In this document: one piece after another, positions 1-64,000 of the stretch | Layout of the letters: the number at the start of each line of letters is the position of its first letter | How positions within the stretch are numbered: the first letter of the stretch is position 1 | NCBI GenBank assembly: GCA_046350795.1 | Contig: JAXLZT010000001.1 | Location: 309,780-373,779, forward strand | Reading direction: 5' to 3' | Length of the DNA: 64,000 nucleotides | Origin: Minisyncoccota bacterium | GTDB lineage: Bacteria; Patescibacteriota; Minisyncoccia; Phycocordibacterales; CALRHW01 | The notes under the pieces: model-generated | Told to the model about the DNA's origin: nothing | Seen by the model: the letters and a program-made list of their open reading frames with translations, nothing else | The model's database searches: none | Position numbers and translations under genes: made by a program

Positions 1-941
1 TTGCCACATCTCTTACCAACTATGATTTCGACGTACTCATTGCACGTGAAGCAAAACGTCGTGGTATAAAAATAATAGGTATGGTGAGAAGCTGGGACAA
101 TCTTTCTAGTCACGGTCTGTTGCGTGTGGTTCCTGATATTTTTATTCTTCAGGATGAGTTTTTAAAGGATATGGCTATAGAGTATCAAGCTATAAATACA
201 AAAAATACACCTATCCACATAGTGGGTCTACCACACTATGACATGCTAAAAGATGTCACCTCACTTTTACCGTCCCGTGAAGATTTTTTCAAAAGTGTTG
301 GATTGGATCCAGAAAAGAAACTCATTTTCTATGGTGCTATGGGAGAATTTCTTTTTATTCATGAAGGCGAACTTCCCGAGGTGTTTGAACATCTTGTGCA
401 AGAGAAAAAAATAAAATACCCAGCGCAGTTTCTCTATCGCGCACATCCAAAGTTTAGGATTGATCCAGAAAAAATAAAATCTCTGAAGTCGGTGGTTTTT
501 GATACAGAAGGTAAATATATAAATACAGAGAAAACCGACACGTCTGAAAATGAAAACATACATTTAGCAGCTTCGATATATTATAGTGACGTGGTAGTAA
601 CTGGAGCTTCTACTATAGCTATAGATGCTGCTGTGTTAGACAAGCCAATAGTCTGTATTGGCTTTGATGGAAAAACACCGCTGAAAGATGTAGACTATTG
701 GGAGTCGGTAGAGCGTTTCTATGATCTCTATACCCATTTTGAAGAGCTTATGGATGCTAACGGCGTAAAACTAGCGAAAAAACAAAATGATCTAGCGAAA
801 TATATAAATGAATATATAGAAAGTCCACAACTCGAAGCTGAGGGACGTAAGAAAATAATAGAACGCTTTGTGGCGCCCTTTGATGGAAAAGCTAGTGTGC
901 GTCTAGCAAGATTAGTCTCTAAAGAAATTTCAAAAATATGA
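1..941 (+). CDS. C-terminal part (5'-truncated at window edge) of a CDP-glycerol glycerophosphotransferase-family (TagB/TagF-like) glycosyl/polyol-phosphate transferase
   Basis: The frame-3 ORF is open from nt 3 with no upstream stop, so the gene begins before the window. The C-terminal motif 'YYSDVVVTGASTIAIDAAVLDKPIVCIGFDG' resembles the Glyphos_transf signature (Y.SD...TDySS...D...l.KPii). It is co-located with CMP-sugar synthetase and NeuB-like genes. Confidence 0.5.
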   Translation, partial: ATSLTNYDFDVLIAREAKRRGIKIIGMVRSWDNLSSHGLLRVVPDIFILQDEFLKDMAIEYQAINTKNTPIHIVGLPHYDMLKDVTSLLPSREDFFKSVGLDPEKKLIFYGAMGEFLFIHEGELPEVFEHLVQEKKIKYPAQFLYRAHPKFRIDPEKIKSLKSVVFDTEGKYINTEKTDTSENENIHLAASIYYSDVVVTGASTIAIDAAVLDKPIVCIGFDGKTPLKDVDYWESVERFYDLYTHFEELMDANGVKLAKKQNDLAKYINEYIESPQLEAEGRKKIIERFVAPFDGKASVRLARLVSKEISKI

Positions 942-1660
942 TTCAAAACTATAAAGTGTTTGCTCTAGTGCTTGCTCGTGGAGGCTCAAAAAGAATTCCG
1001 AAGAAAAATATAAAATTACTCGCTGGCAAACCACTGATAGCTTATTCGATAGACGAAGCAAAAAAATCAAAATACATAGACAAACTTATTACATCTACAG
1101 ATGATGTTGAAATAGCGGAGGTTGCAAAACAGTACGGTTGTGATGTGCCATTTATGCGCCCGGCAGATCTAGCGGGAGACTCTGTTACAGATTACCCTGT
1201 CTTTTTACACGCATTAAAATGGCTAAAAGAAAATGAGGGGTATGAACCAGATATTATTGTCCAGCTTCGACCCACATCACCACTTCGTACGGTGGAGCAT
1301 ATAGATGCGGCTATAGAGCTTTTGGTAAAAAATCCAGAAGCAGACTCAGTGCGTACAGTGACCGAACCAGATCAAAGTCCGTACAAAATGTACAAAATAG
1401 GCGAGAGTGGCTCGCTTGAACCACTGCTTACCATCGAAGGAGTAAAAGAATCTTTCAACATGCCCGGACAAAGTTTGCCAAAAGCATATAAACATGTGGG
1501 ATATGTAGATGTCATGTGGCGTCGGACTCTAATAGATAAAGGCCAGATGACTGGATCAAAAATAATTCCTCTAGTATTAGACAAAGCTTATAGTGGAATA
1601 AACAAACCAGAAGATTGGGAATACTATGAATATCTTATTACTAAGCTAACTGACAATTAA
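938..1660 (+). CDS. acylneuraminate / nonulosonic acid cytidylyltransferase (CMP-sugar synthetase, CTP_transf_3 family; NeuA/PseF/LegF-like)
   Basis: The N-terminus 'FALVLARGGSKRIPKKNIKLLAGKPLIAYSI' is the classic CMP-NeuAc/CMP-Kdo synthetase P-loop-like motif. The start codon overlaps the upstream stop (ATGA). Confidence 0.8.
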   Translation: MIQNYKVFALVLARGGSKRIPKKNIKLLAGKPLIAYSIDEAKKSKYIDKLITSTDDVEIAEVAKQYGCDVPFMRPADLAGDSVTDYPVFLHALKWLKENEGYEPDIIVQLRPTSPLRTVEHIDAAIELLVKNPEADSVRTVTEPDQSPYKMYKIGESGSLEPLLTIEGVKESFNMPGQSLPKAYKHVGYVDVMWRRTLIDKGQMTGSKIIPLVLDKAYSGINKPEDWEYYEYLITKLTDN

Positions 1661-1668
1661 TTGTTTTT

Positions 1669-2817
1669 ATGGATACGATTTTTTCTCACAAACCCCACAC
1701 AGAAAAAAATGGTATAAAAAAATATACTAAGACTGATTTTTATTGGGGCATTGTTCCTAGATCAGAAATGGAAAGTTTTAATGCTTTGGGACAAGAAAAG
1801 GGATTTTTACAAGCGCATAAGGAGTTTTCTTTTAAAGAGCGTTTTAATTATGCGGAAAATTATCGACGTGCAGATTTTCATTTTTTATTGCCGTTTAAAA
1901 AAGATTCTGTAATTTTGGATTTGGGTTCTGGTTTTGGCAATGTGACTATACCGATGGCAAAGCACTACAAACACGTTGTTGCTGCGGATGCTTCTCTACC
2001 GTTACTTGAATACTCTAGCTTGCGTGCAAAAAGTGAGAATATAAACAATATTGATTATGTGCAAGTTGATCCTCTTGAAGAGTGTAATCTGCCATTTAAA
2101 CCAAAATCTTTTGACGTAATTATTTTAAATGGAGTCTTAGAGTGGGTTGGTCCAGCAAAAAAAGATGTCTCTCCTACAATCACACAAAAACGTTTTCTTG
2201 CTTATTTGGCCACCCTTCTCAAAGACGATGGATTTTTGTATATAGGAATAGAAAATAGACTTTTTCCGGGGTGGCTCCGTAGAGATCCACATTCAAAGTT
2301 GAAGTATACTTCGATACTTCCTAGGTTTTTGGCAAATTGGTATGCAAAGAAGCACGGTCATGCAGACGGATACAAAACGTATATATATTCATCTTTTGGT
2401 TATAAAAAAATGCTTCGTCAAGCTGGTTTTGGTTTTACAAAATTTTTATATCCATATACTACATACCGAGAACCAGAATATATTTACTCAAACGATACGG
2501 CAGTTAGAAGATTTATTTTTGCTGGTTATTTGAAAAATATTTTTACAAAAAAATGGAGTACTTTTCTGAAATTCCTATCATTTATAAATGCGGATAGGAT
2601 CTTTTTATCTAGTTTTATGATTATAGCTTCAAAGAAGCGGGGAGTAGAGAAAAACACTCCTTATATATACGAAATAGCTAAAAATTTTTCTCCTGATGTA
2701 TTGAAGGACGATGTATATATGAAGGTGCCATCAAAAAATGATAAGGCTAGATTTCTGGTCTTTCATCAAAGTGATAGTAAGCCACATTTAGAGTTTGAGG
2801 TTGAAAGGGTTGGATGA
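1669..2817 (+). CDS. class I SAM-dependent methyltransferase
   Basis: Motif I is 'VILDLGSGFGNVTIPMA', followed by an acidic residue after a beta strand ('VVAADAS'). It sits inside the sugar-modification cluster. Confidence 0.55.
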   Translation: MDTIFSHKPHTEKNGIKKYTKTDFYWGIVPRSEMESFNALGQEKGFLQAHKEFSFKERFNYAENYRRADFHFLLPFKKDSVILDLGSGFGNVTIPMAKHYKHVVAADASLPLLEYSSLRAKSENINNIDYVQVDPLEECNLPFKPKSFDVIILNGVLEWVGPAKKDVSPTITQKRFLAYLATLLKDDGFLYIGIENRLFPGWLRRDPHSKLKYTSILPRFLANWYAKKHGHADGYKTYIYSSFGYKKMLRQAGFGFTKFLYPYTTYREPEYIYSNDTAVRRFIFAGYLKNIFTKKWSTFLKFLSFINADRIFLSSFMIIASKKRGVEKNTPYIYEIAKNFSPDVLKDDVYMKVPSKNDKARFLVFHQSDSKPHLEFEVERVG

Positions 2818-3974
2818 GTATTTTGAGATTAAGTGCGATTACTGGGTTTTTTTTACTATTGTTGTATAATAGCCCCATTATGAATTTCACAGATAAATTG
2901 AAGCATTTTCTTGGTCTTTTGCCAGGAAAGGTGAAGATAGGCAAACAATACGTTGGGGTGGGAGAGCCAGTTTTTATAATTGCTGAAGTTGGTATCAATC
3001 ACAACGGAGATATTGAGATTGCCAAAAAGCTTATAGATGCCGCTGCAGATGCTGGCGCAAATGCCGTAAAATTTCAGAAAAGAACCACAAATGAAATTCT
3101 TACAAAAGAGGGTTTGGAAAAGCCGTATACTTCTGTACACGCTTTTGGTCCTACATACGGTGAACATCGCAACAAGCTAGAGTTTACAGAAAAAGATTAT
3201 AAAGAGCTCAAAGAGTATGCAAAAAATAAAAATGTTTTGTTTTTTGCAAGTGCCTGGGATCAGACCAGCGCTGATTTTCTAGAATCTTTTGATGTAGATG
3301 CATACAAAATTCCTTCTGCTGATACTATAAATATCCCACTGCTTGAGTATGTGGCAAAAAAGAATAAGCCGGTTCTTATTTCTACTGGTATGAACACGAT
3401 GGAGGAAATAGAAGCCGCTGTGCGTACAGTACTAAAACACAATCATCGTGTCGTGGTATTCCATTGTTTGTCTCTATATCCGTCACCCGAAGATAAAATA
3501 AACCTTAGTTTTATGGATGTACTCAAACAAAAGTTTCATCCGCTTCCGGTCGGGTATTCTGGTCATGAAATGGAGCTTATGCCTACTCTAGCGGCTGTAG
3601 CGCGTGGCGCAACTATCATAGAAAGACACCTAACTCTTGATAAGACGATGAAGGGTTCTGATCATGCCGCTTCTCTTGAGCCAGCTCAATTAAAAGAATT
3701 GGTTGATAATATCCGACGTATAGAGAAGATTCTTGGTTCTGCAGATAAGACTATTTACGATGAATTAAAACCGTTAAGGGAAAAATTAGCAAAAAGTATT
3801 GCTACTACAAAAGCCATAAAAAAGGGAACTGTGATTACTCGTGATATGCTTACTGTCAAAGGTCCTGGTACGGGTATTTCTCCAGCAAATCTAGATTTTG
3901 TAGTAGGCAAGATAGCAAAAGAAGATGTGGGTGAGGATGTGATATTGCCAAAGACTGCTGTTGATTTAAATTAA
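2814..3974 (+). CDS. N-acetylneuraminate synthase family enzyme (NeuB/PseI/LegI-like, with C-terminal SAF domain)
   Basis: 'PVFIIAEVGINHNGDIEIAKKLIDAAADAGANAVKFQ' is the diagnostic NeuB N-terminal motif, and the C-terminal 'ITRDMLTVKGPGTGISP' is SAF-like. The true start may be the in-frame ATG at 2880 (MNFTDKL...), because the first 22 codons look like a spurious hydrophobic extension. Confidence 0.85.
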   Translation: MSILRLSAITGFFLLLLYNSPIMNFTDKLKHFLGLLPGKVKIGKQYVGVGEPVFIIAEVGINHNGDIEIAKKLIDAAADAGANAVKFQKRTTNEILTKEGLEKPYTSVHAFGPTYGEHRNKLEFTEKDYKELKEYAKNKNVLFFASAWDQTSADFLESFDVDAYKIPSADTINIPLLEYVAKKNKPVLISTGMNTMEEIEAAVRTVLKHNHRVVVFHCLSLYPSPEDKINLSFMDVLKQKFHPLPVGYSGHEMELMPTLAAVARGATIIERHLTLDKTMKGSDHAASLEPAQLKELVDNIRRIEKILGSADKTIYDELKPLREKLAKSIATTKAIKKGTVITRDMLTVKGPGTGISPANLDFVVGKIAKEDVGEDVILPKTAVDLN

Positions 3975-3992
3975 AAATAAAAAGCAAAGAAC

Positions 3993-6185
3993 ATGATAAA
4001 AAATCTAAAAATTATTATTTTATCTGGTCTGTTTGCAACACCCATTATTCCGTTCATTGTGATGAACAGTTTATTTTTTCCCTTTATTACTGGTAAAGCT
4101 TTTGTTTTTAGAATTCTAACGGAAATTTTGTTTTGTCTCTGGGTTATCTTGATGGTAAAGGATGAATCTTATAGACCAAAAAAGTCATGGATTCTTTACG
4201 TGATTTCTGCTTTTGTTGCAGTAATATTTCTAGCAGATATTTTTGGTGTAAATTTTTATAGGAGTTTTTGGAGCAATTTTGAGAGAATGGATGGTTTTAT
4301 TACACTCCTTCATCTTTTTGTCTATTTTATTATTTTGGGTACCACTTTTAAAACAGAAAAAATCTGGAATTATTTTTTCAACACCACATTGGTGGCAAGC
4401 ACCATACTTTGTCTTTTTTATGCACTTCCTCAGATATACGGTAGCGCAGCTATTCATCAGAGTGCAGATCGTGTTGATGCTACATTGGGCAACGCTACGT
4501 ATTTGGCTGTGTATGCCCTTATTCATATTTTTATTGCACTGTATCTAATGATGCGTTCAAAAAATATCTATCTAAAGCTTACTTATGTAGCAGTGATGGC
4601 TTTACAGTTTCTTGTGATGTACAAAACTCAGACGAGAGGTGCAATGCTTGGCTTGGTTGGTGGGCTTTTTATTTCCATGATAATTATTGCTTTTCGTGAA
4701 AGGGAGAGAAAAACTGTTCGTAAAATATCTATCGGTATCCTTGTTGCACTAGTATTTGTTGTTGGAAGCTTTTTTGCCATTAGGAATAGTGATTTTGTGA
4801 AAAAGAGTCCTACATTGAGTAGATTTGCTGGTATTTCTCTTTCAGAAAATTTTTTAAAAAGTCAGGGAAGATATTATATCTGGCCTATGGCTATATCTGG
4901 TTTTAAGGAACATCCTATCTTGGGTTGGGGTCAAGAAAATTTCAATTATGTTTTTAGTAAAAATTTTGATCCGAGAATGTACAATCAGGAGCAATGGTTT
5001 GACCGAGCGCATAACGTAGTATTGGATTGGTTGGTGGCTGGAGGACTTTTGGGGTTGCTTGCTTATTTATCTCTTTTTGTTGCGTTACTTTATTGTATCT
5101 GGCGTGGTAAGGGAGGTGAATTTTCTATTTCAGATAAAAGTATCTTGACGGGTTTAGTCTGTGCTTATTTTTTCCAGAATCTTTTCGTTTTTGACAATCT
5201 TTCTAGTTATCTTTTGTTTTTTGCTTTGTTGGCTTATGTATATGCAATACGCACCCCATCTGATGCAAAAGTTGTTGCAGAGAAATTGCATACAAATAGT
5301 ATTGTGGGGAAAAACATTTTCATCTCTGTAGCGATTTTGGTTACTTTTTTCATTATTTTTTCATGGAATATAAAGCCAATACAGGCAAATAGAAGCCTGC
5401 TAAATGCTGTGGCACCAGAATCAAATGGTCAATTTGATTACGCAAAAGATTTTGAGTCTTTTAAGAAAGCTATTTCTTACAATACTTTTGGTACAGCAGA
5501 GGCTAGAGAGCACTTTATATTTCTTGCAAACAAGTTAAATACCAATGAGACTCCGCAGGATCTGCGCACAGCTGTTTTTCAGGGAGCTGCAACTGAAATG
5601 GATAAGCAAATAAAAGAGGGTGCTGAGCCAGATGCTAGATATTATCTATTTTTAGGTTCACTTTTGGGTGGTTATGGTTTAGCTGATCAGGCTACATTAT
5701 ATTTAAAGAAGGCTCACGAGCTTAGTCCCAAAAGGCAGTCGGTATATTTTGAGATGATAAATGTTATGTTGCAACAGGGTAAGATGGATGCGGCTTTGGC
5801 TTATGCAAAGGAAGCTTATATGCTTGAGCCTTCATATGCAGTTGCCAGAATCACATATTTTACTATTGCTCTAAGAGCAAAGAAACCAGATCTTGCAAAG
5901 GAGATAATATCTGGAATGGATGAAAAAGATTATATATTTGATGATCGGGTTTTGGGAACATATCTTGATTTAAAGAAAAATGACGAAGCGTTAGCTATAC
6001 TAAAACGAAGGATAGAGCTTGATCCAAAGAATCCACAATACAGAATTTCTTTATCAGCTTTCTATCTTTCTATAGGTAATAAGTTTATGTCTAAAAATGT
6101 TATAAAAGATTTTATCGCTATAGATCCAGTGCAGTTTCAGGCGCAAGGCGAGTATTATTTAAATCAGATAGATCAGAGTAAGTAA
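3993..6185 (+). CDS. polytopic membrane protein with O-antigen ligase/polymerase-like (Wzy_C) core and C-terminal TPR repeats
   Basis: It has about 10 hydrophobic helices. 'MYKTQTRGAMLGLVGG' matches the Wzy_C/O-antigen ligase signature (RGA..G). The C-terminal ~250 aa are TPR-like (repeated A..A..Y..A.......A pattern). Confidence 0.6.
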   Translation: MIKNLKIIILSGLFATPIIPFIVMNSLFFPFITGKAFVFRILTEILFCLWVILMVKDESYRPKKSWILYVISAFVAVIFLADIFGVNFYRSFWSNFERMDGFITLLHLFVYFIILGTTFKTEKIWNYFFNTTLVASTILCLFYALPQIYGSAAIHQSADRVDATLGNATYLAVYALIHIFIALYLMMRSKNIYLKLTYVAVMALQFLVMYKTQTRGAMLGLVGGLFISMIIIAFRERERKTVRKISIGILVALVFVVGSFFAIRNSDFVKKSPTLSRFAGISLSENFLKSQGRYYIWPMAISGFKEHPILGWGQENFNYVFSKNFDPRMYNQEQWFDRAHNVVLDWLVAGGLLGLLAYLSLFVALLYCIWRGKGGEFSISDKSILTGLVCAYFFQNLFVFDNLSSYLLFFALLAYVYAIRTPSDAKVVAEKLHTNSIVGKNIFISVAILVTFFIIFSWNIKPIQANRSLLNAVAPESNGQFDYAKDFESFKKAISYNTFGTAEAREHFIFLANKLNTNETPQDLRTAVFQGAATEMDKQIKEGAEPDARYYLFLGSLLGGYGLADQATLYLKKAHELSPKRQSVYFEMINVMLQQGKMDAALAYAKEAYMLEPSYAVARITYFTIALRAKKPDLAKEIISGMDEKDYIFDDRVLGTYLDLKKNDEALAILKRRIELDPKNPQYRISLSAFYLSIGNKFMSKNVIKDFIAIDPVQFQAQGEYYLNQIDQSK

Positions 6186-6295
6186 TTTTGCATTTCCTAA
6201 CGTTTCTTCATTGACTTTTTTGGTATATTCTGCTAGTGTATTGTGTATGAGTGCAAGCGTATGCTTGCTTCAAAACAAACGAATGTCTGCGTAAG

Positions 6296-6325
6296 GCCCC
6301 ACCTCGTGTGGGGTTTTGCGTTTTT
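6296..6325 (+). terminator. rho-independent terminator (GC hairpin ccccac-ctcgt-gtgggg followed by a T-run)
   Basis: The sequence is aggCCCCACctcgtGTGGGGttttgcgttttt, lying downstream of the 3993..6185 gene. Confidence 0.6.
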
Positions 6326-6336
6326 GTAGGGTGGCA

Positions 6337-6342
6337 TATAAT
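6337..6342 (+). promoter_or_regulatory. candidate -10 box (TATAAT) upstream of murB
   Basis: A perfect TATAAT hexamer lies ~100 nt upstream of the murB start. The -35 is weak (TTGCGT). Confidence 0.3.
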
Positions 6343-6443
6343 ATAAGTGTATATTGTGTCTGGCCATGATCGGCGATTGCACTCATAGACATTTGTTTTG
6401 GAGCTCGCACCGCCGATCATGATCTGACGCAATCCCAACTATC

Positions 6444-7469
6444 ATGGACCATATTCAATCCGACGTACCACTTTCTATTCATACGACTTTCAGGATAGGT
6501 GGTCCAGCTAAGTATTTTGTTTCTATTACAAATTTAGATGAACTGAAAGACGCTGTTTTATTTGCTCGTGAAAAGGGTTTGCCGATTTTTATACTAGGTG
6601 GAGGCTCAAATACATTAGTTTCAGATTCTGGTTTTAATGGCGTTGTCTTGAAAATTGAAATAATAGGTATTGAATTTAATCAAATCTCAGATAATGAATG
6701 TGAAATAGTGATGGGTGCTGGTGAGGAGTGGGATAAGGTTGTCGAGCTTTCTGTCTCACGAGGTTTTTCTGGCTTTGAAAATTTATCTGGAATACCAGGT
6801 ACTGTCGGTGCTTCACCGGTACAAAATATAGGTGCGTATGGTAGGGAAATAAAAGATTGTATTTCTTTTGTTGAGGTTTTTGATACAGAAAATCTTACGT
6901 TCAAAAAAATGCTACCAGAAGATTGTCTTTTTGATTATAGGGATAGTGTGTTTAAAAAAGAAGAGGGAAAGAAGTTTGTCGTTACAAGGGTTGGTTGTAT
7001 TTTAAAAAAAGATGTCTCTGTAGACATTTCATATAAAGATTTAAATAGTTTTTTTGAAAAAGTAGATAAGAAAAACATCACTCCCTCTATGGTGCGAGAT
7101 GCTGTTGTTGAAATAAGAAAAAATAAATTACCAGATTTAAAAATTTTCGGCACCGCTGGCTCTTTTTTTAAAAATCCAATAATTTCAAATGAACATTATG
7201 AATTGTTGAAAGAAAAATTTGGAGATATCCCATGTTTTGATTTTTCTAATGAAATGAAAAAGGTTTCGGCAGCTTGGATTTTAGATAATGTTTGCAATTT
7301 CAAGGGATACAGAGAAGGAAATGTTGGTGTTTATAAAAACCAATCTCTTGTAATTGTAAATTTTGGTGGTGCTACTGCAGATGAAATAAAAAATTTATCA
7401 AAAAAAATGTGTGAGTGCGTGAAAAAAAATACAGACATAAATCTTTCTCCAGAAATTATTTTCGTGTAA
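6444..7469 (+). CDS. murB: UDP-N-acetylenolpyruvoylglucosamine reductase (MurB)
   Basis: It carries the FAD-binding domain motifs 'FRIGGPAKYFV...LPIFILGGGSNTLVSD' and a C-terminal MurB domain. Length is 341 aa. Confidence 0.85.
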   Translation: MDHIQSDVPLSIHTTFRIGGPAKYFVSITNLDELKDAVLFAREKGLPIFILGGGSNTLVSDSGFNGVVLKIEIIGIEFNQISDNECEIVMGAGEEWDKVVELSVSRGFSGFENLSGIPGTVGASPVQNIGAYGREIKDCISFVEVFDTENLTFKKMLPEDCLFDYRDSVFKKEEGKKFVVTRVGCILKKDVSVDISYKDLNSFFEKVDKKNITPSMVRDAVVEIRKNKLPDLKIFGTAGSFFKNPIISNEHYELLKEKFGDIPCFDFSNEMKKVSAAWILDNVCNFKGYREGNVGVYKNQSLVIVNFGGATADEIKNLSKKMCECVKKNTDINLSPEIIFV

Positions 7470-7602
7470 TCAAGTTATCCACACTTGCTTATAAAAAAAT
7501 ATTGTATTTGAAATATATATGTACGATAATTAATGGTGTAAGCTTTGTCATTAAAAAGGTCGTTGAACAAAGTAACTTTAAAAATTTTCAAACAAAAATA
7601 TC

Positions 7603-7695
7603 ATGGCTGCAAAAAAACGAAAAGCTCCTGCAAAAAAACGAAAAGCTGCAAAGAAGACAACAAAAAAGCGAAAAGCTTCAAAGCGACGACGATAG
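7603..7695 (+). CDS. very small (30 aa) lysine/arginine-rich basic protein MAAKKRKAPAKKRKAAKKTTKKRKASKRRR (possible histone-H1-like/nucleoid- or ribosome-associated peptide)
   Basis: This is my own frame-1 translation. The ORF ends 30 nt before a clean terminator hairpin (7725..7756). The two longer ORFs in the track (7415..7705, 7545..7766) are in other frames and read through the terminator. Confidence 0.4.
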   Translation: MAAKKRKAPAKKRKAAKKTTKKRKASKRRR

Positions 7696-7724
7696 TCTCA
7701 AGTGACCCTAAAAAGGGTAAAAAT

Positions 7725-7756
7725 AACCACTCAGAAATGAGTGGTTATTTTTTTAT
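7725..7756 (+). terminator. rho-independent terminator
   Basis: The sequence is AACCACtcagaaatgaGTGGTTatttttttat. Confidence 0.65.
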
Positions 7757-7792
7757 AAAACCCTAAAATGTGCTACAATACCCGCACAACTT

Positions 7793-10279
7793 ATGTTTTT
7801 AATAGACAAGATAATAGGCAGTCAAAACGATAAAGCCATCAAGAAGCTTCATCCCATAGTAGATAAAATCAATTCTTTTGAAACAGAGTTTGAAAAGCTG
7901 TCTATAGAGCAAATGGCCTCTAAAACAGCTGATTTTAAGGCTAGGCTCACAAAAGGTGAGACTTTGGACGATATCTTACCAGAAGCTTTTGCTCTGGTGC
8001 GAGAGGCTTCAAAACGCACCCTAAATCAGCGTCACTTTGACGTGCAACTCATGGGAGGCATAATATTGCACCAGGGTGGTGGAGCGGAAATGCGTACCGG
8101 AGAGGGAAAGACTCTCGTAGCGACCCTACCTGCTTATCTCAATGCGCTTTCTGGTAAGGGTGTGCATGTGGTCACTGTAAATGATTACCTTGCGCGTCGT
8201 GACTCTGCTTGGATGGGACAAGTATATTCTTTACTTGGATTATCTGTGGGTGTATTAAATCATGAAGCATCATATCTGTATGATCCAAAACACACTGAGC
8301 TAGATAAAGAGAGAGATGAAACGGGATCATTTAAAGTTGTGCATGAGTTTTTGCGTGGCGTGACTCGTAAAGAGGCATACAATGCAGATATTACTTATGG
8401 AACCAACAATGAATTCGGTTTTGATTATTTGCGTGACAATATAGAGTATGATCCAGCTCGTCTGCGACAGCGCGAGCACAATTTTGCTATTATCGATGAA
8501 GTCGACTCTATTTTAATAGATGAAGCGCGTACTCCGCTCATCATTTCTGCGCCGACAAGCGAATCAGAAGATTTATACAAGACTTTTGCCGGTATTGCCG
8601 CAAAAATGGAAAAGGAAAAACATTTTTCTATAGATGAAAAAATGCGCGCTATCACTCTAAATGATGAAGGAATTAATTTTGCCGAAAAACTTTTGGGAAT
8701 AGAAAATATTTATACAGAAAAAGGTATAAAGTATGTACATCATCTGGAGACTGCAGTGCGCGCAAAGGCTCTTTTTGAAAAAGATAAAGAATATGTAGTA
8801 AAAGATGACGAGGTAATAATCGTTGATGAATTCACCGGACGACTTCAGCCCGGACGTAGATGGTCTGAAGGCTTACATCAGGCGGTAGAGGCAAAGGAGG
8901 GAGTAAGTATTCAAAAAGAATCTCGTACCTACGCTTCTATTACATATCAAAATTATTTTAGACTATATAAAAAGCTTGCGGGTATGACTGGTACAGCGAT
9001 GACTTCTTCGGAGGAGTTTTACAAAGTTTACGGTTTGACCATTATAGCTGTGCCTACTCACAGACCACCACAAAGAAAAGATCTAAATGACTTTATTTTC
9101 CAGACTGAGCAGGGCAAGTTTAAGGCTGTAGCGAGAAAAATAAAAGAGTTGCATGATGCTGGACGACCGGTGCTTGTGGGTACTGTATCTATTGATAAAA
9201 ATGAATTACTTTCAAAATATCTTTCAATTGAGGGTATACCTCATCAGGTCTTGAATGCTAAAAACCACGAGAAAGAGGGAGAAATCATATCCCAAGCGGG
9301 AAAAAAGGGTGCCGTGACCATAGCTACCAACATGGCAGGCCGTGGAGTGGATATTAAGCTTGGTGGCAATCCAACAACCACTGAGTTATATGAAGAGGTA
9401 AAAAAACTCGGTGGTCTTTTTGTCCTTGGTACGGAGCGACACGATGCTCGTCGTATAGACAATCAGCTTCGTGGACGATCTGGGCGACAGGGTGATCCTG
9501 GAGAAACTCAATTTTTTGTATCCCTAGAGGACTCTCTTATGCGTATTTTTGCTTCTGATACCATTAAAAAACTAATGGGTCGTTTTGGTATACCTGAGGA
9601 TGAGCCTATACAAAACCGTCTTATTACTCGCTCGCTTGAGACTGCTCAGACAAAAATAGAGGGTTTCAATTTTGATGCAAGAAAGCATGTGCTTGAGTTT
9701 GATAACGTTTTAAATTATCAAAGAAAGATTGTGTATGAGCGACGTAGGAAAATTTTATTTAGTACAAAAGAAGATTTGGTGGAGTACATGACTTCTCTTA
9801 CCGAGGGTCTGTCAGAAGATGAAAAAACAAAGATTTTAGAAAAAATAAAACTAATAAATAGCGATGATGCTTTTGCTTTGACGGTACGTCGACTGATTTT
9901 ACAGGCTATAGATATGTTTTGGATTGAGCATCTGGAAATCATGGATTATATGCGATCGAGTGTAAATCTACGCGCATATGGTCAGCGTGATCCACTCGTT
10001 GAGTACAAAAGAGAGGGCTTGCGACTATTTAAAGAAATGGAAGATGCAACCCAAAATGAAATACTAAAACTTTTCCCAAATATAGAAAGTAATCTATATT
10101 TTAAAGAACAAGAAAATTTAAAAGAGGTTCATAAGCAAGCTTCTATTATTGGTAGCGGTGACGGAGGAAACAGGGCGGTTGTTGGTGCGGTGCGAAATGA
10201 ACAGGGAGAAAAAGTGGGTCGTAACGATCCATGTCCTTGTGGTAGCGGAAAGAAATATAAGCAGTGTCATGGCAAGTAA
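7793..10279 (+). CDS. secA: preprotein translocase ATPase SecA
   Basis: The DEAD-like motor motifs are present (LMGGIILHQG, GEGKTLVATLPAYLNAL, 'IIDEVDSILIDEARTPLIIS'). The C-terminal zinc-binding tail is 'CPCGSGKKYKQCHGK'. Length is 828 aa. Confidence 0.95.
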   Translation: MFLIDKIIGSQNDKAIKKLHPIVDKINSFETEFEKLSIEQMASKTADFKARLTKGETLDDILPEAFALVREASKRTLNQRHFDVQLMGGIILHQGGGAEMRTGEGKTLVATLPAYLNALSGKGVHVVTVNDYLARRDSAWMGQVYSLLGLSVGVLNHEASYLYDPKHTELDKERDETGSFKVVHEFLRGVTRKEAYNADITYGTNNEFGFDYLRDNIEYDPARLRQREHNFAIIDEVDSILIDEARTPLIISAPTSESEDLYKTFAGIAAKMEKEKHFSIDEKMRAITLNDEGINFAEKLLGIENIYTEKGIKYVHHLETAVRAKALFEKDKEYVVKDDEVIIVDEFTGRLQPGRRWSEGLHQAVEAKEGVSIQKESRTYASITYQNYFRLYKKLAGMTGTAMTSSEEFYKVYGLTIIAVPTHRPPQRKDLNDFIFQTEQGKFKAVARKIKELHDAGRPVLVGTVSIDKNELLSKYLSIEGIPHQVLNAKNHEKEGEIISQAGKKGAVTIATNMAGRGVDIKLGGNPTTTELYEEVKKLGGLFVLGTERHDARRIDNQLRGRSGRQGDPGETQFFVSLEDSLMRIFASDTIKKLMGRFGIPEDEPIQNRLITRSLETAQTKIEGFNFDARKHVLEFDNVLNYQRKIVYERRRKILFSTKEDLVEYMTSLTEGLSEDEKTKILEKIKLINSDDAFALTVRRLILQAIDMFWIEHLEIMDYMRSSVNLRAYGQRDPLVEYKREGLRLFKEMEDATQNEILKLFPNIESNLYFKEQENLKEVHKQASIIGSGDGGNRAVVGAVRNEQGEKVGRNDPCPCGSGKKYKQCHGK

Positions 10280-10321
10280 GTGATAATTGGAAACAAATCT
10301 CCTGTGCTATAATCTTTCTAT

Positions 10322-10699
10322 ATGAAAGGGAAAATAATCACGATTATTGTTTTGGTTGTTTTGGCTGGTTTTTTGTATTTTTTAGTAACGACACCTGGTA
10401 AGAGTGGCAAGCTGGATAGTTTCGCTTCTTGTTTAAAAGATAGCGGAGTCACTTTTTACGGTGCTTTTTGGTGTCCACATTGTCGAGATCAAAAAGCTCT
10501 TTTTGGACGTTCCGCCAAAAATCTACCTTATGTAGAATGTTCTACTCCAGATGGCAACGGACAAACACAGGAGTGTAAAGATAAGGGTATAAAAGGATAT
10601 CCTACTTGGAATTTTAGTGATGGGAGTCGAAAAAGCGAGGTGCTGTCTCTGAATGATTTGGCAAGTATCACCGGATGCGCTCTTCCTGAAAATTTGTAA
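10322..10699 (+). CDS. membrane-anchored thioredoxin-fold thiol:disulfide oxidoreductase (WCPHC active site)
   Basis: An N-terminal TM helix is followed by 'TFYGAFWCPHCRDQKALFG', the type of Trx-like domain fused to VKOR in other lineages. It lies immediately upstream of DsbB. Confidence 0.7.
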   Translation: MKGKIITIIVLVVLAGFLYFLVTTPGKSGKLDSFASCLKDSGVTFYGAFWCPHCRDQKALFGRSAKNLPYVECSTPDGNGQTQECKDKGIKGYPTWNFSDGSRKSEVLSLNDLASITGCALPENL

Positions 10700-10703
10700 A
10701 AAC

Positions 10704-11243
10704 ATGAATGAAATTATATCAATGATATTTTCTTGGGGGACTCTTTTTGCCCATATTTTCATTGTAATTTTTGTTTTATTTTTACTTATACGAAACAGTC
10801 TAGCCGATAAAATAATTTCTTTTGTTGGTGAGCATGTTTTGTTTTTGTCTTTCCTTGTGTCTCTTGGTGGATTGATTGGAAGTTTAGTATATTCTGAAGT
10901 TGTTGGTTTTACACCTTGTGTCTTGTGTTGGGTACAGAGATTATTTCTTTTCCCGCAGGTGGTATTGTTTGGGTCGGCTCTTTTATGGAAAGATAAAAAT
11001 ATTCTAAGATACACATACAGACTTTCTGTATTGGGTGCTTTGGTGGGTGCTTATCACGCTTTTACAAATCTTGGTGGTAAATCACTCACTCCTTGTACTT
11101 CTATGGGTGGGGAGTGTTCAAAAATTTACGTTTTAGAGTTTGGTTATATCACTATACCAATGATGTCTCTTACAATATTTATTGTTTTGATTCTAATGTT
11201 TATTGCCTCAAAGAGAAAAATCAGAACTTCTAATTTGGTATAA
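10704..11243 (+). CDS. dsbB: disulfide bond formation protein B (DsbB/BdbC family)
   Basis: 'FTPCVLCWVQRLFLF' matches the E. coli DsbB loop-1 'KPCVLCIYERCALF'. A second cysteine pair (TPCTSMGGEC) lies in loop 2, and there are four TM helices. Start is taken at the in-frame ATG 10704 (MNEIIS...) rather than the track's 10653, which overlaps the upstream gene. Confidence 0.75.
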   Translation: MNEIISMIFSWGTLFAHIFIVIFVLFLLIRNSLADKIISFVGEHVLFLSFLVSLGGLIGSLVYSEVVGFTPCVLCWVQRLFLFPQVVLFGSALLWKDKNILRYTYRLSVLGALVGAYHAFTNLGGKSLTPCTSMGGECSKIYVLEFGYITIPMMSLTIFIVLILMFIASKRKIRTSNLV

Positions 11244-11255
11244 AAATACTTAAAA

Positions 11256-13964
11256 ATGAACGAGGATTTTTTAAAAAAAGATATATCTTGGTATAGTCAC
11301 GATACTTCAAGTGTATTTTCTATTTTGGATTCTGCGGAGCACGGTCTTTCAGAGACTGAGGCAAAAAAACGTTTAAATTCATTTGGTCCAAACAAACTTT
11401 CTGATGCTCCTGTAGATGGCGCATTAAAGATTTTTATAAAGCAATTTCAGAGTCCTCTTATATATATTTTACTTTTATCTAGTCTAATAGTTTTCTTTCT
11501 AGGCGAAAGGGCTGATGCTTATATTATACTTCTTGTTCTTATTGCCAATGCATTTATAGGTTTTTTTCAAGAAGGTAAAGCACAAAACACTTTGGCTGCG
11601 TTGAAAAATTTTACAAAGACAGATGCCGTGGTTATAAGAGATTCCAGAGAAACCGTAGTATCTGACGAAGAAATAGTACCAGGAGACATTATTATACTTA
11701 GAGAGGGTGATAAACTTTCTGCTGATGTGCGTATAGTAGAATCTACAAATTTAAAGGTAGATGAATCCGCCCTTACAGGTGAGTCTGTCCCGGTTTTTAA
11801 AAACACACTGGTAATATCTCAAAAAAATGTGCCCGTGGCGGATCAGCACAACATGGCTTTTAAGGGCACATTTGTCTCTACTGGTACAGCTAGGGCTGTA
11901 GTGGTGGCTACAGGACTTAATACTGTTATAGGAAAAATATCAGAAAAAATAACCACAATAGATACTGATGCTCCACTAAAAAAAGATATAGAAAAACTTT
12001 CTAGGTTTCTCAGTGTCCTTGTATTAGCAGTGAGTGTGATTGTATTTATGCTTGGATTGTATTTTGGAAATTCTGCTCGTGATATGTTTTTCACTTCTGT
12101 AGCTGTGGCTGTGTCCTTGGTGCCCGAAGGTTTACCCATTGTTATTACTCTCGTGCTCGCTACTGGTGTATACAGGATGGCTAAGAGAAACGCTCTAATA
12201 AAAAAGCTTCAAGCTGTAGAATCACTTGGTCAAGCTACTATTATTGCTGTAGATAAGACAGGTACTATTACAAAAAATGAACTTATGGTAGAGCGTGTTT
12301 TTGTGTCCGGTAAAACTTTTGAGGTGTCTGGTGATGGTTATTCTTCAAAAGGAGAGATTCATTTAGATGGAAAAGAGATAGATTTTGCAAATCATCCAGA
12401 GCTACTTTTTATGGGAAAAATCTCTGCTTTTTGTGCAGATGCCAGAGTATCATTTTTAGAAAAAGAAGGTGTGTGGAAAGTATCAGGAGATCCCACAGAG
12501 GCGGCAATGCTTGTGTTTGGTGAAAAGGTTGGTTTCAACAAAGATGATCTGGAGCAAGAAGAGCCAAAGATAATGGACATTCCTTTTGACGCAGTGACAA
12601 AATTTCACACTACGGTTCATTTAATAAAAAAGAAAACATTTTTGTCTGTGGTTGGTGCGCCAGAAACCATATTATCTTTAGTAAACTTTATACAGGCCGA
12701 TGGTCAAAATAAAAAGATTACTGAAAAAGAACGTACAGAAATAGAGGCAGAAATACACAAGCTTTCAAGGCGGGGTTTGCGCGTCATCGCTTGTGCTGTC
12801 AATCAAAATGCGGGAAACGACATAAAGCTAGATGCTCTTCCGGCACTTACTTTTGTGGGTCTTCTAGGAATGCGTGATGTTCTGCGAGAAGATGTAGCCG
12901 AATCCGTCGCATCTGCTCAGGATAGTGGTATCAGGGTGGTGATGATTACCGGTGATCATGTGGTTACTGCAGAAGCTTTGGCTCGAGAAGCCGGTATTTT
13001 TAAATCTGGTGATAAGGTCATGACAGGCAAGGAACTAGAGAGTATGACAGCAAATGAATTATCTCATCATTTAAGTGATGTATCTGTATTTGCTCGCGTG
13101 ACCCCCGAACACAAATTAAAAATTATTGAGGCATATAAATTGCGCGGTGACATTATTGCTATGACGGGTGATGGTGTAAATGATGCACTTTCTTTGGTTG
13201 CTGCTGATTTGGGTATTGCTATGGGTAAAACTGGTACTGAAGTGACAAAAGAAGCCGGTGACATTGTTTTGCTTGACGATAATTTTAAGAGTATTATTTC
13301 GGCCATAGAAGAAGGGCGTAATATATATGCAAGTATAAAAAAGGTAATGCTTTATCTTTTTTCTACAGGCGCTGGCGAGCTCTTTGTGGTAGTAGGGGCG
13401 CTTTTACTCATTTTACCTTTGCCTCTTTTGCCAAGCCAAATACTTTGGCTCAATCTAGTGACTGACGGCTTTCTAGTGGTGGCTATGGCTATGGAACCTA
13501 GAGAAAAGCTTGGTGGAAAACGTGCTCAGGGTCATAATAGTTTTTTCATCAACAAGACTGCACTCATTAGAATTATAACAATGAGTCTAACTATGATGAT
13601 TGGTACTTTGTATATTTTTAGTCAGATACACTCTTTCAATATGGAAAAGGGTTGGACGATGGCCCTTACTACTTTGGCGATATTTCAGTGGTTTAACGCT
13701 TGGAATTGTCGTCGCGAAAGTCACTCTGTGTTTTCAAAAAATATCTTTTCCAATATTTATCTCGTTGGTGCTACTGTGATCGTAATAGCTTTACAGATTT
13801 TTGCGGTTTATAATCCATTTATGCAAAAGATACTTCATACCACTCCACTCACTTTATCTGAGTGGGCGTTGATGCTTTTGGTATCATGTAGTGTCGTCTT
13901 GGTAGAGGAGATAAGAAAGTTTTTTGCTAGACGTGGAAATAAAAATTTGCAGGTGGTTTGCTAA
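11256..13964 (+). CDS. cation-transporting P-type ATPase (P2-type, Ca2+/Mg2+-like)
   Basis: It has the TGES, 'DKTGTIT' phosphorylation, 'MITGD' and 'TGDGVNDALSL' motifs. Length is 902 aa, with an N-terminal Cation_ATPase_N region. Confidence 0.9.
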   Translation: MNEDFLKKDISWYSHDTSSVFSILDSAEHGLSETEAKKRLNSFGPNKLSDAPVDGALKIFIKQFQSPLIYILLLSSLIVFFLGERADAYIILLVLIANAFIGFFQEGKAQNTLAALKNFTKTDAVVIRDSRETVVSDEEIVPGDIIILREGDKLSADVRIVESTNLKVDESALTGESVPVFKNTLVISQKNVPVADQHNMAFKGTFVSTGTARAVVVATGLNTVIGKISEKITTIDTDAPLKKDIEKLSRFLSVLVLAVSVIVFMLGLYFGNSARDMFFTSVAVAVSLVPEGLPIVITLVLATGVYRMAKRNALIKKLQAVESLGQATIIAVDKTGTITKNELMVERVFVSGKTFEVSGDGYSSKGEIHLDGKEIDFANHPELLFMGKISAFCADARVSFLEKEGVWKVSGDPTEAAMLVFGEKVGFNKDDLEQEEPKIMDIPFDAVTKFHTTVHLIKKKTFLSVVGAPETILSLVNFIQADGQNKKITEKERTEIEAEIHKLSRRGLRVIACAVNQNAGNDIKLDALPALTFVGLLGMRDVLREDVAESVASAQDSGIRVVMITGDHVVTAEALAREAGIFKSGDKVMTGKELESMTANELSHHLSDVSVFARVTPEHKLKIIEAYKLRGDIIAMTGDGVNDALSLVAADLGIAMGKTGTEVTKEAGDIVLLDDNFKSIISAIEEGRNIYASIKKVMLYLFSTGAGELFVVVGALLLILPLPLLPSQILWLNLVTDGFLVVAMAMEPREKLGGKRAQGHNSFFINKTALIRIITMSLTMMIGTLYIFSQIHSFNMEKGWTMALTTLAIFQWFNAWNCRRESHSVFSKNIFSNIYLVGATVIVIALQIFAVYNPFMQKILHTTPLTLSEWALMLLVSCSVVLVEEIRKFFARRGNKNLQVVC

Positions 13965-13982
13965 CGTGTTATCTTCAGATAA

Positions 13983-14873
13983 ATGAAAAAGATAAAAGTT
14001 GTTACTCATAATGGTGATTTTCACAGCGATGATGTGTTTGCTGTAGCTATTCTTCAGGTGGTTTTCGGCAAGGATAACATAGAAGTCTTACGTACTCGTG
14101 ACGAATCATTTTTTGATTCTGCTGATATTTTGCTTGATTTGGGTGGTATATATGATGAAGAAAAAAACAGATTTGATCATCATCAGTCTGGCGGAGCGGG
14201 TCAGAGAGAAAACGGTATACCATATGCATCTGCTGGTCTAGTTTGGAAAAAGTTTGGTGAGCAGATTTGCGGAAGCAAAGAGATTGCTTTGTCTGTTGAT
14301 GAAAAACTTTTCTTACCGATTGATGCAAATGATAACGGTGTAAATATTTACGGATCAATTTTTGGTGATTTTTTGCCATACACTATTCAGGATCTGGTTA
14401 ATATTTTCCGTGCTACATGGAAAGAAGAAAAATCTTTAAATGATGAAAGGTTTATAGATGTTGTCTCTTGGGCTCAGAAAATAATAGAAAGAGAGGTCTT
14501 GCTTGCAAAACATTACAAAGAGGCAGAAGCTCTGGTAGAGCAGGATTATCAAAGAGCAGAAGATAAAAGGTTGATAATCCTTAATGGAAAATATCCTTGG
14601 TCAAAAGTCCTTATGAATCACCCAGAACCTCTTTTTGTGGTCTATCAGGATGGCGTAAATGATTTTTGGAGAGTAAAGGCTGTCGGAGAGGATAAGCAAG
14701 TATTTAAAAATAGAAAAGATTTTCCCGCATCTTGGGCTGGTAAAAGAGATGCTGAATTGGCAGAGATTACAAAAGTTCCTGATTCTTTGTTTTGCCACAA
14801 CAAGCTTTTTCTCGCTGTTGCTAAATCAAAAGAAGGCGCTCTCGCTTTGGCAAAGATTGCTTTAGAAAATTAA
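13983..14873 (+). CDS. MYG1/UPF0160-family metal-dependent protein (putative exonuclease/hydrolase)
   Basis: The N-terminal 'VVTHNGDFHSDDVFA' and 'RFDHHQ' motifs are typical of the MYG1/GAMM1 family. Confidence 0.75.
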   Translation: MKKIKVVTHNGDFHSDDVFAVAILQVVFGKDNIEVLRTRDESFFDSADILLDLGGIYDEEKNRFDHHQSGGAGQRENGIPYASAGLVWKKFGEQICGSKEIALSVDEKLFLPIDANDNGVNIYGSIFGDFLPYTIQDLVNIFRATWKEEKSLNDERFIDVVSWAQKIIEREVLLAKHYKEAEALVEQDYQRAEDKRLIILNGKYPWSKVLMNHPEPLFVVYQDGVNDFWRVKAVGEDKQVFKNRKDFPASWAGKRDAELAEITKVPDSLFCHNKLFLAVAKSKEGALALAKIALEN

Positions 14874-14914
14874 CACTTGAAAACTAGCCAAAATACTATA
14901 GTATCAAGTGTATT

Positions 14915-15883
14915 GTGGCATTTATTGATGAGCTAAAATTATATATAAAAGCGGGCGACGGTGGCAACGGCGTTGTTCGTTGGCGTCAGGAAAAGGGCAA
15001 AGACAAGGCCGGAGCTGCTGGTGGCAATGGTGGTGGCGGTGGAAGTGTATATGTACAGGCTGTACGCGACCTGGCTATTTTCCGTAAATATAAACATATA
15101 AAAGAAATTGTTGCAGAAAATGGTGGTCCTGGAATGAGAAATAGTATGCACGGTAAAAATGGTAAGGATCTCGTGATCGAGCTACCTATTGGCAGTGTGC
15201 TCACCAATCTTGCTAATGGTAAAAAATATAATCTTTTAAAAGACGGAGAAAAAATAATGATACTTGAGGGCGGTCGTGGCGGGCTCGGCAACGAACATTT
15301 CAAAGCATCTACAAATGTACGACCAAAAGAAAACACTCCTGGCAAAGAAGGGGAGTCTGCAGATTTTTTTATTGAGCTTGAGTTGGTAGCTGATCTGGGT
15401 CTAGTGGGTCTACCAAATGCTGGCAAATCCAGTCTGCTCAATGCACTCACCAATTCAAAAGCAACAGTGGGGAGCTATGAGTTTACAACGCTCGAGCCAA
15501 ACCTCGGTGATATGTACGGTTTTATTATTGCTGACATTCCTGGACTTATCGAAGGCGCATCGCAAGGTCGCGGTCTTGGACACAAATTTTTAAGACACAT
15601 AAAAAGGACGAGAATGATTCTGCACTGTATATCTTTGGAAAATGAAGATGTGGTTTCTGTCTATAAAACAATTCGTAAAGAGTTAAATGAATACAGTACG
15701 GAGCTTGCTTCAAAAAGAGAAATTATTTTACTTACAAAGACTGATTCTACTACGCCAGAAATTTTAAAAGAGAAGAAAAAAGCACTTGCGAAATTTAATA
15801 AAGATATATTTTCTGTATCTGTGCTTGACGATGCTTCTATAAAAGAGCTTAAAGATAGTCTAGTCAAAATGATGTCACAGTAG
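14915..15883 (+). CDS. obg: GTPase Obg/CgtA
   Basis: It has a GTG start. The Obg-fold glycine-rich N-domain is 'KAGDGGNGVVRWRQEKGKDKAGAAGGNGGGGGSVY', the G1 motif is 'GLVGLPNAGKSSLLNALT', and the G3 motif is DIPG. Confidence 0.9.
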   Translation: MAFIDELKLYIKAGDGGNGVVRWRQEKGKDKAGAAGGNGGGGGSVYVQAVRDLAIFRKYKHIKEIVAENGGPGMRNSMHGKNGKDLVIELPIGSVLTNLANGKKYNLLKDGEKIMILEGGRGGLGNEHFKASTNVRPKENTPGKEGESADFFIELELVADLGLVGLPNAGKSSLLNALTNSKATVGSYEFTTLEPNLGDMYGFIIADIPGLIEGASQGRGLGHKFLRHIKRTRMILHCISLENEDVVSVYKTIRKELNEYSTELASKREIILLTKTDSTTPEILKEKKKALAKFNKDIFSVSVLDDASIKELKDSLVKMMSQ

Positions 15884-15923
15884 TGGGCGCATTTTTGTCG
15901 TGATAATATAAAGGTAATAAATT

Positions 15924-17369
15924 ATGTCTTCAGAATACAAACTCACAGTCGGCCTAGAAATACATGCTGAGCTCAAAACAAAGACAAAGATGTTTTGTAA
16001 CTCAAAGAATGATCCAGAAGAAAAGCGCCCAAACGTCAATATTTGTCCTGTGTGTATGGGTCATCCTGGTACTTTGCCAGTAATCAATAAAGAAGCGGTC
16101 AAGCATGTCATAAAGCTTGGCCTAGCTGTGGGAGGGGAGATAGCAGATTTTACAGAATTTGATAGGAAAAACTATTTTTATCCAGATATTCCAAAGGGAT
16201 ACCAGATAAGCCAATACAAGTATCCGCTTGTGAAAGGTGGCTCAGTGGCTGGCGTAGCCCTTACAAGAGTGCATTTAGAGGAGGATACAGCATCATCTTC
16301 ACATGATACGGGAGACTATAGTCTCGTTGATTTTAATCGTGCTGGCGTGCCACTAATGGAGCTTGTGACTGAGCCTGTGATACATAGCGCAGAAGAAGCT
16401 TCTCGTTTTGCAAAAGAACTCCAATTGCTATTGCAGTATCTTGGTGCTGGAGAAGCAAATCTAGAGAAAGGAGAAATGCGTGTGGAAGCAAATATTTCTG
16501 TAAGCAAAGAAGACGGTAAATTTGGAACAAAAGTAGAAGTAAAAAATCTAAACTCCTTTAAGGCAGTAGAAAAAGCTATTTTGTTTGAAATGGATAGACA
16601 AATTGAATTGCTTGAAGGTGGTGAGAAAGTCGCCCAAGAAACTCGCGGATGGGATGAGCACAAAGAGGTCACATTTTCTCAGAGAAAAAAAGAAGATTCA
16701 CATGATTATAGATATTTTCCAGATCCTGATTTACCAAAGCTTTATATTTCAAAGATTCCAGAATTCTCAAAAGAATTACTTTTGAGTACTATGCCTGAGC
16801 TTCCTTGGCAGAGGAGAGAGAGGTTTATAAAAGAATATGGAATGAAAATTGATGATGCAGAAATGTTTGTGAGACTTACTGCGCTTGGTTCTTATTTTGA
16901 ACTCGCTGTATCAGGATTTGAAGGGGATAAGAGACTTATCAAACTAACATCAAACTATATTATTTCAGATTTGATGGGACTCATAAAAGCGACAGGTACG
17001 GATGTGGCTATGGCACTTGTAAACTTGGGATCAAAAATAAAGGCAAGTAGTTTTGCTAACTTGGTCAAGATGGCGGGGGATGGCAAGGTATCATCTCGCG
17101 GAGCAAAAGATATTCTAAAGATTATGTATGAAGAGGGTGGTACACCAGAAGAAATAGCAACTAGAGAAAAACTTTTCCAGGAAAGTAATACAGACGCACT
17201 CAAAGTAATTATAGAAAAAATAATTTCTGATTATCCAGATGTAGTGGTTGATTATAAAAAAGGAAAAGAATCAGCGTTGCAGTTTTTTGTGGGGCAGGGA
17301 ATGAAGGCAACAAAAGGTTCTGCAAATCCATCAGTCTTAAAAGAAATTTTACTCGAGCTTTTAAAATAA
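15924..17369 (+). CDS. gatB: Asp-tRNA(Asn)/Glu-tRNA(Gln) amidotransferase subunit B
   Basis: The N-terminus is 'LTVGLEIHAELKTKTKMFC...CPVCMGHPGTLPVIN', a GatB catalytic domain with zinc-ligand cysteines. The C-terminal GatB_Yqey domain is 'ANPSVLKEILLELL'. Confidence 0.9.
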   Translation: MSSEYKLTVGLEIHAELKTKTKMFCNSKNDPEEKRPNVNICPVCMGHPGTLPVINKEAVKHVIKLGLAVGGEIADFTEFDRKNYFYPDIPKGYQISQYKYPLVKGGSVAGVALTRVHLEEDTASSSHDTGDYSLVDFNRAGVPLMELVTEPVIHSAEEASRFAKELQLLLQYLGAGEANLEKGEMRVEANISVSKEDGKFGTKVEVKNLNSFKAVEKAILFEMDRQIELLEGGEKVAQETRGWDEHKEVTFSQRKKEDSHDYRYFPDPDLPKLYISKIPEFSKELLLSTMPELPWQRRERFIKEYGMKIDDAEMFVRLTALGSYFELAVSGFEGDKRLIKLTSNYIISDLMGLIKATGTDVAMALVNLGSKIKASSFANLVKMAGDGKVSSRGAKDILKIMYEEGGTPEEIATREKLFQESNTDALKVIIEKIISDYPDVVVDYKKGKESALQFFVGQGMKATKGSANPSVLKEILLELLK

Positions 17370-17379
17370 AAATAAACAA

Positions 17380-17412
17380 AAAACACCATCCAAATTTGGA
17401 TGGTGTTTTTTG
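17380..17412. terminator. bidirectional rho-independent terminator between convergent gatB and the minus-strand HTH gene
   Basis: The sequence is aaaaACACCATCCAAAtttGGATGGTGTtttttgttg, with an A-run before and a T-run after the hairpin. Confidence 0.7.
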
Positions 17413-17422
17413 TTGTGCGAGC

Positions 17423-17665
17423 TTAGTCCTCTAAATGTAAAACGTTGAGTTTTTTTACTTGATTTTTATTTTTTCGTGTGTTTGAGTTTTTTGTTCCTAT
17501 TTCTGCGATAAAAGCTTCCACGTCTTCTCTACGATAAACTCGATAGTTATTGATCGGATGTCTGCTTGCTTCAAACTTACCAGATTTGTCCCAATTGCGT
17601 AATGTTAGGGTTGTAACCCCTAATATTTTTGCTGTTTGCTTAATTGTTAAGAATGAATCAGTCAT
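17423..17665 (-). CDS. small helix-turn-helix DNA-binding protein (excisionase/MerR-superfamily HTH_17-like)
   Basis: 'LTIKQTAKILGVTTLTLRNWDKSGKF' is a typical excisionase-family HTH. Length is 80 aa. Confidence 0.6.
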   Translation of the reverse strand: MTDSFLTIKQTAKILGVTTLTLRNWDKSGKFEASRHPINNYRVYRREDVEAFIAEIGTKNSNTRKNKNQVKKLNVLHLED

Positions 17666-17932
17666 TAATATAACCTATATAAACCTTAATAAATGTTACT
17701 AATATTGTAATTAAATTTGTATGGTTTATCAATGTTATTATCTGTTGATAACTTTATCGTAAAAATAATTTCATTTTTTGGTATGTAAAAATATTTAAGT
17801 TGATCTTAAAAATGTACTGTAAATTTTTTATTTGATGTAAGTGATTTCTGGGCTCCTAAGTCATATTTAGCAACATATTTTAATTTTTCCAAAGGAATAA
17901 AATATATACTCAAAAAAATCGAAAAAGATTAT

Positions 17933-18901
17933 TTGTTATCCACAAAAAAATCGTTCAAAATGCTTGTTCGAAAAGTTATACTTATAGCAATGAATAACGA
18001 GCTCTATTTTGAAGGAAAAAAGTACATCTCGGCTAAACGAGCTTCTGAATTATCTGGCTATAATTCGGATTATATCGGACAACTCTGTCGTGGGAACAAA
18101 ATTGATGCTAGACGTGTCGGAAGGGGTTGGTTTATTGGAGAAAATTCTATTTTAGAACATAAAAAAAATGCTTCAGAAAAAGTGAGAGGAACCATATCTT
18201 TTCCACCAACAGTAAGCCACTATTTTGATTCAATTTCTGAAAAGGTAAATACTCCCGATCCATCTCATCTTTCTCTGTCCTCTATCTTTGATCCAAAGCT
18301 TAAACAAGCATTGTTTTATTTAGCTCTTGTTCCTTTTGTATCAGCGATATTTTTCTTAGTTAGTATTTCTTATAACAAAAGTTTTCAAGCAAATGTAGCA
18401 GTGGTTTCTGAGAAAATAGTTTCTTTTCAACAAAATCTTGTAGCCAATACAGCGTCACATGTGACTGACTATGTGACACTTGTTGATCAATCATCAGATG
18501 CTTCTTCAGTGAATAAAACATCTTTTGTGATAGGAAAAATTTTTGGCAGTATAGCAAAATCTTTTAATCGCTTGGCTTTGGGTACATATCGTTTTGTGTC
18601 AGCATTGTTTAACTTCGATACGGTAAACACTTTTGTGATGCGTGACACAAATCATTTTGATGGTGTCGCGGATACCGGTACTACAAAAGATTTGGGTGAT
18701 GGTCGTATCGGCATAGTGACATCTCCAAGTACCGGTAATTCAATGGCAGATGAAAGGCTTAAACAAAAAATTAAAGATTCATTTTCAGATGAGACAAAAG
18801 TATATCCAGATGACACAGGCACATCTGGTGTAATAAAGCCTGTATTTAAAAAATCATCTGATCAGGATTATTTGTATGTGGTGGTACCAGTGAGTCCGTA
18901 G
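17933..18901 (+). CDS. hypothetical membrane protein (N-terminal HTH-like segment, one TM helix, Ser/Thr-rich exterior)
   Basis: The ORF has a hydrophobic segment 'LFYLALVPFVSAIFFLVSISY'. No family was recognised, and the start is uncertain (an alternative Met is at MNNELYF). Confidence 0.4.
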   Translation: MLSTKKSFKMLVRKVILIAMNNELYFEGKKYISAKRASELSGYNSDYIGQLCRGNKIDARRVGRGWFIGENSILEHKKNASEKVRGTISFPPTVSHYFDSISEKVNTPDPSHLSLSSIFDPKLKQALFYLALVPFVSAIFFLVSISYNKSFQANVAVVSEKIVSFQQNLVANTASHVTDYVTLVDQSSDASSVNKTSFVIGKIFGSIAKSFNRLALGTYRFVSALFNFDTVNTFVMRDTNHFDGVADTGTTKDLGDGRIGIVTSPSTGNSMADERLKQKIKDSFSDETKVYPDDTGTSGVIKPVFKKSSDQDYLYVVVPVSP

Positions 18902-18996
18902 TTTATGTTTATTCTCGGTGCTCTATTTTAGAGCTTCGAGAATAGGTTTAAACCTATATAAAGGTCGACATTAAAAAATAAAATTATTAAAAAGTT

Positions 18997-19674
18997 ATGA
19001 GAAAAATAAATGTAAGACAATCAATAGCCACAAGTTTCTTCATTACTCTTACATTGGCGTTTGGTTTTGGGATTATAGAACCAGCGATTACGAGAGCTAT
19101 TGAAGATCAGTTTACTATCACACAGACAATCACTTCAGAAATTTCATTCGTTACAACAACAAACGATGTGGTGATGTCAGGTTCTATTGCCGGTCTCACT
19201 GGAGGTGTGGCATATGGATCTACTACCGTAAGAATCTTTACCAACGATAATGCAGGATTTACTGCAACAATAAAAGCAAGTAGTTCTCCTGCTATGCAAG
19301 GAAATTCTCAAGGTGGAAGTATAGCTGATTACACACCAGCTGTAGCTGGTATACCAGACTATGCGTATTCAGTACCTACCGGCGAAGAGTTTGGATTTAC
19401 TGTGTCAGGAAGTTCTACTTCTTATATGGCGCAAAAGTTTCTAGATAATGCTTCTAACGCATGTAACTTTTCTGGGGGATCTGATACAGGTTCTTCAGCA
19501 ACATGTTGGATGGGTCTATCAACTGTAGCTACTTCCACTCTCGTATCTAATACATTTACTGCTGCTTCAGGTGCAACATCAACATTTGTATTTAGAACAA
19601 CTGTAAATTCTGGTAGCTCACTTCCAGAAGATACATATGTAGCTACAACGACAATTACAGCTACTACAAACTAA
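18997..19674 (+). CDS. secreted beta-rich surface protein, paralogue A (signal peptide; Thr/Ser-rich)
   Basis: It has a signal peptide (FFITLTLAFGFGIIEPAITRA). It shares conserved blocks with 20652..21419 (ITGG..GST.V, TA(T/S)I.ASSSPA, ADYT, PDY.(Y/F)SV, NACN..GSDT...CW..LST, Y.ATTT.TA). Confidence 0.6.
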   Translation: MRKINVRQSIATSFFITLTLAFGFGIIEPAITRAIEDQFTITQTITSEISFVTTTNDVVMSGSIAGLTGGVAYGSTTVRIFTNDNAGFTATIKASSSPAMQGNSQGGSIADYTPAVAGIPDYAYSVPTGEEFGFTVSGSSTSYMAQKFLDNASNACNFSGGSDTGSSATCWMGLSTVATSTLVSNTFTAASGATSTFVFRTTVNSGSSLPEDTYVATTTITATTN

Positions 19675-19683
19675 TTAATTCCG

Positions 19684-20649
19684 ATGAAAGCAAAACAAAA
19701 AAAATACATATTCAGATTGGCCGTTTCAGTCATTGCTATTGTTCTTTTTCTTGTGTCAAAGGGTTTTGTTTCTGCTTATGTGATAGAAACAATTCCTGGA
19801 CAAGATGTATTTGGAGACTTTGTTGCCGGTCCTGGAAAAGTTGAATTAGAAGTAAAACCAGGAGAAAGTGTGACAAGGAATATTACAGTGACAAACAGAA
19901 TGGGCGACACACGTTTTTTCAATTTAGATGTAGAGGATTTTACTGGCTCTAGTGATACAGAGACACCAGTAGTTCTCCTTGGTGATGAAAAGGGACCATA
20001 TTCTCTAAAAGATTATATTTCTTTTCCAGAAAAAACATTTGAATTGAAGCATGGTCAACGTGCTGTCATACCTGTAACAGTATCTGTGCCATCAGATGCA
20101 CAGCCAGGTGGTCTATATGGTAGTGTCCTCTCAAGTACTGTTTCAAAGCCAGGACAAAATGGTGGTGCAAAAAATTCCATTATTGCTCGTATAGGAACAT
20201 TGTTTTTTGTTACTGTACCTGGTCCAGTGAATCATGAGGGATCTCTTAAGGAATTTTCGACAAAGGGTTTGCAAAAGCTCTTTGGGTCTGGACCTATAGG
20301 TTTTAGATTACTTTATGAAAATAAAGGAAACGTTTACGTGAATCCATCAGGAGAAATTCGTATTCGTAATCTGATGGGAAAAGAAGTTGCAAACATTGAG
20401 GTTGAGCCTTGGTTTGCAATGCCAAACTCACTTCGTTCACGCGAGGTAGAGTGGAAAAGTTCTTTCTTAATTGGAAAATACACCGCAACAGCATCTATAG
20501 ATAGAGGATATGACAATATTGTAGATACAATGGAGTTTTCTTTTTGGGTTATCCCAGTAAAACTCTTGGCTCTTTTTGTTGTCGTGCTCGCAATATTTAT
20601 TTTGGGCGTAAGATTTATAATCACTCGATTTGAGATCAGGAAGAAGTAA
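19684..20649 (+). CDS. cell-surface protein with signal peptide and C-terminal TM anchor (Ig-like/DUF916-DUF3324-like architecture)
   Basis: It has an N-terminal signal/TM segment, a predicted beta-rich ectodomain (VELEVKPGESVTRNITVTN...DVEDF), and a C-terminal hydrophobic anchor 'LLALFVVVLAIFILGV' followed by a basic tail. Confidence 0.55.
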   Translation: MKAKQKKYIFRLAVSVIAIVLFLVSKGFVSAYVIETIPGQDVFGDFVAGPGKVELEVKPGESVTRNITVTNRMGDTRFFNLDVEDFTGSSDTETPVVLLGDEKGPYSLKDYISFPEKTFELKHGQRAVIPVTVSVPSDAQPGGLYGSVLSSTVSKPGQNGGAKNSIIARIGTLFFVTVPGPVNHEGSLKEFSTKGLQKLFGSGPIGFRLLYENKGNVYVNPSGEIRIRNLMGKEVANIEVEPWFAMPNSLRSREVEWKSSFLIGKYTATASIDRGYDNIVDTMEFSFWVIPVKLLALFVVVLAIFILGVRFIITRFEIRKK

Positions 20650-20651
20650 AA

Positions 20652-21419
20652 ATGTCTAAGACAAAGATTTACATTTCATCATTTATCTTAACAGTGCTTT
20701 TTGCTTGGATTATTTCTGAAAAAATTTCTTTTGCTCAAATGACCGGTACTGCTTATAAAATTCAAAGCGACAGTATAAATTTTGGAGGAGGGTATTCTAC
20801 TTCCACTACTTATAGAGGAGAAAGTACTTTAGGAGAAATGTCTACAGGAGACTCGGAGAGCACAAACTACAAAATGTATGCTGGTTATCAGCAGATGCAA
20901 AGGGTATATATCGCCATCTCTGCTGTGTCAGATGTGACTATGAGTTCAAGTCTTGGCGGTATTACTGGAGGTACTTCAAATGGTTCTACAAATGTGACAG
21001 TGACTACAGATAGTCCGTCAGGATATCAACTCACTATTACAGCTAGTTCATCACCAGCCTTGGTTTCTGGTTCAAATAGTTTTGCGGATTATACGGTGGG
21101 TACACCTGGTACCCCTGATTACAATTTTTCTGTTCTCGCTACTGATTCTGAGTTTGCTTTTTCTCCAGAGGGTACAGATATTGCAAACAAGTATAAAGAT
21201 AATGGCACAAATGCTTGTAACACTGGATCGAGTGACACAGCAGATAAGTGTTGGGATGCACTTTCTACAAGTGCTCAGGTTATCGCAAATAGAACTTCTG
21301 GTAACCATCCTTCCGGTACGGTGACCACTATAAAGTTTCGTGCAGAGTCTGGTGCATCACATTTACAGCCAGAAGGTGTTTACACAGCCACTACTACCGT
21401 AACAGCATTACCTCTATAA
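20652..21419 (+). CDS. secreted beta-rich surface protein, paralogue C
   Basis: It is a paralogue of 18997..19674 (same ordered motif blocks) and has a signal peptide. Confidence 0.6.
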   Translation: MSKTKIYISSFILTVLFAWIISEKISFAQMTGTAYKIQSDSINFGGGYSTSTTYRGESTLGEMSTGDSESTNYKMYAGYQQMQRVYIAISAVSDVTMSSSLGGITGGTSNGSTNVTVTTDSPSGYQLTITASSSPALVSGSNSFADYTVGTPGTPDYNFSVLATDSEFAFSPEGTDIANKYKDNGTNACNTGSSDTADKCWDALSTSAQVIANRTSGNHPSGTVTTIKFRAESGASHLQPEGVYTATTTVTALPL

Positions 21420-21424
21420 AAATA

Positions 21425-22984
21425 ATGACTAGGTTTATCAAAATAATCTTTATAGCAATAATAGCATGTGGTTTCTTTTCTTTTACTCATGCAGCAGAAG
21501 ATACATTTCAGATAACCCAGACCATTATTAGTTCGGATTCAACAGCTCCTTCTGTGCCGACAAATCTTGTAGCTACTGCAGTATCTAGTTCTCAGATAGA
21601 TCTTTCATGGACAGCTTCTACGGATGTTGTGGGTGTCACGGGATATCAAGTATTTAAAGATTCAGTTTTTCTCGCTACATCTACTGGTACAACATATTCA
21701 AGCACAGGACTTTCTCCAGAAACAGCTTACACATACACAGTGACCGCGTTTGATAGTTCATTAAATATATCTGCACAGTCAAATCCAGCCACAGCGACCA
21801 CTCTAGCAGTAGAGGTTGCTCCTCCTACTGATACGGGCGGTAGTAGTGGAACACAAATGTTGATTCTTCTAAATCTCACAGTTGAACCCTCTCTGTACGG
21901 TTCTCTTATACAGTTTGAGACCAATCTGTATTCTCAGGCGGTAGTTTCTTGGGGGCTCACTCCAGATTATGAAATGGGAAGTCTAGCAGAGCAGTCTCTC
22001 ATGACAAATCACTCTATTAATATAGAGGGGCTCACTCCAGGTACTCTTTACTACTTTAAAATAGATCTCACTGATAATTTTGGACGGAAGCTTTCTCTAA
22101 ATAATCAGACATTTACTACAAAGTCTTTGCCGGATACTACGCCACCACAAAACGTTACAAATCTGTATGCGATAGGAAATGAGCAGACCATCAATCTATC
22201 ATGGAACAATCCAAACCTTGATTTTGATGAAGTACGTATTGTGCGTTCAGACAAATTTTATCCACAAGATTTGTTTGATGGAAAAATAATATACGAAGGT
22301 AGTGATGAGCAATTTCCAGATACAGACGTTATATATGGAAAATGGTATTACTACACACTCTTTGTAAAAGATTCCTTTGGCAACTATTCATCTGGAGCGG
22401 TGGCAAAAGCGAGACTCTATAAGATAGGTGAAAAAAAAGAAGAGGGAAATCTGTTTGAAGATATAAAAGAAATCGCAGGGGCGCTAGTCCATCCACTTAT
22501 AAAAGGTTTGACACTTCTTGATTTGGATTTTTTCCAAAACGGAAAAAAGCTCACTGTAAATTCAAATACTGTAGAGATACAGGGAGACAGAGAGTTAAAA
22601 ATTTCTCTAGCATACAACAAAGTGCCAGAAATTTTAAAAACCATTGCTCTTACTATGAGAGATCCGGATGATAAGACAAAAACTTTTTCTTTTCTACTCC
22701 GGGTAAACAAAGACAAGACAGCGTATGAAGCGACCATTGCGCCTCTCGGCCGATCAGGCAACTTCGAGTTTGGTATTGCTATCCTAGATCACAAAAATCA
22801 GGGATTAAAAAAACTAGCCGGAGTCATTGTGTCACTAGTGCCACATCTCGGGCCAGAGACAGATATTTCTTGGGTAATGTTTATTGAATGGATAAAAAAT
22901 AATTTTGCGACAATCATTGTTACATTGCTTCTCATTGTCTCAATTTACTTTGGTTTTAGGTTTGCACGTGCACTTAAAAAATAA
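21425..22984 (+). CDS. surface protein with fibronectin type III domains and C-terminal TM anchor
   Basis: FN3 signatures are 'PSVPTNLVATAVSSSQIDLSWTAS...GYQVF...TYTYTVTAFD' and a second copy 'PPQNVTNLYAIGNEQTINLSWNNP'. The N-terminal post-signal motif 'AEDTFQITQTI' is shared with paralogue A ('AIEDQFTITQTI'). A C-terminal TM helix is present. Confidence 0.6.
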   Translation: MTRFIKIIFIAIIACGFFSFTHAAEDTFQITQTIISSDSTAPSVPTNLVATAVSSSQIDLSWTASTDVVGVTGYQVFKDSVFLATSTGTTYSSTGLSPETAYTYTVTAFDSSLNISAQSNPATATTLAVEVAPPTDTGGSSGTQMLILLNLTVEPSLYGSLIQFETNLYSQAVVSWGLTPDYEMGSLAEQSLMTNHSINIEGLTPGTLYYFKIDLTDNFGRKLSLNNQTFTTKSLPDTTPPQNVTNLYAIGNEQTINLSWNNPNLDFDEVRIVRSDKFYPQDLFDGKIIYEGSDEQFPDTDVIYGKWYYYTLFVKDSFGNYSSGAVAKARLYKIGEKKEEGNLFEDIKEIAGALVHPLIKGLTLLDLDFFQNGKKLTVNSNTVEIQGDRELKISLAYNKVPEILKTIALTMRDPDDKTKTFSFLLRVNKDKTAYEATIAPLGRSGNFEFGIAILDHKNQGLKKLAGVIVSLVPHLGPETDISWVMFIEWIKNNFATIIVTLLLIVSIYFGFRFARALKK

Positions 22985-22987
22985 AAA

Positions 22988-25900
22988 ATGAATTTCATTA
23001 TTAAAAACATAATAAAAGCAAGACGTCTTTTCAAAAAGAGCGTTGTTGTTTTTGTGGTGTTTGTAATGGTGATCACTCAGATTTTTGCTGGTGGAATTGT
23101 TTTCAAAAACAATATTGCAGAGGCGGCGATAAATAAACAGATTAATTATCAAGGAAAACTTACAAATACAAGCAACGTGGCTGTGGCAGACGGCACATAC
23201 CACATGAAGTTTTATCTATATACTGTGGCGACGGGCGGATCACCTGTATGGACTGAGGATAGAAGTACTGCTGTCGGAGATCGTGTGGCTGTTACTAACG
23301 GTTTGTTTAGTGTAATGCTCGGTAGCTCTACACCGCTTACTAGTGTTGATTTCAATCAGACTCTTTATCTTGGCGTAGAAATAGGTGGATCATCAGGTTC
23401 TCCTTCATGGGATGGCGAAATGACTCCTAGAAAAGTAATAGGCGCAGTACCCGCTGCTTTTGTGGCTGATACTCTAGACAATATTTCAAGCGAGCAGTTT
23501 TTGCGAGCTGATGCAAGCAATTCAACATCTACCGCTACATCATGGCTTTCTTTTGTACAAAACGGTGCTGGCAAGATAGCTGAATTTTTTGGTCCTAGTT
23601 CTGCATCTGTGCTTTCTATATTAAGTGGAGGAAACGTTGGTGTGGGCACATCATCTCCATATTCAAAACTTTCTGTGGCAGGAAATGTTGTTGCAAATAA
23701 TTTTTATGCAACCTCATCTAATTCTTACAACTATTTCATGGGCACAACTACAGTTGGTACGCTTAGTCCTTCTTCAAAACTCACCGTATCTGAGGGTAAT
23801 TATCTGGTAGAAATAGCTGATTTGGATGATCAGAGGGGTCTGCATGTTTCTGATGGAGGTAACTCTGCAAGTATAGTAGACTCATCAGCTGGCGCTGGAA
23901 TAAGTGCTACAGGTGGCACCTATGGAGTGTTGGGTTCAAATAACTCTGCTAGTGGATATGCGATTTTTGCACAACAAGACAATTCTGCTGGTTATGGAAT
24001 CTGGTCATCTGGTGGTCAAAATTATTTCCAAGGAAATGTTGGTATTGGAACATCTTCTCCTTATGCGCCACTTTCTGTACTTGGTCAAATAGTAGGATCA
24101 TATTTCACAGCCACAACATCTATAGCATCTACATTCCCATATGCTTCATCTACTGCGCTCACCGTATCTGGCACAGGATATTTTGGGACTGCTTCAACAA
24201 CAAACCTCACCGTTTCTTCAGCACCAAACTGTAGTGGATCAAGTGCTCTAAATACAAATTCATCAGGAGTAGTGTCCTGTGGAGCTATTACAGGATTTTC
24301 TACTTTCTCTTATCCTTTCACTTCAGCCACAAACTTCGGAGTAAATACTTCAGCTACATCTACAGCACTCTGGGCACAAGCTGGTATATTTGCTTCTTCT
24401 ACTTCGTATTTCCCACTAGGTACTTGGAGATCAGATGGTTTTGTGGGTATCGGCACATCTTCTCCTTTGTATACTTTGCATGTTGCTTCTACTACTAGCG
24501 CTACCACAGGTGTGCAGGATGTGATGGCTGTAGAGATTACTACTTCTGGAAACCCAGCTGCTGGTTTTGGTCCAAGTATTCTTTTTAAAGATGCTGGTGC
24601 AAATGCAGATCACTTGGCAAGAATAGCAGCGGTGTATGAAGCGATTTCTGGTGGAGGTGGAACAAAAGGAGGAGCGCTTTCTTTCTACACAAATCCTTCT
24701 GCTACAGCCGGATCAGCAAATCTTGCTGAAAGAATGAGAATTTCTCTTGATGGTAACGTCGGCATCGGCACCACATCTCCATACGCAAAACTTTCTATTG
24801 TAGGTCAGGTAGTAGGTGCATACTTCACTGCAACAACATCTACAGCTTCTACATTCCCATATGCAAGTACTACTGCTTTGACTGTCTCTGGTACTGGATA
24901 TTTTGCTGGATCTGGTATTTGGAATTCTTCTGGTTTCCTTGGTGTGGGAACTACATCTCCATGGGCACAGCTATCAATTAATCCAAACGGTATTGGTTCA
25001 GGTCCATCATTTGCGATAGGTTCTTCTACAAAGACGGATTTTATTGTTTTAAATAATGGTCGGGTTGGTGTAGGTACTACTTCTCCAGCTGGAACATTTG
25101 CAGTGCAAGGTAAAACAGGTGGATCTAACGGTTTGGGCGCTGGTGACAATATTTTCTTGACTGCTGGTACTGGAAATATCGGTAAGGGTGGAAAAGTTAT
25201 TATTACTGGAGGTTTGGGTGGAACAACTGGACTCAACCAAGATGAAGCTGGGGGAGATATTTTGATTACTGCTGGAAGTGCTAATTATGTAGATGGTGTA
25301 GGTAATGGTGGTAACGTATTTATTGATCCAGGTGCAAATTCACCAGGCGGTATTATTGGAAATATTCTTCTCGCTACTACAAATGCTGGCAACGTCGGCA
25401 TCGGCACCACATCTCCGTATGCAAAACTTTCTGTCGTTGGACAAGTCGTTGCGTCATACTTCATCGCAACATCATCTACAGCGTCTACATTCCCATATGC
25501 AAGTACTACCGCTTTGACTGTTTCAGGAAGTGCGTACATCGGATCTCTCAATGGTCCACTTCAAGCAAACAACGGTCTTGTATCCGCAACATCTTCAATA
25601 GGTGTACTGTATGGTGGCACAGGACTTACTTCTGCTCCTTCATATGGTCAGCTTTTATTGGGAAATTCTTCTAGTGGTTACACACTTACCGCAACATCAT
25701 CTCTCGGTCTTTTGAGTAGTTCTGCCATAGGTACAGGATCTATTGGTCAATTTCCATATTATGCTGGATCAGGAAACACACTCACTGCAACATCAGGGGT
25801 AATCATTAATACTTTAGGAAACGTTGGTATAGGTACTACTTCTCCCGCTAATTCTTCAAAGCTTGGTGTCGCGGGTAATACATTTATTGGTGGCACTCTT

Positions 25901-28900
25901 ACTACGACCGGTGCGATTACATCTGGTGCTGGTATTAGTTTGACTGGCGATATAAATATTAGTGCTGCGACAAATAGATCAATAACTGCAAGTGGAGATG
26001 GTGTTACAGCCGGATCTTTCACTATTCAAGGTGTAAACTCTTTCGGCTCTGCGCCAGGCTCATTAAAATTGATAGCTGGAAGTGATGGTGACACTGCAAA
26101 TGCTGGTGCAAATATTTATATAAGTGGAGGAACTGGTTCTAGTGATGGAAATGTAATTCTTGGGCACAATGGTTCTCAGAATATTGGCAACGTTGGCATC
26201 GGCACCACATCTCCATATGCAAAACTCTCCGTCGTCGGCCAAGTCGTTGCGTCATACTTCACAGCGACATCATCTACAGCGTCTACATTCCCATATGCAA
26301 GTACTACAATGATCACTGCTACCACAGCAAGTACTACCAATCTAACAATCTCAGGTATATCAGGTTGTAGCGGATCCAACGCTCTTACTACAAATTCATC
26401 TGGCGTCGTAGCTTGTGGAGCTATTTCAGGGGGTGGTGGAACATTCCCATTCACACCTACAACAAACTTCGGAGTAAACACTTCAGCTACATCTACAGCA
26501 CTTTGGGCACAAGCTGGTATATATGCTTCTTCTACTTCTTATTTCCCACTAGGCACTTGGAATTCATCTGGATCACTTGGTGTAGGTACCACATCTCCTT
26601 GGGGACTTTTGTCTGTTCAGGGTCTGTCAGATATTCCTCAGCTTGTTGTAAAAGCAAACAGCACACAAACATCAAATCTCTTTGAGCTAAGAAATAGTTC
26701 TGGATCGAGACTTTCTAGTATTAGTGGTACTGGTTATACATTTAAAGTGAATGAGACTGGTGCTGTGACTACAATAGGTGGATATCCGGGCAGTGAATCT
26801 ACTTATTCTGGCGTTTGGCTAGCGCAATCTTCTCCAAGTGGATCAAATTATTCTTTGTTAGCTGATACTTCTGATACTTACATTAATGCGCCAGTATCCA
26901 ACTTAAGATTCCGTATTGGTAATAGTGAAAAAGTTGTAATTTCTGATTCTTCTGGATTTACTGCGTATGATATTTATTCAACAAACGGTGCTATTTTAAC
27001 AAATAGAAGTGGACAATTTTACATAGACAATTTAAATGCATCTGGGGATATTATTATGCGTCCAGGAAATAAAACAGAAAGTGCTAGATTTACATATGGT
27101 GGTTTTGTGGGAATAGGTACCACATCTCCATGGGCACAGCTTTCTATAAATTCAAACGGTATCACTGGTCCATCATTTGCAATCGGTTCTTCTACCGCAA
27201 CATCTTTCTTGGTGGATAATGGCGGTGGTGTGATGGTGGGTACAACAACACATCTATCTACAGATAAATTGGCTTTAAACGGTGGAAATTTTTATATTAG
27301 AAATCTTACACCACAGTTTGTGTTGCGAGATACCGCGGTTAATGATCAAAACTTTGGAATGAGAATGCAAAGTGGTACGGCCTCATTCTTTAGAGCAAAT
27401 AACGACAGTTCACTTTCTGCTTTCTTGCTTGGTATGGATGTAAATAATGCATACACAGGATTTGCTACATCAGCGCCAAAGGCTCGTATATCTTTGTTGC
27501 GTGGCACAACTGCTGCTGAAGGTATTAATTTTGGAGATGATGTTAATTTATACAGAAGTGCTGCAGATTCACTTAAGACAGACGACAACTTTTATGTAAG
27601 CACAGGAATTGTGCTTGAGGCGGGTTCAAGTGGTCGCATTTATGCAAACGGAGGTTTGGTAAATCTTTCTAGTGCAAGTAATTCACGCGTTCGTACTACA
27701 GATACAGGTGTGGCAATAGATAGAGATATCGCAGATGGTTCTACAGCGCTTTATGTAAAACAAATCAATGCTAGTGCTACAGGTAATATATTTGAATTGG
27801 CAAATAGCTCTGCGACTACAACTGTATTTACTCAGGCTGGTTTGCTTGGGTTGGGTACTACATCTCCATTTGCAAAGTTATCTATTCATTTAAAATCTAC
27901 TGAAACATACGGAAATATTTTTGCTATTGCTTCTTCTACAGCGAGCGCAACCACAACACTATTTACTGTATCCAACACAGGAGTAACAACCATAGGTGAT
28001 TCTGCTGGTACTGGAGATTCAAATATGCAGTTTGCAAATGACAATGATGCATGGTCAATAGGTTATTCTTCTGCAAATAAAGCGTTTAACATAGCATCTT
28101 CTACTTCTATTTCTACAAACGTTGGATTTACAATAACAAAGGGCACTTCTTTGGCGGTTGGAATTGGTACTACCACACCGTGGAAAGCTTTTTCTGTAAA
28201 CGGCGCCGTTGGTTTTGATGGTCTTACAAGCTCTATAGGAGCCGGATCACTTTGTCTAACTTCAAATAAAGAAGTTGTTTACAATTCAGGTACAGATGCA
28301 TGTTTGTCATCTCTACGCAGTACAAAACACGATATCACAGCTCTTCAGGTAGATGCTTTGTCTTTGATTAATGGTTTGGAAAGTGTGTCTTTCGTATACA
28401 ACGATGGCGATGGTCGTGTCAGATATGGATTTATTGCTGAGGATACTGCAGCTGTAGATCCGCATTTGTCTACATATAATGAATTCGGTAATTTGAGTGG
28501 TATTGATGATCGTGCTATTGCATCTATTTCTGTAAAAGCTATCAAGCAACTAAATATAAATCTAGAGAGCCTGGCTAGTTCAACCCTTGTTTTCGATGAA
28601 GATGCTGTAGAAGGTTCATCAGCTTTCTTTGCTAAAAAGTTCTTCGACAACGTCTTTGCGCGTGTTACAGAATTTTTTGCTGATGCTACAAATGGTGTAG
28701 GAAATATGTTTGCGAATGTATTTATGGCAAAAGAGAAAATCTGTGTTGATGATCAATGTTTGACAAAAGACGATGTAAAGAAGCTTTTGATTATGGTTAA
28801 TAATTCGAATTTTAATAATGAAGATGGTGAAGATGAGGGTGGTTCAAATGGTCACGACAATAGCTCTGGTTCGCCTGTTATTAAATTAAATGGTGAAGAG

Positions 28901-29356
28901 ACTGTGAATATTTTTGTGGGAGATGATTATCAGGATGAAGGTGTAACTATCACTGATGATGAGGATGATAACCTAAGCTATAATATTTCTTTAGATAATG
29001 AGAGCCCTGTAGATCCAGAAGATTTTGAATTGGATACTGATTATCGTGGTGAGCATGAGTTGGTCTTTAGTACAACGGATAGTGATGGAAATACAAGTAC
29101 AATTACTCGTACGGTTATTGTAAAAGAGAAAAATGATAGCTCCGGTGGTGGAAATGGTGGTGACGATGATAGTGGTGATAATTCTGGTGGTGACTCAGGC
29201 GGTAACTCAGGAGGTGATTCATCTGACAATACTGGTAATGATGGTGGTTCTGATGGTGGGGGTGATGCAGATTCAGGTCAGCGTAATGATAAATTGGATA
29301 GCGGTTCTGGTGATAATGCGGGATTTTCAGGAGATGAAAAATCTTCAGAAATTTAA
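22988..29356 (+). CDS. giant (2122 aa) repeat-rich fibre-like surface protein with C-terminal intramolecular-chaperone (peptidase S74-like) domain, Ig-like (DUF5011-like) domain and acidic Gly/Ser/Asp-rich tail
   Basis: It has an N-terminal signal-anchor. It contains at least 5 copies of the ~45-aa repeat 'NVGIGTTSPYAKLSVVGQVVASYFTATSSTASTFPYASTTALTVSG'. Near 28.3-28.57 kb the block 'SSLRSTKHDI...SFVYNDGDGRVRYGFIAEDTAAVDPHL...ISVKAIKQL' matches the consensus of the tail-fibre/endosialidase auto-cleaving chaperone domain (S.DxRxKxxI ... GFIAQEV...). This is followed by 'PVIKLNGEETVNIFVGDDYQDEGVTITDDEDD...TSTITRTVIV' (DUF5011-like). Confidence 0.85.
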   Translation: MNFIIKNIIKARRLFKKSVVVFVVFVMVITQIFAGGIVFKNNIAEAAINKQINYQGKLTNTSNVAVADGTYHMKFYLYTVATGGSPVWTEDRSTAVGDRVAVTNGLFSVMLGSSTPLTSVDFNQTLYLGVEIGGSSGSPSWDGEMTPRKVIGAVPAAFVADTLDNISSEQFLRADASNSTSTATSWLSFVQNGAGKIAEFFGPSSASVLSILSGGNVGVGTSSPYSKLSVAGNVVANNFYATSSNSYNYFMGTTTVGTLSPSSKLTVSEGNYLVEIADLDDQRGLHVSDGGNSASIVDSSAGAGISATGGTYGVLGSNNSASGYAIFAQQDNSAGYGIWSSGGQNYFQGNVGIGTSSPYAPLSVLGQIVGSYFTATTSIASTFPYASSTALTVSGTGYFGTASTTNLTVSSAPNCSGSSALNTNSSGVVSCGAITGFSTFSYPFTSATNFGVNTSATSTALWAQAGIFASSTSYFPLGTWRSDGFVGIGTSSPLYTLHVASTTSATTGVQDVMAVEITTSGNPAAGFGPSILFKDAGANADHLARIAAVYEAISGGGGTKGGALSFYTNPSATAGSANLAERMRISLDGNVGIGTTSPYAKLSIVGQVVGAYFTATTSTASTFPYASTTALTVSGTGYFAGSGIWNSSGFLGVGTTSPWAQLSINPNGIGSGPSFAIGSSTKTDFIVLNNGRVGVGTTSPAGTFAVQGKTGGSNGLGAGDNIFLTAGTGNIGKGGKVIITGGLGGTTGLNQDEAGGDILITAGSANYVDGVGNGGNVFIDPGANSPGGIIGNILLATTNAGNVGIGTTSPYAKLSVVGQVVASYFIATSSTASTFPYASTTALTVSGSAYIGSLNGPLQANNGLVSATSSIGVLYGGTGLTSAPSYGQLLLGNSSSGYTLTATSSLGLLSSSAIGTGSIGQFPYYAGSGNTLTATSGVIINTLGNVGIGTTSPANSSKLGVAGNTFIGGTLTTTGAITSGAGISLTGDINISAATNRSITASGDGVTAGSFTIQGVNSFGSAPGSLKLIAGSDGDTANAGANIYISGGTGSSDGNVILGHNGSQNIGNVGIGTTSPYAKLSVVGQVVASYFTATSSTASTFPYASTTMITATTASTTNLTISGISGCSGSNALTTNSSGVVACGAISGGGGTFPFTPTTNFGVNTSATSTALWAQAGIYASSTSYFPLGTWNSSGSLGVGTTSPWGLLSVQGLSDIPQLVVKANSTQTSNLFELRNSSGSRLSSISGTGYTFKVNETGAVTTIGGYPGSESTYSGVWLAQSSPSGSNYSLLADTSDTYINAPVSNLRFRIGNSEKVVISDSSGFTAYDIYSTNGAILTNRSGQFYIDNLNASGDIIMRPGNKTESARFTYGGFVGIGTTSPWAQLSINSNGITGPSFAIGSSTATSFLVDNGGGVMVGTTTHLSTDKLALNGGNFYIRNLTPQFVLRDTAVNDQNFGMRMQSGTASFFRANNDSSLSAFLLGMDVNNAYTGFATSAPKARISLLRGTTAAEGINFGDDVNLYRSAADSLKTDDNFYVSTGIVLEAGSSGRIYANGGLVNLSSASNSRVRTTDTGVAIDRDIADGSTALYVKQINASATGNIFELANSSATTTVFTQAGLLGLGTTSPFAKLSIHLKSTETYGNIFAIASSTASATTTLFTVSNTGVTTIGDSAGTGDSNMQFANDNDAWSIGYSSANKAFNIASSTSISTNVGFTITKGTSLAVGIGTTTPWKAFSVNGAVGFDGLTSSIGAGSLCLTSNKEVVYNSGTDACLSSLRSTKHDITALQVDALSLINGLESVSFVYNDGDGRVRYGFIAEDTAAVDPHLSTYNEFGNLSGIDDRAIASISVKAIKQLNINLESLASSTLVFDEDAVEGSSAFFAKKFFDNVFARVTEFFADATNGVGNMFANVFMAKEKICVDDQCLTKDDVKKLLIMVNNSNFNNEDGEDEGGSNGHDNSSGSPVIKLNGEETVNIFVGDDYQDEGVTITDDEDDNLSYNISLDNESPVDPEDFELDTDYRGEHELVFSTTDSDGNTSTITRTVIVKEKNDSSGGGNGGDDDSGDNSGGDSGGNSGGDSSDNTGNDGGSDGGGDADSGQRNDKLDSGSGDNAGFSGDEKSSEI
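23634..26310 (+). repeat. intragenic ~140-bp coding repeats (>=5 copies; copies at ~24755, 25391 and 26189 are ~90% identical at nt level)
   Basis: Direct comparison shows aacgt(c/t)ggcatcggcaccacatctcc(a/g)ta(t/c)gcaaaact(t/c)tc... recurring at 24755, 25391 and 26189. More diverged copies lie at 23634 and 24035. Additional repeat pairs are 24335/26468 and 24960/27125. Confidence 0.85.
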
Positions 29357-29362
29357 AAATAT

Positions 29363-30964
29363 ATGAAAAGAACAAAACAAAAAATATATAAATTTACAGT
29401 GTCTCTAATGTTGTTGTTTTTTATATTTTCTTTTAAGAGCGTTTTTGGTGGAGATTATATAAAAACAGTTACAGATTTTATGGCTGATGGTACATGGACT
29501 GCTCCTACTGGAGTGACAAATATATCTATAGAAGGATGGGGTGGAGGCGGTGCGGGTGCAGGTAATACTGCCGATACTGTTTATGGTGAGGGAGCGGGTG
29601 GAGGCGGTGCTTATGCAAAAATAAATTCTTTTACTGTGACTCCTGGATCAGACTACACTGCAGATGTGGGTGCTGGTGGCGTAGGTAGCACTGGTCAAAA
29701 TGTAGACGGTTCGGATACTACTTTCAATAGCACTACCATGGTGGCGGACGGTGGTCTCGGTGGTTCTAATGAAGGTGGTGGCAACGGTGGAGGTGCTGGA
29801 GGTACCACGGGCAATAGTACTGGGGACGTGGAATATGCTGGTGGATCCGGTGGAGCCGGCGGTGGGACTAATATTGGATCTGGTGGAGGTGGTGGAGCCG
29901 GTGGAGCCGGAGGAGCCGGAGGAGTCGGCGGTAATGGTTCTTCGGGTGTGGGAGGAACAGCTGGTGCCGGTGGTTTGGGTCTTGAGGCTATTTATAATTT
30001 TTTATGGAATATTGGTGGGGAAGGAACTACTGGTTCAACCTCTGGACGTAACGGTAATCCCGGTGCTTATCCTGGTGGTGGGGGTGCTGGTGCATATGTT
30101 AACAACAGCACGGATCGCACTGGTGGAAGTGGTACTGCGGGTAAGATAGCTATTACATATGTAGAACCTTCTAGCTCGGGATACCCACAGTTTGTCAGTA
30201 AAAGTGTTTTCGCTACATCTACCGCTACTTCTGCCACAGTACCTTTGCCACCAGGTTATCTAAAGGGAGATCTAATACTTTTTTTTATTGCCGGTAGACC
30301 GTCCGGTAGCGCGGGGTCAAATGACACTATTACAGTACCCGCTGGCTGGACTCAGCGCGGATCACGACAAAGACTTGAAGTGGGTATACTTGATGCAGTT
30401 TCAGAGTTGTGGTACAAGGTGGCTACTTCTACAAATGATTCAAATACTGTGAGCGTTGGAACAGCTTTTTCTGGTACTGAAGGTTGGGTTATGCAGACAT
30501 TTGCTTACCGTGGTGTCAATCAAAGCTCTCCTTTCTCTGCTACAAATGTGGGCGGAACTAATGCATCATCAGTTACTTTTACTCCCACCGGTGCTACTCC
30601 TGCACCATTAAACTCATCAAACAGATCGAGAGTTGTAACTTTTGTATTATCTACTGATAATAATATGCTCGCTTTTGATTCATCTAGAGGATTTCTTACT
30701 CGTGCTGGATCAAATGAGGCTGTCGGATCTACGATTGGATCAACAGCTGTTGCCCCCGCAGTTTCTCTATATGTTGCTGATCAAGCAACAACCACTACGA
30801 GTGCTGCTACCATGCCCGTTTTTGAACAAGTGATTAATGGAGCCGATGGTTGGCTGTATATTAGTGAAGCTCTTGAGCCTGCACCACCATCAAAAAATCT
30901 AGTTACCTTTGGTGCTAAAATTTTAAAAATAATTGGAGGTAAGTTGATACTAAACCAGCAATAA
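29363..30964 (+). CDS. secreted glycine-rich protein with 'TWTAPTGVTNISIEGWGGGGAG' motif (Gly_rich-type, as in actinophage minor tail proteins)
   Basis: It has a signal peptide and long Gly-rich tracts (GGSGGAGGGTNIGSGGGGGAGGAGGAGGVGG). Its start is 7 nt after the giant gene's stop, so it is probably co-transcribed. Confidence 0.7.
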   Translation: MKRTKQKIYKFTVSLMLLFFIFSFKSVFGGDYIKTVTDFMADGTWTAPTGVTNISIEGWGGGGAGAGNTADTVYGEGAGGGGAYAKINSFTVTPGSDYTADVGAGGVGSTGQNVDGSDTTFNSTTMVADGGLGGSNEGGGNGGGAGGTTGNSTGDVEYAGGSGGAGGGTNIGSGGGGGAGGAGGAGGVGGNGSSGVGGTAGAGGLGLEAIYNFLWNIGGEGTTGSTSGRNGNPGAYPGGGGAGAYVNNSTDRTGGSGTAGKIAITYVEPSSSGYPQFVSKSVFATSTATSATVPLPPGYLKGDLILFFIAGRPSGSAGSNDTITVPAGWTQRGSRQRLEVGILDAVSELWYKVATSTNDSNTVSVGTAFSGTEGWVMQTFAYRGVNQSSPFSATNVGGTNASSVTFTPTGATPAPLNSSNRSRVVTFVLSTDNNMLAFDSSRGFLTRAGSNEAVGSTIGSTAVAPAVSLYVADQATTTTSAATMPVFEQVINGADGWLYISEALEPAPPSKNLVTFGAKILKIIGGKLILNQQ

Positions 30965-31014
30965 GTACTTGTATTATAGAGCTTGCATTTTTGTATAAAA
31001 TGTGGTATCTTTCT

Positions 31015-31375
31015 TTGAGTCTTGTGTTGGATGATTGCTGTGGGCGCAAGCTCATAGAGGAAAGTCCGAACATACGGTCGCGCCTTCAAAAGCGTGACAA
31101 GAGTAGCGGGTAACACCCGTCCGGAGCAATCCGCGAGATGCGAACAGAGACGTCGCAAAGCGAAAGTGATGCGATATCCAAAGACGCCTTAAAACGATTT
31201 TGGATAAGCTCGCATGGCAACATGTGAGTTGCAACGGCTAAATTCTTACTTGTATGCAAGGCCGTGCTCTGCGCAAGCAGAGAGTGCCGCTTGATCCACT
31301 CGGTAACGAGATGGACAGATAAATAATCATCGTCCGCAAGGATACAGAATTCGGCTTATAGACACAAGACAAACA
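31015..31375 (+). ncRNA. rnpB: RNase P RNA (bacterial type A-like)
   Basis: Conserved boxes are 'GAGGAAAGUCCGAAC' (P4 5' strand) and 'ACAGAAUUCGGCUUAUA' (P4 3' strand). The P1 helix is GTCTTGTGT (31019-31027) pairing with ACACAAGAC (31362-31370). It is a GC-rich patch in an AT-rich intergenic region with a terminator right after. The track ORFs 30781..31158(-) and 31052..31234(-) fall inside it and are considered spurious. Confidence 0.8.
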
Positions 31376-31384
31376 CATCAAAAA

Positions 31385-31412
31385 GGCCCGCCTAAAGCGG
31401 GTCTTTGTGTTT
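31385..31412 (+). terminator. rho-independent terminator after rnpB
   Basis: The sequence is ggCCCGCctaaaGCGGGtctttgtgttt. Confidence 0.7.
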
Positions 31413-31494
31413 GAGTAGGTATAAAAATAGATTGAGTTATAGCCACCGATTTTATATAATAGTATGTATTAAGTCATTTATCTTTATAAAAAAT

Positions 31495-33924
31495 ATGGAA
31501 GAAATAAATAAAGGAGGATTGGGTATAAGGTCGATTTTTAGATTAGAAAATCTTCCAACCTTTTTTATACTACTTTTAGTTTTTCTTCTACCTTTTTTCT
31601 TTATTCCTTCTGCACATTTTTCTGTATTATCTAGTAAAACCATCCTGACCTTCACCCTCGTTATTGTTTCTCTATGTCTTTTTCTCGTTTCTATTTTAAA
31701 GAAGGGTAAATTTAGTGTGCCGGCAAGTAAAATGTATATTTCAGTCGCTTTGGTTCCCATTGTGTTTTTAGTTTCTGCAATTTTAAGCAGGGTGCCTTCT
31801 ATGTCTATAATGAGTTTTGGTTATGAGACGGGTACGTTTTGTTTTATTTTGGCCATGTTTCTTCTTTTGTTTTTGTCAGCGAACCTATTTCAATCTGAGA
31901 AAAACACCTTCTATTCTTATTTAGCGTTGTTCGCTTCATTTTCTCTTGTATCCCTGTTTCATATTGTAAGATTATTTTTCGGTCCTTCTGTTTTATCTTT
32001 TGGTTTTTTTAATGCACCAACACAAACTTTTTTGGGTGGTTGGTATGATTTGTCTACTTTTTATGGTATTACATTGATTCTTTCTCTTGTAAGTATAGAA
32101 ATGCTTAAGGTCAGTGGTCTTTTAAAAATTTTATTACGGGTGGTCTTTTTTGTTTCTTTCTGTTTCATTGTAATAATAAGCTTTTCTGTGCTTTGGGTTG
32201 TTTTGGCATTTTTATCTTTGATATTTTTTGTTTATATTTTTTCTTTTGAGCAGGTATCAAGTGTGGGAGAAAAAAGATTGGGTAACGATGGAGAGATAAT
32301 ACATATTTCAAAAAGTGATGGAAATTTAAGAAAGATATCAATTTTAACTTTAGTTGTTTTAATAGTATCTTGTCTCTTTTTGACTCCACTCGTAAGTAGT
32401 ATAAGTAGTTCAATATCTTCTACTTTTAACATAGTAAATATAGAGGCCAGACCTTCATGGGGTGCCACACTAGATGTTTCAAGAAATGTCTTGAAAAACG
32501 ACGCTTTCTTTGGTGCTGGTCCAAATACTTTCGTCTCACAGTGGCAACTTCTAAAACCAACACCTATAAATCTTACCCCTTTCTGGGATACAGACTTTAA
32601 TGTTGGTATAGGTTTTATTCCTACTTTCCTTTCCACCACAGGTATTTTGGGTATATTGAGTTGGTTTATTTTCTTGGGTTTCTTTTTGTATGCTGGTTTT
32701 ATATCACTTTTTGCGCGTGGTGAGACTGGATTTGCAAAGTATCTTACAGCATCTTCTTTTTTCGTTTCTTTGTATCTCTGGATTATTGCTATTGTTTATA
32801 CTCCAGGTACTTCTATTATCGTCTTAACTTTTTTCTTTACCGGACTATTTTTTGCTTCTTTGCATAGAGAAGGTTTTTTGCGATCTATTCCTGTATCTTT
32901 TTCTGCTTATCCGCGCGCAAGCTTTGCTATGGTGCTTTCTTTGGTGCTTGTAATGGTAGCTACTCTTTCACTCGGTTATTTCTTTGCTGAAAGGACACTT
33001 TCTTCTTATTATTTTTCAAAAGGTATTTATGCTGTATCTCAGAAAAATGATATAGAGAATGGAGAGTTATATATTTCAAAAGCTATTAGTTTGTGGGGCA
33101 ACGATATTTATTTTAGAGGTTTTTCTGAGTTGCAGATTATGAGATTGAGCAATATCGTAGCTAGTGTAAAAGGGGACCAGGTTTCAGATGAAGTAAAAAA
33201 TGAGTTTCAAAGAGTCCTCGGATCAGCTATAGATAGTGCAAATAAAGCCGTTCTATTTAATCCTGCAAATTATCAAAATTGGATTTCTGTGGCGCGAGTA
33301 TATGAGTCAGTGAGTCCTTTGGGTATAGATCAGGCATATGAAAATTCTGTGAAAGCTTACAATGAGGCGATAAAGGCGAGTCCGCAAAATCCAAAGATTT
33401 ATCTTATGCTTGCACGTCTTGAAGCTAGTAAAAATGATTTTGTGAAAGCAAAAGAATATCTCGCACAAGCGCTTGCACAGAAGCCGGATTATACAGAAGC
33501 GATATTTTTTAGATCACAGATAGAGGTGGCTGAAGGTAATATAAAAGGGGCAATATCTTCTATGGAGGGCATAGCTCTTATTTCTCCAAATGATGCCGGC
33601 GTATTTTTTGAACTTGGTTTGTTAAATTATAATAATAAAGATTTTGCTAGGGCTGTCAGCGCTTTTGAGAGAGCCATTGTTTTGGTACCTCAATACTCAA
33701 ATGCAAAATATTTCTTGGGTTTGAGTTATGAAAAGCTTGGTAGGAGGGCAGATGCTATAGCTCAGTTTGAAGGTATATCTGTACTAAATCCAGACAATGC
33801 AGAGGTTGCTTTGATTTTAAAAAATCTAAGAGCGGGTAGGGGTGCATTTACCGATGCCGAACCGCCCGTAGATGATAAACCAGAAAAGAGGAGCAAGCTA
33901 CCGGTAGATGAATTAGAAAATTAG
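31495..33924 (+). CDS. large polytopic membrane protein with C-terminal TPR-repeat domain (second O-antigen-ligase/PMT-like TPR membrane protein in the window)
   Basis: It has >12 predicted TM helices. The C-terminal ~280 aa are TPR-like (…AYNEAIKASPQNPKIYLMLARLEASKNDFVKAKEYLAQALAQKPDYTEA…). Start is taken at the in-frame ATG 31495 (MEEINKGG...); the track start 31405 reads through the promoter region. Confidence 0.6.
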   Translation: MEEINKGGLGIRSIFRLENLPTFFILLLVFLLPFFFIPSAHFSVLSSKTILTFTLVIVSLCLFLVSILKKGKFSVPASKMYISVALVPIVFLVSAILSRVPSMSIMSFGYETGTFCFILAMFLLLFLSANLFQSEKNTFYSYLALFASFSLVSLFHIVRLFFGPSVLSFGFFNAPTQTFLGGWYDLSTFYGITLILSLVSIEMLKVSGLLKILLRVVFFVSFCFIVIISFSVLWVVLAFLSLIFFVYIFSFEQVSSVGEKRLGNDGEIIHISKSDGNLRKISILTLVVLIVSCLFLTPLVSSISSSISSTFNIVNIEARPSWGATLDVSRNVLKNDAFFGAGPNTFVSQWQLLKPTPINLTPFWDTDFNVGIGFIPTFLSTTGILGILSWFIFLGFFLYAGFISLFARGETGFAKYLTASSFFVSLYLWIIAIVYTPGTSIIVLTFFFTGLFFASLHREGFLRSIPVSFSAYPRASFAMVLSLVLVMVATLSLGYFFAERTLSSYYFSKGIYAVSQKNDIENGELYISKAISLWGNDIYFRGFSELQIMRLSNIVASVKGDQVSDEVKNEFQRVLGSAIDSANKAVLFNPANYQNWISVARVYESVSPLGIDQAYENSVKAYNEAIKASPQNPKIYLMLARLEASKNDFVKAKEYLAQALAQKPDYTEAIFFRSQIEVAEGNIKGAISSMEGIALISPNDAGVFFELGLLNYNNKDFARAVSAFERAIVLVPQYSNAKYFLGLSYEKLGRRADAIAQFEGISVLNPDNAEVALILKNLRAGRGAFTDAEPPVDDKPEKRSKLPVDELEN

Positions 33925-33931
33925 ACTAAAA

Positions 33932-35614
33932 ATGGTATATAAGATATTAAAGTTTTTAAACAAAGAGATAAGCGGGCTCCATGAGGCCGCTTATCTTTTA
34001 GGTTTCTTTGCTATTTTTTCTCAGCTTTTGGCGCTTGTGCGAGATAGACTTTTTGCCAATTACTTTGGTGCTGGACACGCACTAGATCTTTACTACGCTT
34101 CTTTTAGAATTCCAGATTTTATCTTTGTCACTGTGGCTTCTTTGGTGTCTATATCTGTACTGATTCCTTTTTTAATAGAAAAAGTATCTCAAAGCAAAGA
34201 GGAGGCAAAAAAATTTATCAATTCGGTTTTTTCTGCTTTCTTTTTCCTAATTTTGTTATCTTGTATAATATTTTTCTTTTTGATTCCATTTTTGACCGCT
34301 AGACTTTTTCCCGGTTTTTCTACGGCTACAGATCAAGGACAACTCGTTTTTATGTCTCGGATACTTTTACTTTCTCCTATCTTACTCGGAATTTCTAGTT
34401 TTCTCGGCAGTATTACACAGATGGCCAATAGATTTTTCATCTATGCTCTTAGTCCAATACTTTACAATGTGGGAATTATTTTTGGTGTGGTGTTTTTATC
34501 TCCTTTATATGGAGTGACGGGGTTGATATGGGGGGTAATCATTGGGGCGATACTTCACGTTGGTATACAAGTTCCTTTTGTTGTGCGTCACGGTTTTTTA
34601 CCAAAGATTATTTTCAAAATAGATTTTTCTGAAATAAAAAAAGTCGTCATGATTTCTTTACCGCGTGCTCTTACCATATCTGCTCCAGAACTTGCGAGAT
34701 TTGTGCTTATTGCTATAGCTAGTGCTATGGCGGTGGGTTCTATTTCTGTATTTAGTTTTGCAAGCAATCTGCAATCAGTACCTCTTAGTATTATCGCAGT
34801 CAGCTATTCTCTCGCAGCATTTCCAATACTCACAAGACACTTTGTCTCTGGAGATAGAAATAAATTTGTAGATCAGATGATATCCGGATGTCGACACGTT
34901 ATCTTTCTTTCAATGCCAGTGATGATACTTTTTATGGTCTTGAGAGCACAGATAGTGCGCACCATTTTGGGTTCTGGTCAATTTAGCTGGTCCGACACTA
35001 GACTTACTGCTGCATGTCTTGCAATTTTTGCTGTATCACTCATACCCCAATCGCTAATGCTTCTTTTTGTAAGAGCGTATTATTCTAGTGGTAATACCAA
35101 GACCCCCCTTGCCGTAAATGTTTTTTCTTCTGTTTTTATGGTGGTTAGTGGTTTTTTACTTACTTATATTTTCAACACCATACCTGTCTTTCAGTTTTTT
35201 ATAGAATCTCTTTTTAAAGTAGTAGATATATCTGGTAGTGTGGTGCTCATGATGCCACTTGCGTACTCTGTTGGATCTTGGATCGGTTTTATTATTTATT
35301 GGATTTTGTTTCAAAAAGAATTTCGTACATTTTCACAGCCCGTTTTATCCACCGCTTTTCAAAGCTTTTCTGCTTCTGTGATAATGGGTTTTATGGCATA
35401 CAAATATCTAGACATTTTTGATGAAATTTTTGATATAAATACTTTTTGGGGAATATTTTTACAAGGGTTTTTCTCTGGAGTTATAGGGTTGTTTTGTGGA
35501 ATAGTGTTGCTAAAGTTGCTTAAGAATAAAGAGTTGGAAGAAATGTGGCGCGCTTTGCATAAAAAGTTTTGGAAGGCAAAGGTCATTGGTCCGGATCCTG
35601 AAGTGGGTCAATAA
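33932..35614 (+). CDS. murJ: lipid II flippase MurJ (MviN)
   Basis: The N-terminus 'LGFFAIFSQLLALVRDRLFANYFGAGHALDLYYASFRIPDFIF' is MurJ-typical. It has 14 TM segments and is 560 aa long. Confidence 0.85.
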   Translation: MVYKILKFLNKEISGLHEAAYLLGFFAIFSQLLALVRDRLFANYFGAGHALDLYYASFRIPDFIFVTVASLVSISVLIPFLIEKVSQSKEEAKKFINSVFSAFFFLILLSCIIFFFLIPFLTARLFPGFSTATDQGQLVFMSRILLLSPILLGISSFLGSITQMANRFFIYALSPILYNVGIIFGVVFLSPLYGVTGLIWGVIIGAILHVGIQVPFVVRHGFLPKIIFKIDFSEIKKVVMISLPRALTISAPELARFVLIAIASAMAVGSISVFSFASNLQSVPLSIIAVSYSLAAFPILTRHFVSGDRNKFVDQMISGCRHVIFLSMPVMILFMVLRAQIVRTILGSGQFSWSDTRLTAACLAIFAVSLIPQSLMLLFVRAYYSSGNTKTPLAVNVFSSVFMVVSGFLLTYIFNTIPVFQFFIESLFKVVDISGSVVLMMPLAYSVGSWIGFIIYWILFQKEFRTFSQPVLSTAFQSFSASVIMGFMAYKYLDIFDEIFDINTFWGIFLQGFFSGVIGLFCGIVLLKLLKNKELEEMWRALHKKFWKAKVIGPDPEVGQ

Positions 35615-35705
35615 TGCTACAAATATTGCAAAACAATGTTTGAGGAGCACGGATAAATTTCTATTGTTTTGCCTTATTTGCACTTTTTCTGCTACTATAC
35701 CACTT

Positions 35706-37520
35706 ATGCAACACATACGTAATTTCTCCATTATTGCCCATATAGATCATGGTAAATCCACTCTTGCTGACCGTATGCTTGAGATTACCAACACTATAGA
35801 AAAGCGTAAAATGATGAATCAGGTGCTTGATACTATGGAGCTTGAGCGTGAGCGAGGTATTACCATAAAGATGCAACCTGTGCGCATGAAGTATTCTCTG
35901 GATGGACAAGAATATATTTTAAACCTTATAGATACACCAGGGCATATTGATTTTTCATACGAAGTATCTCGTGCACTCAAGGCGGTGGAGGGTTCTCTTT
36001 TGCTTGTTGATGCGACTCAGGGTGTACAGGCACAGACACTTACCACGCTTAGTATGGCGCGTGAATCTAATTTAAAAATAATTCCTGTTTTGACAAAAAT
36101 AGATTCAGCGCTTGCTCAGCCGGAGAAGGTGCGGGAAGAGGTAGCAAAACTTTTAGATTGTTCCCAAGATGAAATTATTGAAGTATCAGGAAAAACCGGA
36201 AAGGGTGTAGAGGATCTTTTAAAAGAGATTATTCGTCGTGTGCCACCACCACAAATATCAAGCGATACTTCTGTGACTCAAATGTCAGCTTTATCAAATA
36301 AGTTTAGAAGTCTGGTTTTTGATTTTCAATATTCAAACCATAAAGGTGTCGTTGTGTATGTGCGGGTAATGAGTGGATCAGTATCAAGAAACACACCGCT
36401 ACAGTTTAAAATCGCTGGTGGTAATTTTAATGCAATAGAAGTGGGTACTTTTTCTCCAACACAGATACCATGCGAATCACTCTCTGCTGGCGAGATAGGT
36501 TATATAGTAACAGGCATAAAAGAGTCTGGAATAGCATCTGTGGGAGACACTGTAGCTTCTCAAAATGACACCTTACCACCTTTGGCGGGCTATATGAGCC
36601 CTAGGCCAGTAGTATGGTCTTCTATTTATCCAGAAAGCCAAGATGATTTTATGGTGCTTAAACAAGCCCTAGGCAAGCTCCGTCTCTCGGATTCATCTTT
36701 TACATTTGAAGAAGAGTCGTCAGGTACCCTCGGGCGAGGTTTTCGTTGTGGATTTTTAGGAATGTTGCATTTAGAAATTATCACTGAACGTTTGAGGCGT
36801 GAGTTCAATTTAGACCTTGTGGTGACGACACCGAGTATTACATATGAGGTTAAATACAAAGATGGAAAAAAAGAGATGGTATATTCACCAGCAAAATTTC
36901 CAGAAGAACACTTGTTAGAAAGTGTTCTTGAACCATGGGTAGATGTGACTATCATTACTCCAGCAGATTATTTGAGCCCAATAATGCAAATATTATACGA
37001 TCATGAGGCTGTCGTGGGTGAAACCAACTCTTTTGGTGATAATAGAATGCAAATACATATGGAAATGCCTTTGCGTGAGCTTATGAAAAACTTTTTTGAC
37101 ACCATAAAAAGCGTCTCTGCTGGCTATGCATCACTTTCATATGAAATAAAAGATATGCGACCAGCCGATGTGGTCAAGCTGGAGATACTTGTAGCAGAAG
37201 AGCCTGTGCCAGCTTTTACGCGCGTTACATCTCGTCGTACCGTAGAAAAAGAAGCAGAGGATGCAGTAGAAAAACTTTTCGCTGTTTTACCAAGGCAAAT
37301 GTTCGTTACAAAAATACAGGGCAAGGCTTTGGGTAGAATCATTTCATCCCGCACACTTTCAGCACTAAAAAAAGACGTGACTCAACACATGTACGGAGGA
37401 GATATTACCCGAAAAATGAAGCTACGCGAAAAACAAAAGAAAGGAAAGAAAAAAATGAAAGCTATGGGAAAAGTAAATATACCAAATGATGTATTTTTAA
37501 AGATGGTGAAATCAGACTAG
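35706..37520 (+). CDS. lepA: elongation factor 4 (LepA)
   Basis: Motifs are 'IRNFSIIAHIDHGKSTLADR' (G1), 'DTPGHIDF' (G3) and 'TKID' (G4). A LepA_C domain is present. Start is at the in-frame ATG 35706 (MQHIRNF); the longer track ORF from 35586 overlaps murJ. Confidence 0.9.
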   Translation: MQHIRNFSIIAHIDHGKSTLADRMLEITNTIEKRKMMNQVLDTMELERERGITIKMQPVRMKYSLDGQEYILNLIDTPGHIDFSYEVSRALKAVEGSLLLVDATQGVQAQTLTTLSMARESNLKIIPVLTKIDSALAQPEKVREEVAKLLDCSQDEIIEVSGKTGKGVEDLLKEIIRRVPPPQISSDTSVTQMSALSNKFRSLVFDFQYSNHKGVVVYVRVMSGSVSRNTPLQFKIAGGNFNAIEVGTFSPTQIPCESLSAGEIGYIVTGIKESGIASVGDTVASQNDTLPPLAGYMSPRPVVWSSIYPESQDDFMVLKQALGKLRLSDSSFTFEEESSGTLGRGFRCGFLGMLHLEIITERLRREFNLDLVVTTPSITYEVKYKDGKKEMVYSPAKFPEEHLLESVLEPWVDVTIITPADYLSPIMQILYDHEAVVGETNSFGDNRMQIHMEMPLRELMKNFFDTIKSVSAGYASLSYEIKDMRPADVVKLEILVAEEPVPAFTRVTSRRTVEKEAEDAVEKLFAVLPRQMFVTKIQGKALGRIISSRTLSALKKDVTQHMYGGDITRKMKLREKQKKGKKKMKAMGKVNIPNDVFLKMVKSD

Positions 37521-37664
37521 CGCCAAAGAGACGGTACAGAAAAAATTATCATACTCAATATGATAAAAGCACAGATGATGGTCCAGACAAATTTGATTTT
37601 CTTTTGATGCTTTTTTTGGAATAACATATCGTTTCGGTTTTATAATGATATTATATAGGGTAGC

Positions 37665-38051
37665 ATGCTTGAGCGAGAATTTCAAAAGAGACGCAAAATA
37701 CGTAATAGGATATATTCAAAAACGACAGTTGTCGTCCTTCTTATTGTGATCTTGATTATGACTCGTGCTACTTGGAGAGTTTACAAAACAAAAATAGAGA
37801 GTCGGAAAGATTTTGAAAAAGTATCATCTGAATTGGAATCTATGCGTGCCAGAGAGGCGGAGTTGAAATATGAAATCGATCGTCTCAATACTAATAAAGG
37901 TACAGAAGAGGAGATTCGTAAAAAGTTTAATGTTGCTAAAGATGGTGAGGGTGTGGTCTATGTCGTAGATTCAAAAGAAAGCGAGGAAAATGAACCAATA
38001 GAAGCTAGTTTTATTCAAAAAATATGGAAAAGGGTGGGGGATATTTTTTAA
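37665..38051 (+). CDS. septum formation initiator family protein (FtsB/DivIC-like)
   Basis: A single TM helix is followed by the coiled coil 'ELESMRAREAELKYEIDRLN' and then a 'KDGEGVVYV' C-terminal beta-motif, typical of FtsB/DivIC. Confidence 0.6.
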   Translation: MLEREFQKRRKIRNRIYSKTTVVVLLIVILIMTRATWRVYKTKIESRKDFEKVSSELESMRAREAELKYEIDRLNTNKGTEEEIRKKFNVAKDGEGVVYVVDSKESEENEPIEASFIQKIWKRVGDIF

Positions 38052-38093
38052 GATCTTTTTTGCATCTTTTTTAGACGCTGATATAATAGGCCT

Positions 38094-38333
38094 ATGAAAA
38101 AAGTATCAATATATTCAACACCAACCTGTCATTATTGTAATTTAGCAAAAGAATATTTTGCACAAAACAATGTTCCTTTTGAGAATTTTAATGTTTCCGA
38201 GGATGCAAATAGGCGTCAGGAAATGATAGACAGGACAGGTCAGATGGGTGTGCCGGTAATAATGATTGATGACGAACTCATTGTTGGTTTCAACAAGCCA
38301 CTTATAGCACAGCTTTTGGGTCTTCCTGCCTAG
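38094..38333 (+). CDS. glutaredoxin-like protein (NrdH/YruB-type)
   Basis: The active site is 'VSIYSTPTCHYCNLAKEYF' (CxxC), and later motifs 'TVPQIFIDDEL'-like 'GVPVIMIDDELIVGF' are present. Length is 79 aa. Confidence 0.7.
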   Translation: MKKVSIYSTPTCHYCNLAKEYFAQNNVPFENFNVSEDANRRQEMIDRTGQMGVPVIMIDDELIVGFNKPLIAQLLGLPA

Positions 38334-38345
38334 TTTTCTGTGCAT

Positions 38346-38417
38346 GCCGTCGTAGTTCAATGGATAGAACAGTCCCGTCCTAAGGGATAGATGTAGGTTC
38401 GATTCCTACCGGTGGCA
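38346..38417 (+). tRNA. tRNA-Arg (anticodon CCT)
   Basis: The manually folded cloverleaf has acceptor GCCGTCG/CGGTGGC, D-stem GTTC/GAAC, anticodon stem GTCCC/GGGAT with loop gTCCTaa, and T-arm GTAGG-TTCGATT-CCTAC. No encoded CCA. Confidence 0.75.
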
Positions 38418-38465
38418 CATTTTAGCCTTTGATTTCCGCGTATTTTCTGCTATAATCTCTCTTGT

Positions 38466-38711
38466 ATGAACCCAGAAGAAAGAGCGCTCATTGAGGAAAC
38501 ACTCGCTATTTCGCGAGAAAATAACAATATACTAAAGAGCATGCGGAGATCTGCTCGTTTGGGTCGTATAATGCAGATTACGTATTGGTTGCTCATAATC
38601 GGCGCTTCTGTGGGTGCATATTATTTCATTCAGCCATATATTGAACAGTTGCTTGGAGTATATAGTGGGGTGCAGGATGGGGTAATGAAAGTAAACGATT
38701 TTTTTCAGTAG
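38466..38711 (+). CDS. small hypothetical membrane protein (81 aa)
   Basis: The ORF has one predicted TM helix (ITYWLLIIGASVGAYYFI). No family was recognised. Confidence 0.35.
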   Translation: MNPEERALIEETLAISRENNNILKSMRRSARLGRIMQITYWLLIIGASVGAYYFIQPYIEQLLGVYSGVQDGVMKVNDFFQ

Positions 38712-38744
38712 ATTCTGTTTTTTCTGTTATTGTATTTTATATAT

Positions 38745-38820
38745 GCCGAGGTAGCTCAGTTGGTAGAGCATGTGCCTGAAGAGCATGGGGTCGGCGGTTC
38801 AAGTCCGCCCCTCGGCACCA
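38745..38820 (+). tRNA. tRNA-Phe (anticodon GAA)
   Basis: The cloverleaf has acceptor GCCGAGG/CCTCGGC, D-arm TAGCTCAGTTGGTAGAGC, anticodon loop CTGAAGA, and T-arm GGCGG-TTCAAGT-CCGCC, with an encoded CCA. The track ORF 38730..38930 overlaps it and is spurious. Confidence 0.85.
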
Positions 38821-38960
38821 AAGATAAAAAACCGCCCAAATTGTGGCGATTTTTTTATGTATTGACTAAAACTCAATTATCCTGTTTCATTAATAAAAGA
38901 CAGTACAATTGCCACTGTGGCAGTTTGTAGACTTTCGCACTTTGAGTGGGGGTGTAATAT

Positions 38961-39629
38961 ATGCCAAGAAAAACCGATGTTCAGACCTCTCCAGAGACCG
39001 TGATCCGTCGCAGGATTTCAGACTCAGAGCTTGAATTGGCAGAGTGCAGTCCGTTTCTGCCAAAGCCTCTAGAGAAGTTCTACTACTTCAGTGATGATCA
39101 GAGGGATGCGTGCTTTCGTTTGATTGTGTTGGTGGGGGAGGCGCACCTTTTCTTTGGTCGTCGTATGGAGCTTGTGGAAAAAGTCACTCGAGACAGAGCT
39201 TTGGGTGCAATCGATCACGTCAAGGGTGAGATCTCAAGGTTCACGCAAATGTTCGTCGACACTCTGGAAGGCGTGCGCACTGGTGACACGACGTTTGATG
39301 TCGCCACTATTCGTACGGGTTGCGTTTTTCGATTTCGTCTCAAGGTTTTTGCTCTCGGTCTAGCGATCGAATTGAGCAGGATTACTTTTGACAAAATCGA
39401 CACAAGAAGACTGTTCGCTCACAACGTCAGGTTGAGCGAGATGGACAGTGTCTTGATGGAAGGAGCGCGACAGTCTCCAGAGCTTTTCCCGATCTCTCTG
39501 GTGGAATACTGGAGATCGAACGTGGTCAGTCCTTATCGATCGTTGCTACTTACGCAACCGTATGCGAAGTCGAGATTTTTGGCTCGCATGCGTCACCAAG
39601 CAGTCTCCCTTCACAAGCTCTGTGAGTAA
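38961..39629 (+). CDS. hypothetical protein encoded in an anomalously GC-rich islet (no recognisable family)
   Basis: This is the longest ORF of a ~1.2 kb patch (38.94-40.11 kb) whose GC content and codon usage (GC-ending codons) differ sharply from the flanking ~35% GC DNA. It lies just downstream of tRNA-Phe. Confidence 0.45.
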   Translation: MPRKTDVQTSPETVIRRRISDSELELAECSPFLPKPLEKFYYFSDDQRDACFRLIVLVGEAHLFFGRRMELVEKVTRDRALGAIDHVKGEISRFTQMFVDTLEGVRTGDTTFDVATIRTGCVFRFRLKVFALGLAIELSRITFDKIDTRRLFAHNVRLSEMDSVLMEGARQSPELFPISLVEYWRSNVVSPYRSLLLTQPYAKSRFLARMRHQAVSLHKLCE

Positions 39630-39671
39630 TATGGTGGTACTTTCCACCAACTGTGTCTACGGGGGTAGAAA

Positions 39672-40085
39672 TTGGGCAGATCAAATCCAACCTCAGAGGA
39701 GAATCACGTGAGACATCAGGAAGTCTCGATCAGGGGTCTCGAGGATGCTTTTGAGAGTTTGCGTCATTCCTCAGAAGTGTCCATGGAGCCGGACGAAGTT
39801 CTGGCCGAACTCAGCTCTCGGGTGATTGAGATCCGCACACACCTGGCTTCTGCCGGGGTTGACTGTGCGGCGATTGATCGCAAGCTCACCACAAATGCGT
39901 GGATGCTCTTGCCAGCGCTCAGAAACAGCCCCATCATCAGCAATCACAGGAAGTTTCTCGCTGATCGGGGTGTCCCTGTGCATGACTGCTGGTGGCTCAA
40001 GAAGCGCTTCTGGGTGGTCGTCGAGGGGCAGTATCTCGAACGCAAGCTCGCGCTGTCTAAACTTGCCCTGGAAAAAGGGGCATGA
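39672..40085 (+). CDS. hypothetical protein, second ORF of the GC-rich islet
   Basis: The ORF is 137 aa, GC-rich, and followed by a strong bidirectional terminator. No family was recognised, and alternative overlapping frames exist, as expected in GC-rich DNA. Confidence 0.4.
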   Translation: MGRSNPTSEENHVRHQEVSIRGLEDAFESLRHSSEVSMEPDEVLAELSSRVIEIRTHLASAGVDCAAIDRKLTTNAWMLLPALRNSPIISNHRKFLADRGVPVHDCWWLKKRFWVVVEGQYLERKLALSKLALEKGA

Positions 40086-40124
40086 CGTGAGATGCGTTAC
40101 GTGAAATGATGGTACTCTCCATCG

Positions 40125-40155
40125 AAAGGGCTCCGCAATTGCGGAGCCCTTTATA
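40125..40155. terminator. bidirectional rho-independent terminator between the GC-rich islet and convergent hsp20
   Basis: The sequence is cgaaaGGGCTCCGCaattGCGGAGCCCtttatac, a perfect 10-bp stem. Confidence 0.7.
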
Positions 40156-40157
40156 CT

Positions 40158-40622
40158 TTATGAATTATTTTTTACTCTAAGTTTTGCCTGTTTTGATTTG
40201 TCTAGTTTTGGTAATTTTATTATGAGTAGGCCGTGCTTTTCTATTGCTTCTGAATCTTCTATCTCTACTTCTTGAGGTAACATTATGGTGCGAGAAAAAC
40301 TACCCCAATATAATTCTCGATTAAAATAATCCTCATCACGTATAAGTCTTTCAGATTCTCTTTTTCCTCTTATTGTAACCATATCTCTGGTGATGCTGAT
40401 ATCTAGATCTTCTGGTCGGACACCCGCCACCATTGTTTTTATAATTATATCTGTGGATGTTTGGTACATATCTATCGTTAATTCTCCATCTCCGTTTTCT
40501 TCGTCTTCTGCTTCGCTGTCGCGCATTTCAGAAACGCCAATATTTCTTTTTTCCAAAGCAAAATCCTCGTCCACTCTTACTGCGCCGGTTAACTTTTCAA
40601 AAAATGATCTTTTGATTGACAT
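40158..40622 (-). CDS. Hsp20/alpha-crystallin family small heat-shock protein
   Basis: The alpha-crystallin domain is 'LTIDMYQT...DLDISITRDMVTIRGKRE...FSRTIMLPQEVE...AIEKHGLLIIKLPK'. Confidence 0.85.
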   Translation of the reverse strand: MSIKRSFFEKLTGAVRVDEDFALEKRNIGVSEMRDSEAEDEENGDGELTIDMYQTSTDIIIKTMVAGVRPEDLDISITRDMVTIRGKRESERLIRDEDYFNRELYWGSFSRTIMLPQEVEIEDSEAIEKHGLLIIKLPKLDKSKQAKLRVKNNS

Positions 40623-40634
40623 GAATATCTTGAT

Positions 40635-41390
40635 TTAATGTACTAAACTTTTTATTTTCTCAAAAAATAACATTAGTCCTGCTGTACATAGCCACAATAT
40701 TGAAAATACAATAAAAGTATTGCTTCCGTTCTCATTCATTATAAATAAATTGAAGACAGTATGCAATGCAATCGCAATGATTAATCCGATGAATGTGTAA
40801 AAATTGCGTATTTTTGGATGTCTGTAAAAAGAAAATGCAATAAATATACCGACAGTTGCTGAGGCTATAGTATGTAAAAGACTTGCTCCCACAAAACGTA
40901 AGTTGCTAGTGATAATGGTGTCTGCCAAGTAGCTTGTGTTTATAACTCTTATGCTTTGTATAGAGTTTTCTATCATTGGAGAAAGTAGAAAAAGAGTGTT
41001 TTCTATGGCCACAAATCCAAGAGCGGCTGTAATGAGATATATGACGGCGTCTATGGGTTCATCTAGCTCTTTTCTGTGGAAAACTGCAAAGAAACCAGCT
41101 CCAAACTTAAAAATTTCTTCTATTGTGGCCCAAAGTAGAAAAAGTAGCACTGGATATGCCCCAAAATATTTTGAAGCTAAAAATTGAAAGGGAATTACAA
41201 GCGGAACAGCGATCATTCCAGCTATAAAGGTTCTTGCGACCAATCTTTTTGGCTCGGGTGATTTTTTGTCTTCGCGAAGCCAAAACCAAAGCCATAAAAG
41301 TGCTGGTAAAATACCCATAATAATACTAAATAGTAATGTAAAAGTGCTGGGCATAGTTTGATTTGTATAAATAATACCACATTGACTCAA
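40635..41390 (-). CDS. PrsW-family intramembrane metalloprotease-like membrane protein
   Basis: It has a multi-TM structure with PrsW motifs 'EEIFKFG' (EExxK), 'FVAIENTLF' (FxxxE) and 'LHTIASATVG' (H). The start may be the internal Met at ~41354. Confidence 0.65.
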   Translation of the reverse strand: MSQCGIIYTNQTMPSTFTLLFSIIMGILPALLWLWFWLREDKKSPEPKRLVARTFIAGMIAVPLVIPFQFLASKYFGAYPVLLFLLWATIEEIFKFGAGFFAVFHRKELDEPIDAVIYLITAALGFVAIENTLFLLSPMIENSIQSIRVINTSYLADTIITSNLRFVGASLLHTIASATVGIFIAFSFYRHPKIRNFYTFIGLIIAIALHTVFNLFIMNENGSNTFIVFSILWLCTAGLMLFFEKIKSLVH

Positions 41391-41744
41391 TGGTTAGTTT
41401 TATTTTTTAAAATGTTATCAACACCTTGTTAAAAATAAAAAGTGTGTTGTAAATTTTACAGCTTTTTTATCGTCAGCGCTCTGTATGAAGGACTTTTAAA
41501 GGACATTCTGTATTAAATAATTTGTCTTTTATAATGTCTCTAAAAATATAATCTTAATAAAGGACATAAACAAATATGGTAAAAGACATTTTATAAACTT
41601 GTTTTGATAGTTAAAAATCCTCAATATATTAGCAATATAATAATGTTTTTTTATTGACAATATATTTTGTTTAAGTGAAAATTCTTGCATAAGAGAGTTA
41701 AGAAAATTTTGCTAAACATAAAAGATAGGCTAAAAAATTAAATT

Positions 41745-43010
41745 ATGAAATTTCATAAACATCACAAAAATTCCTCAAAGACCATTTTCTTGTTTGTGAC
41801 AATTTTTTTTGCTTTTGTTTTAGCTTTACCGTTGAGATCTGAAGCTTCTGATTTAAGATGCCAATTTTTGACTGGTGATGTTGTTTGGGGATCTACAAAA
41901 AACGAACCAGTGGAGGTTGCAAAAATTCAATATTTTCTAAAACAATATGAGGGTTTTTCTAATATTGAAATCAATGGTATTTACAATACACAGACCATAA
42001 ATGCTGTCATTAATTTTCAAGAAAAATATAAAGAAGAAGTACTAAAACCTTGGGGATATGAAAAAGGAACTGGGGTGGTATATTTTTTGACCAGAAATAA
42101 GATAAATGAGGTTGTTTGTGGTATAGATATTCCTTTGACCGCATTGCAAGAAAAAGAGATTAGAGATTTTAAGTTATCAAATAGTATTAAAACAGCCCCA
42201 CCTACCGTCGAACCTGTTTCAGTTTCTACACCAAAAAATAATCCTTTTGCTATGCCACAGGTTGATAAGCCGGCGGTTGTCACTGCGCCTGCTGTAGTTG
42301 CTACTGCGCCTGCTATAGAGCCTGTCTCCCAACTCGTTTCATCACCAACGCCTGAAAAACCACAAACACCCATAGAAATACTAAAGGATGAATCAAATGA
42401 AAAAATTTTTGGTGGATGGTTTTCATCTTTTGTTTTGCATTCAGATACTACAAAGCTATCAGTATTTTATGTACCAAAAGGGATTGATTTTGTTGAATCG
42501 TTTATATTGTTCATAGTTTCTTTACTTATAATAAACGTTCTTTCAACCATGATTGGAAAGAGACGTTCTGTTGTGTTTGTAGTCGGATCACTTGTAGCTA
42601 TAGCGTTTTCTGTGCTTTTAAATCGAGCCTATCTGATCATTCCTTTTTTGGCGGTACTTTTAGTTTCTCTATTTATTTTTATAAAAAATACTTTGAAAAA
42701 AGATGCACAAGAATACGAGGAATCAGTATTTAATGTGGAGCCGGAAAATGTGCCAGATGTAATATTAGAAGAACCAGCTCATGAGCCAGTACATATGATG
42801 TTACCAGTAGAAGAGCCAGATGTGGTGTTGGAGCCAGCTGTAGATATAGAAATTAAGCCAGAAGTTTTGCAGTCAGTGCCGGAAGTGTCTACACAACAAG
42901 AAGTAAAAATAATAATGGGTCATGTGGTGCCCGCAAACCTACCAGATCAAACGCCTGTACAAAATAATTCAATACAGAACACAACAACAGACGGACCTGC
43001 AAAATTTTAG
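41745..43010 (+). CDS. secreted/membrane-anchored protein with peptidoglycan-binding (PG_binding_1-like) domain and Pro/Val/Glu-rich linker
   Basis: It has a signal peptide. 'VAKIQYFLKQYEGFSNIEINGIYNTQTINAVINFQEKY' fits the PG_binding_1 helical motif. Three hydrophobic helices lie in the C-terminal half. Confidence 0.55.
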   Translation: MKFHKHHKNSSKTIFLFVTIFFAFVLALPLRSEASDLRCQFLTGDVVWGSTKNEPVEVAKIQYFLKQYEGFSNIEINGIYNTQTINAVINFQEKYKEEVLKPWGYEKGTGVVYFLTRNKINEVVCGIDIPLTALQEKEIRDFKLSNSIKTAPPTVEPVSVSTPKNNPFAMPQVDKPAVVTAPAVVATAPAIEPVSQLVSSPTPEKPQTPIEILKDESNEKIFGGWFSSFVLHSDTTKLSVFYVPKGIDFVESFILFIVSLLIINVLSTMIGKRRSVVFVVGSLVAIAFSVLLNRAYLIIPFLAVLLVSLFIFIKNTLKKDAQEYEESVFNVEPENVPDVILEEPAHEPVHMMLPVEEPDVVLEPAVDIEIKPEVLQSVPEVSTQQEVKIIMGHVVPANLPDQTPVQNNSIQNTTTDGPAKF

Positions 43011-43023
43011 ATTGAAAGATTTT

Positions 43024-44208
43024 TTATAATCTCGCATTACCTTCTGCTCGTATCGTTTTGGCGTCTGTTTTTAGGATATCTTTATTATTTAAAATTTGAA
43101 TATATCCAGCCATTGCTATCATCACAGCATTGTCTGTGGCTAGGGACATTTCTGGTACAAATACTTTAAAATCTTCAGACGAACTTTTTTCTAGTTTTAA
43201 AAATTCAGAACGGATTTGCTTGTTTGCTATTACGCCCCCTCCTATAATGAGTGATTTTACTCCATATTTTTCTATGGCTTTTTTTGTTTTGTCTAAAAGT
43301 ACTTCTACTACAGCGTCTTCGAAAGCGAGCGCGATTTGCTGTTTTATCTTTTCAGTCAGCTCCGGTATCTCTTTTATTGTATAAAGCACGGATGTCTTTA
43401 GACCAGAAAAAGAAAAATCAAAATCATGTGAATGAATCATTGGTCTAGGAAAAACAAATGGGTTTATTGCATTTTTTTCGCCCGCTGTGGCTTCCCTGCG
43501 TTCTTTTTCTGCAAGTTTTGAAATCTCTGGTCCGCCAGGATACGGCAGAGAAAGCATTCTTGCTACTTTGTCAAAAGCTTCGCCGACGGCGTCATCGCGA
43601 GTTTCTCCTATGACTTTATATTTACCCCAGCCAGATATTTGCACTATTTCTGTGTGACCACCACTGATGAGTAAAGCGAGAGCGGGGAAATTGATTTCAT
43701 TTTTTGTAGAAGTGAGCACAGATAGTATATGTCCTTCCATGTGATTTACTGGTATCACAGGAATACCCCAAATGTATCCAAGCGCTTTTGCAAAGCTGAT
43801 ACCCACCCACAGTGCTGGCTCAAGTCCCGGTCCAAATGTGACAGCGATAGCGTCTATATCAGGTCGCGCCACTTTTTCTATGTATTTTAGTAATGGCTCA
43901 AAAATCTCAACCTCTTTTTCTAGTATTTTTCTAAGATGTGATTTTTGTTCTTCGGAAAGGGGTGAGTCTTGTTTTTCCACGAAATGTATCTGATCAAAAA
44001 GGTTTTGCAAAAGTGGCACAAGGTTTTTCGCGTGTTCGCGTTTTGCCACAGCAGGAAATACACCGCCGTATTCTGCATGTATTTTTATTTGAGAAAAAAG
44101 GGAAGTGCTAAGTACGGAAAAATCAAACACATTTCCAGGTGTGTTTTTGCCCTCTATGATACTTAGCGCCGTCTCATCACAGCTTGTTTCTATACCTAGT
44201 ATTTTCAT
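43024..44208 (-). CDS. tsaD: tRNA N6-adenosine threonylcarbamoyltransferase TsaD (Kae1/YgjD family)
   Basis: 'MKILGIETSCDETALSII' plus metal-binding motifs 'VNHMEGH' and 'GGV' are present. Start is placed at the MKILGIETS methionine; the track ORF extends 29 codons further into GC-rich foreign-looking DNA. Confidence 0.9.
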   Translation of the reverse strand: MKILGIETSCDETALSIIEGKNTPGNVFDFSVLSTSLFSQIKIHAEYGGVFPAVAKREHAKNLVPLLQNLFDQIHFVEKQDSPLSEEQKSHLRKILEKEVEIFEPLLKYIEKVARPDIDAIAVTFGPGLEPALWVGISFAKALGYIWGIPVIPVNHMEGHILSVLTSTKNEINFPALALLISGGHTEIVQISGWGKYKVIGETRDDAVGEAFDKVARMLSLPYPGGPEISKLAEKERREATAGEKNAINPFVFPRPMIHSHDFDFSFSGLKTSVLYTIKEIPELTEKIKQQIALAFEDAVVEVLLDKTKKAIEKYGVKSLIIGGGVIANKQIRSEFLKLEKSSSEDFKVFVPEMSLATDNAVMIAMAGYIQILNNKDILKTDAKTIRAEGNARL

Positions 44209-44335
44209 GTTTTTTATCATCCCAACTTTATCATCTGATTCGTCTTTATACAAAAGGAAAACCTCGGCGCGCACCTGTGTGCGCACCGAGGTCATTGACC
44301 TTCGTGATCATCGCGACCAGCCCGACTCGTGCCCC

Positions 44336-44875
44336 CTAGCTGTACTTCTGAGAAAACAAGTTGGCCGCCAACTCGACGTAGAAGTCCTTCTCCTCCTCTA
44401 TGAGCCCCGCTGTCAGGAGGGTGTGGTAGGTATCGTTGAACACCTGCTCAGCTTCAGCCAAGTCTCGCTCGTTGCGTTCGCGATTATTGGGTTCATGATT
44501 GAGCTTGGCACGATTTTCCTGGACATTCAACGCCAAGTAGACCAGTCGATCGTGTGCACGGCCTTCGAGTACGCTCATGTCACTTCTGACCACTTGTGAT
44601 GGAGTGTACCTCTGTACGCATCCATCCGTGAAGTACAGGTTTTCTGCGACTTTTCTGGCCCACCTACAGAAGCCGGCAACCAAGCGCTTTTCCAGATCAT
44701 TTCCGTTGCCGGAGACGACCTTTTGGGCGATCTCTGCTGGATCAGCACCGTGCGTTTCCTCCCAGTATCTCAGTACTTGCCAGTTGAACTGTTGGTGTCT
44801 TTGGTGTGATTTGTGCATGCTCGCAGCCCACACCGCATCGTCTTTTGCAAGACTTTTCGATTTACGCAGACTCAT
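44336..44875 (-). CDS. hypothetical protein in second GC-rich islet (no recognisable family)
   Basis: This is a 179-aa ORF in a ~0.65 kb GC-rich patch directly upstream of tsaD. Two perfect short hairpins (GCGCACctgtGTGCGC; GGTCAttgTGACC) separate it from tsaD. Confidence 0.4.
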   Translation of the reverse strand: MSLRKSKSLAKDDAVWAASMHKSHQRHQQFNWQVLRYWEETHGADPAEIAQKVVSGNGNDLEKRLVAGFCRWARKVAENLYFTDGCVQRYTPSQVVRSDMSVLEGRAHDRLVYLALNVQENRAKLNHEPNNRERNERDLAEAEQVFNDTYHTLLTAGLIEEEKDFYVELAANLFSQKYS

Positions 44876-45023
44876 GTCGTGCTCCTTGAGTAGCGGTTTT
44901 TGGGTAGAGAGCGAATTCTTTATATAAGATTATTTATTAATCAAACTGTGTCAACCTCTTGAAAGAGTGTCTTTTGGTGAGCCTAATCGAGATGCGACCC
45001 AAGGATTCATTGCCCTGTAAGGC

Positions 45024-45218
45024 TCATTTTAGCTCTTCCTGACTTCTTAATCGACCCTTCTCGAGAGTAGCTTTCTTTGTATACAAATGAGGGTTTTGCT
45101 TCTTATCTTGATCTAGTAACCATTGGAATACTGCGACCACTCTGTCGCTTTCTTCTTTAGTCCAATTTTTAGGATTTCTTTTATCTTCTTGGTTCATAGA
45201 AAGTGACAAAAGTGACAC
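45024..45218 (-). CDS. small hypothetical protein (64 aa)
   Basis: This is an ORF only; no motif was recognised. Confidence 0.3.
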   Translation of the reverse strand: MSLLSLSMNQEDKRNPKNWTKEESDRVVAVFQWLLDQDKKQNPHLYTKKATLEKGRLRSQEELK

Positions 45219-45252
45219 AGAATCAAGTATAAAAGTTACACCTCAATGTAAC

Positions 45253-46161
45253 TTAATTATCTATTTGGATTATCTTTGACCCGTTGTCTGGATCCTCAGT
45301 TCTTTGTTGTAGAGTAAGCTTTCTGTAGTGAGAACAAGAGAATTTTAAGAAGTCATCTATTTCATCAAGATCAATATTTCCTTTCATGAGATCAGAAGGA
45401 TGAATCGAGATAATTAGATTTTCACATATGTTCAGATTCTTTGATGATTCGATGTAGCTTGTGATTATTTCTTTAATAGCACCTCTACGAGTCATATATG
45501 AGTCTCTTCCGTGTTGGGTATTTATTAGCGGGATAGTTAAATTTACATTCCTACCAGAATCCAAGGCAACATATTGCCAGAGCCCATTTAATGCCTGTAT
45601 AAAGTCATCAATTTCTGACCGAACACGATTGTTGTCCTTTTTAACAGAATTCACTACTAGGTAAAACTTTTTACCGTTCTGCTCCACTTCAATAGTTTTA
45701 CCTATCTCATGTTTTTGACCAATCGTAACTTTTGCGGAAATATCAGTATTTAAGTGATCAACTTTGTTTGCATAAAACTTCTGGATCACCTGATTTTGAA
45801 TACTGTTAGCCTTAAGAGCATTACCGCCAAGAGACATATCAAATTCGTCATTCACAGGAACCACCAAGGCACCACTATTATTGAAAGCATCGCCAACCTT
45901 AACTTCAATATAACTGTCTTTATTTCGCAAATTGTATTTAAAAGACGTTCGGGGTCTATTTTTTACAAGCGAAAGAATGCAGACAAGAATAAAGACTCCA
46001 CTGAATAGATAAACATTTTTGAAAATACTGTCTGTACTTTCATTCGTGCTGTAGCTAAACATCTCGACAAACAACCAAAATATACCCACCCAAGATACAA
46101 TATCAATAAAAATATTCTTCAGGTTTCTCCACCATCTTTTTATTCTGAGTGAAATTTTCAT
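45253..46161 (-). CDS. ThsA-like effector candidate: two N-terminal TM helices + cytoplasmic Macro-like domain
   Basis: The TM helices are 'IVSWVGIFWLFVEMF' and 'VYLFSGVFILVCILSLV'. The cytoplasmic segment 'IEVKVGDAFNNSGALVVPVNDEFDMSLGGNALKANSI' resembles the Macro-domain N-terminal motif (GDIt...DAIVNAANs.LlgGGGV..AI). Its start overlaps the TIR gene stop by 4 nt (ATGA), indicating an operon. Confidence 0.5.
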   Translation of the reverse strand: MKISLRIKRWWRNLKNIFIDIVSWVGIFWLFVEMFSYSTNESTDSIFKNVYLFSGVFILVCILSLVKNRPRTSFKYNLRNKDSYIEVKVGDAFNNSGALVVPVNDEFDMSLGGNALKANSIQNQVIQKFYANKVDHLNTDISAKVTIGQKHEIGKTIEVEQNGKKFYLVVNSVKKDNNRVRSEIDDFIQALNGLWQYVALDSGRNVNLTIPLINTQHGRDSYMTRRGAIKEIITSYIESSKNLNICENLIISIHPSDLMKGNIDLDEIDDFLKFSCSHYRKLTLQQRTEDPDNGSKIIQIDN

Positions 46162-46661
46162 AGCCCTAGAGCAGTATAAGCATCTTGGTTATACCGAAAA
46201 GGTCCTGTTTTACCGGCTCTTTTGTATTGGTTGTGCAATGACTCCCATTCACTCAATGCTTTACTAATAATTTTTTGATTAAAACTAACATGGACAGCAA
46301 GTTCGGTATCTAAGATTGACGGACATAGGTCATCATCGTGATATCTTTTACCATTCAGATTTACGGCAATAATAGGAAGTCCTTTTTTGATTGCTTGCTC
46401 AATTTCCCAACGAACAAACTTGTGATGAAATTTTGTTTTCTCGCCAATAAGGATGATGAAAACCTTTGTATTGTTCAGACGTTCCCTCAAACTTGCCTTA
46501 ATGGATTCTTCGGTTGACCACGGCATTATATTTGTAAGGTCGTGGGCATCGTAGAAGTTAAAGTTTGTGTTATCGTTTTGTTTCCATGCTTGCATTAAGC
46601 GGTAGTAACGAATATCGTTATCCGCATCAAAGGCAACATAAGTTTTGTTTGTGTAAGCCAT
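46158..46661 (-). CDS. TIR-like domain protein (ThsB-like, DUF1863/TIR_2-type)
   Basis: 'KTYVAFDADNDIRYYRLMQAW...TKVFIILIGEKTKFHHKFVRWEIEQAIKKGLPIIAVNLN' aligns by eye with Bacillus cereus ThsB ('RVFFSFHYQDVIDF...TSVTCVLIGSQTFNRRWVRYEIMKSIEKGNKIIGIHIN'). Confidence 0.75.
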   Translation of the reverse strand: MAYTNKTYVAFDADNDIRYYRLMQAWKQNDNTNFNFYDAHDLTNIMPWSTEESIKASLRERLNNTKVFIILIGEKTKFHHKFVRWEIEQAIKKGLPIIAVNLNGKRYHDDDLCPSILDTELAVHVSFNQKIISKALSEWESLHNQYKRAGKTGPFRYNQDAYTALGL

Positions 46662-46666
46662 ACAGT

Positions 46667-46897
46667 TTAGCCCCTTGGTGGGAATGGGTCATTTCCATAG
46701 CTGTTACGCTCTTGGATCTTTCCGTCTTTACCATGAATAAAGTGTTCAACCTTTGTTTTTTCAGCAACTTTTTCAGCTCTATCGAGAGCATTATTTTTTG
46801 TATGATGTGAAGAAATAGGAGTTGATGATCCCTCTTTTTTGTTTTCCCACATACTACGATCTGAATTGTATACAGTGTGTATATTTTTGTTAGCCAT
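46667..46897 (-). CDS. DUF2188-family small protein
   Basis: The C-terminal 'FIHGKDGKIQERNSYGNDPFPP' matches the DUF2188 signature (iHgrDGkIrernsYGnDP.pp). Confidence 0.5.
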   Translation of the reverse strand: MANKNIHTVYNSDRSMWENKKEGSSTPISSHHTKNNALDRAEKVAEKTKVEHFIHGKDGKIQERNSYGNDPFPPRG

Positions 46898-46908
46898 ATA
46901 TTTATAAA

Positions 46909-47550
46909 TTAACTTTTAATAATTCCGACAACCTTTCCGCTTAACTGGAAATCATCACCCTCATGAATAAATATCGGGAGATATTTATCAGTTGATTCCG
47001 CCTCAAGAACGATACGATTGTTCGCTTTGTCATTTTTGTATCGTTTGATAGTTGCCATTCCGTCTATGACAGCAACAACGATGTCTCCGTTCTTGTAGCT
47101 TTTGTATCCACTATCCACCAAAACAAAATCTCCGCTTTCAATAGTATTTTTGTCATCTACTTTTGCGAGATTCATACTATTACCGTCTGCTATAACAGAA
47201 TAGAGATCTTTCTTGTTGTATGGCAACATAGAAGATGAGACCTTGAGATACTGCTGAATATTTTGTTCGGCAAATATAGTCGCAGGACCACAGTTTGCAG
47301 ATCCAACAACAGGGAGTGAGAACACAGTATTAACGGTTGATTTAACAAGACCTCGCTTTACAGGTTTTATAACCCCTTGTTCAAGGTTCATTTGAATCAT
47401 TCCAGCCTTTTCAAGCTGTAATAAGTGATATTTCACTATCTGCGGTTTGTCAGGCACGCCAATTTTATCGGCTATTGTTCTAAGGCTGTATGATCCAATA
47501 TTAGGATCACTATCTATGAGAGCTAAAAGCTGTTTCTGTTTGTTGTGCAT
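46909..47550 (-). CDS. lexA: LexA-like repressor (winged-helix DNA-binding domain + S24 peptidase domain)
   Basis: The N-terminal wHTH is 'IADKIGVPDKPQIVKYHLLQLEKAGMIQ'. The S24 domain has catalytic Ser ('ADGNSMN') and Lys ('MATIKRY'). The predicted cleavage region 'VVGSANCGPA' has Cys-Gly where canonical LexA has Ala-Gly. Confidence 0.75.
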   Translation of the reverse strand: MHNKQKQLLALIDSDPNIGSYSLRTIADKIGVPDKPQIVKYHLLQLEKAGMIQMNLEQGVIKPVKRGLVKSTVNTVFSLPVVGSANCGPATIFAEQNIQQYLKVSSSMLPYNKKDLYSVIADGNSMNLAKVDDKNTIESGDFVLVDSGYKSYKNGDIVVAVIDGMATIKRYKNDKANNRIVLEAESTDKYLPIFIHEGDDFQLSGKVVGIIKS

Positions 47551-47628
47551 ACACCTATTATAGCATACTTTTCAACTTACAACAATATAAATTTGACACT
47601 TTTGACGGCAATCTGATATACTTTCCCT

Positions 47629-48048
47629 ATGGAGCAAAGTTTGCAATTAAATCGAGTAACACAGCTTCCAAAGAAAGGTGAAAAAGTCATCGTTCTTGAG
47701 CTTACCGATATTCAATTGCACTCTAATGCAAGACCTACCCAATCGGTTGGTGGTGCAATACGACGCTCCATAGAAAATAATAAGCCTGGTCGTATCTTTT
47801 CTTCTCTTGAGAAGAAACAAGAATCAAGTGCTGATCAAAATTCAATAGAGTTCACCATGCCGTTTGCAATGAACGATCCTGTACTAAAGCAAACAATCCA
47901 TGACTACCAACAACAAGGTTATCGTGTATTGATTCAAATGCCGAAATCAGGACTACCGATTCATCTTGGCAAGGATGCTGTCGAATTTATGAATAGTACT
48001 CGAGGAAAGCGAATCTTGAGAAAGATAAAGAAAGACAAAGGAAATTAA
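47629..48048 (+). CDS. hypothetical protein divergently transcribed from lexA-like gene
   Basis: This is a 139-aa ORF with a basic C-terminus. No family was recognised. Confidence 0.35.
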   Translation: MEQSLQLNRVTQLPKKGEKVIVLELTDIQLHSNARPTQSVGGAIRRSIENNKPGRIFSSLEKKQESSADQNSIEFTMPFAMNDPVLKQTIHDYQQQGYRVLIQMPKSGLPIHLGKDAVEFMNSTRGKRILRKIKKDKGN

Positions 48049-48207
48049 ATAAAAACGCGTCGTAAAAGCGAATAGTGCAACGCCACAAGCCATGCCTATT
48101 CCGCGCAAGAAGTAGTTTGAGGTTTTTCGGACCTCTACTTATTTCGTGTGTGGAATAGGCTTTTTCTATATCCATACATTTTATTAAAGATTAATTAATA
48201 AAATGCT

Positions 48208-49482
48208 ATGAAAAAACTTTCATGGACTACAGGAGTTCGAGAGGTCAAAGACCTACTCCCTTGGCAAGAAAACCCAAGAAAAATCTCAAAGCAAGCGTTA
48301 GATAAGTTGAAAGAAAAGATCACACAAAACGGCTTCCACAGCGTGATCGTGATTGATACCGACAATACGATTCTGTCAGGGAATCAAAGAAAGGTTGCAC
48401 TCATGGAGCTTGGTATCAATACCGTAGACGTAATGATCCCTAGTCGTAAGCTAAGTGATGCAGAACGACGAAGAATCGGTATTGAAAGCAATATCAATGA
48501 CGGTGAATGGAATTTCGAGAAATTGAAGTCATTTGATCTGGAACTACTCCAATTTGCAGGATTCGATGAAAAAGAATTAGTGAAGTTCTGGGACGAAGAA
48601 AAAGACACTAAAGACGACAAGTTCGATGTAGACAAGGAACTCAAGAAAATTAAGACGCCTCAAACAAAGTTGGGTGATCTTATTATCATGGGTAATCATA
48701 AGTTGCTTTGCTCAAGTTCTACTGATATCACTGCGGTTAAAAAACTATTCGGTGATGATAGAGCTACTGCTATCTACAGTGATCCACCTTTTAATATTGG
48801 GCTTTCATATGACAAAGGCGTTGGTAATAAATCAAACTATGGTGGTTCATTTGATGATAATCAATCACCAGAAGCATACAAGGAATTTATTCGCCAAGTT
48901 CTCACATCATCACTCGCCATATCCACCAAAGATACACATGTTGCATTTTGGTGTGATGAAGCGTGGGTGTGGGTTTTTCAAACCTTATATATGGAACTGG
49001 GCGTAAAGAATCGTAGGCTAAATATTTGGATCAAGAACAACTCCTCGCCTATACCCACCGTCGCATTTAACAAGTGTGCGGAGTATTGCGTGTACGGCAC
49101 AAAAGGATCTCCGTATCTGTCTGATTTAGTCAAAAACCTTAACGAGATTCAAAACAAGAATTGCACAACTGGAAATCAACTTCTTGAAGATATCTCGAAC
49201 ATTTGGGCAACTAAACGACTGCCGTCAAACCAAATGGAGCACCCTACAAGCAAAAATCCTGAACTACACCACAAGTTCATCATGCGATGCACAAAGCCAG
49301 GAGACATAATCTTCGATGCCTTTTCTGGTTCTGCTAGCACCATGATCTGTGCGGAGCAACTTGATCGCAAAGTCTACTCACTTGAAATTGAACCCGTGTT
49401 CTGTGACTTGGCAATTCGCAGATACGAAAAATTGACTGGTCGGAAAGCAAAAGTAATCAAGAACTTCTATGAAAAAGAATAA
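48208..49482 (+). CDS. ParB-like nuclease domain fused to N6-adenine/N4-cytosine DNA methyltransferase (phage-type orphan MTase)
   Basis: The N-terminal ParB/Srx-like domain is 'SKQALDKLKEKITQNGFHSVIVIDTDNTILSGNQRKVA'. Motif IV is 'AIYSDPPFNIGLSY' (DPPY/F). The SAM-binding motif I near the C-terminus ('DIIFDAFSGSASTMICAE') indicates beta-class N6_N4 MTase topology. Confidence 0.8.
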   Translation: MKKLSWTTGVREVKDLLPWQENPRKISKQALDKLKEKITQNGFHSVIVIDTDNTILSGNQRKVALMELGINTVDVMIPSRKLSDAERRRIGIESNINDGEWNFEKLKSFDLELLQFAGFDEKELVKFWDEEKDTKDDKFDVDKELKKIKTPQTKLGDLIIMGNHKLLCSSSTDITAVKKLFGDDRATAIYSDPPFNIGLSYDKGVGNKSNYGGSFDDNQSPEAYKEFIRQVLTSSLAISTKDTHVAFWCDEAWVWVFQTLYMELGVKNRRLNIWIKNNSSPIPTVAFNKCAEYCVYGTKGSPYLSDLVKNLNEIQNKNCTTGNQLLEDISNIWATKRLPSNQMEHPTSKNPELHHKFIMRCTKPGDIIFDAFSGSASTMICAEQLDRKVYSLEIEPVFCDLAIRRYEKLTGRKAKVIKNFYEKE

Positions 49483-49876
49483 ATTTCAGGATCAGTTTCT
49501 TGATGAACTACGAAAAGTTCCGATCGTTCAAGTTGCTTGTGAGAAAACAGGATTGTCTCGCAATAGTGTTTATCGTTGGAGAAAAGATGATAAAGCATTT
49601 CTCAAGAAGATGGACGATGCACTTGCCGATGGTGTCGCATTGGTAAACGACATGAGTGAAAGCCAACTACTCACACTCATTAAAGAGAAAAATTATCCTG
49701 CAATCAGTTTCTGGCTTAAACATCGCAATGATAATTATAAAAACAAGCTAGAGATCACCACTAAAGAAGATTCTGAACAACTTACTCCTTCACAAGCAAA
49801 AATCGTGAAGCAGGCACTTAAGCTCGCCAATATAACAAAATCGAAATCGATTAAAAACATTAACTCTAAAAAGTAA
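49469..49876 (+). CDS. phage terminase small subunit-like HTH protein
   Basis: It has the HTH 'VACEKTGLSRNSVYRWRKDD'. It lies immediately upstream of TerL and overlaps the preceding gene by 14 nt. Confidence 0.5.
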   Translation: MKKNKFQDQFLDELRKVPIVQVACEKTGLSRNSVYRWRKDDKAFLKKMDDALADGVALVNDMSESQLLTLIKEKNYPAISFWLKHRNDNYKNKLEITTKEDSEQLTPSQAKIVKQALKLANITKSKSIKNINSKK

Positions 49877-49877
49877 C

Positions 49878-51374
49878 ATGACTAAAATAATTCCAAATGC
49901 ATTGGTGAATACCATGCTAAAAGATCGTTCCGTGCGAACATCTATTACAAAAGACAGTTTCCTGTATTTCTTCCACTTCTACTACGCCCACTATGTAAAA
50001 TACGAAACCGCTGACTTTCAGAAAGAGATTATTCATAATCTCGAAAAAAGCTCGATTGAGAATATGTACGTTGTCGCATTTCGTGGATCAGGAAAATCTA
50101 CAATGGTGACGACCGCATATCCTATCTGGGCAATACTTGGAAAACAACAAAAGAAGTTTTGTATTATCTTTTGCCAAACTCGAGCACAAGCAAAACAGCA
50201 TATGATGAACATTCGTACTGAGCTTGAGGGTAACGATGTTCTTAAAAAGGATCTCGGACCATTCCAAGAAGAAAGCGATGAGTGGGGTTCGTTCTCATTA
50301 GTATTCAAAAAGCACGGAGCAAGAATCACCGTAGCTTCTGCCGAGCAAAGTATCCGTGGCATTCGTCACAACGAACACCGCCCAGACTTAATAATCTGTG
50401 ATGACGTTGAGGACGTGCAATCGACCAAAACCCGTGAGGGACGAGATAAAACATACCATTGGCTTCGAGGTGAAGTTATCCCTGCTGGCGATAGAAACAC
50501 CCGACTAATTATTGTTGGAAACTTACTCCATGAAGATTCACTCTTGATGCGTATTAAAGACGAAATCGCCAAAGGTAAGGCAAAAGGAATATTCAAGGAG
50601 TACCCGCTTATAGATAATCATGGTGTGTGCTTATGGTCAGGTAAATACAAAAGCGAGAAAGATCTTGAGGATGAAAAGTTGAAAGTTTCTAGTGATATAT
50701 CATGGCAACGAGAATATCTATTGCGTATTATTCCAGACGATGATCAGGTTATTTATCCTGAATGGATCAACTACTACGACGAATTGCCAGGCGAAAAGCA
50801 CCGGGGATTCAGAGGCACTTATGCGGGTGTCGATCTTGCGATTTCAGCTTCAGAAACTGCTGATGACACTGCTGTTGTATTTGCTCATATATATTCACGC
50901 CGTGAGAAAATGCGAATATACATATTGCCTAATCCTATCGCAAAGAAACTTAATTTTCCTGCACAGGTAGATCTCATGAAAGATATTCGTAGTACGATGC
51001 TCATAAAAAGTACGGACGAGTTATTTGTAGAAAGCGTGGCGTACCAAGAAGCACTTCCGCAAATGCTCGAACACCAAGGTGTTAAAGCGACAGCAATCAA
51101 ACCTAAAGGAGATAAAAGAACACGACTTGCTCTTACTTCGACCGCAATAAAATCATCAAAGATCTTATTTCCAAGACAAGGATGCGAGAGACTTATTGAG
51201 CAACTTGTAGGGTTTGGAGTAGAAAAGCATGACGACCTTGCCGATGCATTTTCGTTGCTTATAAACTCAACCATGGATAAGCATGCTAAAGATTCAACAT
51301 GGCTTATGTACTGGATGGGAGATGAAGAACCTTTGTACTATAGAGATTACGTTGATATGGACATAAAAAAGTAG
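49878..51374 (+). CDS. phage terminase large subunit (ATPase + RNaseH-like nuclease domains)
   Basis: Walker A is 'VAFRGSGKSTMV' and Walker B is 'LIICDDVED'. The nuclease-domain motif is 'YAGVDLAISASETADDTAVVFAHI'. Confidence 0.8.
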   Translation: MTKIIPNALVNTMLKDRSVRTSITKDSFLYFFHFYYAHYVKYETADFQKEIIHNLEKSSIENMYVVAFRGSGKSTMVTTAYPIWAILGKQQKKFCIIFCQTRAQAKQHMMNIRTELEGNDVLKKDLGPFQEESDEWGSFSLVFKKHGARITVASAEQSIRGIRHNEHRPDLIICDDVEDVQSTKTREGRDKTYHWLRGEVIPAGDRNTRLIIVGNLLHEDSLLMRIKDEIAKGKAKGIFKEYPLIDNHGVCLWSGKYKSEKDLEDEKLKVSSDISWQREYLLRIIPDDDQVIYPEWINYYDELPGEKHRGFRGTYAGVDLAISASETADDTAVVFAHIYSRREKMRIYILPNPIAKKLNFPAQVDLMKDIRSTMLIKSTDELFVESVAYQEALPQMLEHQGVKATAIKPKGDKRTRLALTSTAIKSSKILFPRQGCERLIEQLVGFGVEKHDDLADAFSLLINSTMDKHAKDSTWLMYWMGDEEPLYYRDYVDMDIKK

Positions 51375-51446
51375 TCGCGAGTATGCGACGTATTTCTAGT
51401 TCTGCATAGTCTATGCACCACCGACTGGTCTGTCATTAATTAATAT

Positions 51447-52730
51447 ATGACAGAAGTCGAACAAAACCAGATGAAATATTGCTTGTACGCTCGTAAATCA
51501 ACCGAAGCAGAAGAAAAACAAGCACTTTCTATTGATTCTCAAATCAAAGAAATGAAACAGATTGCCGAGCGTGAAAATCTAACCATAGTTGAGATCCGTA
51601 AAGAATCACATAGCGCAAAGGAATCTGGACAAAGACCTGTATTTGAAGAGATTGTAAAAGATATCGATACGGGAATATTCAATGGAATCATTACATGGGC
51701 ACCAGATAGACTTTCTCGTAATGCAGGTGATCTTGGAAAGCTTGTAGACAGAATGGATCAAAGGAAACTGATTCAGATCAAAACTTTTGGTCAGACTTTT
51801 TCTAATTCACCAAGTGACAAGTTCCTGCTGATGATTCTTTGTAGTCAGGCAAAGCTTGAAAACGACAACAAAAGTATCAATGTAAAGCGTGGCATGAGAG
51901 CTAGGTGCGAAATGGGATTATGGCCAGTACAACCACCAACGGGATATAGAAAGCCTAATCAACGATTGGCTAAGTGTGAGGTAGAAATTGATCCAGAACG
52001 AGCCGATACTATACGACAAATATTTGAGAAGATTAGTTATGAAAAATGGAGTGTATCAAAAGTACATGCATGGTTACGATATGATCTTGATTTCAAAACT
52101 CACAGAGGTTTTCATTTAAGTCTTGGAAATGTATTCAAGATTATAAACAATACTTTCTACTACGGTCGCTTTGAGTTTCCTCAAGGATCAGGTATTTGGT
52201 ATGAGGGAAAACATAAACCTATTATCACAAAAGAGTTGTTTGATGAGACAAGAAATTCTATCAAATCGCAGACGATAAAATCACAAGGCAAGGAATTTGC
52301 GTTTACAAGAATCATGAAATGCGGAGCTTGTGGATCTGGTATTACTGCCGATGAGAAGTTCAAGAAGTTACTGAATGGCGGAGTGAACCGACATGTATAT
52401 TATCGATGCACAAAAGCAAAAGACAGGAATTGTAAAAATCCTGCCCTGAATGAAACTGAACTCATTGAATCACTACTCGATATGGTTGATACCTTGAACA
52501 TAAATAAGGTAAAACTTACTGCAAAGCTTGATGTTGAAATTCAAAAGTTTAAGAAACTACAAGCAATGTTTTTGGGCAAAAAGAAGACTGAGAAAATAGA
52601 GCCTATTGATCTTAAGGACTATACAAAATTTGTACTAAAAGAAGGATCTCCGTTAGAGCAGAGATCTATCTTGGAATGTATCAGTAGTGAATTGGTCTTG
52701 AAGAATAAGAAAATAGTTGCTAGCAACTAA
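51447..52730 (+). CDS. large serine recombinase (resolvase/invertase catalytic domain + recombinase + zinc-ribbon domains)
   Basis: 'YCLYARKSTEAEEKQALSIDSQ' is the Ser-recombinase active-site motif (YxRxST...SxxxQ). It is followed by 'ITWAPDRLSRN', the recombinase domain, and the zinc ribbon 'CGACGSG...YYRC'. Confidence 0.85.
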   Translation: MTEVEQNQMKYCLYARKSTEAEEKQALSIDSQIKEMKQIAERENLTIVEIRKESHSAKESGQRPVFEEIVKDIDTGIFNGIITWAPDRLSRNAGDLGKLVDRMDQRKLIQIKTFGQTFSNSPSDKFLLMILCSQAKLENDNKSINVKRGMRARCEMGLWPVQPPTGYRKPNQRLAKCEVEIDPERADTIRQIFEKISYEKWSVSKVHAWLRYDLDFKTHRGFHLSLGNVFKIINNTFYYGRFEFPQGSGIWYEGKHKPIITKELFDETRNSIKSQTIKSQGKEFAFTRIMKCGACGSGITADEKFKKLLNGGVNRHVYYRCTKAKDRNCKNPALNETELIESLLDMVDTLNINKVKLTAKLDVEIQKFKKLQAMFLGKKKTEKIEPIDLKDYTKFVLKEGSPLEQRSILECISSELVLKNKKIVASN

Positions 52731-52734
52731 GAAA

Positions 52735-53916
52735 TCAAGACTTTTTTCCAGCATGTTCAACAATGAATTTTGCTCGTTCATAAAGCTCATCATAAGTTAA
52801 AATCTCAATGTTTTTGGAGTCACGTCGAAACAATTCAAATGTTTTTGCTTTTATTTGGTTTTCTTTATCAGTACCATCAAATTGTTTTGTTGATCCGATA
52901 ACTAAGATACTCTTGGGATCAAATGCTTTTTGCTTAATTAATTCTCCTTTATCATTATAGTTTCCATTTACATTTGTTTCTGCTGTAATTTGCCAACTAG
53001 CTTTTTGCTCTAGTATTTGAGACAAGCCTGAAACTAGATCATCCGAGAGTGTCCACGAATTTGAACGATTCTTATCTTTACCAAATAAAGGGGTATCGTG
53101 CTTTTTAAGTTCAACTAGTACTGTAAATTTACTACACCCTAAAAGGAAGTCGTTAATAACAGATTCTTTTCCTGATACGTCTGTACCTGATACGTGTGCT
53201 TCTTTTTGTAAAATTCCAAGGAATCGATAATCTAGTCCATATCCAAAAATCCAATCATTTATATTAAAGAAATGTTGCCAGACAGATTCATGTCTCGTAT
53301 CTGTTATATTATTCTCGGAAATGTAGGTTGCAAAATAGCCCTCTTGATTTAAAAGATTATTAAAAATTTCTAGTTGCTTCTTACGGTATCCTATATTTAC
53401 AATATCAGTTGAAGTTATAATACCACTAGCTAAAACCTCCTCGATAATCTCTTGACCGTCCTTTCTCAATAATAGTGTTTTAATTTTTTTCTTTGTTTCA
53501 TCGTCTATATTGGGGAGATTATCATCAGCAAGCGTAATTCTTCTTTCATTCACGTCGCCAAGGTTTAATTCTGAAAGGAGTTGTAGATATCCAATGATCT
53601 GCTTGAAAAATGGAAAAGAGAAGACGATTTGTTCATCTTGTTCAACATAACCTTTGTTTTTGTAAAACTTAAATCGCTTAAAAGAAACATTGGTAATCTC
53701 ATTATTTTGTTTAATAAATGTAAAAGTAGTTTTAATTTTATTCCTTATGACAGGATAAGGATGTTCTACTTCAATAGCATCTGGTACACCATTTTCATCT
53801 CTTGAGACAATGGTAAAATATTTCCCAGCTTCATTTTTGAATTTATGGGTATATAGTGTGTCGGTTTTGTAATTATCGACTATTTTTTCTTCTGAATTTT
53901 CAATTTCTAGTCCCAT
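52735..53916 (-). CDS. putative PD-(D/E)xK nuclease-domain protein, DUF4263/Shedu (SduA)-like
   Basis: The 393-aa length fits the family. The candidate nuclease motif is '...GTDVSG...TVLVELKKHD' (D...ExK on a hydrophobic beta-strand), with a C-terminal '...EILTYDELYERAKFIV'. It lies immediately downstream of hsdR in the same orientation. Confidence 0.4.
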   Translation of the reverse strand: MGLEIENSEEKIVDNYKTDTLYTHKFKNEAGKYFTIVSRDENGVPDAIEVEHPYPVIRNKIKTTFTFIKQNNEITNVSFKRFKFYKNKGYVEQDEQIVFSFPFFKQIIGYLQLLSELNLGDVNERRITLADDNLPNIDDETKKKIKTLLLRKDGQEIIEEVLASGIITSTDIVNIGYRKKQLEIFNNLLNQEGYFATYISENNITDTRHESVWQHFFNINDWIFGYGLDYRFLGILQKEAHVSGTDVSGKESVINDFLLGCSKFTVLVELKKHDTPLFGKDKNRSNSWTLSDDLVSGLSQILEQKASWQITAETNVNGNYNDKGELIKQKAFDPKSILVIGSTKQFDGTDKENQIKAKTFELFRRDSKNIEILTYDELYERAKFIVEHAGKKS

Positions 53917-53921
53917 ATAAT

Positions 53922-56900
53922 TTATTCCTTAAACTTACCACCTGAAATATCAAAGAATCTTTCAAAGAAGTTTGTGAATTTAGTTAATACGCTCTCACGT
54001 TTTTTGGTTCGATCACCACTTGGAGAAAAGCGAGATACTGGGGGTAGTACTTTTGTTATTGCGGTTCCTGTTGTTGCGACACTTCCGTCACGGAAAGCAT
54101 TTTGTATGAAAGTATATGTTGCGTCATGATCGAGATTCTCACTAGCAATAATCTTTTCTAATTCCTCAATTTTCTTCTCTTCAACAAACTTTTTCCAGTC
54201 ATCATCAACAGCAGAGTGTACATCTAGAGAAGTAATGAATTGATTGATTAGATCTTTCTTATTTCTTAACTCAACACTAGAATCAATAGCTTTATTAATA
54301 TCAATTAGTAGTTCTCGATTATTTATATGATCCTCGTGATATCTCCTGATTAGTCCCAACACATAATCAATATTGATTTCAATTTGTTTTATAAGCTCCA
54401 TTTCAAAGACTACATCTTCATTGATGTTTTCTTTATCTTCTTCGATTGTCTTTCGGAACTCATTGTACAAATCAATGTACATACTGTGATAATCTTGAAC
54501 ATCTCGATCAGTCAAAATTTCATTACCTGCAAACTCGTCAAAAGTTGCAAGAATGTTACGAACACGCAATACCGCACCATACAGCTTAATAAATTCCTTT
54601 TGTTGTTGTTCACTAATGATTCGTTCACCTACAGGGAACTTCTCCAAAAGTTCATCTACTAAACTCCTATATCCTCTGATTTCTTTGTCGCCATCTTTGT
54701 AACCGTTGTAATAATCCGCATATGCTTTCAAAAGCACAACACCACAAGCCTCTTTGTCACCAAAGAGAGCAATTGATTCATTTGTGGCTTTTTCAAGATT
54801 TCGGAAACAAACAATATTTCCAAAAGTCTTTACGCTATTCAAAATACGGTTAGTTCTTGAATATGCTTGAAGCAAACCATGTAGACGGAGATTTTTATCT
54901 ACCCAAAGAGTATTGAGGGTAGTCGCATCAAATCCAGTTAAGAACATGTTCACTACGATAAGAATATCGATTTCTCTGTCTTTTACACGCTGACTAACAT
55001 CCTTATAATAGTTTTGAAATTTATCAGAAGAAGTGTCATAAGACGTGCCAAACATCGCATTGTAGTCCTTAATTGCATTATCTAGAAAATCCCTCGAACT
55101 AACATCAAGACCGCTCGTATCTTCAGAATTTTCATCGATCATTCCGTCAGCATCCTCGTCATTAACCCCAAAACTGAAAATGGTTGCGATTTTAAGTTGC
55201 TTATCACTTGGCACATCAGCTAATTGCTTCTTAAACTCCATGTAATACTTTTTAGCAACATCAATTGATGAAACTGCAAAGATAGAGTTAAATCCTGCCA
55301 ACCGTCGATCCTTTAATTTGTAGAAACTATTACGCTTTGTCTTTTGATCAAAATGTTCACGTATGTAGCCAACAATGTTTTCCAAGCGTTCAGGAGAAGC
55401 AAGAACAGCCTCACGATCAATGTCGCTCACTTTCTTGTCCTCAATATTTTCAGCTTCTTTTACAGTTGAAACGTAATCAACCTTAAATGGTAGTACGTTT
55501 TTATCTGCAATCGCATCAACGATTGTATAAGTGTGTAATTTTTCACCAAAAGCTTGCTCAGTAGTTTTTAGATCGGGTCGTCCTCCAGAAGAAGCATTCA
55601 TCGCAAAAATCGGTGTACCAGTAAAGCCAAAAAGATGATAGTTCTTAAATGTCTTTGTAATCGCAGCATGCATATCACCAAACTGTGATCGGTGACATTC
55701 ATCGAATATCAAAACTACATGATCATCAAAAATTTCGTGATTACCATTCCGACCAATAAAACGATCTAGTTTTTGAATGGTCGTGATAATAATCCGTGCA
55801 TTTGGGTTTTCAAGTTGTTTCTTCAGTAATGCTGTTGAGGTGTTACTATTCGCCGCACCTTTTTCAAACTTGTCATATTCACGCATTGTTTGATAATCCA
55901 AATCTTTACGATCCACAACAAAAACAACCTTATCTACATATGACAACTTACTTGCAAGCTGTGCTGTTTTAAAGCTAGTAAGTGTTTTTCCTGACCCTGT
56001 TGTATGCCAGATGTAACCACCAGCCTCTACAGTGCCGAGTTTTTTGTAGTTAGTACTAACCTCAATCCTGCTTAGAATTCTTTCTGTTGCAACAATCTGA
56101 TATGGTCGCATTACCAAGAGTTGTTTATCAGTAGTGAAAACGCAGTACCGAGTGAGAATGTTTAAAAGCGTGTGTTTTGCAAAAAAAGTTTTTGTAAAAT
56201 CCATCAAATCAGTAATGGGTCGGTTTGTAGCATCTGCCCACCAACTTGTGAATTCGAAACTGTTACTTGTACGTTTTCCTTTCTTTACAGTTCCTTCATT
56301 TGATTCTCTTATGTGTTGTCTTCGTACAGTGTTACCGTAATACTTTGTATGTGTACCGTTTGAAATTATAAATAGTTGTACATATTCAAAAAGACCAGAA
56401 GAAGCCCAGAAGCTTTCTCTTTGATAACGATTGATCTGATTAAAAGCTTCTTGAATGGCAACACCACGGCGTTTCAACTCAATATGAACAAGAGGTAGAC
56501 CATTAACAAGAACAGTTATGTCATATCGGTTTGATCTTTTTCCGTCTTCAGTAGCGTACTGGTTAATAACTTGAAGACTGTTGTTATGAATATTTTTCTT
56601 GTCTATCAAATCAATATTCTTGAAAGTGCCGTCATCTCGCTTTAGTACTTTTGTATTGTCTTCTTGAATAGTTGTCGTTTTATCTTCAATACTTTGATTT
56701 GGATTTGCTAGTTCATTTACAAAAAATCTTTCCCATTCAAGGTCTGTAAATTCAAAATTATTTAGTTTTTCTAGCTGTTTACGTAAGTTAACAACCAAAG
56801 TTGCTTCAGATGTAATCGGGAGATATTCGTATGCCTGTGTTTCTAATTGCTTTACAAGTGCACGTTCAAGTTCCGCCTCACTTTGATAGTGAGCCACTCT

Positions 56901-56981
56901 CTTACCGTCAGAAACATATTCTGCAACTACAGTACTTTGCGAATTTTCCGCAACTAAATTGTATTTATTGTTAATTGACAT
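53922..56981 (-). CDS. hsdR: type I restriction enzyme R subunit (HsdR)
   Basis: It is 1019 aa. The N-terminal HsdR_N nuclease region is followed by SF2 helicase motifs: motif I is 'WHTTGSGKTLTSFK', the DEAH-like box is 'IFDECHRSQ', and motif VI is 'QAYSRTNR'. Confidence 0.9.
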   Translation of the reverse strand: MSINNKYNLVAENSQSTVVAEYVSDGKRVAHYQSEAELERALVKQLETQAYEYLPITSEATLVVNLRKQLEKLNNFEFTDLEWERFFVNELANPNQSIEDKTTTIQEDNTKVLKRDDGTFKNIDLIDKKNIHNNSLQVINQYATEDGKRSNRYDITVLVNGLPLVHIELKRRGVAIQEAFNQINRYQRESFWASSGLFEYVQLFIISNGTHTKYYGNTVRRQHIRESNEGTVKKGKRTSNSFEFTSWWADATNRPITDLMDFTKTFFAKHTLLNILTRYCVFTTDKQLLVMRPYQIVATERILSRIEVSTNYKKLGTVEAGGYIWHTTGSGKTLTSFKTAQLASKLSYVDKVVFVVDRKDLDYQTMREYDKFEKGAANSNTSTALLKKQLENPNARIIITTIQKLDRFIGRNGNHEIFDDHVVLIFDECHRSQFGDMHAAITKTFKNYHLFGFTGTPIFAMNASSGGRPDLKTTEQAFGEKLHTYTIVDAIADKNVLPFKVDYVSTVKEAENIEDKKVSDIDREAVLASPERLENIVGYIREHFDQKTKRNSFYKLKDRRLAGFNSIFAVSSIDVAKKYYMEFKKQLADVPSDKQLKIATIFSFGVNDEDADGMIDENSEDTSGLDVSSRDFLDNAIKDYNAMFGTSYDTSSDKFQNYYKDVSQRVKDREIDILIVVNMFLTGFDATTLNTLWVDKNLRLHGLLQAYSRTNRILNSVKTFGNIVCFRNLEKATNESIALFGDKEACGVVLLKAYADYYNGYKDGDKEIRGYRSLVDELLEKFPVGERIISEQQQKEFIKLYGAVLRVRNILATFDEFAGNEILTDRDVQDYHSMYIDLYNEFRKTIEEDKENINEDVVFEMELIKQIEINIDYVLGLIRRYHEDHINNRELLIDINKAIDSSVELRNKKDLINQFITSLDVHSAVDDDWKKFVEEKKIEELEKIIASENLDHDATYTFIQNAFRDGSVATTGTAITKVLPPVSRFSPSGDRTKKRESVLTKFTNFFERFFDISGGKFKE

Positions 56982-58191
56982 ATTCGTTGAAGGTTAAAAG
57001 TTTTCCTCGGTAATATTCATATTGTGATCGACGTGCCTTAAGTTCAGCAGGTAATCCGATTGAAATATTGTTTACCAAATCATCAAATTTATCGAGGATG
57101 CTCACTATTCTTTTTTGTTCTTCAAGCGGAGGTACGGGTATTTGTATTTTTAGAATATCGTCTTTGCGAAGATTTGTTTGATCAGCACCGTTATCGTATC
57201 TAAGCAGTTGTCTGTTTCTACTTAATATGTAAAAAAGATATTTTGAATATATTTCATCTTTATTTTTAACACTCAAAGCACAGATTCGTTGATTTAAAGT
57301 GTATTTGTCGTTCTCATCAACATAAAAACATTTTGCTAGTGCTTTTCCGTTTGGGAGATCGCTCATAACCATCAAAATATCATTTTCAAATACAGGAGAA
57401 ATCTGACTGACAGAATATTTTTTAACTCTTCCATCTGTCGAAACAAATTTAGAATTAACAACAATATATTTGCCGTTTTCATCTATTAGTTTTTCGTGTC
57501 CTTTTCCATTCATAAAGTTAATAACCTGATCAAGTGGTAACCATTGTGTACTTCCCGCATTATCAAACGTCAATAATTGCGTACGGTAATGCTCATACTG
57601 CTTTTTTCTAGCTTCCAGCTCTGCTTCCAGCTCTGCTTCCAGCTCGGTAAAACTATTAAGTAGTTTGACAATCTCTTCTTGTATAGCAAGTGGTGGAATT
57701 GGTATTTTATACTCATCCCTAATTACTGATGGATGGGCTTTTTTGGTATAGTCAAAAACCTTTGTCATCCATGCGTCTGACAACACAAAATATAAATATT
57801 TTGTGTTCAATGCCTTTGTGTTGTTAACTTTTAACCACCCAGAAACATTTGTTACTGAATACTTATGGGTTGGTCGATAAAAAAAGCGACCACCTCCATC
57901 TATGGACCATGAAATACGCTCATCATCAAACATATATTTGCCATATCTACCAAATTCACCCGAACCAGTAGCGGAAGATGAGTATACGGGATAATCACCT
58001 GGTATTTTCGCTAAGTCATTTTTTGAGATAACTTCTCCTCGACCCAGCTTAATCATGTCTAAATCTTCAAGTTCTCCGAGTTTCTTAAACTCTACTCCGT
58101 TAGGAGATAGTTCAAGGATGAGTTTTTCAATTTTACTTTGAGTTTTAGTCATGTTTCCTTGTTTTTTCGATTTCTCTAACAATTTCATCAA
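56971..58191 (-). CDS. hsdS: type I restriction-modification specificity subunit (HsdS) with two target-recognition domains
   Basis: There are two TRDs, each followed by a conserved helical region. The central conserved region contains the tandem tetrapeptide repeat (ELEA)x3. It overlaps hsdM by 47 nt and hsdR by 11 nt. Confidence 0.85.
   Translation of the reverse strand: MMKLLEKSKKQGNMTKTQSKIEKLILELSPNGVEFKKLGELEDLDMIKLGRGEVISKNDLAKIPGDYPVYSSSATGSGEFGRYGKYMFDDERISWSIDGGGRFFYRPTHKYSVTNVSGWLKVNNTKALNTKYLYFVLSDAWMTKVFDYTKKAHPSVIRDEYKIPIPPLAIQEEIVKLLNSFTELEAELEAELEARKKQYEHYRTQLLTFDNAGSTQWLPLDQVINFMNGKGHEKLIDENGKYIVVNSKFVSTDGRVKKYSVSQISPVFENDILMVMSDLPNGKALAKCFYVDENDKYTLNQRICALSVKNKDEIYSKYLFYILSRNRQLLRYDNGADQTNLRKDDILKIQIPVPPLEEQKRIVSILDKFDDLVNNISIGLPAELKARRSQYEYYRGKLLTFNEYVN
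57611..57646. repeat. perfect 12-bp tandem repeat x3 (gcttccagctct) inside hsdS central conserved region, encoding (ELEA)3
   Basis: The plus-strand sequence is gcttccagctct gcttccagctct gcttccagctcg. Confidence 0.9.
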
Positions 58192-59740
58192 TCGACTTGC
58201 GGAGTTCGTTTTGTCGAATAACTATTTGATCAATCTCTGAGTTAAGTTCAGTAATATTTATAACTTCACGAGTATCTTCTGCAACAACATAACTTGAGAC
58301 ATCAAGCTTGTATGCATTATCAGAAATGTCCTTATTACTTACTAATTTAGCAAAGTGCTCTATATCCTTTCTCTCAATGAAAGCAGCCAGTATCTTTTTT
58401 CTATTTTCATCACTAAGTTTATTTTTATTTCCGCCACGAACAAATTCTGTTGAAGCATCTATGAAAAGTGTTCTGTTATCTTTTTTGCTCTTCTTAAGAA
58501 CAACAATACAAGTTGCAATACCTGTACCGAAGAAGAGGTCTTGAGGTAATTGGATAACAGTGTCCACATAGTTATTATCAATCAAATATTTTCTGATTTT
58601 CTGCTCAGCACCACTACGATAGAGAACCCCTGGGAATTCAACAATCGCCGCAGTTCCACTTGTAGAAAGCCATGAGAGCATGTGCATTGTAAATGCAAGA
58701 TCTGCTTTACTTTTAGGTGCTAGAACTCCAGCAGGAGAGAATCTTGGATCATTAATAAGTATAGGATTAGCATCACCCTCCCAATTAATTGAATATGGTG
58801 GATTTGAAACTATTGCATCAAATGGCTCATCGTCCCAGTGTTTAGGGTCGGTTAATGTATCTCCGTGAGCGATATCGAAATTATTGTAATTAACATCGTG
58901 CAAAAACATGTTAATACGACACAGGTTGTAAGTGGTTAGATTTATTTCTTGCCCATAAAAACCTTGTCTTACATTTTCCTTACCAAGTACCTTGGCAAAT
59001 TTAAGAAGTAGAGATCCTGATCCACAACAAGGATCGTATACTTTATTAACTTCCTTTTTACCGACTGTTGTAATCTCAGCGAGAAGCTCACTAACTTCTT
59101 GAGGTGTGTAATATTCTCCACCAGATTTTCCTGCGTTTGAGGCATACATTGCCATGAGGTACTCATACGCATCACCAAAAGCATCGATTGTATTATCAGC
59201 ATAATCACCTAGACGAAGATCACCAATTGCTTCTAGAAGTTTTGTGATTCTTTGATTTCTTTTTTCTACGGTACCACCCAACTTGTTTGAATTAACATCC
59301 AAATCATCAAATAGACCCTTGAGATCTTCTTCGCTACTTGAACCTTTCGCAGAACTTTCAATATTACTAAATACGTTAGAAAGGGTTTCGTTTAGATTTG
59401 CATTGTTTCGTGCATTTTTACGAACATTAACAAAAAGCTCGCTAGGTAAGATGTAAAATCCTTTTTCTTTTACAGTATCAGCACGACCGAATTCAGCTTC
59501 TTTATCAGAGAGTGAAGTATAGTCAAAATCTTTATTTCCTGAGCGTCGTTCATCAGCATTAATATAATTTGTTAGGTTTTCGCTGATGAATCTATAAAAA
59601 AGTATTCCAAGAACATATTGTTTAAAATCCCATCCATCCACACTACCTCGAAGATCATTGGCAATTTGCCAAATTGCACGATGGAGTTCAGCTCGTTCTT
59701 GTTCTTTTGTTGTATTTAAATTTGTTTTATCTTTACTCAT
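58145..59740 (-). CDS. hsdM: type I restriction-modification DNA methyltransferase subunit (HsdM, N6-adenine)
   Basis: The N-terminal HsdM_N domain is 'LHRAIWQIANDLRGSVDGWDFKQYVLGILFYRFISE'. Motif I is 'VYDPCCGSGSLLL' and motif IV is 'IVSNPPYSINW'. Confidence 0.9.
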   Translation of the reverse strand: MSKDKTNLNTTKEQERAELHRAIWQIANDLRGSVDGWDFKQYVLGILFYRFISENLTNYINADERRSGNKDFDYTSLSDKEAEFGRADTVKEKGFYILPSELFVNVRKNARNNANLNETLSNVFSNIESSAKGSSSEEDLKGLFDDLDVNSNKLGGTVEKRNQRITKLLEAIGDLRLGDYADNTIDAFGDAYEYLMAMYASNAGKSGGEYYTPQEVSELLAEITTVGKKEVNKVYDPCCGSGSLLLKFAKVLGKENVRQGFYGQEINLTTYNLCRINMFLHDVNYNNFDIAHGDTLTDPKHWDDEPFDAIVSNPPYSINWEGDANPILINDPRFSPAGVLAPKSKADLAFTMHMLSWLSTSGTAAIVEFPGVLYRSGAEQKIRKYLIDNNYVDTVIQLPQDLFFGTGIATCIVVLKKSKKDNRTLFIDASTEFVRGGNKNKLSDENRKKILAAFIERKDIEHFAKLVSNKDISDNAYKLDVSSYVVAEDTREVINITELNSEIDQIVIRQNELRKSIDEIVREIEKTRKHD

Positions 59741-59744
59741 AAAA

Positions 59745-59951
59745 TTATTTTAATAATTCGTTAGTCGACACTCCCAATGTCTGGGCTAGATTAGTAATAG
59801 TTGAAAGAGTAGGGTTTGTCTTTCCATTCTCAATATTACTTACAAAAGATTTGTCTACACCGAGTGTTTTGGCAAGTTCGGTTTGCGTAATATTCTTCTT
59901 AGTTCTGATTTTCTTGAGATTCTCTCCTAATTTTTTGGCACCATCTTTCAT
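59745..59951 (-). CDS. XRE-family helix-turn-helix transcriptional regulator (controller-like, upstream of the R-M operon)
   Basis: The HTH_3 motif is 'ITQTELAKTLGVDKSFVSNIENGKTNPTLSTITNLAQTLGVSTNEL'. Length is 68 aa. Confidence 0.7.
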   Translation of the reverse strand: MKDGAKKLGENLKKIRTKKNITQTELAKTLGVDKSFVSNIENGKTNPTLSTITNLAQTLGVSTNELLK

Positions 59952-59986
59952 AAAAAGATTATAACATAAATCGTTGTATTAAACTA

Positions 59987-60015
59987 CAACAAAAGCAAGT
60001 CATAAATGACTTGCT
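59987..60015. terminator. hairpin terminator (GCAAGTCATaaATGACTTGC + T-rich tail), potentially bidirectional
   Basis: The sequence is aaaaGCAAGTCATaaATGACTTGCttttgtttg, located between the XRE gene and tRNA-Glu. Confidence 0.55.
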
Positions 60016-60068
60016 TTTGTTTGCTAGTTTCGACCCTTGTCGAGTGCTCGAACTAGCTCTCTCTATTG

Positions 60069-60140
60069 TGACCCTACCGGGAATCGAACCCGGCTTTGCG
60101 CCTTGAAAGGGCACTGTCCTAACCGATAGACGATAGGGCC
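60069..60140 (-). tRNA. tRNA-Glu (anticodon TTC)
   Basis: The reverse complement folds with acceptor GGCCCTA/TAGGGTC, anticodon stem GTGCC/GGCGC with loop CTTTCAA, and T-arm CCGGG-TTCGATT-CCCGG. No encoded CCA. Confidence 0.8.
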
Positions 60141-60216
60141 ATATAACTGCTGAAATATATCATTTTTTGCAGAAAAAGCAAAAAGTGATAGGATGTTTTC
60201 AAGTATTAAAAGTTAT

Positions 60217-60289
60217 GGGCGGTTAGCTCAGTTGGTAGAGCGCAACATTGACGTTGTTGATGCCAGAGGTTCGAGTCCTCTACCGCCCA
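60217..60289 (+). tRNA. tRNA-Val (anticodon GAC)
   Basis: The cloverleaf has acceptor GGGCGGT/ACCGCCC, D-arm TAGCTCAGTTGGTAGAGC, anticodon stem CAACA/TGTTG with loop TTGACGT, and T-arm AGAGG-TTCGAGT-CCTCT. Confidence 0.8.
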
Positions 60290-60413
60290 CAATTTCGTCT
60301 CAAAAAACCCTTTGATATCGAACGTGAGGACTGAAGATATTTCTGGGGTTGGTTTGTGTATATTATAGAAGCTTAGTTTTAATTGACTTTTTCGGGTTTT
60401 TGTGTAGATTTAA

Positions 60414-61643
60414 GTGTATATGAATAAAATACCAAAGAATCTGTTATTACCGGCGATTATTTTAACAGTTATTTTGCCTATAAATTTAATCGGAGTCCGT
60501 CTTGATTATAGTCGAGCTACTTTTGTGGGTGAGGTAAAAGATAGTGCAGAAGAGTCTAATTTATCAGTTTCAACAGAAAAAGTTGAGGACGTGGATTTGG
60601 TTGATTTGAAAACAGAGCCAAAAATTGAGGCAAACTTGTCTAATGTTGAAGAATCTTTAAATCAAGATGTTGTCGAACCTGAGTCTGTAGACAATGTCAG
60701 TGTGGAAAACGTTAATGATAGCCAAGCTACTGACAATGGTCCTAGTGTCCATGAGGTTGCTGTTGAAACAAACTCCACAGTTGATAGATCTAGGGTTTGT
60801 TTGGGTGATCTAAATAATGATGGTCAAGTAAACGGTGATGATGTGCGAATAGTATTGGATTCTTGGTCTCATGATGTAGATAATTCTGGGTCTTCAATAG
60901 CAGATTTAAACAATGACGGTATCGTAGACGGATCTGATCTCGGAACTGTGCTCGGTCATTGGGGAGATTGTTCCGCTTCTTTAAACAATTCAGATGACAC
61001 ACCTGGTCCAAATTTTATACAAAATTTTACAGGTTTAGAGTCAGCTCTAAATGGTGTACAAAAAATACACATATCAACTAATTCAGATTTGTCTCCAACA
61101 GGCATTGGTAATACAGCTGATGAGCCAATAGAAGATGAAGGTGGTGATAATGGTAATAACGGTAATGAGGGCAATAATGGCAATAATGGCAATAATGGCA
61201 ATAACGGCGGTGGTGGTAATGACGGAGGCGGTAGTGGAAGCGGTAGTTCATCAAGTAATAAAAGAGGAGAGGTGCTTGGTGCAAGTGATATAAACAACGA
61301 GCTTGTTGTCGTTGCGTTTTCTCAATGCAATGAAGCTTATTTGAAAGACTATATTAAATATGGTGCAAATAATAATCCAGAAGAAGTAAAAAAATTACAA
61401 ACTTTCTTAAATAATCGTGGCGCTGGATTGCCGGTGACTGGTTTTTATGGAGAAAAGACCTTAGAAGCAGTAAAAGATTTTCAGCGTAAGTTTAATAAAC
61501 TTATATTAAAGCCTTGGTTTGATGCTGGTCTACTACCAGATGATACACAACCTACTGGATACGTATATGAAACGACTCGTTTTTGGATAAACGCAATGAC
61601 TTGTGGTGGTGTAAAAAATCTAACTCTACCAAAAATAAGATAG
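60414..61643 (+). CDS. secreted protein with two dockerin-type Ca-binding repeats, Asn/Gly low-complexity linker and C-terminal peptidoglycan-binding (PG_binding_1-like) domain
   Basis: It has a signal peptide. The dockerin-like segments are 'GDLNNDGQVNGDDVRIVLDSWS' and 'ADLNNDGIVDGSDLGTVLGHWG', with the (NG)n linker 'GNNGNEGNNGNNGNNGNNGGGGNDGGG'. The C-terminus 'VKKLQTFLNNRGAGLPVTGFYGEKTLEAVKDFQRKF' is PG-binding-like. Confidence 0.6.
   Translation: MYMNKIPKNLLLPAIILTVILPINLIGVRLDYSRATFVGEVKDSAEESNLSVSTEKVEDVDLVDLKTEPKIEANLSNVEESLNQDVVEPESVDNVSVENVNDSQATDNGPSVHEVAVETNSTVDRSRVCLGDLNNDGQVNGDDVRIVLDSWSHDVDNSGSSIADLNNDGIVDGSDLGTVLGHWGDCSASLNNSDDTPGPNFIQNFTGLESALNGVQKIHISTNSDLSPTGIGNTADEPIEDEGGDNGNNGNEGNNGNNGNNGNNGGGGNDGGGSGSGSSSSNKRGEVLGASDINNELVVVAFSQCNEAYLKDYIKYGANNNPEEVKKLQTFLNNRGAGLPVTGFYGEKTLEAVKDFQRKFNKLILKPWFDAGLLPDDTQPTGYVYETTRFWINAMTCGGVKNLTLPKIR
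61151..61207. repeat. 9-bp tandem repeat (ggYaataaY)x6 encoding (GNN)n
   Basis: The sequence is ggtaataac ggtaatgag ggcaataat ggcaataat ggcaataat ggcaataac. Confidence 0.8.
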
Positions 61644-61661
61644 AGAAAACACATATAAAAT

Positions 61662-62711
61662 ATGTGGTTAAATATGAGAAAAATAGTCAAAAAATATTTC
61701 ATACCACAAGAAGAAAACAATCATAAACCGTATTTTTTGCGTCGCAAAGCGCTATGCGCTATTGCTGTCTTTGTATTTTTTGTAGAAATTGCTTTTTTTG
61801 CCAACGTATATTTTTTTTCTAGTCGAGTGGATTTTCTAGCATCAGTTTTGCCTAGTGTTTTGGTTTCTTTGACAAATGAAAATAGGGATCAAAAAAATCT
61901 TTCTCCACTTTCTACAAACCCCATGTTACAGCTAGCTGCGCAGATGAAGGCAAATGATATGGCTACAAAAGGTTATTTTTCGCACACTAGTCCAGACGGT
62001 CTAGAGCCTTGGTATTGGTTAAAGCAGGTAGGATATAGCTATTCATATGCTGGAGAAAATCTAGCTGTAGATTTTGTTGATTCTGATGATGTGACTGATG
62101 CTTGGATGAAATCTCCAACTCATAGGGCAAACATGATAAATCAAAACTATCGTGAAGTGGGTATTGCTGTTGCACCAGGAAAATACAAGGGTAGAGACAC
62201 TCTTTTTGTTGTACAATTTTTTGGTACACCAAAAGACAAAGTGACTCTTGCTCAAAATCCAGTACCCCCTGTAGAATCGAAACACACCGATGCGGGAGTT
62301 CAGACAAAAACTCAGAAGACGCAAAAGATAGTGAGTATACCAAAAACACAAGATACTTTTTCTTCAGTTGAGAATGTCATTTTGGGTACAGAGACAAAGG
62401 CAAACATAGCAGATATAAAACCAATAACTTCTTCAAAAATCAATTCTTTTTTGAGACCTATTGAAAAAATAATCACCTCTCCAAGACAACTTTCTGATTA
62501 TGTTTTTGGTATATTAATTATCTTTCTCGCATTTGTATTGGCACTCACTATATTTATTGCAATTAAAGCACAACATCTCAGTACTATAGCTGGAGCTATC
62601 GCTATGATTATTTTTGTAGCCGGAATGATATATTTCAACAACTTTATTTTCAATTCTGATGGTGTGGCGATTCCTTCTGATTTTACAGCAGCTACAATAG
62701 AGGCTTTTTAA
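61662..62711 (+). CDS. CAP-domain (SCP/PR-1-like, YkwD-type) protein with N- and C-terminal TM helices
   Basis: The CAP motifs are 'GYFSHTSPDG', 'YAGENLA' and 'WMKSPTHRANMINQNYREVGIA'. Hydrophobic helices lie at both ends. Confidence 0.7.
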   Translation: MWLNMRKIVKKYFIPQEENNHKPYFLRRKALCAIAVFVFFVEIAFFANVYFFSSRVDFLASVLPSVLVSLTNENRDQKNLSPLSTNPMLQLAAQMKANDMATKGYFSHTSPDGLEPWYWLKQVGYSYSYAGENLAVDFVDSDDVTDAWMKSPTHRANMINQNYREVGIAVAPGKYKGRDTLFVVQFFGTPKDKVTLAQNPVPPVESKHTDAGVQTKTQKTQKIVSIPKTQDTFSSVENVILGTETKANIADIKPITSSKINSFLRPIEKIITSPRQLSDYVFGILIIFLAFVLALTIFIAIKAQHLSTIAGAIAMIIFVAGMIYFNNFIFNSDGVAIPSDFTAATIEAF

Positions 62712-62725
62712 ATATTTAGGCTAAT

Positions 62726-63652
62726 TTAGATTTTACCTGCGTGAATGTATAAATATATGTCTTCAAGTGCTTTTACTGCGTCTCCGGCGGCTATGTTGTT
62801 TTGATGATATAGACAATCTGTGCAATCTCCAGCTGCCCATATGCCATCGGTTGCTGTGCGTTGTGTCTTTGGATCTACAGGTATCTGACCGGTTTTATTT
62901 AATACAACTATATTTTTTGCAAAATCTGTAGAGGGGATTAGGCCTATTTCTACAAAGATGCCTTTTACAGCAAGCTCTACTTTTTCTTTTGTTGTAGCAT
63001 CTTCGTATACGATGGCATTTACAAACTTATCTCCACGTACCTCTACTGGAATGGCATTTTTTATTGCACGCATATTTGGGTGAGATAAAACTTTTTCTAC
63101 TGTGACTGGATCTGCTTTAAATGTTTCCCCTCTATTTAAAAGTGTGACACTTTTTGCATATGCTAGGAGTTGGGCGGATGTTTCGAAAGCTGCATTACCA
63201 CCACCCACCACTACCACGTCTTGTCCTGAAAATATTGGTCCATCACAAGATGCGCAGTACGTTAGGCCTTTATTATCAAACACATCTGCGCCAGGAATAT
63301 TTAATTTACGTCTATGACTGCCGGTAGCTATGAGTACTGTCTTTGCAAGGTAGCTATTTTTGTCTGTTGTAACTTTAAAATTTGCTTCTTCACGTGATAT
63401 ATCTTTTACCCACTCACCTTCGTATATAGAAACAACATCTCCAGAATACGCTTTGAGATGCGCTTTTAAATCATCAGCCAGTTTTTGCCCTGATATGGCT
63501 ACTGTGCCAATCCAGTTTTGGATTTCTTCTGATACCACACTTTGGCTATTGAAATCAGCTGTTATAAAGGCAGTTTTCAACTTTTTTCTTGATGCGTATA
63601 CTCCGGCGGCGACACCAGCTGGTCCGCCACCTATGATTATCAAATCATACAT
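62726..63652 (-). CDS. trxB: thioredoxin-disulfide reductase
   Basis: FAD motif 'YDLIIIGGGPAGVAAGVYASR', redox-active site 'CASCDG', NADPH motif 'VVVVGGGNAA' and 'GIWAAGDC' are present. Length is 308 aa. Confidence 0.9.
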   Translation of the reverse strand: MYDLIIIGGGPAGVAAGVYASRKKLKTAFITADFNSQSVVSEEIQNWIGTVAISGQKLADDLKAHLKAYSGDVVSIYEGEWVKDISREEANFKVTTDKNSYLAKTVLIATGSHRRKLNIPGADVFDNKGLTYCASCDGPIFSGQDVVVVGGGNAAFETSAQLLAYAKSVTLLNRGETFKADPVTVEKVLSHPNMRAIKNAIPVEVRGDKFVNAIVYEDATTKEKVELAVKGIFVEIGLIPSTDFAKNIVVLNKTGQIPVDPKTQRTATDGIWAAGDCTDCLYHQNNIAAGDAVKALEDIYLYIHAGKI

Positions 63653-63658
63653 ATTTTA

Positions 63659-64000
63659 TTATTTTAGTTTTGAACGTCTTAGAAATGCCGGTACTGCGCC
63701 CCAATCGTCATCTTCTTCTGTAGCTGGTGCAGATTTTTTTTCTTCTGTTTGTGCTACTTGTGCTGGTACAGAATTAAATATTTTTCCCTTTGAAACTGGA
63801 GGGACATTTTCTTCTTTTTCTGCACCAGGAAACAAAGAAACTTTCTTATTTAAATGTTCTGGGAATCCAGATGCGATCACGGTGATCTTGATTTCGTTTT
63901 TCTTTAATTTTTCATCACGTACTGTACCGAAAATGATGCGAGCGTTTGGATCTGCTGACTCTGTAATGATTTTTGCTGCGTCTTGTATTTCAAACATTGT
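63659..64000 (-). CDS. ftsZ: cell division protein FtsZ, C-terminal portion (gene starts beyond window end)
   Basis: '[27 protein letters not shown]' is the end of the FtsZ GTPase C-domain. The extreme C-terminal '[13 protein letters not shown]' matches the conserved FtsZ C-terminal peptide (D/E-I/V-P-x-F-L-R). Confidence 0.8.

Follow-up and report, generated by a model that had tools for sequence, protein, structure and literature searches.

The described system that comes closest to the locus considered here is the Pam pilus of the CPR bacterium Candidatus Mycosynbacter amalyticus (Saccharimonadia), which has been characterized by cryo-EM and comprises PamA/B/E, the proposed tip pilin PamT, PamC/D, and PamR; in the pam operons, a gene for a tail fiber-like protein and ATP synthase genes are reported to be adjacent (Troman et al., bioRxiv 10.64898/2026.03.03.709456). 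The three pilins PamA/B/E are laid out as an N-terminal domain, a linker that supplies the donor strand, and a truncated-Ig C-terminal domain, PamA and PamB (39 and 55 kDa) thus being two-domain proteins that donate an interdomain linker. PamC/D are PapD-like chaperones with a C-terminal transmembrane (TM) helix, the tip subunit has a single domain, and PamR couples FnIII to a TM helix at its C terminus and a strand at its N terminus.

The WxL/Csc clusters of Lactobacillales and Listeria encode a small WxL protein, a large WxL protein, a WxL-interacting protein (WxLIP; DUF916-DUF3324-TM), and an LPXTG protein (CscD); WxL proteins are not known to polymerize. Chaperone-usher pili of the classical, alternate, and archaic types (Fim, Pap, CFA/I, Csu, and Caf1) follow a subunit logic of an N-terminal donor strand with alternating residues, a conserved disulfide, a tip that lacks the donor strand, and a terminator unable to accept one. 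TasA of Bacillus and the archaeal thread and cannula (CanA) proteins, in turn, form extracellular β-sandwich fibers joined by strand donation.

We analyzed a 64,000-nucleotide stretch of DNA (the window) from a lineage of Paceibacteria, whereas the preprint on the Pam pilus stresses Saccharimonadia and Microgenomatia (bioRxiv 10.64898/2026.03.03.709456). Judged from its genes and predicted folds, a locus in this window probably specifies a pilus that, in this monoderm CPR bacterium, is built by donor-strand exchange with the help of a chaperone but with no usher. Its product is most likely a thin surface fiber in which each subunit passes a β-strand to its neighbor, and the cluster is most likely a stripped-down relative of the CPR Pam pilus, with a chaperone related to the Gram-positive WxL-interacting proteins. 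The first-pass annotation had entertained an undescribed system analogous to the WxL loci; it is not wholly undescribed, given that the Pam pilus is its closest described relative and that one of its proteins is homologous to PamT.

Gene order and conservation of the cluster

The locus consists of four plus-strand ORFs, here called A, B, C, and D, which are separated by gaps of 9, 2, and 5 nt, and a 2122-aa ORF begins 3 nt after D. Both the tightly packed four-gene locus, boundaries included, and the gene for a giant surface protein right after D had been recognized in the first-pass annotation, and both stand. Upstream of A lies a gene for a conserved membrane protein, U. The order U-A-B-C-D-giant recurs in each of the 29 loci retrieved from elsewhere, as far as their contigs extend, and this synteny spans MAGs labelled Zambryskii-, Nomura-, and Kaiserbacteria as well as other Paceibacteria; the gene set, on whose co-conservation in other genomes the first-pass reading had been made to depend, is co-conserved across these 29 loci. 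In almost every related locus U directly precedes A, and the giant gene adjoins D in most of those whose contig extends far enough. At 90% identity, the families comprise at least 333 (A), 1164 (B), and 1359 (C) clusters, and 655 representative clusters carry an A-type domain. By family sizes and kept gene order, the cluster is conserved beyond chance. We also count the 2- to 9-nt gene spacing and the strict synteny in favor of a pilus operon.

Candidate pilin, tip subunit, and chaperone

Protein A (225 aa; 18997-19674, plus strand) is the putative major polymerizing pilin. It has a Sec signal (residues 1 to 34), a predicted N-terminal donor strand (35 to 51), and a pilin-like β-sandwich of ~170 aa; the mature protein of ~190 residues is a single domain, in contrast to the two domains of PamA/B and to the major-pilin layout of PamA/B/E. 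As in the Pam pilins, there are paired cysteines, namely, Cys156 and Cys170, a pair conserved in both A and C; a DsbB gene (Pfam) lies 8 kb upstream of the locus, and we count this combination among the traits that point to a pilin. A and C had been described as signal-peptide proteins, and both indeed possess an N-terminal signal and no other TM segment. These signals are of the ordinary n-h-c Sec type ending in small-x-Ala and do not qualify as class III signal peptides, and Pfam scans found no type IV pilus genes (PilB/PilC machinery) in the window; type IV pilins were accordingly rejected. The C termini of A (...TATTN) and C (...TALPL) are both devoid of a hydrophobic tail, and Pfam scans of the window ORFs found no sortase, on which grounds we also rejected sortase-dependent pili.

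The AF2 model of A (pLDDT 80.8) was compared with the PDB by Foldseek, and about 30 of the top 50 matches are chaperone-usher pilins. The donor-strand-exchange folds recovered include CfaB, FimG/F/A, the pilin domain of PapG, PapA/H, CsuA/B, TasA, and CanA. All of these matches are weak: even the best E value, 1.8e-3, falls short of 1e-3, and the TM-scores range from 0.2 to 0.5; hence, the predicted fold of A weakly resembles that of donor-strand-exchange pilins. Neither the A nor the B family matches the Fimbrial or PapD families of Pfam, the likeness to chaperone-usher systems being at the level of the fold only, and A, B, and D match none of the Pam models in NCBIfam.

The paralogy of A and C, proposed earlier, is borne out by BLASTP (40% identity over 161 aa; E=2e-27) and by profile-profile comparison (E=3.8e-52), in which hhalign pairs A52-223 with C89-253. 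Protein C (255 aa; 20652-21419, plus strand), the putative PamT-like tip subunit, has a signal, a conserved N-terminal module at residues 29 to 88 (nt 20736-20915; YKIQSDSINFGGG...NYKMYAGYQQMQ), and the pilin domain paralogous to A at 89 to 255, with no donor strand. Against the PamT model of NCBIfam (NF058579), C gives E=4e-8 and 32.9 bits, and its homologues give E values of 1e-11 to 2e-13 (1.5e-14 being the lowest in the family) and scores of 19 to 54 bits, all far under the 240-bit cutoff; the match of one homologue (P0505) covers model positions 5 to 237 of 241. The C family is thus significantly similar in sequence to the CPR pilus tip protein PamT and is a distant homologue of it, and like PamT it would represent a single-domain tip subunit. 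PamT-like modules are also found behind larger N-terminal domains.

Protein B (321 aa; 19684-20649, plus strand), the putative membrane-tethered chaperone, has a WxLIP/DUF916-like sequence and a PapD-like fold. The signal, Ig-like ectodomain, and C-terminal TM anchor ascribed to it earlier correspond to a signal, two β-sandwich domains (33 to 178 and 186 to 289), and a TM helix at 292 to 315 (nt 20557-20628) which, as in D, is followed by a basic tail. With its AF2 model (pLDDT 91.1), Foldseek returned as the best PDB matches the WxLIP structures 9i25_C and 9i1y (~3e-12), followed by the chaperone-usher chaperones CfaA, CsuC, DraB, FimC, Caf1M, and PapD (1e-9 to 1e-6). PF06030 (DUF916) is matched by 80 of 80 B-family members (best E=1e-7), the window's own B scoring 22.1 bits, which is under the gathering score of 27.3, and the family profile matches EfmWxLIP1 in the PDB (E=1e-7). 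The Foldseek alignment with WxLIP runs over 265 columns and covers both domains, while the second domain of B has no DUF3324 match at the sequence level. The distant homology of B to WxLIP/DUF916 is therefore genuine. By fold, B is likewise comparable to PamC/D, beside which we set it by description; the locus has a single putative pilin and a single putative chaperone, versus three pilins and two chaperones in Pam.

The first-pass annotation had likened the cluster to WxL/DUF916 complexes, and this parallel survives for B and for the overall logic, with two secreted paralogues next to a C-terminally anchored two-Ig partner, but not for A and C, which have no WxL features. Of the families it had named for comparison, DUF916 was recovered throughout the B family, whereas no WxL match was found in A or C and no DUF3324 match in B. 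As that annotation had already remarked, canonical WxL motifs are absent: two W-x-L motifs occur in 0/66 A members and 0/61 C members, and the Pfam WxL model (PF13731) matches neither family, so A and C were rejected as WxL proteins. One might nonetheless read the locus as a WxL-type, nonpolymeric complex, in which B holds A and C by strand insertion, D and the giant protein act independently, and no fiber is formed. Such a reading draws on the homology of B to WxLIP, on the prediction that WxLIP completes the client WxL sandwich with one strand, and on the pairing, in WxL clusters, of a protein made up of the domain only with long proteins that end in it, an arrangement that the A/C domain also shows in its own long relatives. 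We regard it as unlikely, however, since, beyond the missing motifs and Pfam match, it leaves unexplained the pilin-like fold of A, the PamT match of C, and the conserved, co-varying strand that A and D share and C lacks. The locus further differs from the WxL clusters in that it has no LPXTG protein or sortase, D being anchored by a TM helix, and those clusters have no D-like anchor bearing a matching strand.

The segment shared by A and D

Protein D (519 aa; 21425-22984, plus strand), the putative PamR-like terminator and membrane anchor, consists of a signal, an N-terminal strand, FN3 and FN3-like domains, and a C-terminal TM helix at 489 to 517 (nt 22889-22975), and it has no pilin (acceptor) domain. 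The FN3 domains and TM helix noted in the first pass are thus present (Pfam fn3 at E=1e-11, plus a second FN3-like match), and by architecture D matches the description of PamR. Directly after their signal peptides, A and D are identical at 11 of 18 residues (AIEDQFTITQTI in A versus AAEDTFQITQTI in D), and the segment is conserved in both families across 22 genomes; the sharing reported earlier thus stands, and conservation across CPR genomes had been put forward as a check. The predicted donor strand of A (IEDQFTITQTITSEISF; 19099..19149, plus strand) co-varies with that of D (residues 24 to 35, AEDTFQITQTII; 21494-21529, plus strand), which is conserved as well. The consensus, IEDQFT(I/V)TQx(I/V)TxEI(S/A)F, is strongly conserved in A, where few parts of the family are conserved as well and its hydrophobic residues alternate, is present in D, and is absent from C, which has no counterpart in the A-C profile alignment. 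In the AF2 monomer model of A, residues 35 to 51 lie outside any strand. Presence in A and D and absence from C is the distribution expected of a rod, a terminator, and a tip.

The strands of A and D from the same genome share 6.14 of 10 residues versus 4.75±0.23 for shuffled pairings, the observed value being reached in 0 of 20,000 shuffles in a test that, like the other co-variation tests, carries no phylogenetic correction. At the DNA level the two strands are identical at only 24 of 48 positions, so their likeness is not due to recent gene conversion. Within A, the strand co-varies with body positions 93, 94, 84, and 203, the pair E36 (strand) and K93 (pilin body) ranking 16th of ~24,000 pairs by MI-APC. 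All 15 genomes with E36 have Glu, Asp, or Gln at the equivalent position of D, together with Lys at A93 and/or C130, whereas in the 7 genomes that lack E36 the position in D is never Glu and the Lys is present in only one; a Fisher test gives p=9e-5, uncorrected for phylogeny, the non-E36 genomes representing perhaps 3 to 4 independent events.

The segment had earlier been thought to be a processing or sorting signal, and one could accordingly picture A, C, and D as separate secreted or anchored adhesins, with the segment serving as a tag for sorting, processing, or chaperone recognition. Its position directly after the predicted signal-peptidase site in A and D would suit such a tag, as would the invariant Glu-Pro just before the cleavage region that the family alignment reveals in A signal peptides. 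However, in the multidomain relatives P0388, P0506, and P0499 the strand is internal, hundreds of residues from the N terminus, with a passenger domain on one side and the C-terminal pilin domain on the other (near residue 757 of 948 in P0388), which argues against a sorting signal. Moreover, the segment is missing from the secreted paralogue C and co-varies with positions in the pilin body, and Pfam scans of the window ORFs found none of the dedicated signal peptidases or sortases whose co-occurrence had been suggested. We therefore consider the tag very improbable. Relatives of 440 to 1566 aa with the passenger-strand-domain layout occur elsewhere, and the internal-strand and PamT-like-module layouts resemble PamA/B and two-domain tip adhesins.

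Proposed assembly and flanking genes

Returning to the donor-strand pilus, we infer the following course of assembly from the homologies, predicted folds, topologies, strand distribution among A, C, and D, co-variation, and synteny. All parts would be exported by Sec. B, held in the membrane by its C-terminal helix, would cap the incomplete β-sandwich of fresh subunits with a strand of its own, as do PapD/FimC and PamC/D and, by prediction, WxLIP. C, which possesses a putative acceptor domain yet no strand to donate, could only start the fiber and would form its distal tip. A, predicted both to donate its N-terminal strand and to accept one, would polymerize head to tail. D bears the same strand as A and is anchored by its C-terminal TM helix, yet lacks an acceptor, so insertion of its strand into the last A would halt growth and tie the fiber to the membrane via the FN3 stalk. 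Such a fiber might also have a role in host attachment.

This scheme shares the subunit logic of chaperone-usher pili, and the predicted folds of A and B resemble those of their pilins and chaperones, but it differs in having no outer membrane or usher (Pfam found no usher domain among the operon's ORFs or elsewhere in the window), in a chaperone that is membrane-tethered rather than soluble, and in a terminator of the TM-anchored FN3 kind where chaperone-usher pili have a pilin such as PapH. Like Pam, the locus, as read from its genes, is CPR-specific, Sec-exported, and usher-less. Less likely still than the tag is a TasA-, thread-, or cannula-like matrix fiber, in which strand donation would let A assemble unaided by B, with B and D as unrelated proteins of the wall: TasA (8aur) and CanA (9h8b) are among the weak fold matches of A but rank below many chaperone-usher pilins, those fibers have neither a dedicated two-Ig chaperone nor a membrane anchor with a matching strand, the chaperone-like fold of B, the invariable A-B adjacency, and the matching strand of D would all be coincidence, and the SipW peptidase on which TasA depends has no counterpart in Pfam scans of the window ORFs.

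Of the flanking genes, U (17933..18901, plus strand) encodes a protein with an HTH-like segment on its N-terminal, cytoplasmic side, a single TM helix (123 to 148, by hydropathy), and an extracellular C-terminal part, with no match in Pfam or NCBIfam searches. Unlike in the pam operons, the scanned ORFs of the window included no ATP synthase genes, while the adjoining tail fiber-like gene is a point of likeness: the giant protein (2122 aa; 22988..29356, plus strand) has an N-terminal TM/signal segment, many repeats, and Peptidase_S74 and Bact_surface_Ig-like domains (Pfam). Six nucleotides past it starts the gene for a glycine-rich secreted protein of 533 aa (29363..30964, plus strand) with a predicted signal peptide and a Gly_rich_2 domain (PF21722; E=1.6e-12), which possibly shares a transcription unit with the giant gene.

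Layout and conservation of the locus

The four adjacent surface-protein genes A (18997-19674, 225 aa), B (19684-20649, 321 aa), C (20652-21419, 255 aa), and D (21425-22984, 519 aa) lie on the plus strand, separated by intergenic gaps of 9, 2, and 5 nt, exactly where the first-pass annotation had placed them. A 2122-aa ORF, the giant gene, starts 3 nt after D, and a glycine-rich ORF of 533 aa follows 6 nt further on. Much of what had been read from the products also stands: A and C are paralogous (BLASTP, 40% identity over 161 residues, E=2e-27; family profiles, E=3.8e-52); by hydropathy, B and D combine a signal peptide with a C-terminal TM helix bearing a basic tail, and A and C have an N-terminal signal only; D contains an fn3 domain (E=1e-11) and a second FN3-like stretch; and A and D are alike directly after their signal peptides, with 11 of 18 residues identical. 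The source is a Candidatus Paceibacterota MAG, and at present A to D are all annotated “hypothetical protein,” as are their near-identical NCBI counterparts (MFO0718751-54). A promoter and terminator scan returned fewer promoter-like sites than were found in shuffles and was uninformative.

The A family, which is without a Pfam domain, comprises at least 333 clusters at 90% identity, the B family at least 1164, and the C family at least 1359; an exhaustive A-family profile search (E≤1e-3) recovered the pilin domain in 655 representative clusters at 50% identity. We fetched 29 related loci, with Parcubacteria, Paceibacteria, Zambryskiibacteriota, Nomurabacteria, and Kaiserbacteria among their labels, each contig carrying an A homolog of 37-83% identity. 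Wherever the contig is long enough, the order U-A-B-C-D is kept, U being a membrane-protein gene upstream of A, and most of the loci whose contig extends past D have the giant gene next. The order is also kept in a Nomurabacteria locus without the upstream Obg-GatB context. The gene set is therefore co-conserved in other genomes, a point on which the earlier reading of the locus had been made to depend.

Several of these loci come from TPA MAG records titled “uncultured Candidatus Saccharibacteria bacterium” (L005, L006, L008-L011, L017, L019, L022, and L023); because synteny and sequence place them with Parcubacteria/Paceibacteria, the titles are likely wrong and are probably automatic misassignments. 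U (17933-18901), directly upstream of A, encodes a protein with a single TM helix between an HTH-like cytoplasmic N-terminus and an extracellular tail, and is duplicated in L018, L020, L023, and L024. A divergently oriented MerR/HTH_17 gene (17423-17665, minus strand) often precedes it. It is possible that both are regulators or additional components of the system.

Protein B and the subunits A and C

The B protein of the window matches the Pfam WxLIP_PGBD (DUF916) model at E=1.7e-4 (22.1 bits, below the gathering score of 27.3), and the same model is matched by all 80 aligned members of the B family, the best at E=1e-7; DUF3324 and PapD_N find no match in any of the 80. Against the PDB, the B-family profile retrieves E. 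faecium WxLIP1 (9i25_C and 9i1y_A, E=1e-7) over its DUF916 domain. The confident AF2 model of B (pLDDT 91.1) places two β-sandwich domains (residues 33-178 and 186-289) ahead of a C-terminal helix (292-315); its top Foldseek PDB matches are WxLIPs (about 3e-12), followed at 1e-9 to 1e-6 by many chaperones of chaperone-usher systems, namely CfaA, CsuC, DraB, CupB2, FimC, Caf1M, SafB, PapD, and SfaE. In Gram-positive WxL clusters, the WxL β-sandwich is predicted to have a gap that a hairpin strand of the partner protein WxLIP fills (Hassan et al. 2023, PMC10599100), and such gap filling is chaperone-style strand complementation. The last strand of the first domain of B (residues 167-178, IIARIGTLFFVT), with invariant R169 and F175, is preceded in the model by a lower-confidence loop (154-166), and the two would be the equivalents of the G1 strand and F1-G1 loop of the chaperone-usher systems.

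The likeness to WxL/DUF916 complexes proposed in the first-pass annotation thus holds for B, in domain model, profile, and fold, but not for A and C. Two W-x-L motifs occur in 0 of 66 A-family and 0 of 61 C-family members, and the Pfam WxL, Fimbrial, and SCPU models match none of the members of either family. A non-polymeric complex of the WxL type, which would draw on the affinities of B and leave the absence of WxL motifs from A and C to be accounted for, is in our view unlikely.

The AF2 model of A (pLDDT 80.8) has a signal helix, a stretch lying outside the strands (residues 32-48), and then a β-sandwich. About 30 of its best 50 Foldseek PDB matches are chaperone-usher pilins, including CfaB, FimG, FimF, FimA, the PapGII pilin domain, PapA, PapH, and CsuA/B, and the strand-donation fibers TasA and CanA are also among these 50; the matches are weak, the best having an E-value of 1.8e-3 (none ≤1e-3), with probabilities up to 0.99. 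PDB sequence searches with A, C, and the A/C profiles returned nothing useful. C matches the NCBIfam model NF058579 (“CPR-type pilus protein PamT”) at E=4e-8, and divergent C homologs and representatives match it at 1e-8 to 1.5e-14, one of them over nearly the full model. Since all of these scores fall far under the 240-bit equivalog cutoff, the C family is a sister of PamT rather than PamT itself. The NCBIfam Pam models match none of A, B, and D, even with divergent homologs at E-values up to 10.

The A/C pilin domain also closes much longer proteins (P0388, P0506, P0499, P0471, P0425, and P0495), which carry, toward the N-terminus, passengers such as β-helix and choice-of-anchor Q domains and PARCEL repeats. 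These long relatives are of two kinds, with either the donor strand described below or a PamT-like module, and suggest interchangeable adhesive tips and decorated rod subunits. A further peculiarity of A is Glu28-Pro29 (window 19078-19083), located where the hydrophobic core of its signal peptide ends and invariant in all 66 aligned homologs, a degree of conservation unusual in signal peptides. The pair is absent from the D signal peptide and has no conserved equivalent in the C-family consensus. Its role might be to slow cleavage or to flag the subunit so that B captures it.

The segment shared by A and D

The post-signal segment common to A (residues 35-51) and D (24-35) takes the shape IEDQFT(I/V)TQx(I/V)TxEI(S/A)F in the A family, an alternating pattern that is among its most conserved stretches. 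In D homologs A(A/V)EDxFx(I/V)xQx(I/V) stands immediately ahead of the first FN3 domain. The A/C profile alignment begins only at A52/C89; C is hence without the segment and has a PamT-like module of 60 residues instead. The segment behaves as a donor strand, which would insert into an acceptor domain.

The A and D strands of the same genome have 6.14 of 10 residues in common versus 4.75±0.23 in shuffled genome pairings (22 genomes, phylogeny ignored), a level reached by none of 20,000 shuffles, and they show parallel substitutions (FEIHQ/FEVHQ, FTVKQ/FTVKQ, QLTITQ/QLHVTQ, and FIVSQ/FIVSQ). At the DNA level, the two segments in the window are identical at just 24 of 48 positions, which rules out recent gene conversion as the source of the likeness and makes selection on the protein the likelier cause. 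Further, the strand co-varies with the body of A: among 166 A-like sequences (Neff 112), and by a statistic that ignores phylogeny, the pairs E36-K93, Q38-A94, S47-D84, and I45-V203 all rank in the top 25 of about 24,000. When E36 is present, the equivalent residue of D is E, D, or Q, and Lys occupies A93 and/or C130 (15 of 15 genomes); in the seven genomes where it is absent, D never has E, and Lys is found in one (Fisher p=9e-5 without phylogenetic correction, for perhaps three to four independent events).

The segment had earlier been read as hinting at a processing or sorting signal. In the long relatives it is internal, with the passenger on one side and the C-terminal pilin domain on the other (for example, “DSQFQIGQTISEEIAF” in the 948-aa P0388, near residue 757), and an N-terminal signal of this kind is thereby excluded. 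The broader notion of a sorting or recognition tag, to which the location right behind the signal peptides of A and D would lend itself, we consider very improbable. The search for a dedicated signal peptidase found only an S24-like peptidase (46909-47550), which is repressor-like and lies in a distant defense island.

Proposed assembly, relationships, and genomic setting

Taking together the homologies, predicted folds, topologies, strand distribution, co-variation, and synteny shown above, we propose that the locus probably encodes a chaperone-assisted, usher-less donor-strand-exchange pilus. C, having an acceptor domain and no strand, would start the fiber as its tip; A, with both strand and acceptor domain, would polymerize; D, with a strand, no acceptor domain, and a TM anchor, would terminate and anchor it; and the membrane-tethered B would chaperone the subunits. 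Polymerization, this order of subunits, and the action of the chaperone are what we infer. A self-assembling fiber independent of B, as the structural match of A to TasA might suggest, is highly implausible; like the WxL-type complex and the tag, it leaves unexplained at least one of three points: how the strand is spread over A, C, and D, why it is internal in the long relatives, and why A is always paired with a protein of chaperone fold. Sortase pili (no LPXTG, no sortase in Pfam scans of the window) and type IV pili (no class III signal, no T4P genes in scans of the window) can be dismissed.

The closest parallel to such a pilus comes from the Saccharimonadia parasite Ca. Mycosynbacter amalyticus, two filaments of which were solved in a 2026 preprint. 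As proposed there, donor-strand exchange links the pilins PamA/B/E; PamT forms the tip as a single domain; the chaperones PamC/D resemble PapD and carry C-terminal TM helices; PamR, in which an N-terminal strand and a C-terminal TM helix accompany two FnIII domains, terminates and anchors the fiber; and there is no usher; a tail-fiber-like gene lies near the Pam genes, and WxL and DUF916 go unmentioned (10.64898/2026.03.03.709456). The two sets correspond one to one, C to PamT, B to PamC/D, D to PamR, and A to a pilin (B and D being set against Pam by description); the giant ORF, with Peptidase_S74 and Bact_surface_Ig-like domains, recalls the tail-fiber-like neighbor, and the internal segment of the long A relatives recalls the inter-domain linker strand of PamA/B. 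However, C stays under the cutoff for PamT, A consists of one domain, and none of A, B, and D matches a Pam model. The locus likewise differs from WxL clusters in having no WxL domain and from chaperone-usher systems in having neither an usher nor membership of their sequence families. Its logic would be that of the Pam pilus, and of chaperone-usher pili minus the usher, outside strict membership of each known family. The version seen here is minimal, extends across Paceibacteria, and combines an N-terminal donor strand with a chaperone of the DUF916 type. A and C are Ser/Thr-rich, so glycosylation of the fiber is conceivable; in Pam it is seen at PamA Ser356 (bioRxiv 10.64898/2026.03.03.709456).

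With one pilin, a chaperone, a tip, and an anchor, the set is minimal, and hence well suited to tests of donor-strand exchange without an usher. Paceibacteria rank with the most abundant CPR lineages and with those least understood, and the thin “pili-like” appendages of ultrasmall cells are usually ascribed to type IV pili; the locus offers a concrete, widely conserved candidate for a second fiber type. The homology of B with WxLIP also links the newly described CPR Pam pilus to the WxL clusters, a long-standing puzzle in enterococci, listeriae, and lactobacilli. A speculative and rather doubtful extension is that membrane-tethered DUF916/WxLIP chaperones define one ancient usher-less strand-complementation pathway of monoderms, of which the Paceibacteria locus, Saccharimonadia Pam, and Firmicute WxL/Csc are divergent branches. 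If so, WxL proteins would be pilin-like clients that possibly form short oligomers by strand exchange, and WxLIP, instead of linking them passively, would act as their chaperone.

The giant gene and its glycine-rich neighbor span 22988-30964. The 2122-aa product contains many near-identical repeats (GNVGIGTTSPYAKLSVVGQVV...STASTFPYAST), a Peptidase_S74 tail-fiber chaperone domain, and an acidic Gly/Ser/Asp-rich tail, and is followed by a secreted Gly_rich_2 protein; L027 differs in that its giant-like gene precedes the operon. Cell envelope genes flank the operon, upstream (81-6185) those for NeuB, a cytidylyltransferase, a glycerophosphotransferase-like protein, a Wzy_C+TPR protein, MurB, SecA, and DsbB, and downstream (31405-35614) those for a large polytopic TPR protein and MurJ. 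Farther along, a dense defense and mobile island (45253-59740) in this small CPR genome holds the Thoeris pair ThsA_Macro (45253-46161) and ThsB_TIR (46158-46661), both on the minus strand, and the S24 repressor-like peptidase, together with genes for a DNA methylase, for a DEAD/Terminase_6C protein, and for a large serine recombinase. Shedu is represented there by SduA (52735-53916), and HsdR/S/M (53922-59740) form a complete type I R-M system.

What the first reader, a model, noticed from the sequence alone, without database searches (positions are those of the whole stretch)
22988..30964. Giant repeat-built fibre protein with phage tail-fibre-type auto-cleaving chaperone domain, followed by a glycine-rich minor-tail-like protein: candidate host-attachment fibre
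The 2122-aa protein is built from many copies of a ~45-aa 'NVGIGTTSPYAKLSVVGQVV…TFPYASTTALTVSG' module. Near its C-terminus is a clear match to the intramolecular chaperone/peptidase S74 motif (S-x-x-R-x-K-x-x-I … GFIAEDTAAVDPHL), the domain that trimerises and then auto-excises from phage tail spikes and endosialidases. After it come an Ig-like DUF5011-type domain and an acidic GS/D tail. The next gene encodes a Gly-rich protein with the 'TWTAPTGVT-ISIEGWGGGGAG' motif typical of actinophage minor tail proteins. A cellular protein using tail-fibre assembly logic suggests a trimeric, self-processing surface fibre. That is attractive as the organ of attachment to a host cell in an episymbiont, and it sits in an operon ending at rnpB. 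Near-identical DNA repeats (~90%) also make the gene recombinationally variable.
Basis: partly seen in the sequence, partly recalled or inferred. Interest (0 to 1): 0.65.

Follow-up and report, generated by a model that had tools for sequence, protein, structure and literature searches.

The report
Self-cleaving phage-like cell-surface fibre locus
A tiny, probably host-dependent bacterium (Paceibacteria) encodes a 2,122-residue secreted fibre built like a phage tail fibre, with a self-cutting folding domain, in a gene cluster conserved across its lineage, which makes it a strong but untested candidate for how these cells grip a host.

Summary
ORF 22988-29356 (2122 aa) has a Peptidase_S74 hit above Pfam's cut-off and a DUF5011 Ig-like domain. 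ORF 29363-30964 has a Gly_rich_2 domain, and rnpB follows. The Ser1775/Lys1780 pair is invariant in 32 homologues.

Two details are wrong. There are only four good copies of the ~45-aa module, plus 13 short core motifs. The DNA repeats are 67-85% identical, not ~90%.

New here: a profile of the repeated motif matches only the trimeric MAT fibres of the predator Bdellovibrio in the whole PDB (E 1e-15). The gene is chromosomal, not prophage. It ends a cluster (HTH/TM protein, two unknown secreted paralogues, a DUF916-like membrane protein, an fn3 membrane protein, then the fibre) that sits beside obg-gatB in most of 84 Patescibacteria loci. The N-terminal domain is highly conserved and the shaft is mosaic. 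The Gly-rich neighbour is not conserved; lectin-like genes take its place in three of four other loci examined.

Best reading: a Sec-exported, S74-assembled, self-cleaving trimeric fibre, docked by its N-terminus, with a variable distal end that binds a partner cell. Trimerisation, cleavage and adhesion are inferred. It is a new variant of a known kind.

The parts
17933..18901 (+). Gene A. It has an N-terminal HTH_17/excisionase-like domain, one TM helix, and a conserved C-terminal ectodomain. It is the first gene of the conserved cluster.
   Evidence: The translation is. HTH_17 hits 2 A-family members and PHROG excisionase matches at E 0.003. Gene A is present upstream of the fibre gene in 66 of 84 loci. 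An A-like N-terminus is fused directly to fibres in P0035, P0103 and P0119. A terminator-like palindrome at 17375-17414 separates it from gatB.
18997..19674 (+). Gene B. A 225-aa secreted protein of unknown family and a paralogue of D.
   Evidence: No Pfam family matched any of 80 B/D members, and no PDB match was found. B is found with C in about 55 of 84 loci.
19684..20649 (+). Gene C. A DUF916-like (WxLIP_PGBD-like) protein with a signal peptide, two beta domains and a C-terminal TM helix.
   Evidence: PF06030 scores 22.1 bits, E 1.7e-4, which is below the cut-off of 27.3. Three of 4 orthologues hit it, best 6.4e-6. About 20 of 120 homologues carry a precomputed PF06030 hit, and PGAP names one 'DUF916 domain-containing protein'. 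The architecture matches WxLIP as described in PMC10599100.
20652..21419 (+). Gene D. A 255-aa secreted protein of unknown family and a paralogue of B.
   Evidence: D is present in 76 of 84 loci.
21425..22984 (+). Gene E. It has a signal peptide, an fn3 domain, further beta-rich regions and a C-terminal TM helix. I take it as the likely membrane partner of the fibre.
   Evidence: fn3 PF00041 scores 45.2 bits. E is present in 78 of 84 loci. It is fused in frame in front of the fibre in L001. In 13 of 79 homologues the N-terminal domain starts at about residue 400-700, which I read as the same fusion; I checked this directly only in L001.
22988..29356 (+). Gene F. The giant fibre protein (2122 aa).
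   Evidence: It is identical to an NCBI record named 'MAG: DUF5011 domain-containing protein [Candidatus Paceibacterota bacterium]'.
22988..23125 (+). Sec-type signal peptide (aa 1-46). It has a basic n-region, a hydrophobic core at aa 18-39, and A44-E-A46 before the mature N-terminus.
   Evidence: Read from the sequence. The A-x-A motif is conserved just before 'FNxQINYQG' in the homologue consensus. The cleavage site is inferred from the -3/-1 rule, not computed.
23129..23557 (+). Conserved N-terminal beta-sandwich domain (aa ~48-190). I take it as the presumed cell-proximal docking domain.
   Evidence: It is 54-76% identical across 38 homologues, against about 30% for whole proteins. AF2 pLDDT is about 90-96 for residues 10-110 of the model. 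It matches 37,472 cluster representatives at E<=1e-3. It has no significant PDB or BFVD match.
23630..28192 (+). Fibre shaft (aa 215-1735) with 13 copies of the capping-loop motif G-x-[VL]-G-[IVL]-G-T-x-x-P-x-x-x-L.
   Evidence: A profile of 12 copies hits only Bdellovibrio MAT fibre structures in the PDB: 8OND at 1.1e-15, 8OJN at 9.5e-6, 8OML at 2e-4 and 8OL4 at 3.8e-4. PHROG tail-fibre families 9942 and 18345 also match.
24032..24181 (+). ~50-aa module, copy 1 (aa 349-398).
24752..24901 (+). ~50-aa module, copy 2 (aa 589-638).
25388..25537 (+). ~50-aa module, copy 3 (aa 801-850).
26186..26335 (+). ~50-aa module, copy 4 (aa 1067-1116). It starts a ~150-aa segmental duplication of aa 341-500.
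28310..28585 (+). S74 intramolecular-chaperone / auto-protease core (aa 1775-1866). The predicted nucleophile is Ser1775 (28310-28312) and the predicted base is Lys1780 (28325-28327). The disulfide-type pair C1756/C1772 lies just upstream.
   Evidence: Pfam hit. The residues are invariant. Ser and Lys are present in all 51 motif-bearing homologues. The profile hits phage S74 structures. AF2 pLDDT is 89-96. Foldseek matches MyRF ICA 7DC3 with target-normalised TM-score 0.51-0.55.
28586..28807 (+). Post-S74 amphipathic helices plus a conserved Cys hairpin (ICVDDQCLTKDDVKKLL).
   Evidence: AF2 secondary structure, with pLDDT 52-74. The motif recurs in the homologues listed.
28880..29122 (+). Ig-like DUF5011 domain (aa 1965-2045).
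   Evidence: Pfam hit. AF2 pLDDT is 88-97. Foldseek matches Big_3/PKD/Rib-type domains.
29135..29353 (+). Acidic Gly/Ser/Asp low-complexity tail (aa 2050-2122).
   Evidence: Read from the sequence. A GC-skew peak falls at 28-30 kb.
29363..30964 (+). Gene G. A secreted Gly-rich protein with Gly_rich_2 at aa 44-266 and a second domain at aa ~270-511. It occupies a variable slot.
   Evidence: The gene is kept only in the closest relative, L085. In L001, L003 and L004 the slot holds Laminin_G_3 proteins, and L002 has no such gene after the fibre.
31019..31374 (+). rnpB (RNase P RNA, class A). It is adjacent to the cluster but not shown to belong to it.
   Evidence: No terminator-like site was predicted between gene G and rnpB.

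Best explanation
Gene F encodes a Sec-exported, phage-tail-fibre-like surface fibre of the kind called 'mosaic adhesive trimer' (MAT) in Bdellovibrio.

The proposed steps are these.
1. The signal peptide is removed after A-E-A46.
2. Outside the cell, the C-terminal S74 domain brings three chains into register and templates folding of an intertwined beta-helical shaft. The shaft's edges are closed by the 13 'GxVGIGTTSPxxxL' capping loops.
3. The Ser1775/Lys1780 pair then cuts the chain at Ser1775. This releases the 348-residue C-terminal piece (S74 core, helices, Ig-like domain, acidic tail) and leaves a mature fibre of about 1,730 residues per chain.
4. The strongly conserved N-terminal beta-sandwich holds the fibre on the cell. 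I think it docks on the membrane and wall proteins encoded just upstream: the fn3-TM protein E, the DUF916-like protein C, and B/D.
5. The mosaic shaft and distal end contact a partner (host) cell.
6. The next gene (Gly-rich here, lectin-like in three of four other loci examined) is a variable accessory surface protein.

Shown: domain content, conserved catalytic residues, motif-level homology to MAT fibres, the signal peptide sequence, the chromosomal conserved synteny, and the contrast between a conserved N-terminus and a mosaic shaft.

Inferred: trimerisation, cleavage, docking partners, and host binding.
For: - S74 is above the Pfam cut-off.
- The family profile hits solved phage S74 domains and MyRF.
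- Ser1775 and Lys1780 are invariant.
- The S74 core is modelled confidently and resembles the MyRF ICA domain.
- The repeat-motif profile hits only MAT fibre crystal structures in the PDB, best E 1.1e-15. Caulton et al. describe the same motif as the capping loops of a trimeric beta-helix, together with S74 processing and surface display (PMC10769870).
- The N-terminal domain is 54-76% conserved and follows an A-x-A site, whereas whole proteins are about 30% identical.
- The cluster A-(B-C)-D-E-F lies next to obg-gatB in most of 84 loci from Patescibacteria genomes.
- E and F are fused in frame in L001. The N-terminal domain starts at about residue 400-700 in 13 of 79 homologues, which I read as the same fusion.
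- Intergenic gaps from B to G are 2-9 nt, and a terminator-like hairpin follows gatB.
- Module content differs between close relatives.
Against: - No experiment or multimer model was possible, so trimerisation and cleavage are unproven.
- The shaft is modelled at low confidence as a monomer (pLDDT 46-67).
- S74 is not terminal as in phage fibres and the 13 S74 MATs. It is followed by about 260 more residues, including a well-folded Ig-like domain. It is odd to discard that.
- Asp at +1 of the usual S-D-x-x-x-K motif is Leu here.
- Homology of the N-terminal domain to the MAT N-terminal domain could not be tested.
- Nothing shows binding to a host. A conserved, apparently single-copy locus could equally be a structural envelope component.
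- B/D have no recognisable family.
Confidence: 0.6

Rival explanations
1. The fibre is a structural envelope component of the cell, such as a surface coat, a spacer or an S-layer-associated fibre. On this view it is not a host-recognition adhesin. Its S74 domain only serves assembly outside the cell.
For: The locus is conserved beside housekeeping genes in most of the 84 loci, and each of the best 80 loci comes from a different contig. There is no paralogue in this 64-kb window. The neighbour C resembles a peptidoglycan-binding WxLIP domain.
Against: The shaft and tip are mosaic and diverge fast even between close relatives, while the N-terminus is conserved. That pattern is typical of receptor-binding proteins. 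The closest characterised relatives are adhesive fibres (PMC10769870). Lectin-like genes follow the fibre gene in L001, L003 and L004.
Confidence: 0.17
2. The S74 domain acts only as a folding and trimerisation chaperone and is not cleaved. Alternatively, cleavage is regulated. Either way the Ig-like domain and acidic tail would remain part of the mature distal end and would form the true tip.
For: S74 is internal. About 260 residues, including a confidently folded DUF5011 Ig-like domain, lie after it. Homologues carry 170-530 residues after the Ser. The +1 Asp of the S-D-x-x-x-K motif is replaced.
Against: Ser and Lys are invariant in 32 aligned homologues and present in all 51 motif-bearing homologues, which argues for retained catalysis. 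All characterised S74 domains self-cleave (PMC10769870).
Confidence: 0.12
3. The region is a remnant of a prophage or tailocin. On this view genes F and G are a tail fibre and its assembly or minor-tail protein.
For: PHROG tail-fibre families hit F, and a 'tail fiber assembly' family hits G. S74 and Gly_rich_2 domains are common in phages.
Against: No other phage gene flanks it; the neighbours are obg, gatB, murJ, rnpB and lepA. The same chromosomal position recurs in dozens of genomes. Both proteins have N-terminal export signals, which virion fibres assembled in the cytoplasm lack. tblastn finds no match in 50,697 phage records.
Confidence: 0.03
4. The protein is a shed or released product. 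It could be a decoy for phages, or a secreted filament whose released C-terminal fragment is the active molecule, rather than a cell-bound adhesin.
For: The signal peptide is probably cleaved and there is no sortase, lipobox or C-terminal anchor. The released fragment has its own folded domain.
Against: No toxin or enzyme domain was detected. The conserved N-terminal domain, the membrane-anchored partners and the E-F fusion argue for retention on the cell. A sub-class of fibres is directly membrane-anchored by an A-like N-terminus.
Confidence: 0.06

Closest known systems
Bdellovibrio bacteriovorus MAT (mosaic adhesive trimer) fibres, S74 subgroup (e.g. Bd3182; Caulton et al. 2024, PMC10769870)
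   Same: It is a cellular, not viral, protein. It has a signal peptide followed by a conserved N-terminal beta domain. It has a long shaft carrying the same capping-loop motif; my profile hits only MAT structures in the PDB, best E 1.1e-15. The composition is mosaic. It has an S74 domain with a Ser/Lys pair. The organism lives on other cells.
   Different: The organism is a monoderm-type Patescibacterium rather than a diderm predator. The protein is about twice as long. S74 is internal and is followed by helices, a Cys hairpin, an Ig-like domain and an acidic tail, whereas the 13 S74 MATs terminate in S74. I saw one fibre gene at this conserved locus, against 21 MATs listed for B. bacteriovorus HD100. 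It sits in a dedicated conserved operon with membrane proteins. Homology of the N-terminal domains was not tested.
C-terminal intramolecular chaperone / Peptidase S74 domains of phage tail fibres and tailspikes (K1F endosialidase 3GW6, T5 pb1 8HQZ/4UW8, 8JOV, 6F45)
   Same: The HMM membership, the Ser-x4-Lys pair, the G-[FL]-I-A-E motif, and the position directly after a beta-helical fibre all match.
   Different: The protein is exported by Sec and would assemble outside the cell rather than in the cytoplasm of an infected host. There is no virion context. There are extra domains after S74. No BLAST-level similarity to any deposited phage was found.
Myelin regulatory factor (MyRF) ICA domain, 7DC3
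   Same: It is a non-viral use of the S74 fold and has the capping-loop motif. As here, S74 is internal and further sequence follows it.
   Different: MyRF is a eukaryotic membrane-bound transcription factor, and cleavage frees the N-terminal trimer from a C-terminal membrane anchor. Here no C-terminal anchor is present.
WxL / WxLIP (Csc) cell-surface protein clusters of Firmicutes (PMC10599100, PMC1534035)
   Same: Gene C has the WxLIP architecture: a DUF916-like domain, a second beta domain and a C-terminal TM helix. It is flanked by small secreted proteins and followed by large multidomain surface proteins. A Gly_rich_2 homologue in Komeilibacteria ends in a true WxL domain.
   Different: B and D show no WxL signal: 0 of 80 members hit the family, and hhalign gives probability 1.9%. 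The DUF916 hit of this window's protein is below the cut-off. No LPXTG protein is present.
Gly_rich_2 (PF21722) proteins, including phage tail-associated ones
   Same: The domain hit is above the cut-off and the protein matches a PHROG tail family.
   Different: The protein has a signal peptide and a cellular context, and it has no match in phage records. Its second domain is shared with only a few Patescibacteria proteins.

Membership tests
Peptidase S74 / intramolecular chaperone auto-processing domain | Match to the family HMM above the curated threshold | tested here: met
   PF13884 scores 30.4 bits against a cut-off of 22. A family profile hits solved S74 domains 8JOV at 1.9e-14, 8HQZ at 1.2e-8, 6F45 at 1.5e-8 and 7DC3 at 9.8e-4.
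Peptidase S74 / intramolecular chaperone auto-processing domain | Catalytic Ser-Lys pair spaced S-x4-K, conserved in relatives | tested here: met
   S1775 and K1780 are invariant in 32 sequences. Both residues are present in all 51 motif-bearing homologues among the 120 best hits. The usual Asp at +1 is Leu here.
Peptidase S74 / intramolecular chaperone auto-processing domain | Fold like solved S74/ICA domains | tested here: inconclusive
Peptidase S74 / intramolecular chaperone auto-processing domain | Domain is the C-terminal end of the protein | tested here: not met
   348 residues lie between Ser1775 and the C-terminus, of which about 260 are beyond the S74 core. Homologues have 170-530. 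MyRF is a precedent for an internal S74.
Peptidase S74 / intramolecular chaperone auto-processing domain | Trimer-dependent autoproteolysis | not testable with these tools
   This needs expression of aa ~1600-2122 with and without S1775A, or proteomics.
Bdellovibrio-type MAT fibre | Repeated capping-loop motif of the trimeric beta-helix (V-G-G/N-pi-x-x-P-x-x-x-L) | tested here: met
   There are 13 copies. The profile hits only MAT structures in the PDB: 8OND at 1.1e-15, and 8OJN, 8OML and 8OL4 at <=4e-4. The motif list in Supplementary Fig. 18 of PMC10769870 agrees.
Bdellovibrio-type MAT fibre | Signal peptide followed by a conserved ~130-aa beta-rich N-terminal domain | tested here: inconclusive
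   An analogous arrangement is present: a signal peptide followed by a conserved beta-sandwich at aa 48-190. Homology to the MAT N-domain could not be tested because I had no full-length MAT sequence and afdb50 was unavailable.
Bdellovibrio-type MAT fibre | Homotrimeric fibre displayed on the cell surface | not testable with these tools
   Only monomer AF2 was available, and the shaft pLDDT is 46-67.
Phage virion tail fibre (prophage or tailocin gene) | Located in a phage structural gene module | tested here: not met
   The flanks are obg, gatB, murJ, rnpB and lepA. The same chromosomal synteny recurs in most of the 84 loci. There is no match in INPHARED phages.
Gly_rich_2 (PF21722) domain proteins | HMM match above threshold | tested here: met
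   48.4 bits against a cut-off of 24.3, aa 44-266.
Actinophage minor tail protein | Sequence similarity to annotated phage minor tail proteins | tested here: not met
   tblastn against 50,697 phage records found no match at E<=1e-3. There is only a PHROG 863 'tail fiber assembly' profile hit at 2.7e-10.
WxL / WxLIP surface cluster (for upstream genes B-C-D) | DUF916-DUF3324-TM protein (WxLIP) | tested here: inconclusive
   This window's C scores 22.1 bits, below the cut-off of 27.3. Three of 4 orthologues hit it at up to 6.4e-6, and about 20 of 120 homologues carry PF06030. DUF3324 was not detected.
WxL / WxLIP surface cluster (for upstream genes B-C-D) | WxL-domain proteins in the cluster | tested here: not met
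   None of 80 B/D members hit PF13731. hhalign against a bona fide WxL region gives probability 1.9%.

The most novel reading that the evidence does not exclude
The cluster A-B-C-D-E-F next to obg-gatB could be a lineage-wide, vertically inherited host-attachment organelle of Paceibacteria. It would consist of a conserved membrane and wall platform (the DUF916-like protein, two novel secreted paralogues, and an fn3-TM protein) that displays one exchangeable, S74-assembled MAT-like fibre. The mosaic shaft and tip of that fibre, together with the variable lectin or Gly-rich genes downstream, would set host specificity. In addition, the S74-released C-terminal fragment (Ig-like domain plus acidic tail) would be a second functional product rather than waste. 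This would be an attachment system distinct from the type IV pili currently invoked for Patescibacteria.
Probability: 0.3. Interest if true: 0.8.

Novelty: new variant of a known kind. Interest (0 to 1): 0.6.

Why it matters
Paceibacteria/Parcubacteria are among the most abundant uncultivated bacteria. They are thought to live attached to other cells, yet no attachment determinant beyond type IV pili has been proposed for them. No paper in the searched library links Patescibacteria with S74 fibres.

This locus offers concrete, testable candidates:
- a fibre with a predictable cleavage site (Ser1775);
- a conserved docking domain found in more than 37,000 protein clusters;
- a syntenic set of partner genes.

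It also extends the 2024 discovery of phage-like MAT fibres in Bdellovibrio to a second, unrelated lineage that lives on other cells. That suggests the tail-fibre assembly logic was recruited more than once, or is very old, in cell-cell recognition. The mosaic shaft could serve as a marker for host range in metagenomes.

Tried and rejected
- **B/D as WxL-domain proteins:** rejected on the evidence available. hhalign of a B/D alignment against the WxL region of P0124 gave probability 1.9%. None of 80 members hit any relevant Pfam family. The PDB profile search gave only E 0.47-0.7.
- **Prophage origin:** rejected, because there is no phage context, the chromosomal synteny is conserved, and tblastn against phages found nothing.
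- **Gly-rich protein as an obligate partner of the fibre:** rejected, because it is kept only in the closest relative and lectin-like genes take its place in three of the four other loci. A Gly_rich_2 gene does lie near obg-gatB in one other genome, L088, so a loose association cannot be excluded.
- **N-terminal domain as a known fold or phage adaptor:** there was no BFVD hit at E<=1e-3 and no significant PDB sequence hit; the best was T4 gp34 at E 0.09.
- **Tandem-repeat expansion as the source of variability:** TRF found no array of the module.

Full report
**Observation.** The two ORFs exist exactly as described: 22988-29356 (2122 aa) and 29363-30964 (533 aa).

- Peptidase_S74 at aa 1778-1826, 30.4 bits against a cut-off of 22.
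- Bact_surface_Ig-like (DUF5011) at aa 1965-2045, 45.1 bits against 27.
- Gly_rich_2 at aa 44-266 of the second protein, 48.4 bits against 24.3.

RNase P RNA lies at 31019-31374. The acidic G/S/D tail can be read directly.

Two details do not hold:
- The ~45-50-aa module has four good copies (aa 349, 589, 801, 1067) and one degenerate copy (aa 215). The copies are dispersed, not tandem.
- These copies are 68-86% identical in protein and 67-83% in DNA. The best pair reaches 85% by the repeat finder, and the longest exact repeat is 41 nt. That is not ~90%.

What recurs many times (13x) is a short core, G-x-[VL]-G-[IVL]-G-T-x-x-P-x-x-x-L. There is also a ~150-aa segmental duplication, aa 341-500 against aa 1060-1210.

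**The S74 domain.** I aligned the region aa 1620-2050 with 31 homologous C-terminal regions. Ser1775, Lys1780, Gly1814 and Ala1817 are invariant.

Among the 120 best full-length homologues, 51 carry a recognisable S-x4-K...G[FL]IAE motif, and all 51 have both Ser and Lys.

A profile of this alignment finds solved phage tail-fibre S74 domains: 8JOV at E 1.9e-14, T5 pb1 8HQZ at 1.2e-8, and 6F45 at 1.5e-8. It also finds the MyRF ICA domain at 9.8e-4.

An AlphaFold2 model gives pLDDT 89-96 for the S74 core and 88-97 for the Ig-like domain. The shaft part scores only 46-67, which is what I would expect if the shaft folds only as an intertwined trimer. Foldseek is dominated by Ig-like hits, and MyRF ICA comes in at target-normalised TM-score 0.51-0.55.

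One departure from the phage pattern stands out. S74 sits 348 residues from the C-terminus. It is followed by amphipathic helices, a conserved Cys hairpin, the Ig-like domain and the acidic tail. Homologues have 170-530 residues after the Ser.

**The fibre.** The single-sequence PDB search gave Bd2133 of Bdellovibrio as the top, weak hit.

A profile built from 12 copies of the repeated motif hits nothing in the whole PDB except Bdellovibrio MAT fibre structures:
- 8OND at E 1.1e-15, in three stretches.
- 8OJN/8ONB/8ONC at 9.5e-6.
- 8OML at 2e-4.
- 8OL4/8ONF at 3.8e-4.

Caulton et al. (PMC10769870) show several things about these fibres:
- The motif forms the capping loops on the edges of an intertwined trimeric beta-helix.
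- 13 of the 21 MATs end in an S74 domain that self-cleaves at the catalytic Ser.
- All MATs have a conserved ~130-aa beta-rich domain after the signal peptide.
- MATs are displayed on the predator's surface with mosaic, swappable tips.

The protein here has the same overall layout. It has a Sec-type signal peptide with an A-x-A site, then a beta-sandwich domain at aa ~48-190 modelled at pLDDT ~90-96, then the motif-bearing shaft, then S74. PHROG tail-fibre families also match the shaft.

**Family and organism.** The protein is identical to an NCBI entry named 'DUF5011 domain-containing protein [Candidatus Paceibacterota bacterium]'.

At least 852 homologues of 1,200-3,700 aa were found. Every organism name given for them is Patescibacteria or an unclassified bacterium. 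About half carry PF13884, and PGAP calls some 'tail fiber domain-containing protein'.

The N-terminal domain is 54-76% identical across homologues, whereas whole proteins are about 30% identical. Its profile finds 37,472 cluster representatives at E<=1e-3, and 1,036 at <=1e-30. In species-representative genomes it finds at least 514 loci. Of the best 80, 77 are labelled Patescibacteria and three only 'bacterium'.

**Genomic context.** Everything points to a cellular locus. The flanks are MYG1, obg and gatB upstream, and rnpB, a TPR protein, murJ and lepA downstream.

Between gatB and the fibre lie five genes on the same strand. They are separated from gatB by a terminator-like palindrome, and the gaps from B to G are 2-9 nt. 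The genes are:
- A: an HTH_17-like domain, a TM helix and an ectodomain.
- B and D: secreted paralogues with no family.
- C: DUF916/WxLIP_PGBD-like, with a C-terminal TM helix.
- E: an fn3 domain and a C-terminal TM helix.

In 84 loci carrying the N-terminal domain, upstream genes were found as follows:

| Gene | Loci with it (of 84) |
|---|---|
| E | 78 |
| D | 76 |
| A | 66 |
| gatB | 57 |
| C | 55 |
| obg | 49 |

Many of the loci that lack a gene are simply truncated contigs.

E is fused in frame to the fibre in L001. In 13 of 79 homologues the N-terminal domain starts at about residue 400-700, which I read as the same fusion; I checked this directly only in L001.

A sub-class of fibres replaces the signal peptide and N-domain with an A-like HTH plus TM anchor.

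By the gene-fusion argument, these fusions suggest that A and E are physical partners or anchors of the fibre.

C belongs to a large, well-conserved family (1164+ homologues). About 20 of the top 120 carry a precomputed PF06030 hit. Its architecture parallels the WxL-interacting protein of Firmicutes (PMC10599100). However, B and D show no WxL signal.

**The Gly-rich gene.** It has only two close homologues. The closest relative, L085 (76% identity), keeps the order fibre, Gly-rich gene, then a ~480-nt gap collinear with the rnpB region here, TPR, murJ.

In L001, L003 and L004 the genes after the fibre encode Laminin_G_3 lectin-like proteins, and in L002 an unrelated gene follows.

A Komeilibacteria homologue shares the second domain and ends in a WxL domain. 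Another Gly_rich_2 protein lies just upstream of obg-gatB in L088.

I therefore read gene G as the occupant of a variable accessory slot, not as a fixed partner. Neither protein matches any of 50,697 phage records by tblastn.

**Variability.** Against L085, the C-terminal 431 residues are 81% identical.

At DNA level the pattern is uneven:
- Window 27123-27869 is 91.6% identical to L085, while the flanks average 76.4%.
- L085 carries about 557 nt of extra module sequence.
- The upstream shaft is not collinear.

So the gene is mosaic between close relatives, but through module gain, loss or exchange rather than through near-identical internal repeats.

**Mechanism (best estimate, confidence about 0.6).**
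1. The protein is exported by Sec and the signal peptide is removed.
2. The S74 domain drives trimerisation and folding of a capped beta-helical shaft outside the cell.
3. The chain cleaves itself at Ser1775, releasing the 348-residue C-terminal fragment.
4. The fibre is retained through the conserved N-terminal domain on the platform encoded upstream.
5. The variable distal region contacts a partner cell.

By analogy with Bd2133 (370 residues spanning 142 Å), a mature chain of about 1,730 residues would give a fibre of very roughly 60-70 nm. That figure is an inference.

The domain content, conserved residues, motif homology, synteny and conservation pattern are shown. Trimerisation, cleavage, docking and adhesion are not.

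**Rivals.**
- A non-adhesive structural envelope fibre.
- A chaperone-only or regulated S74 that leaves the Ig-like domain as the true tip.
- A shed product.
- A prophage remnant, which the synteny and export signals effectively exclude.

**Comparison and novelty.** Functionally and by motif homology the closest known system is the Bdellovibrio MAT family. The S74 domain is a bona fide member of Peptidase S74 by HMM and catalytic residues, although it is not terminal.

I do not file the protein as a phage tail fibre, because the context test is not met. I do not file B and D as WxL proteins, because that test is not met either.

No paper in the searched library links Patescibacteria with S74 fibres. 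Homologues are only auto-annotated.

I rate it a new variant of a known kind. It is a MAT-like, S74-processed fibre in a monoderm ultrasmall lineage. It is about twice the size of the Bdellovibrio fibres, has extra post-S74 domains, and is embedded in a conserved dedicated operon that has not been described.

Noticed in passing
window 17933-22984: Five-gene cluster A-E, tightly packed upstream of the fibre gene. It is conserved in the same order next to obg-gatB in most of 84 Patescibacteria loci. B and D are paralogous secreted proteins with no Pfam or PDB match. C is DUF916/WxLIP-like.
   Followed up: partly
L001 9980-21094; homologues P0085, P0031, P0030, P0051, P0055, P0089, P0026, P0106, P0088, P0032, P0037, P0019, P0048: In L001 the fn3-TM protein (gene E here) is fused in frame in front of the fibre. 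In the 13 listed homologues the conserved N-terminal domain starts at about residue 400-700 instead of about 40, which I read as the same fusion but did not check individually.
   Followed up: partly
homologues P0035, P0103, P0119 (N-termini): A sub-class of S74/DUF5011 fibres lacks the signal peptide and N-domain. It starts instead with a gene-A-like HTH_17 domain plus a TM helix. This suggests the 'HTH' module is a cytoplasmic anchor rather than a regulator.
   Followed up: no
window 27123-27869 vs L085 369-1115: One fibre segment is 91.6% identical to the closest relative, while the flanking 7.6 kb averages 76.4%. L085 has about 557 nt of extra module sequence next to it. This is a possible recent exchange of a fibre module.
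   Followed up: partly
window 28586-28807 (aa 1867-1940): A conserved post-S74 element: amphipathic helices followed by a Cys hairpin, 'ICVDDQCLTKDDVKKLL'. Versions of it recur in many homologues (for example 'KLCVGNTCVTADEFLAIV'). Its function is unknown.
   Followed up: no
P0124 / L086 1220-3733: A Komeilibacteria protein combines Gly_rich_2, the second domain of gene G, and a C-terminal WxL domain (25.7 bits, cut-off 25). So true WxL domains exist in Patescibacteria.
   Followed up: partly
L088 9840-12638: A Gly_rich_2 + fn3 protein lies two genes upstream of obg-gatB in another Paceibacteria contig. That puts it on the other side of the same neighbourhood.
   Followed up: no
window 52735-59740 (- strand): A defence island. 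It holds type I restriction-modification genes hsdM (58145-59740), hsdS (56971-58191) and hsdR (53922-56981), with an adjacent Shedu SduA_C-domain protein (52735-53916).
   Followed up: partly
window 3993-6185 and 31405-33924: Two large membrane/TPR proteins. The first has a Wzy_C O-antigen-ligase-like domain plus TPR repeats, and the second has TPR repeats. Similar Wzy_C-TPR genes recur near Gly_rich_2 genes in L086 and L088.
   Followed up: no
window 17375-17414: A perfect 18-bp-stem palindrome flanked by T and A runs, immediately after gatB. It looks like a bidirectional terminator and marks the start of the surface-protein transcription unit.
   Followed up: no
window 28001-30000: A GC-skew spike (0.32, against about 0.0-0.2 elsewhere). 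It is explained by the G-rich codons of the acidic Gly/Asp tail and the Gly-rich gene, not by a replication feature.
   Followed up: partly
fibre aa ~156-190 (window ~23453-23557): The segment 'LDNISSEQFLRADASNSTS...' at the end of the N-terminal domain gives a weak, non-significant profile match (E 0.09) to the T4 long-tail-fibre proximal subunit gp34.
   Followed up: no

What the first reader, a model, noticed from the sequence alone, without database searches (positions are those of the whole stretch)
38940..40110. GC-rich (~50-55%) foreign islet with two unknown ORFs inserted next to tRNA-Phe in a ~35% GC genome
Immediately downstream of tRNA-Phe the composition switches abruptly. Codons become GC-ending, and two ORFs (222 and 137 aa) with no recognisable domains appear, ending at a strong bidirectional terminator. 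An 18-bp element recurs right after each ORF stop: 'atgGtggtactTtccaCc' at 39631 and 'atgAtggtactCtccaTc' at 40106. tRNA-adjacent location plus a compositional jump is the classic signature of horizontal acquisition. For an episymbiotic CPR bacterium the donor could be its high-GC (e.g. actinobacterial) host or a host-infecting phage, which would make these candidate host-interaction or host-derived genes. An assembly chimera is an alternative explanation.
Basis: seen in the sequence. Interest (0 to 1): 0.65.

Follow-up and report, generated by a model that had tools for sequence, protein, structure and literature searches.

The report
Old GC-rich two-gene islet beside tRNA-Phe
A 1.3-kb GC-rich insert next to tRNA-Phe in an AT-rich Parcubacteria (CPR) genome is real foreign DNA with two fast-evolving genes of unknown function, but it is an old acquisition shared by a small clade, not a recent import or an assembly error.

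Summary
Window 38,940-40,110 is the most GC-rich (51% vs 38%) and most tetranucleotide-deviant 1.17-kb stretch of the window. ORF GC3 is 0.55 and 0.66, against 0.28±0.04 for 40 host ORFs. The 18-nt repeat occurs only after the two stop codons.

It is not a chimera. Ten independent assemblies give the same junctions, and four related lineages carry orthologous modules; wherever the flanks are assembled they lie at the same site. More distant relatives have an empty site: tRNA-Phe lies 34-60 bp from the hsp20 stop.

The ~1.3-kb insert (about 38,860-40,157) was therefore gained once, by the ancestor of a small Parcubacteria clade. It then co-diverged with its flanks (dS about 0.9 for both). Its proteins are under purifying selection (dN/dS about 0.3) but change about ten times faster than their neighbours.

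Both genes are moron-like units with a promoter, a structured leader, a conserved post-stop hairpin and a terminator. Pfam, PHROGs, PADLOC, NCBIfam, PDB, phage collections and billions of proteins gave no homologue outside the clade. The donor is unidentified, and function is only inferred: an accessory, possibly conflict-related pair.

This is an ordinary kind of feature, of moderate-to-low interest.

The parts
38745..38820 (+). tRNA-Phe (GAA). It is the left landmark of the insertion site and is not part of the insert.
   Evidence: ARAGORN and Rfam. In outgroup genomes this tRNA lies 34-60 bp from the hsp20 stop.
38826..38855 (.). Ancestral bidirectional terminator hairpin (AAAAAACCGCC...GGCGATTTTTTT). 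It is orthologous to the single terminator that fills the empty site in relatives.
   Evidence: Terminator scan. The empty-site spacers of L011, L012, L017 and L026 have the same AAAAACCGC...GCGGTTTTT form.
38860..40157 (+). The inserted islet as a whole, about 1.3 kb and 50.4% GC. It lies between the ancestral terminator and the hsp20 stop codon. Boundaries are approximate.
   Evidence: Comparison with empty sites, composition and orthologous inserts in L032, L029, L028 and L014.
38863..38895 (+). Conserved promoter-like block: TTGACT, 17 nt, then TTTCATTAATA. It is nearly identical between the window and L032.
   Evidence: Alignment A8 shows TTGACTAA and TTTCATTAATA invariant in 4 lineages with constant spacing. 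The scan did not flag it as a sigma-70 promoter, because the -10 hexamer TTTCAT lacks A at position 2.
38900..38928 (+). Stem-loop in the 5' leader of ORF1. The outer stem is ACAG/UUGU. The inner stem is AUUGCCA/UGGCAGU with loop CUG.
   Evidence: 97.7% of cells are paired, against 27-50% for slid controls. Three pairs show compensatory changes. The G-U pairs are valid only on the + strand.
38961..39629 (+). ORF1: 222 aa, a new family, predicted all-helical, with no signal peptide seen by eye. GGGGG/GGAGG Shine-Dalgarno-like box upstream.
   Evidence: ORF. Orthologues at 59, 39, 35 and about 28% identity. dN/dS is 0.32 against L032. The single-sequence AF2 model has pLDDT 50 and is all-helical.
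39631..39650 (+). Post-stop hairpin HP1, first copy: AUGGUGGUACUUUCCACCAA. Stem UGGUGG/CCACCA, loop UACUUU. It starts 2 nt after the ORF1 stop.
   Evidence: family D5; RNAalifold recovers it as consensus.
39656..39669 (+). Second small hairpin (HP2-like): UCUAC-GGGG-GUAGA. It corresponds in position to UCGGU...ACCGA or UCGAC...GUCGA in relatives.
   Evidence: Read by eye. Not tested formally.
39708..40085 (+). ORF2: 125 aa from GTG, with AGGAG at 39697-39701. A new family forming a six-helix bundle.
   Evidence: Orthologues at 64, 41-44, 36 and 30-35% identity. dN/dS is 0.29. AF2 with alignment A6 gives pLDDT 84.6 and pTM 0.77.
40106..40125 (+). Post-stop hairpin HP1, second copy: AUGAUGGUACUCUCCAUCGA. 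The G-C pair of copy 1 is replaced by A-U.
   Evidence: pair 8/21: GC in 5 copies, AU in 3.
40125..40152 (.). GC-rich bidirectional terminator at the right end of the insert. It now serves ORF2 and the convergent hsp20.
   Evidence: Equivalent hairpins occupy the same place in L032, L029 and L014.
40158..40622 (-). hsp20 (PF00011). It is the right landmark and a host gene with normal composition (GC3 0.27).

Best explanation
SHOWN.
- The GC-rich stretch is a genuine insertion of about 1.3 kb between the terminator of tRNA-Phe and the stop codon of the convergent hsp20 gene.
- It carries two real protein-coding genes of two previously undescribed helical protein families with no detectable domains.
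- Each gene is built like a phage 'moron': its own promoter, a structured 5' leader, the ORF, a conserved hairpin just after the stop codon, and a terminator.
- In this window the terminator and promoter between the two genes have been lost, so they probably form one operon here.
- The module is present in a monophyletic set of close relatives (wherever the flanks are assembled, at this same site), and the site is empty in the outgroups, which points to a single gain by the ancestor of a small clade of Parcubacteria (CPR/Patescibacteria).
- The tRNA-flanked spacer is a recurrent landing place for foreign DNA in this group.
- The module now has no recombinase and no att repeats.
- Its synonymous divergence matches that of its flanks, which fits vertical inheritance. 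Its proteins change about ten times faster than its neighbours while staying under purifying selection.

INFERRED.
- The GC3 excess of about +0.3 seen in every lineage is the not yet erased, or partly maintained, signature of a very GC-rich and still unsampled donor.
- The two proteins work together, because they are always retained together.
- They most likely form an accessory conflict-type module (defence, toxin-antitoxin-like, or symbiont-host interaction).
- The shared post-stop hairpin most likely acts on the mRNA, as a 3'-end stabiliser, a processing site or a protein-binding site that treats both messages alike.
For: Real junctions:
- The same islet and flanks occur in 10 independent assemblies, at 99.3-100% identity with no gaps.

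Insertion:
- Seven outgroup genomes have tRNA-Phe 34-60 bp from the hsp20 stop, with a single terminator.

Clade-wide orthologues:
- Full synteny (81-aa gene, tRNA-Phe, ORF1h, ORF2h, hsp20) in L032 and L029. L028 shows only the tRNA-Phe side and L014 only the hsp20 side; both contigs end within the module.
- {window, L032, L029, L014} are at least 81% identical in HSP20+PrsW. The empty-site genome L026 is an outgroup at 72-80%.

Coding and co-divergence (window vs L032):
- dS is 0.95 and 0.92 for the module and 0.81 for hsp20.
- dN/dS is 0.32 and 0.29 for the module, against 0.04-0.12 for the flanks.

Composition:
- Module GC3 is 0.52-0.77 against host 0.28-0.39 in all five lineages.
- Polarised synonymous changes are GC>AT 16 and AT>GC 5 in the module, against 17 and 17 in the flanks.

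RNA elements:
- HP1 is 97.9% paired with a compensatory GC<->AU change. The leader stem-loop is 97.7% paired with 3 compensatory pairs.

Separate transcription units:
- A terminator and a sigma-70-like promoter lie between the genes in L029 and L032.

Hot spot:
- L022 has a large serine recombinase element at this same site. L013 has an unrelated GC-rich ORFan there. The window has a 15-kb serine-recombinase defence island beside tRNA-Glu.

Genomic islands are common in Patescibacteria (PMC12455944).
Against: - No recombinase, att direct repeat or other footprint of the integration mechanism remains. The route of entry is therefore inferred from the site only.
- No homologue exists outside the clade, so foreign origin rests on composition and on the presence/absence pattern.
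- The functional guess has no direct support. There is no PADLOC, Pfam or structural match. In relatives the two genes are separate transcription units, which is atypical for toxin-antitoxin pairs.
- A rough neutral amelioration estimate (my own arithmetic from the dS and GC3 values) requires an ancestral GC3 of about 0.9 or more. That is borderline, and may mean the GC content is partly maintained rather than a pure relic.
- dS values above about 1 are saturated.
- The polarisation is biased towards GC>AT, because the outgroup is itself GC-rich.
Confidence: 0.6

Rival explanations
1. Recent horizontal transfer from the episymbiont's high-GC (actinobacterial) host, or from a phage infecting that host.
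For: - There is a strong GC and GC3 excess and the islet lies next to a tRNA.
- Back-extrapolating the GC3 excess suggests a donor with GC3 near 0.9. This is an inference.
Against: - The module is shared by four further diverged lineages, at the same site wherever the flanks are assembled, and its dS equals that of the flanks.
- No actinobacterial, phage or other homologue was found, although a relative at 35-36% identity was recovered at E = 2e-21.
- The relatives are Parcubacteria-type MAGs, whose hosts are unknown.
Confidence: 0.05
2. Assembly chimera: a GC-rich fragment from another organism joined into an AT-rich contig.
For: Only the abrupt change in composition.
Against: - Identical junctions occur in an NCBI MAG and in nine Logan assemblies from three SRR accession-number series.
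- Orthologous but diverged modules occupy the same site in other species.
- Promoter, leader and terminator elements are conserved across the junction regions.
Confidence: 0.01
3. The GC-rich segment is a structured non-coding RNA, as GC-rich intergenic regions in AT-rich genomes often are, and the ORFs are accidental.
For: - Both parts of the transcript fold better than dinucleotide shuffles (z about -2.9).
- The 3' half of ORF1 gives z from -1.4 to -4.0 in five lineages, whereas host segments range from about -1.6 to +1.0, centred near 0.
Against: - dN/dS is about 0.3, with protein-level conservation down to 27-35% identity. Starts, stops and ribosome-binding sites are conserved.
- There is no Rfam match even at E = 10.
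- RNAalifold finds little conserved structure inside the coding sequence apart from HP1. The covariation term is only -1.6 kcal/mol.
Confidence: 0.02
4. The high GC3 is not a fading relic. It is maintained by selection on mRNA structure or stability, by a need for rare codons and low expression, or by biased gene conversion, because the module's function depends on it.
For: - The GC3 excess, about 0.13-0.4 depending on lineage and ORF, persists in all five lineages, including L014, whose hsp20 dS against the window is about 1.6.
- My rough neutral decay estimate needs an implausibly high ancestral GC3.
- There is excess predicted folding in the 3' half of ORF1.
Against: - Polarised synonymous changes run 16 GC>AT to 5 AT>GC. 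That is close to the roughly 4:1 expected for neutral decay under the host's AT bias, and not the 1:1 expected at equilibrium.
- Synonymous sites in the module are not slower than those in the flanks.
- No conserved intragenic helices were found.
Confidence: 0.15
5. A bona fide type II toxin-antitoxin pair, for example a HEPN-like ORF2 toxin with ORF1 as its partner.
For: - Two small cytoplasmic proteins are always retained together, evolve fast and sit in an integration hot spot.
- ORF2 is a small helical bundle with an R-x4-H string (R87...H92).
- HEPN structures appear among the non-significant Foldseek hits.
Against: - There is no Pfam, PADLOC or NCBIfam hit.
- The Foldseek hits have E above 1 and TM about 0.3.
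- The Arg of the R-x4-H string is not conserved: it is His in L029 and absent in L014.
- ORF1 is not a nucleotidyltransferase-like partner.
- The genes are separate transcription units, with a terminator between them, in four of five lineages.
Confidence: 0.12

Closest known systems
tRNA-associated genomic islands or islets, including those reported in Patescibacteria (PMC12455944)
   Same: - Compositionally deviant accessory DNA sits beside a tRNA gene.
- It is present in some lineages and absent, with a clean empty site, in others.
- It carries ORFans.
- The same spacer is used by other elements, including one with a serine recombinase.
   Different: - It is only 1.3 kb.
- It has no integrase and no att duplication of the tRNA 3' end.
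- It is inserted downstream of the tRNA's terminator rather than in the tRNA gene.
- It is fixed and vertically inherited within a clade.
- It is GC-richer than its host, whereas mobile DNA is usually AT-richer.
Phage 'morons': autonomous promoter-gene-terminator units with deviant composition
   Same: In relatives each ORF has its own sigma-70-like promoter and intrinsic terminator, and its composition differs from the surrounding DNA.
   Different: It is not embedded in a prophage. No phage genes lie nearby, and no homologue was found in IMG/VR or INPHARED.
Type II toxin-antitoxin modules such as HEPN-MNT
   Same: A two-gene set of small cytoplasmic proteins. It is lineage-restricted, evolves fast and sits in an accessory hot spot.
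   Different: It has no family signature and the catalytic motif is not conserved. The genes are not organised as a tight operon in most lineages.
Repeated post-gene palindromes: integron attC sites and REP elements
   Same: A short imperfect palindrome recurs immediately 3' of each ORF.
   Different: - The hairpin is only 18-20 nt, against 57-141 nt for attC.
- There are no attC core sites, and no intI or RAYT gene.
- There are only two copies in 64 kb, both inside the islet.
- Matches elsewhere in metagenomes are coincidences inside an ATPase coding sequence.

Membership tests
tRNA-targeting integrative genomic island | Integrase or recombinase gene within the element | tested here: not met
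   The insert holds only ORF1 and ORF2, neither with a recombinase domain. A large serine recombinase occupies the same site in L022.
tRNA-targeting integrative genomic island | Direct repeats (attL/attR) that duplicate part of the tRNA gene at the far end | tested here: not met
   The repeat finder on 38300-40700 found no tRNA-derived or flanking repeat. The one 25-nt repeat (38710 and 40353) lies upstream of the tRNA and inside the hsp20 coding sequence, so it does not bracket the insert.
tRNA-targeting integrative genomic island | Deviant composition, and presence/absence among relatives with an intact empty site | tested here: met
   GC z = 3.8, tetranucleotide z = 5.3, GC3 0.55 and 0.66 against 0.28. 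Seven genomes show the empty site.
Type II toxin-antitoxin (HEPN-MNT type) | Match to HEPN or MNT profiles, or to their fold | tested here: not met
   Pfam, PADLOC and NCBIfam gave no hit. A PDB sequence profile search gave E above 0.4. Foldseek against PDB gave a best E of 1.3, with HEPN hits at TM about 0.3.
Type II toxin-antitoxin (HEPN-MNT type) | Invariant R-x4-6-H catalytic motif | tested here: not met
   His92 is invariant, but Arg87 is His in L029 and is missing in L014.
Type II toxin-antitoxin (HEPN-MNT type) | Co-transcribed, adjacent or overlapping gene pair | tested here: inconclusive
   The window has a 78-nt spacer with no terminator. L029 and L032 (scans) and L028 and L014 (by eye) have a terminator plus a promoter between the genes.
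Type II toxin-antitoxin (HEPN-MNT type) | Toxicity of one partner that is neutralised by the other | not testable with these tools
   This needs expression experiments.
Integron gene cassette array | attC sites of 57-141 bp with conserved cores, and an intI gene with attI | tested here: not met
   HP1 is an 18-20 nt hairpin with no GTTRRRY cores. The insert has no integrase and none turned up among the other window ORFs scanned.
Known structured RNA family (Rfam) | Covariance-model match at or near the gathering score | tested here: not met
   Only tRNAs and RNase P reach threshold in the window. Nothing in 38700-40300 beyond terminator-driven chance hits.
Protein-coding gene (as opposed to a spurious ORF) | Purifying selection and conservation of the reading frame in orthologues | tested here: met
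   dN/dS is 0.29-0.32 against L032. Orthologues are full-length in L032 and L029; ORF1h is full-length in L028; the others are cut by contig ends (L014 ORF1h, L028 ORF2h) or have an uncertain start (L014 ORF2h).

The most novel reading that the evidence does not exclude
The islet is not a passive relic. It is a Parcubacteria-specific conflict module (defence, addiction or host interaction). Its GC-rich codon usage, structured leader and shared post-stop hairpin are functional and actively maintained. For example, one of the two proteins may bind the hairpin on both mRNAs to control expression. On this reading the tRNA-flanked spacers of these tiny genomes are dedicated slots where such GC-rich ORFan units accumulate: ORF1/ORF2, ORF3 at tsaD|tRNA-Glu, and the L013 ORFan.
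Probability: 0.15. Interest if true: 0.55.

Novelty: new member of a known kind. Interest (0 to 1): 0.3.

Why it matters
- It gives a clean, dated example of foreign DNA captured and kept in a streamlined CPR genome. The example includes an exact empty site, clade-wide orthologues and measurable rates.
- It defines two new lineage-restricted protein families, plus conserved RNA hairpins, as candidates for symbiont-specific functions.
- It flags tRNA-flanked spacers as integration hot spots in Parcubacteria.
- The persistence of a +0.3 GC3 offset across deep splits is a small puzzle for amelioration models.
- It does not open a major question. HGT islands with ORFans are already known in Patescibacteria.

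Tried and rejected
1. Homology searches found nothing outside the clade.
 - Pfam, PHROGs, PADLOC and NCBIfam on the window proteins and on all orthologues.
 - PDB sequence profiles.
 - Foldseek of the good ORF2 model against PDB and BFVD.
 - IMG/VR pattern scans with tblastn, and INPHARED tblastn.
 - P0005 (1356 aa) is a spurious repeat match: FKFRLRAYKNFG against FRFRLKVFALG.
2. I used the HP1 hairpin as a probe. It gave 26 metagenome and 6 viral exact matches. The recurrent, conserved ones lie inside protein-coding sequence (an 'LMVVFSTN'-type ATPase motif recurs); the rest are isolated one-off matches. None carries the module.
3. ORF1, ORF2 and ORF3 are not related to one another. The L013 ORFan is not demonstrably related to ORF1 (hhalign probability 0.8%).
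4. I looked for att-type repeats and found none. The 25-nt repeat D3 does not bracket the insert, and an 11-nt complementarity between HP1 and the tRNA D-loop is not conserved in relatives.
5. I looked for conserved intragenic RNA structure. RNAalifold recovered only HP1 convincingly.
6. The ORF1 structure model (single sequence, pLDDT 50) was too poor to search with.
7. Polarised substitution counts are too few, and biased by the outgroup, to settle relic versus maintained GC.
Full report
**1. The observation**

The window averages 37.9% GC. The stretch 38940-40110 is 51.4% GC. That is the highest of all 1171-bp windows (z = 3.8). It is also the strongest tetranucleotide outlier (z = 5.3).

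The excess is concentrated at third codon positions. GC3 is 0.55 for ORF1 and 0.65-0.66 for ORF2. Forty host ORFs of at least 150 aa average 0.28 ± 0.04, with a maximum of 0.41.

- tRNA-Arg (38346-38418) and tRNA-Phe (38745-38820) lie just upstream.
- ORF1 is 38961-39629, 222 aa.
- ORF2 most likely starts at GTG 39708, giving 125 aa, behind an AGGAG box. This matches the gene calls in other assemblies and the N-termini of orthologues.
- The bidirectional terminator is at 40125-40152.
- The 18-20-nt repeat occurs only at 39631 and 40106, even with three mismatches allowed. Chance expectation is 0.05.

Another GC peak at 29.6-30.4 kb is a glycine-rich protein gene with normal GC3 of 0.25. A third peak at 44.3-44.9 kb is a second aberrant ORF, described in section 8.

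**2. Not a chimera**

Proteins identical or 98% identical to ORF1 are encoded on contigs from an NCBI MAG (GCA_964417815.1) and from nine Logan assemblies that fall into three SRR accession-number series. All align to window 36-43 kb without gaps at 99.3-100% identity, and they span both junctions.

**3. An insertion, with an empty site in relatives**

I used the neighbouring hsp20 to fetch 17 related loci, all from Parcubacteria-type MAGs. Their labels read Parcubacteria, Nomurabacteria, Adlerbacteria or, for some third-party assemblies, 'Saccharibacteria'.

In seven of these loci tRNA-Phe lies 34-60 bp from the hsp20 stop. The two are separated by a single bidirectional terminator of the form AAAAACCGC...GCGGTTTTT. 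The window keeps that terminator right after the tRNA, at 38826-38855.

Everything from about 38,860 to 40,157 is therefore extra. That is about 1.3 kb at 50.4% GC, and it includes a second, GC-rich terminator abutting the hsp20 stop.

**4. The module is shared by a clade and is old**

An exhaustive phmmer search of 1.84 billion representatives with ORF1 found three real relatives. These are P0001 (98% identity), P0003 (40%) and P0004 (36%). It also returned one spurious repeat protein. A profile search with ORF2 found P0008 (65%), P0006 (44%) and P0007 (36%).

Their contigs show the same gene order wherever flanks exist: 81-aa gene, tRNA-Phe, ORF1 homologue, ORF2 homologue, then convergent hsp20 and prsW. 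This holds for L032/L033, L029-L031, L028 (partial) and L014.

On HSP20+PrsW identity, {window, L032, L029, L014} form a group at 81% or more. The nearest empty-site genome, L026, falls outside it at 72-80%. This implies a single gain in the ancestor of the group.

Window compared with L032:

| Gene | dS | dN/dS |
|---|---|---|
| ORF1 | 0.95 | 0.32 |
| ORF2 | 0.92 | 0.29 |
| hsp20 | 0.81 | 0.04 |
| 81-aa gene | 0.28 | 0.12 |

The genes are therefore real and under purifying selection. They co-diverged with their flanks, and they accumulate amino-acid changes roughly ten times faster than those flanks.

Between the two strains of the window's own species (99.46% identical), the islet carries 11 SNPs. 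Eight are non-synonymous. None falls in the non-coding elements.

**5. Composition through time**

In all five lineages the module's GC3 is 0.52-0.77, against host values of 0.28-0.39.

I polarised synonymous changes on the window and L032 branches, using L029 as outgroup. The module shows 16 GC>AT against 5 AT>GC. The flanks show 17 against 17. This fits decay towards the host's AT-rich equilibrium, but the GC-rich outgroup biases the count in that direction.

I also made a rough two-state decay estimate from these dS and GC3 values. This is my own arithmetic, not a tool result. It requires an ancestral GC3 near or above 0.9 at the base of the clade. Either the donor was extremely GC-rich, or the GC content is partly maintained. 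I cannot decide between the two.

**6. Anatomy of the units**

- **Promoter-like block.** Upstream of ORF1, a TTGACT-N17-TTTCATTAATA block is invariant in four lineages. It is virtually identical between the window and L032, despite dS of about 0.9 in the coding sequences.
- **Leader stem-loop.** The leader forms a two-part stem-loop at 38900-38928. It is 97.7% paired, against 27-50% in slid controls. Three pairs show compensatory changes, and its G-U pairs work only on the sense strand.
- **Post-stop hairpin HP1.** After each stop codon, by 1-21 nt, sits HP1 (UGGUGG-UACUYU-CCACCA). It is 97.9% paired over eight copies. A GC<->AU compensatory switch appears in three copies. RNAalifold recovers it independently.
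- **HP2.** A second small hairpin follows HP1 after ORF1. I read this by eye only.
- **Between the genes.** In L029 and L032 (scans) and in L028 and L014 (by eye), an intrinsic terminator and a sigma-70-like promoter separate the two genes. The window has only a 78-nt spacer, so the pair is probably co-transcribed here.

The islet transcript folds better than dinucleotide shuffles (z about -2.9). The 3' half of ORF1 does so in all five lineages (z from -1.4 to -4.0), whereas host segments range from about -1.6 to +1.0, centred near 0. No conserved intragenic helices emerged, so this remains an unexplained hint.

**7. What the proteins are**

No library recognises either protein. This covers Pfam, PHROGs, PADLOC and NCBIfam, run on all orthologues, and PDB sequence profiles.

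- ORF1 is predicted all-helical, but at low confidence (pLDDT 50).
- ORF2, modelled with five sequences, is a confident six-helix bundle (pLDDT 84.6, pTM 0.77).
- That bundle has no significant structural neighbour in PDB or BFVD. The best E-value is 1.3, and a few HEPN toxins appear at TM about 0.3.
- An R-x4-H string in ORF2 has an invariant His but a non-conserved Arg, so membership of HEPN is not supported.
- ORF1 and ORF2 are unrelated to each other.
- Neither has relatives in IMG/VR or INPHARED.

**8. Context: tRNA-flanked spacers are landing sites**

The same tRNA-Phe|hsp20 spacer holds different inserts in other lineages:

- A large serine recombinase element in an Adlerbacteria genome, L022.
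- An unrelated GC-rich ORFan in L013.
- Other genes in L015 and L025.

In the window itself, tsaD and tRNA-Glu are adjacent in L029 but here are separated by two inserts:

- A second GC-rich ORFan, ORF3 (44336-44875, minus strand, GC3 0.62).
- A 15-kb strain-specific island at 44994-60039. It carries Thoeris, Shedu, a type I restriction-modification system, a methylase and a large serine recombinase.

Genomic islands are known to be frequent in Patescibacteria (PMC12455944).

**9. Interpretation**

What is shown: a real insertion that is specific to one clade and whose divergence matches vertical inheritance. It carries two genuine, fast-evolving genes, each with conserved regulatory and RNA elements.

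What is inferred:

- Entry was through the integration hot spot, followed by loss of the mobility functions.
- The donor was GC-rich and has not been sampled.
- The function is accessory and possibly conflict-related. The grounds are co-retention of the two genes, their fast evolution and the neighbourhood logic.
- HP1 acts on both mRNAs.

The chimera alternative is excluded.

**10. Verdict**

This is a new member of a known kind: a small horizontally acquired islet of ORFans at a tRNA hot spot. Interest is about 0.3. The most novel reading still open is that the GC-rich composition and the hairpins are functionally maintained parts of a Parcubacteria-specific conflict module. I put its probability at about 0.15.

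Noticed in passing
window 44209-44993 (ORF3 44336-44875, minus strand): A second GC-rich ORFan islet. ORF3 is 179 aa, 52% GC, GC3 0.62, with its own promoter-like site, AGGAG box and terminator. It lies between tsaD and tRNA-Glu. It is absent in L029, where tsaD abuts tRNA-Glu. It is unrelated to ORF1 and ORF2, and has no Pfam (precomputed hits for the identical L001 gene), PADLOC or viral hit.
   Followed up: partly
window 44994-60039: A 15-kb strain-specific defence island beside tRNA-Glu, absent from strains L001 and L002. It carries Thoeris (ThsA-Macro at 45253-46161, ThsB-TIR at 46158-46661), DUF2188, an S24 LexA-like repressor, an N6/N4 methylase, a helicase and an AlpA-like HTH protein. 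It also carries a large serine recombinase (51447-52730), Shedu SduA (52735-53916) and a type I restriction-modification system, hsdR/S/M (53922-59740).
   Followed up: partly
L022 6500-9100 (Candidatus Adlerbacteria GW2011_GWA1_54_10, LCRO01000006.1): A 2.5-kb insert with a large serine recombinase (7576-9120) sits at the same hsp20|tRNA-Phe site. The recombinase ORF runs into the tRNA gene, and a stretch of about 23 residues is repeated in two ORFs.
   Followed up: partly
L013 6470-7277: A different GC-rich insert (56% GC against 47% for the locus) with a 211/225-aa ORFan at the same site. It is not demonstrably related to ORF1. An equally long antisense ORF overlaps it.
   Followed up: partly
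L029 about 5068-5097; L032 about 392-421: A degenerate copy, about 30 nt long, of the 5' part of tRNA-Phe (GCCGAGGTAGCTgTCTTGGTAGAaattc) lies about 40 nt upstream of the genuine tRNA-Phe. It may be a footprint of an older recombination event at this tRNA. It is mostly deleted in the window.
   Followed up: no
window 39250-39629 and the orthologous 3' halves of ORF1 in L032, L029, L028 and L014: Predicted folding energy is consistently lower than in dinucleotide shuffles (z from -1.4 to -4.0), whereas host gene segments range from about -1.6 to +1.0, centred near 0. No conserved helices were found apart from HP1.
   Followed up: partly
window 39630-39707 compared with L032 1337-1555, L029 6078-6318, L028 1016-1223 and L014: Relatives have an intrinsic terminator plus a sigma-70-like promoter between the two genes. 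The window has lost both, so two transcription units have apparently fused into one operon.
   Followed up: yes
window 29363-30964 and 31019-31374: The GC peak at 29.6-30.4 kb (54% GC, GC skew 0.4) belongs to a Gly_rich_2 protein gene with normal GC3 of 0.25. It is driven by amino-acid composition, not by foreign origin. An RNase P RNA (bacterial class A, 105 bits) follows it.
   Followed up: yes
record titles of L013, L014, L016, L017, L019, L020 and L024-L026: Third-party MAG assemblies closely related to this genome are labelled 'uncultured Candidatus Saccharibacteria bacterium'. Their nearest named relatives are Parcubacteria, Nomurabacteria and Adlerbacteria, so the label looks like a placeholder or a misassignment.
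   Followed up: no
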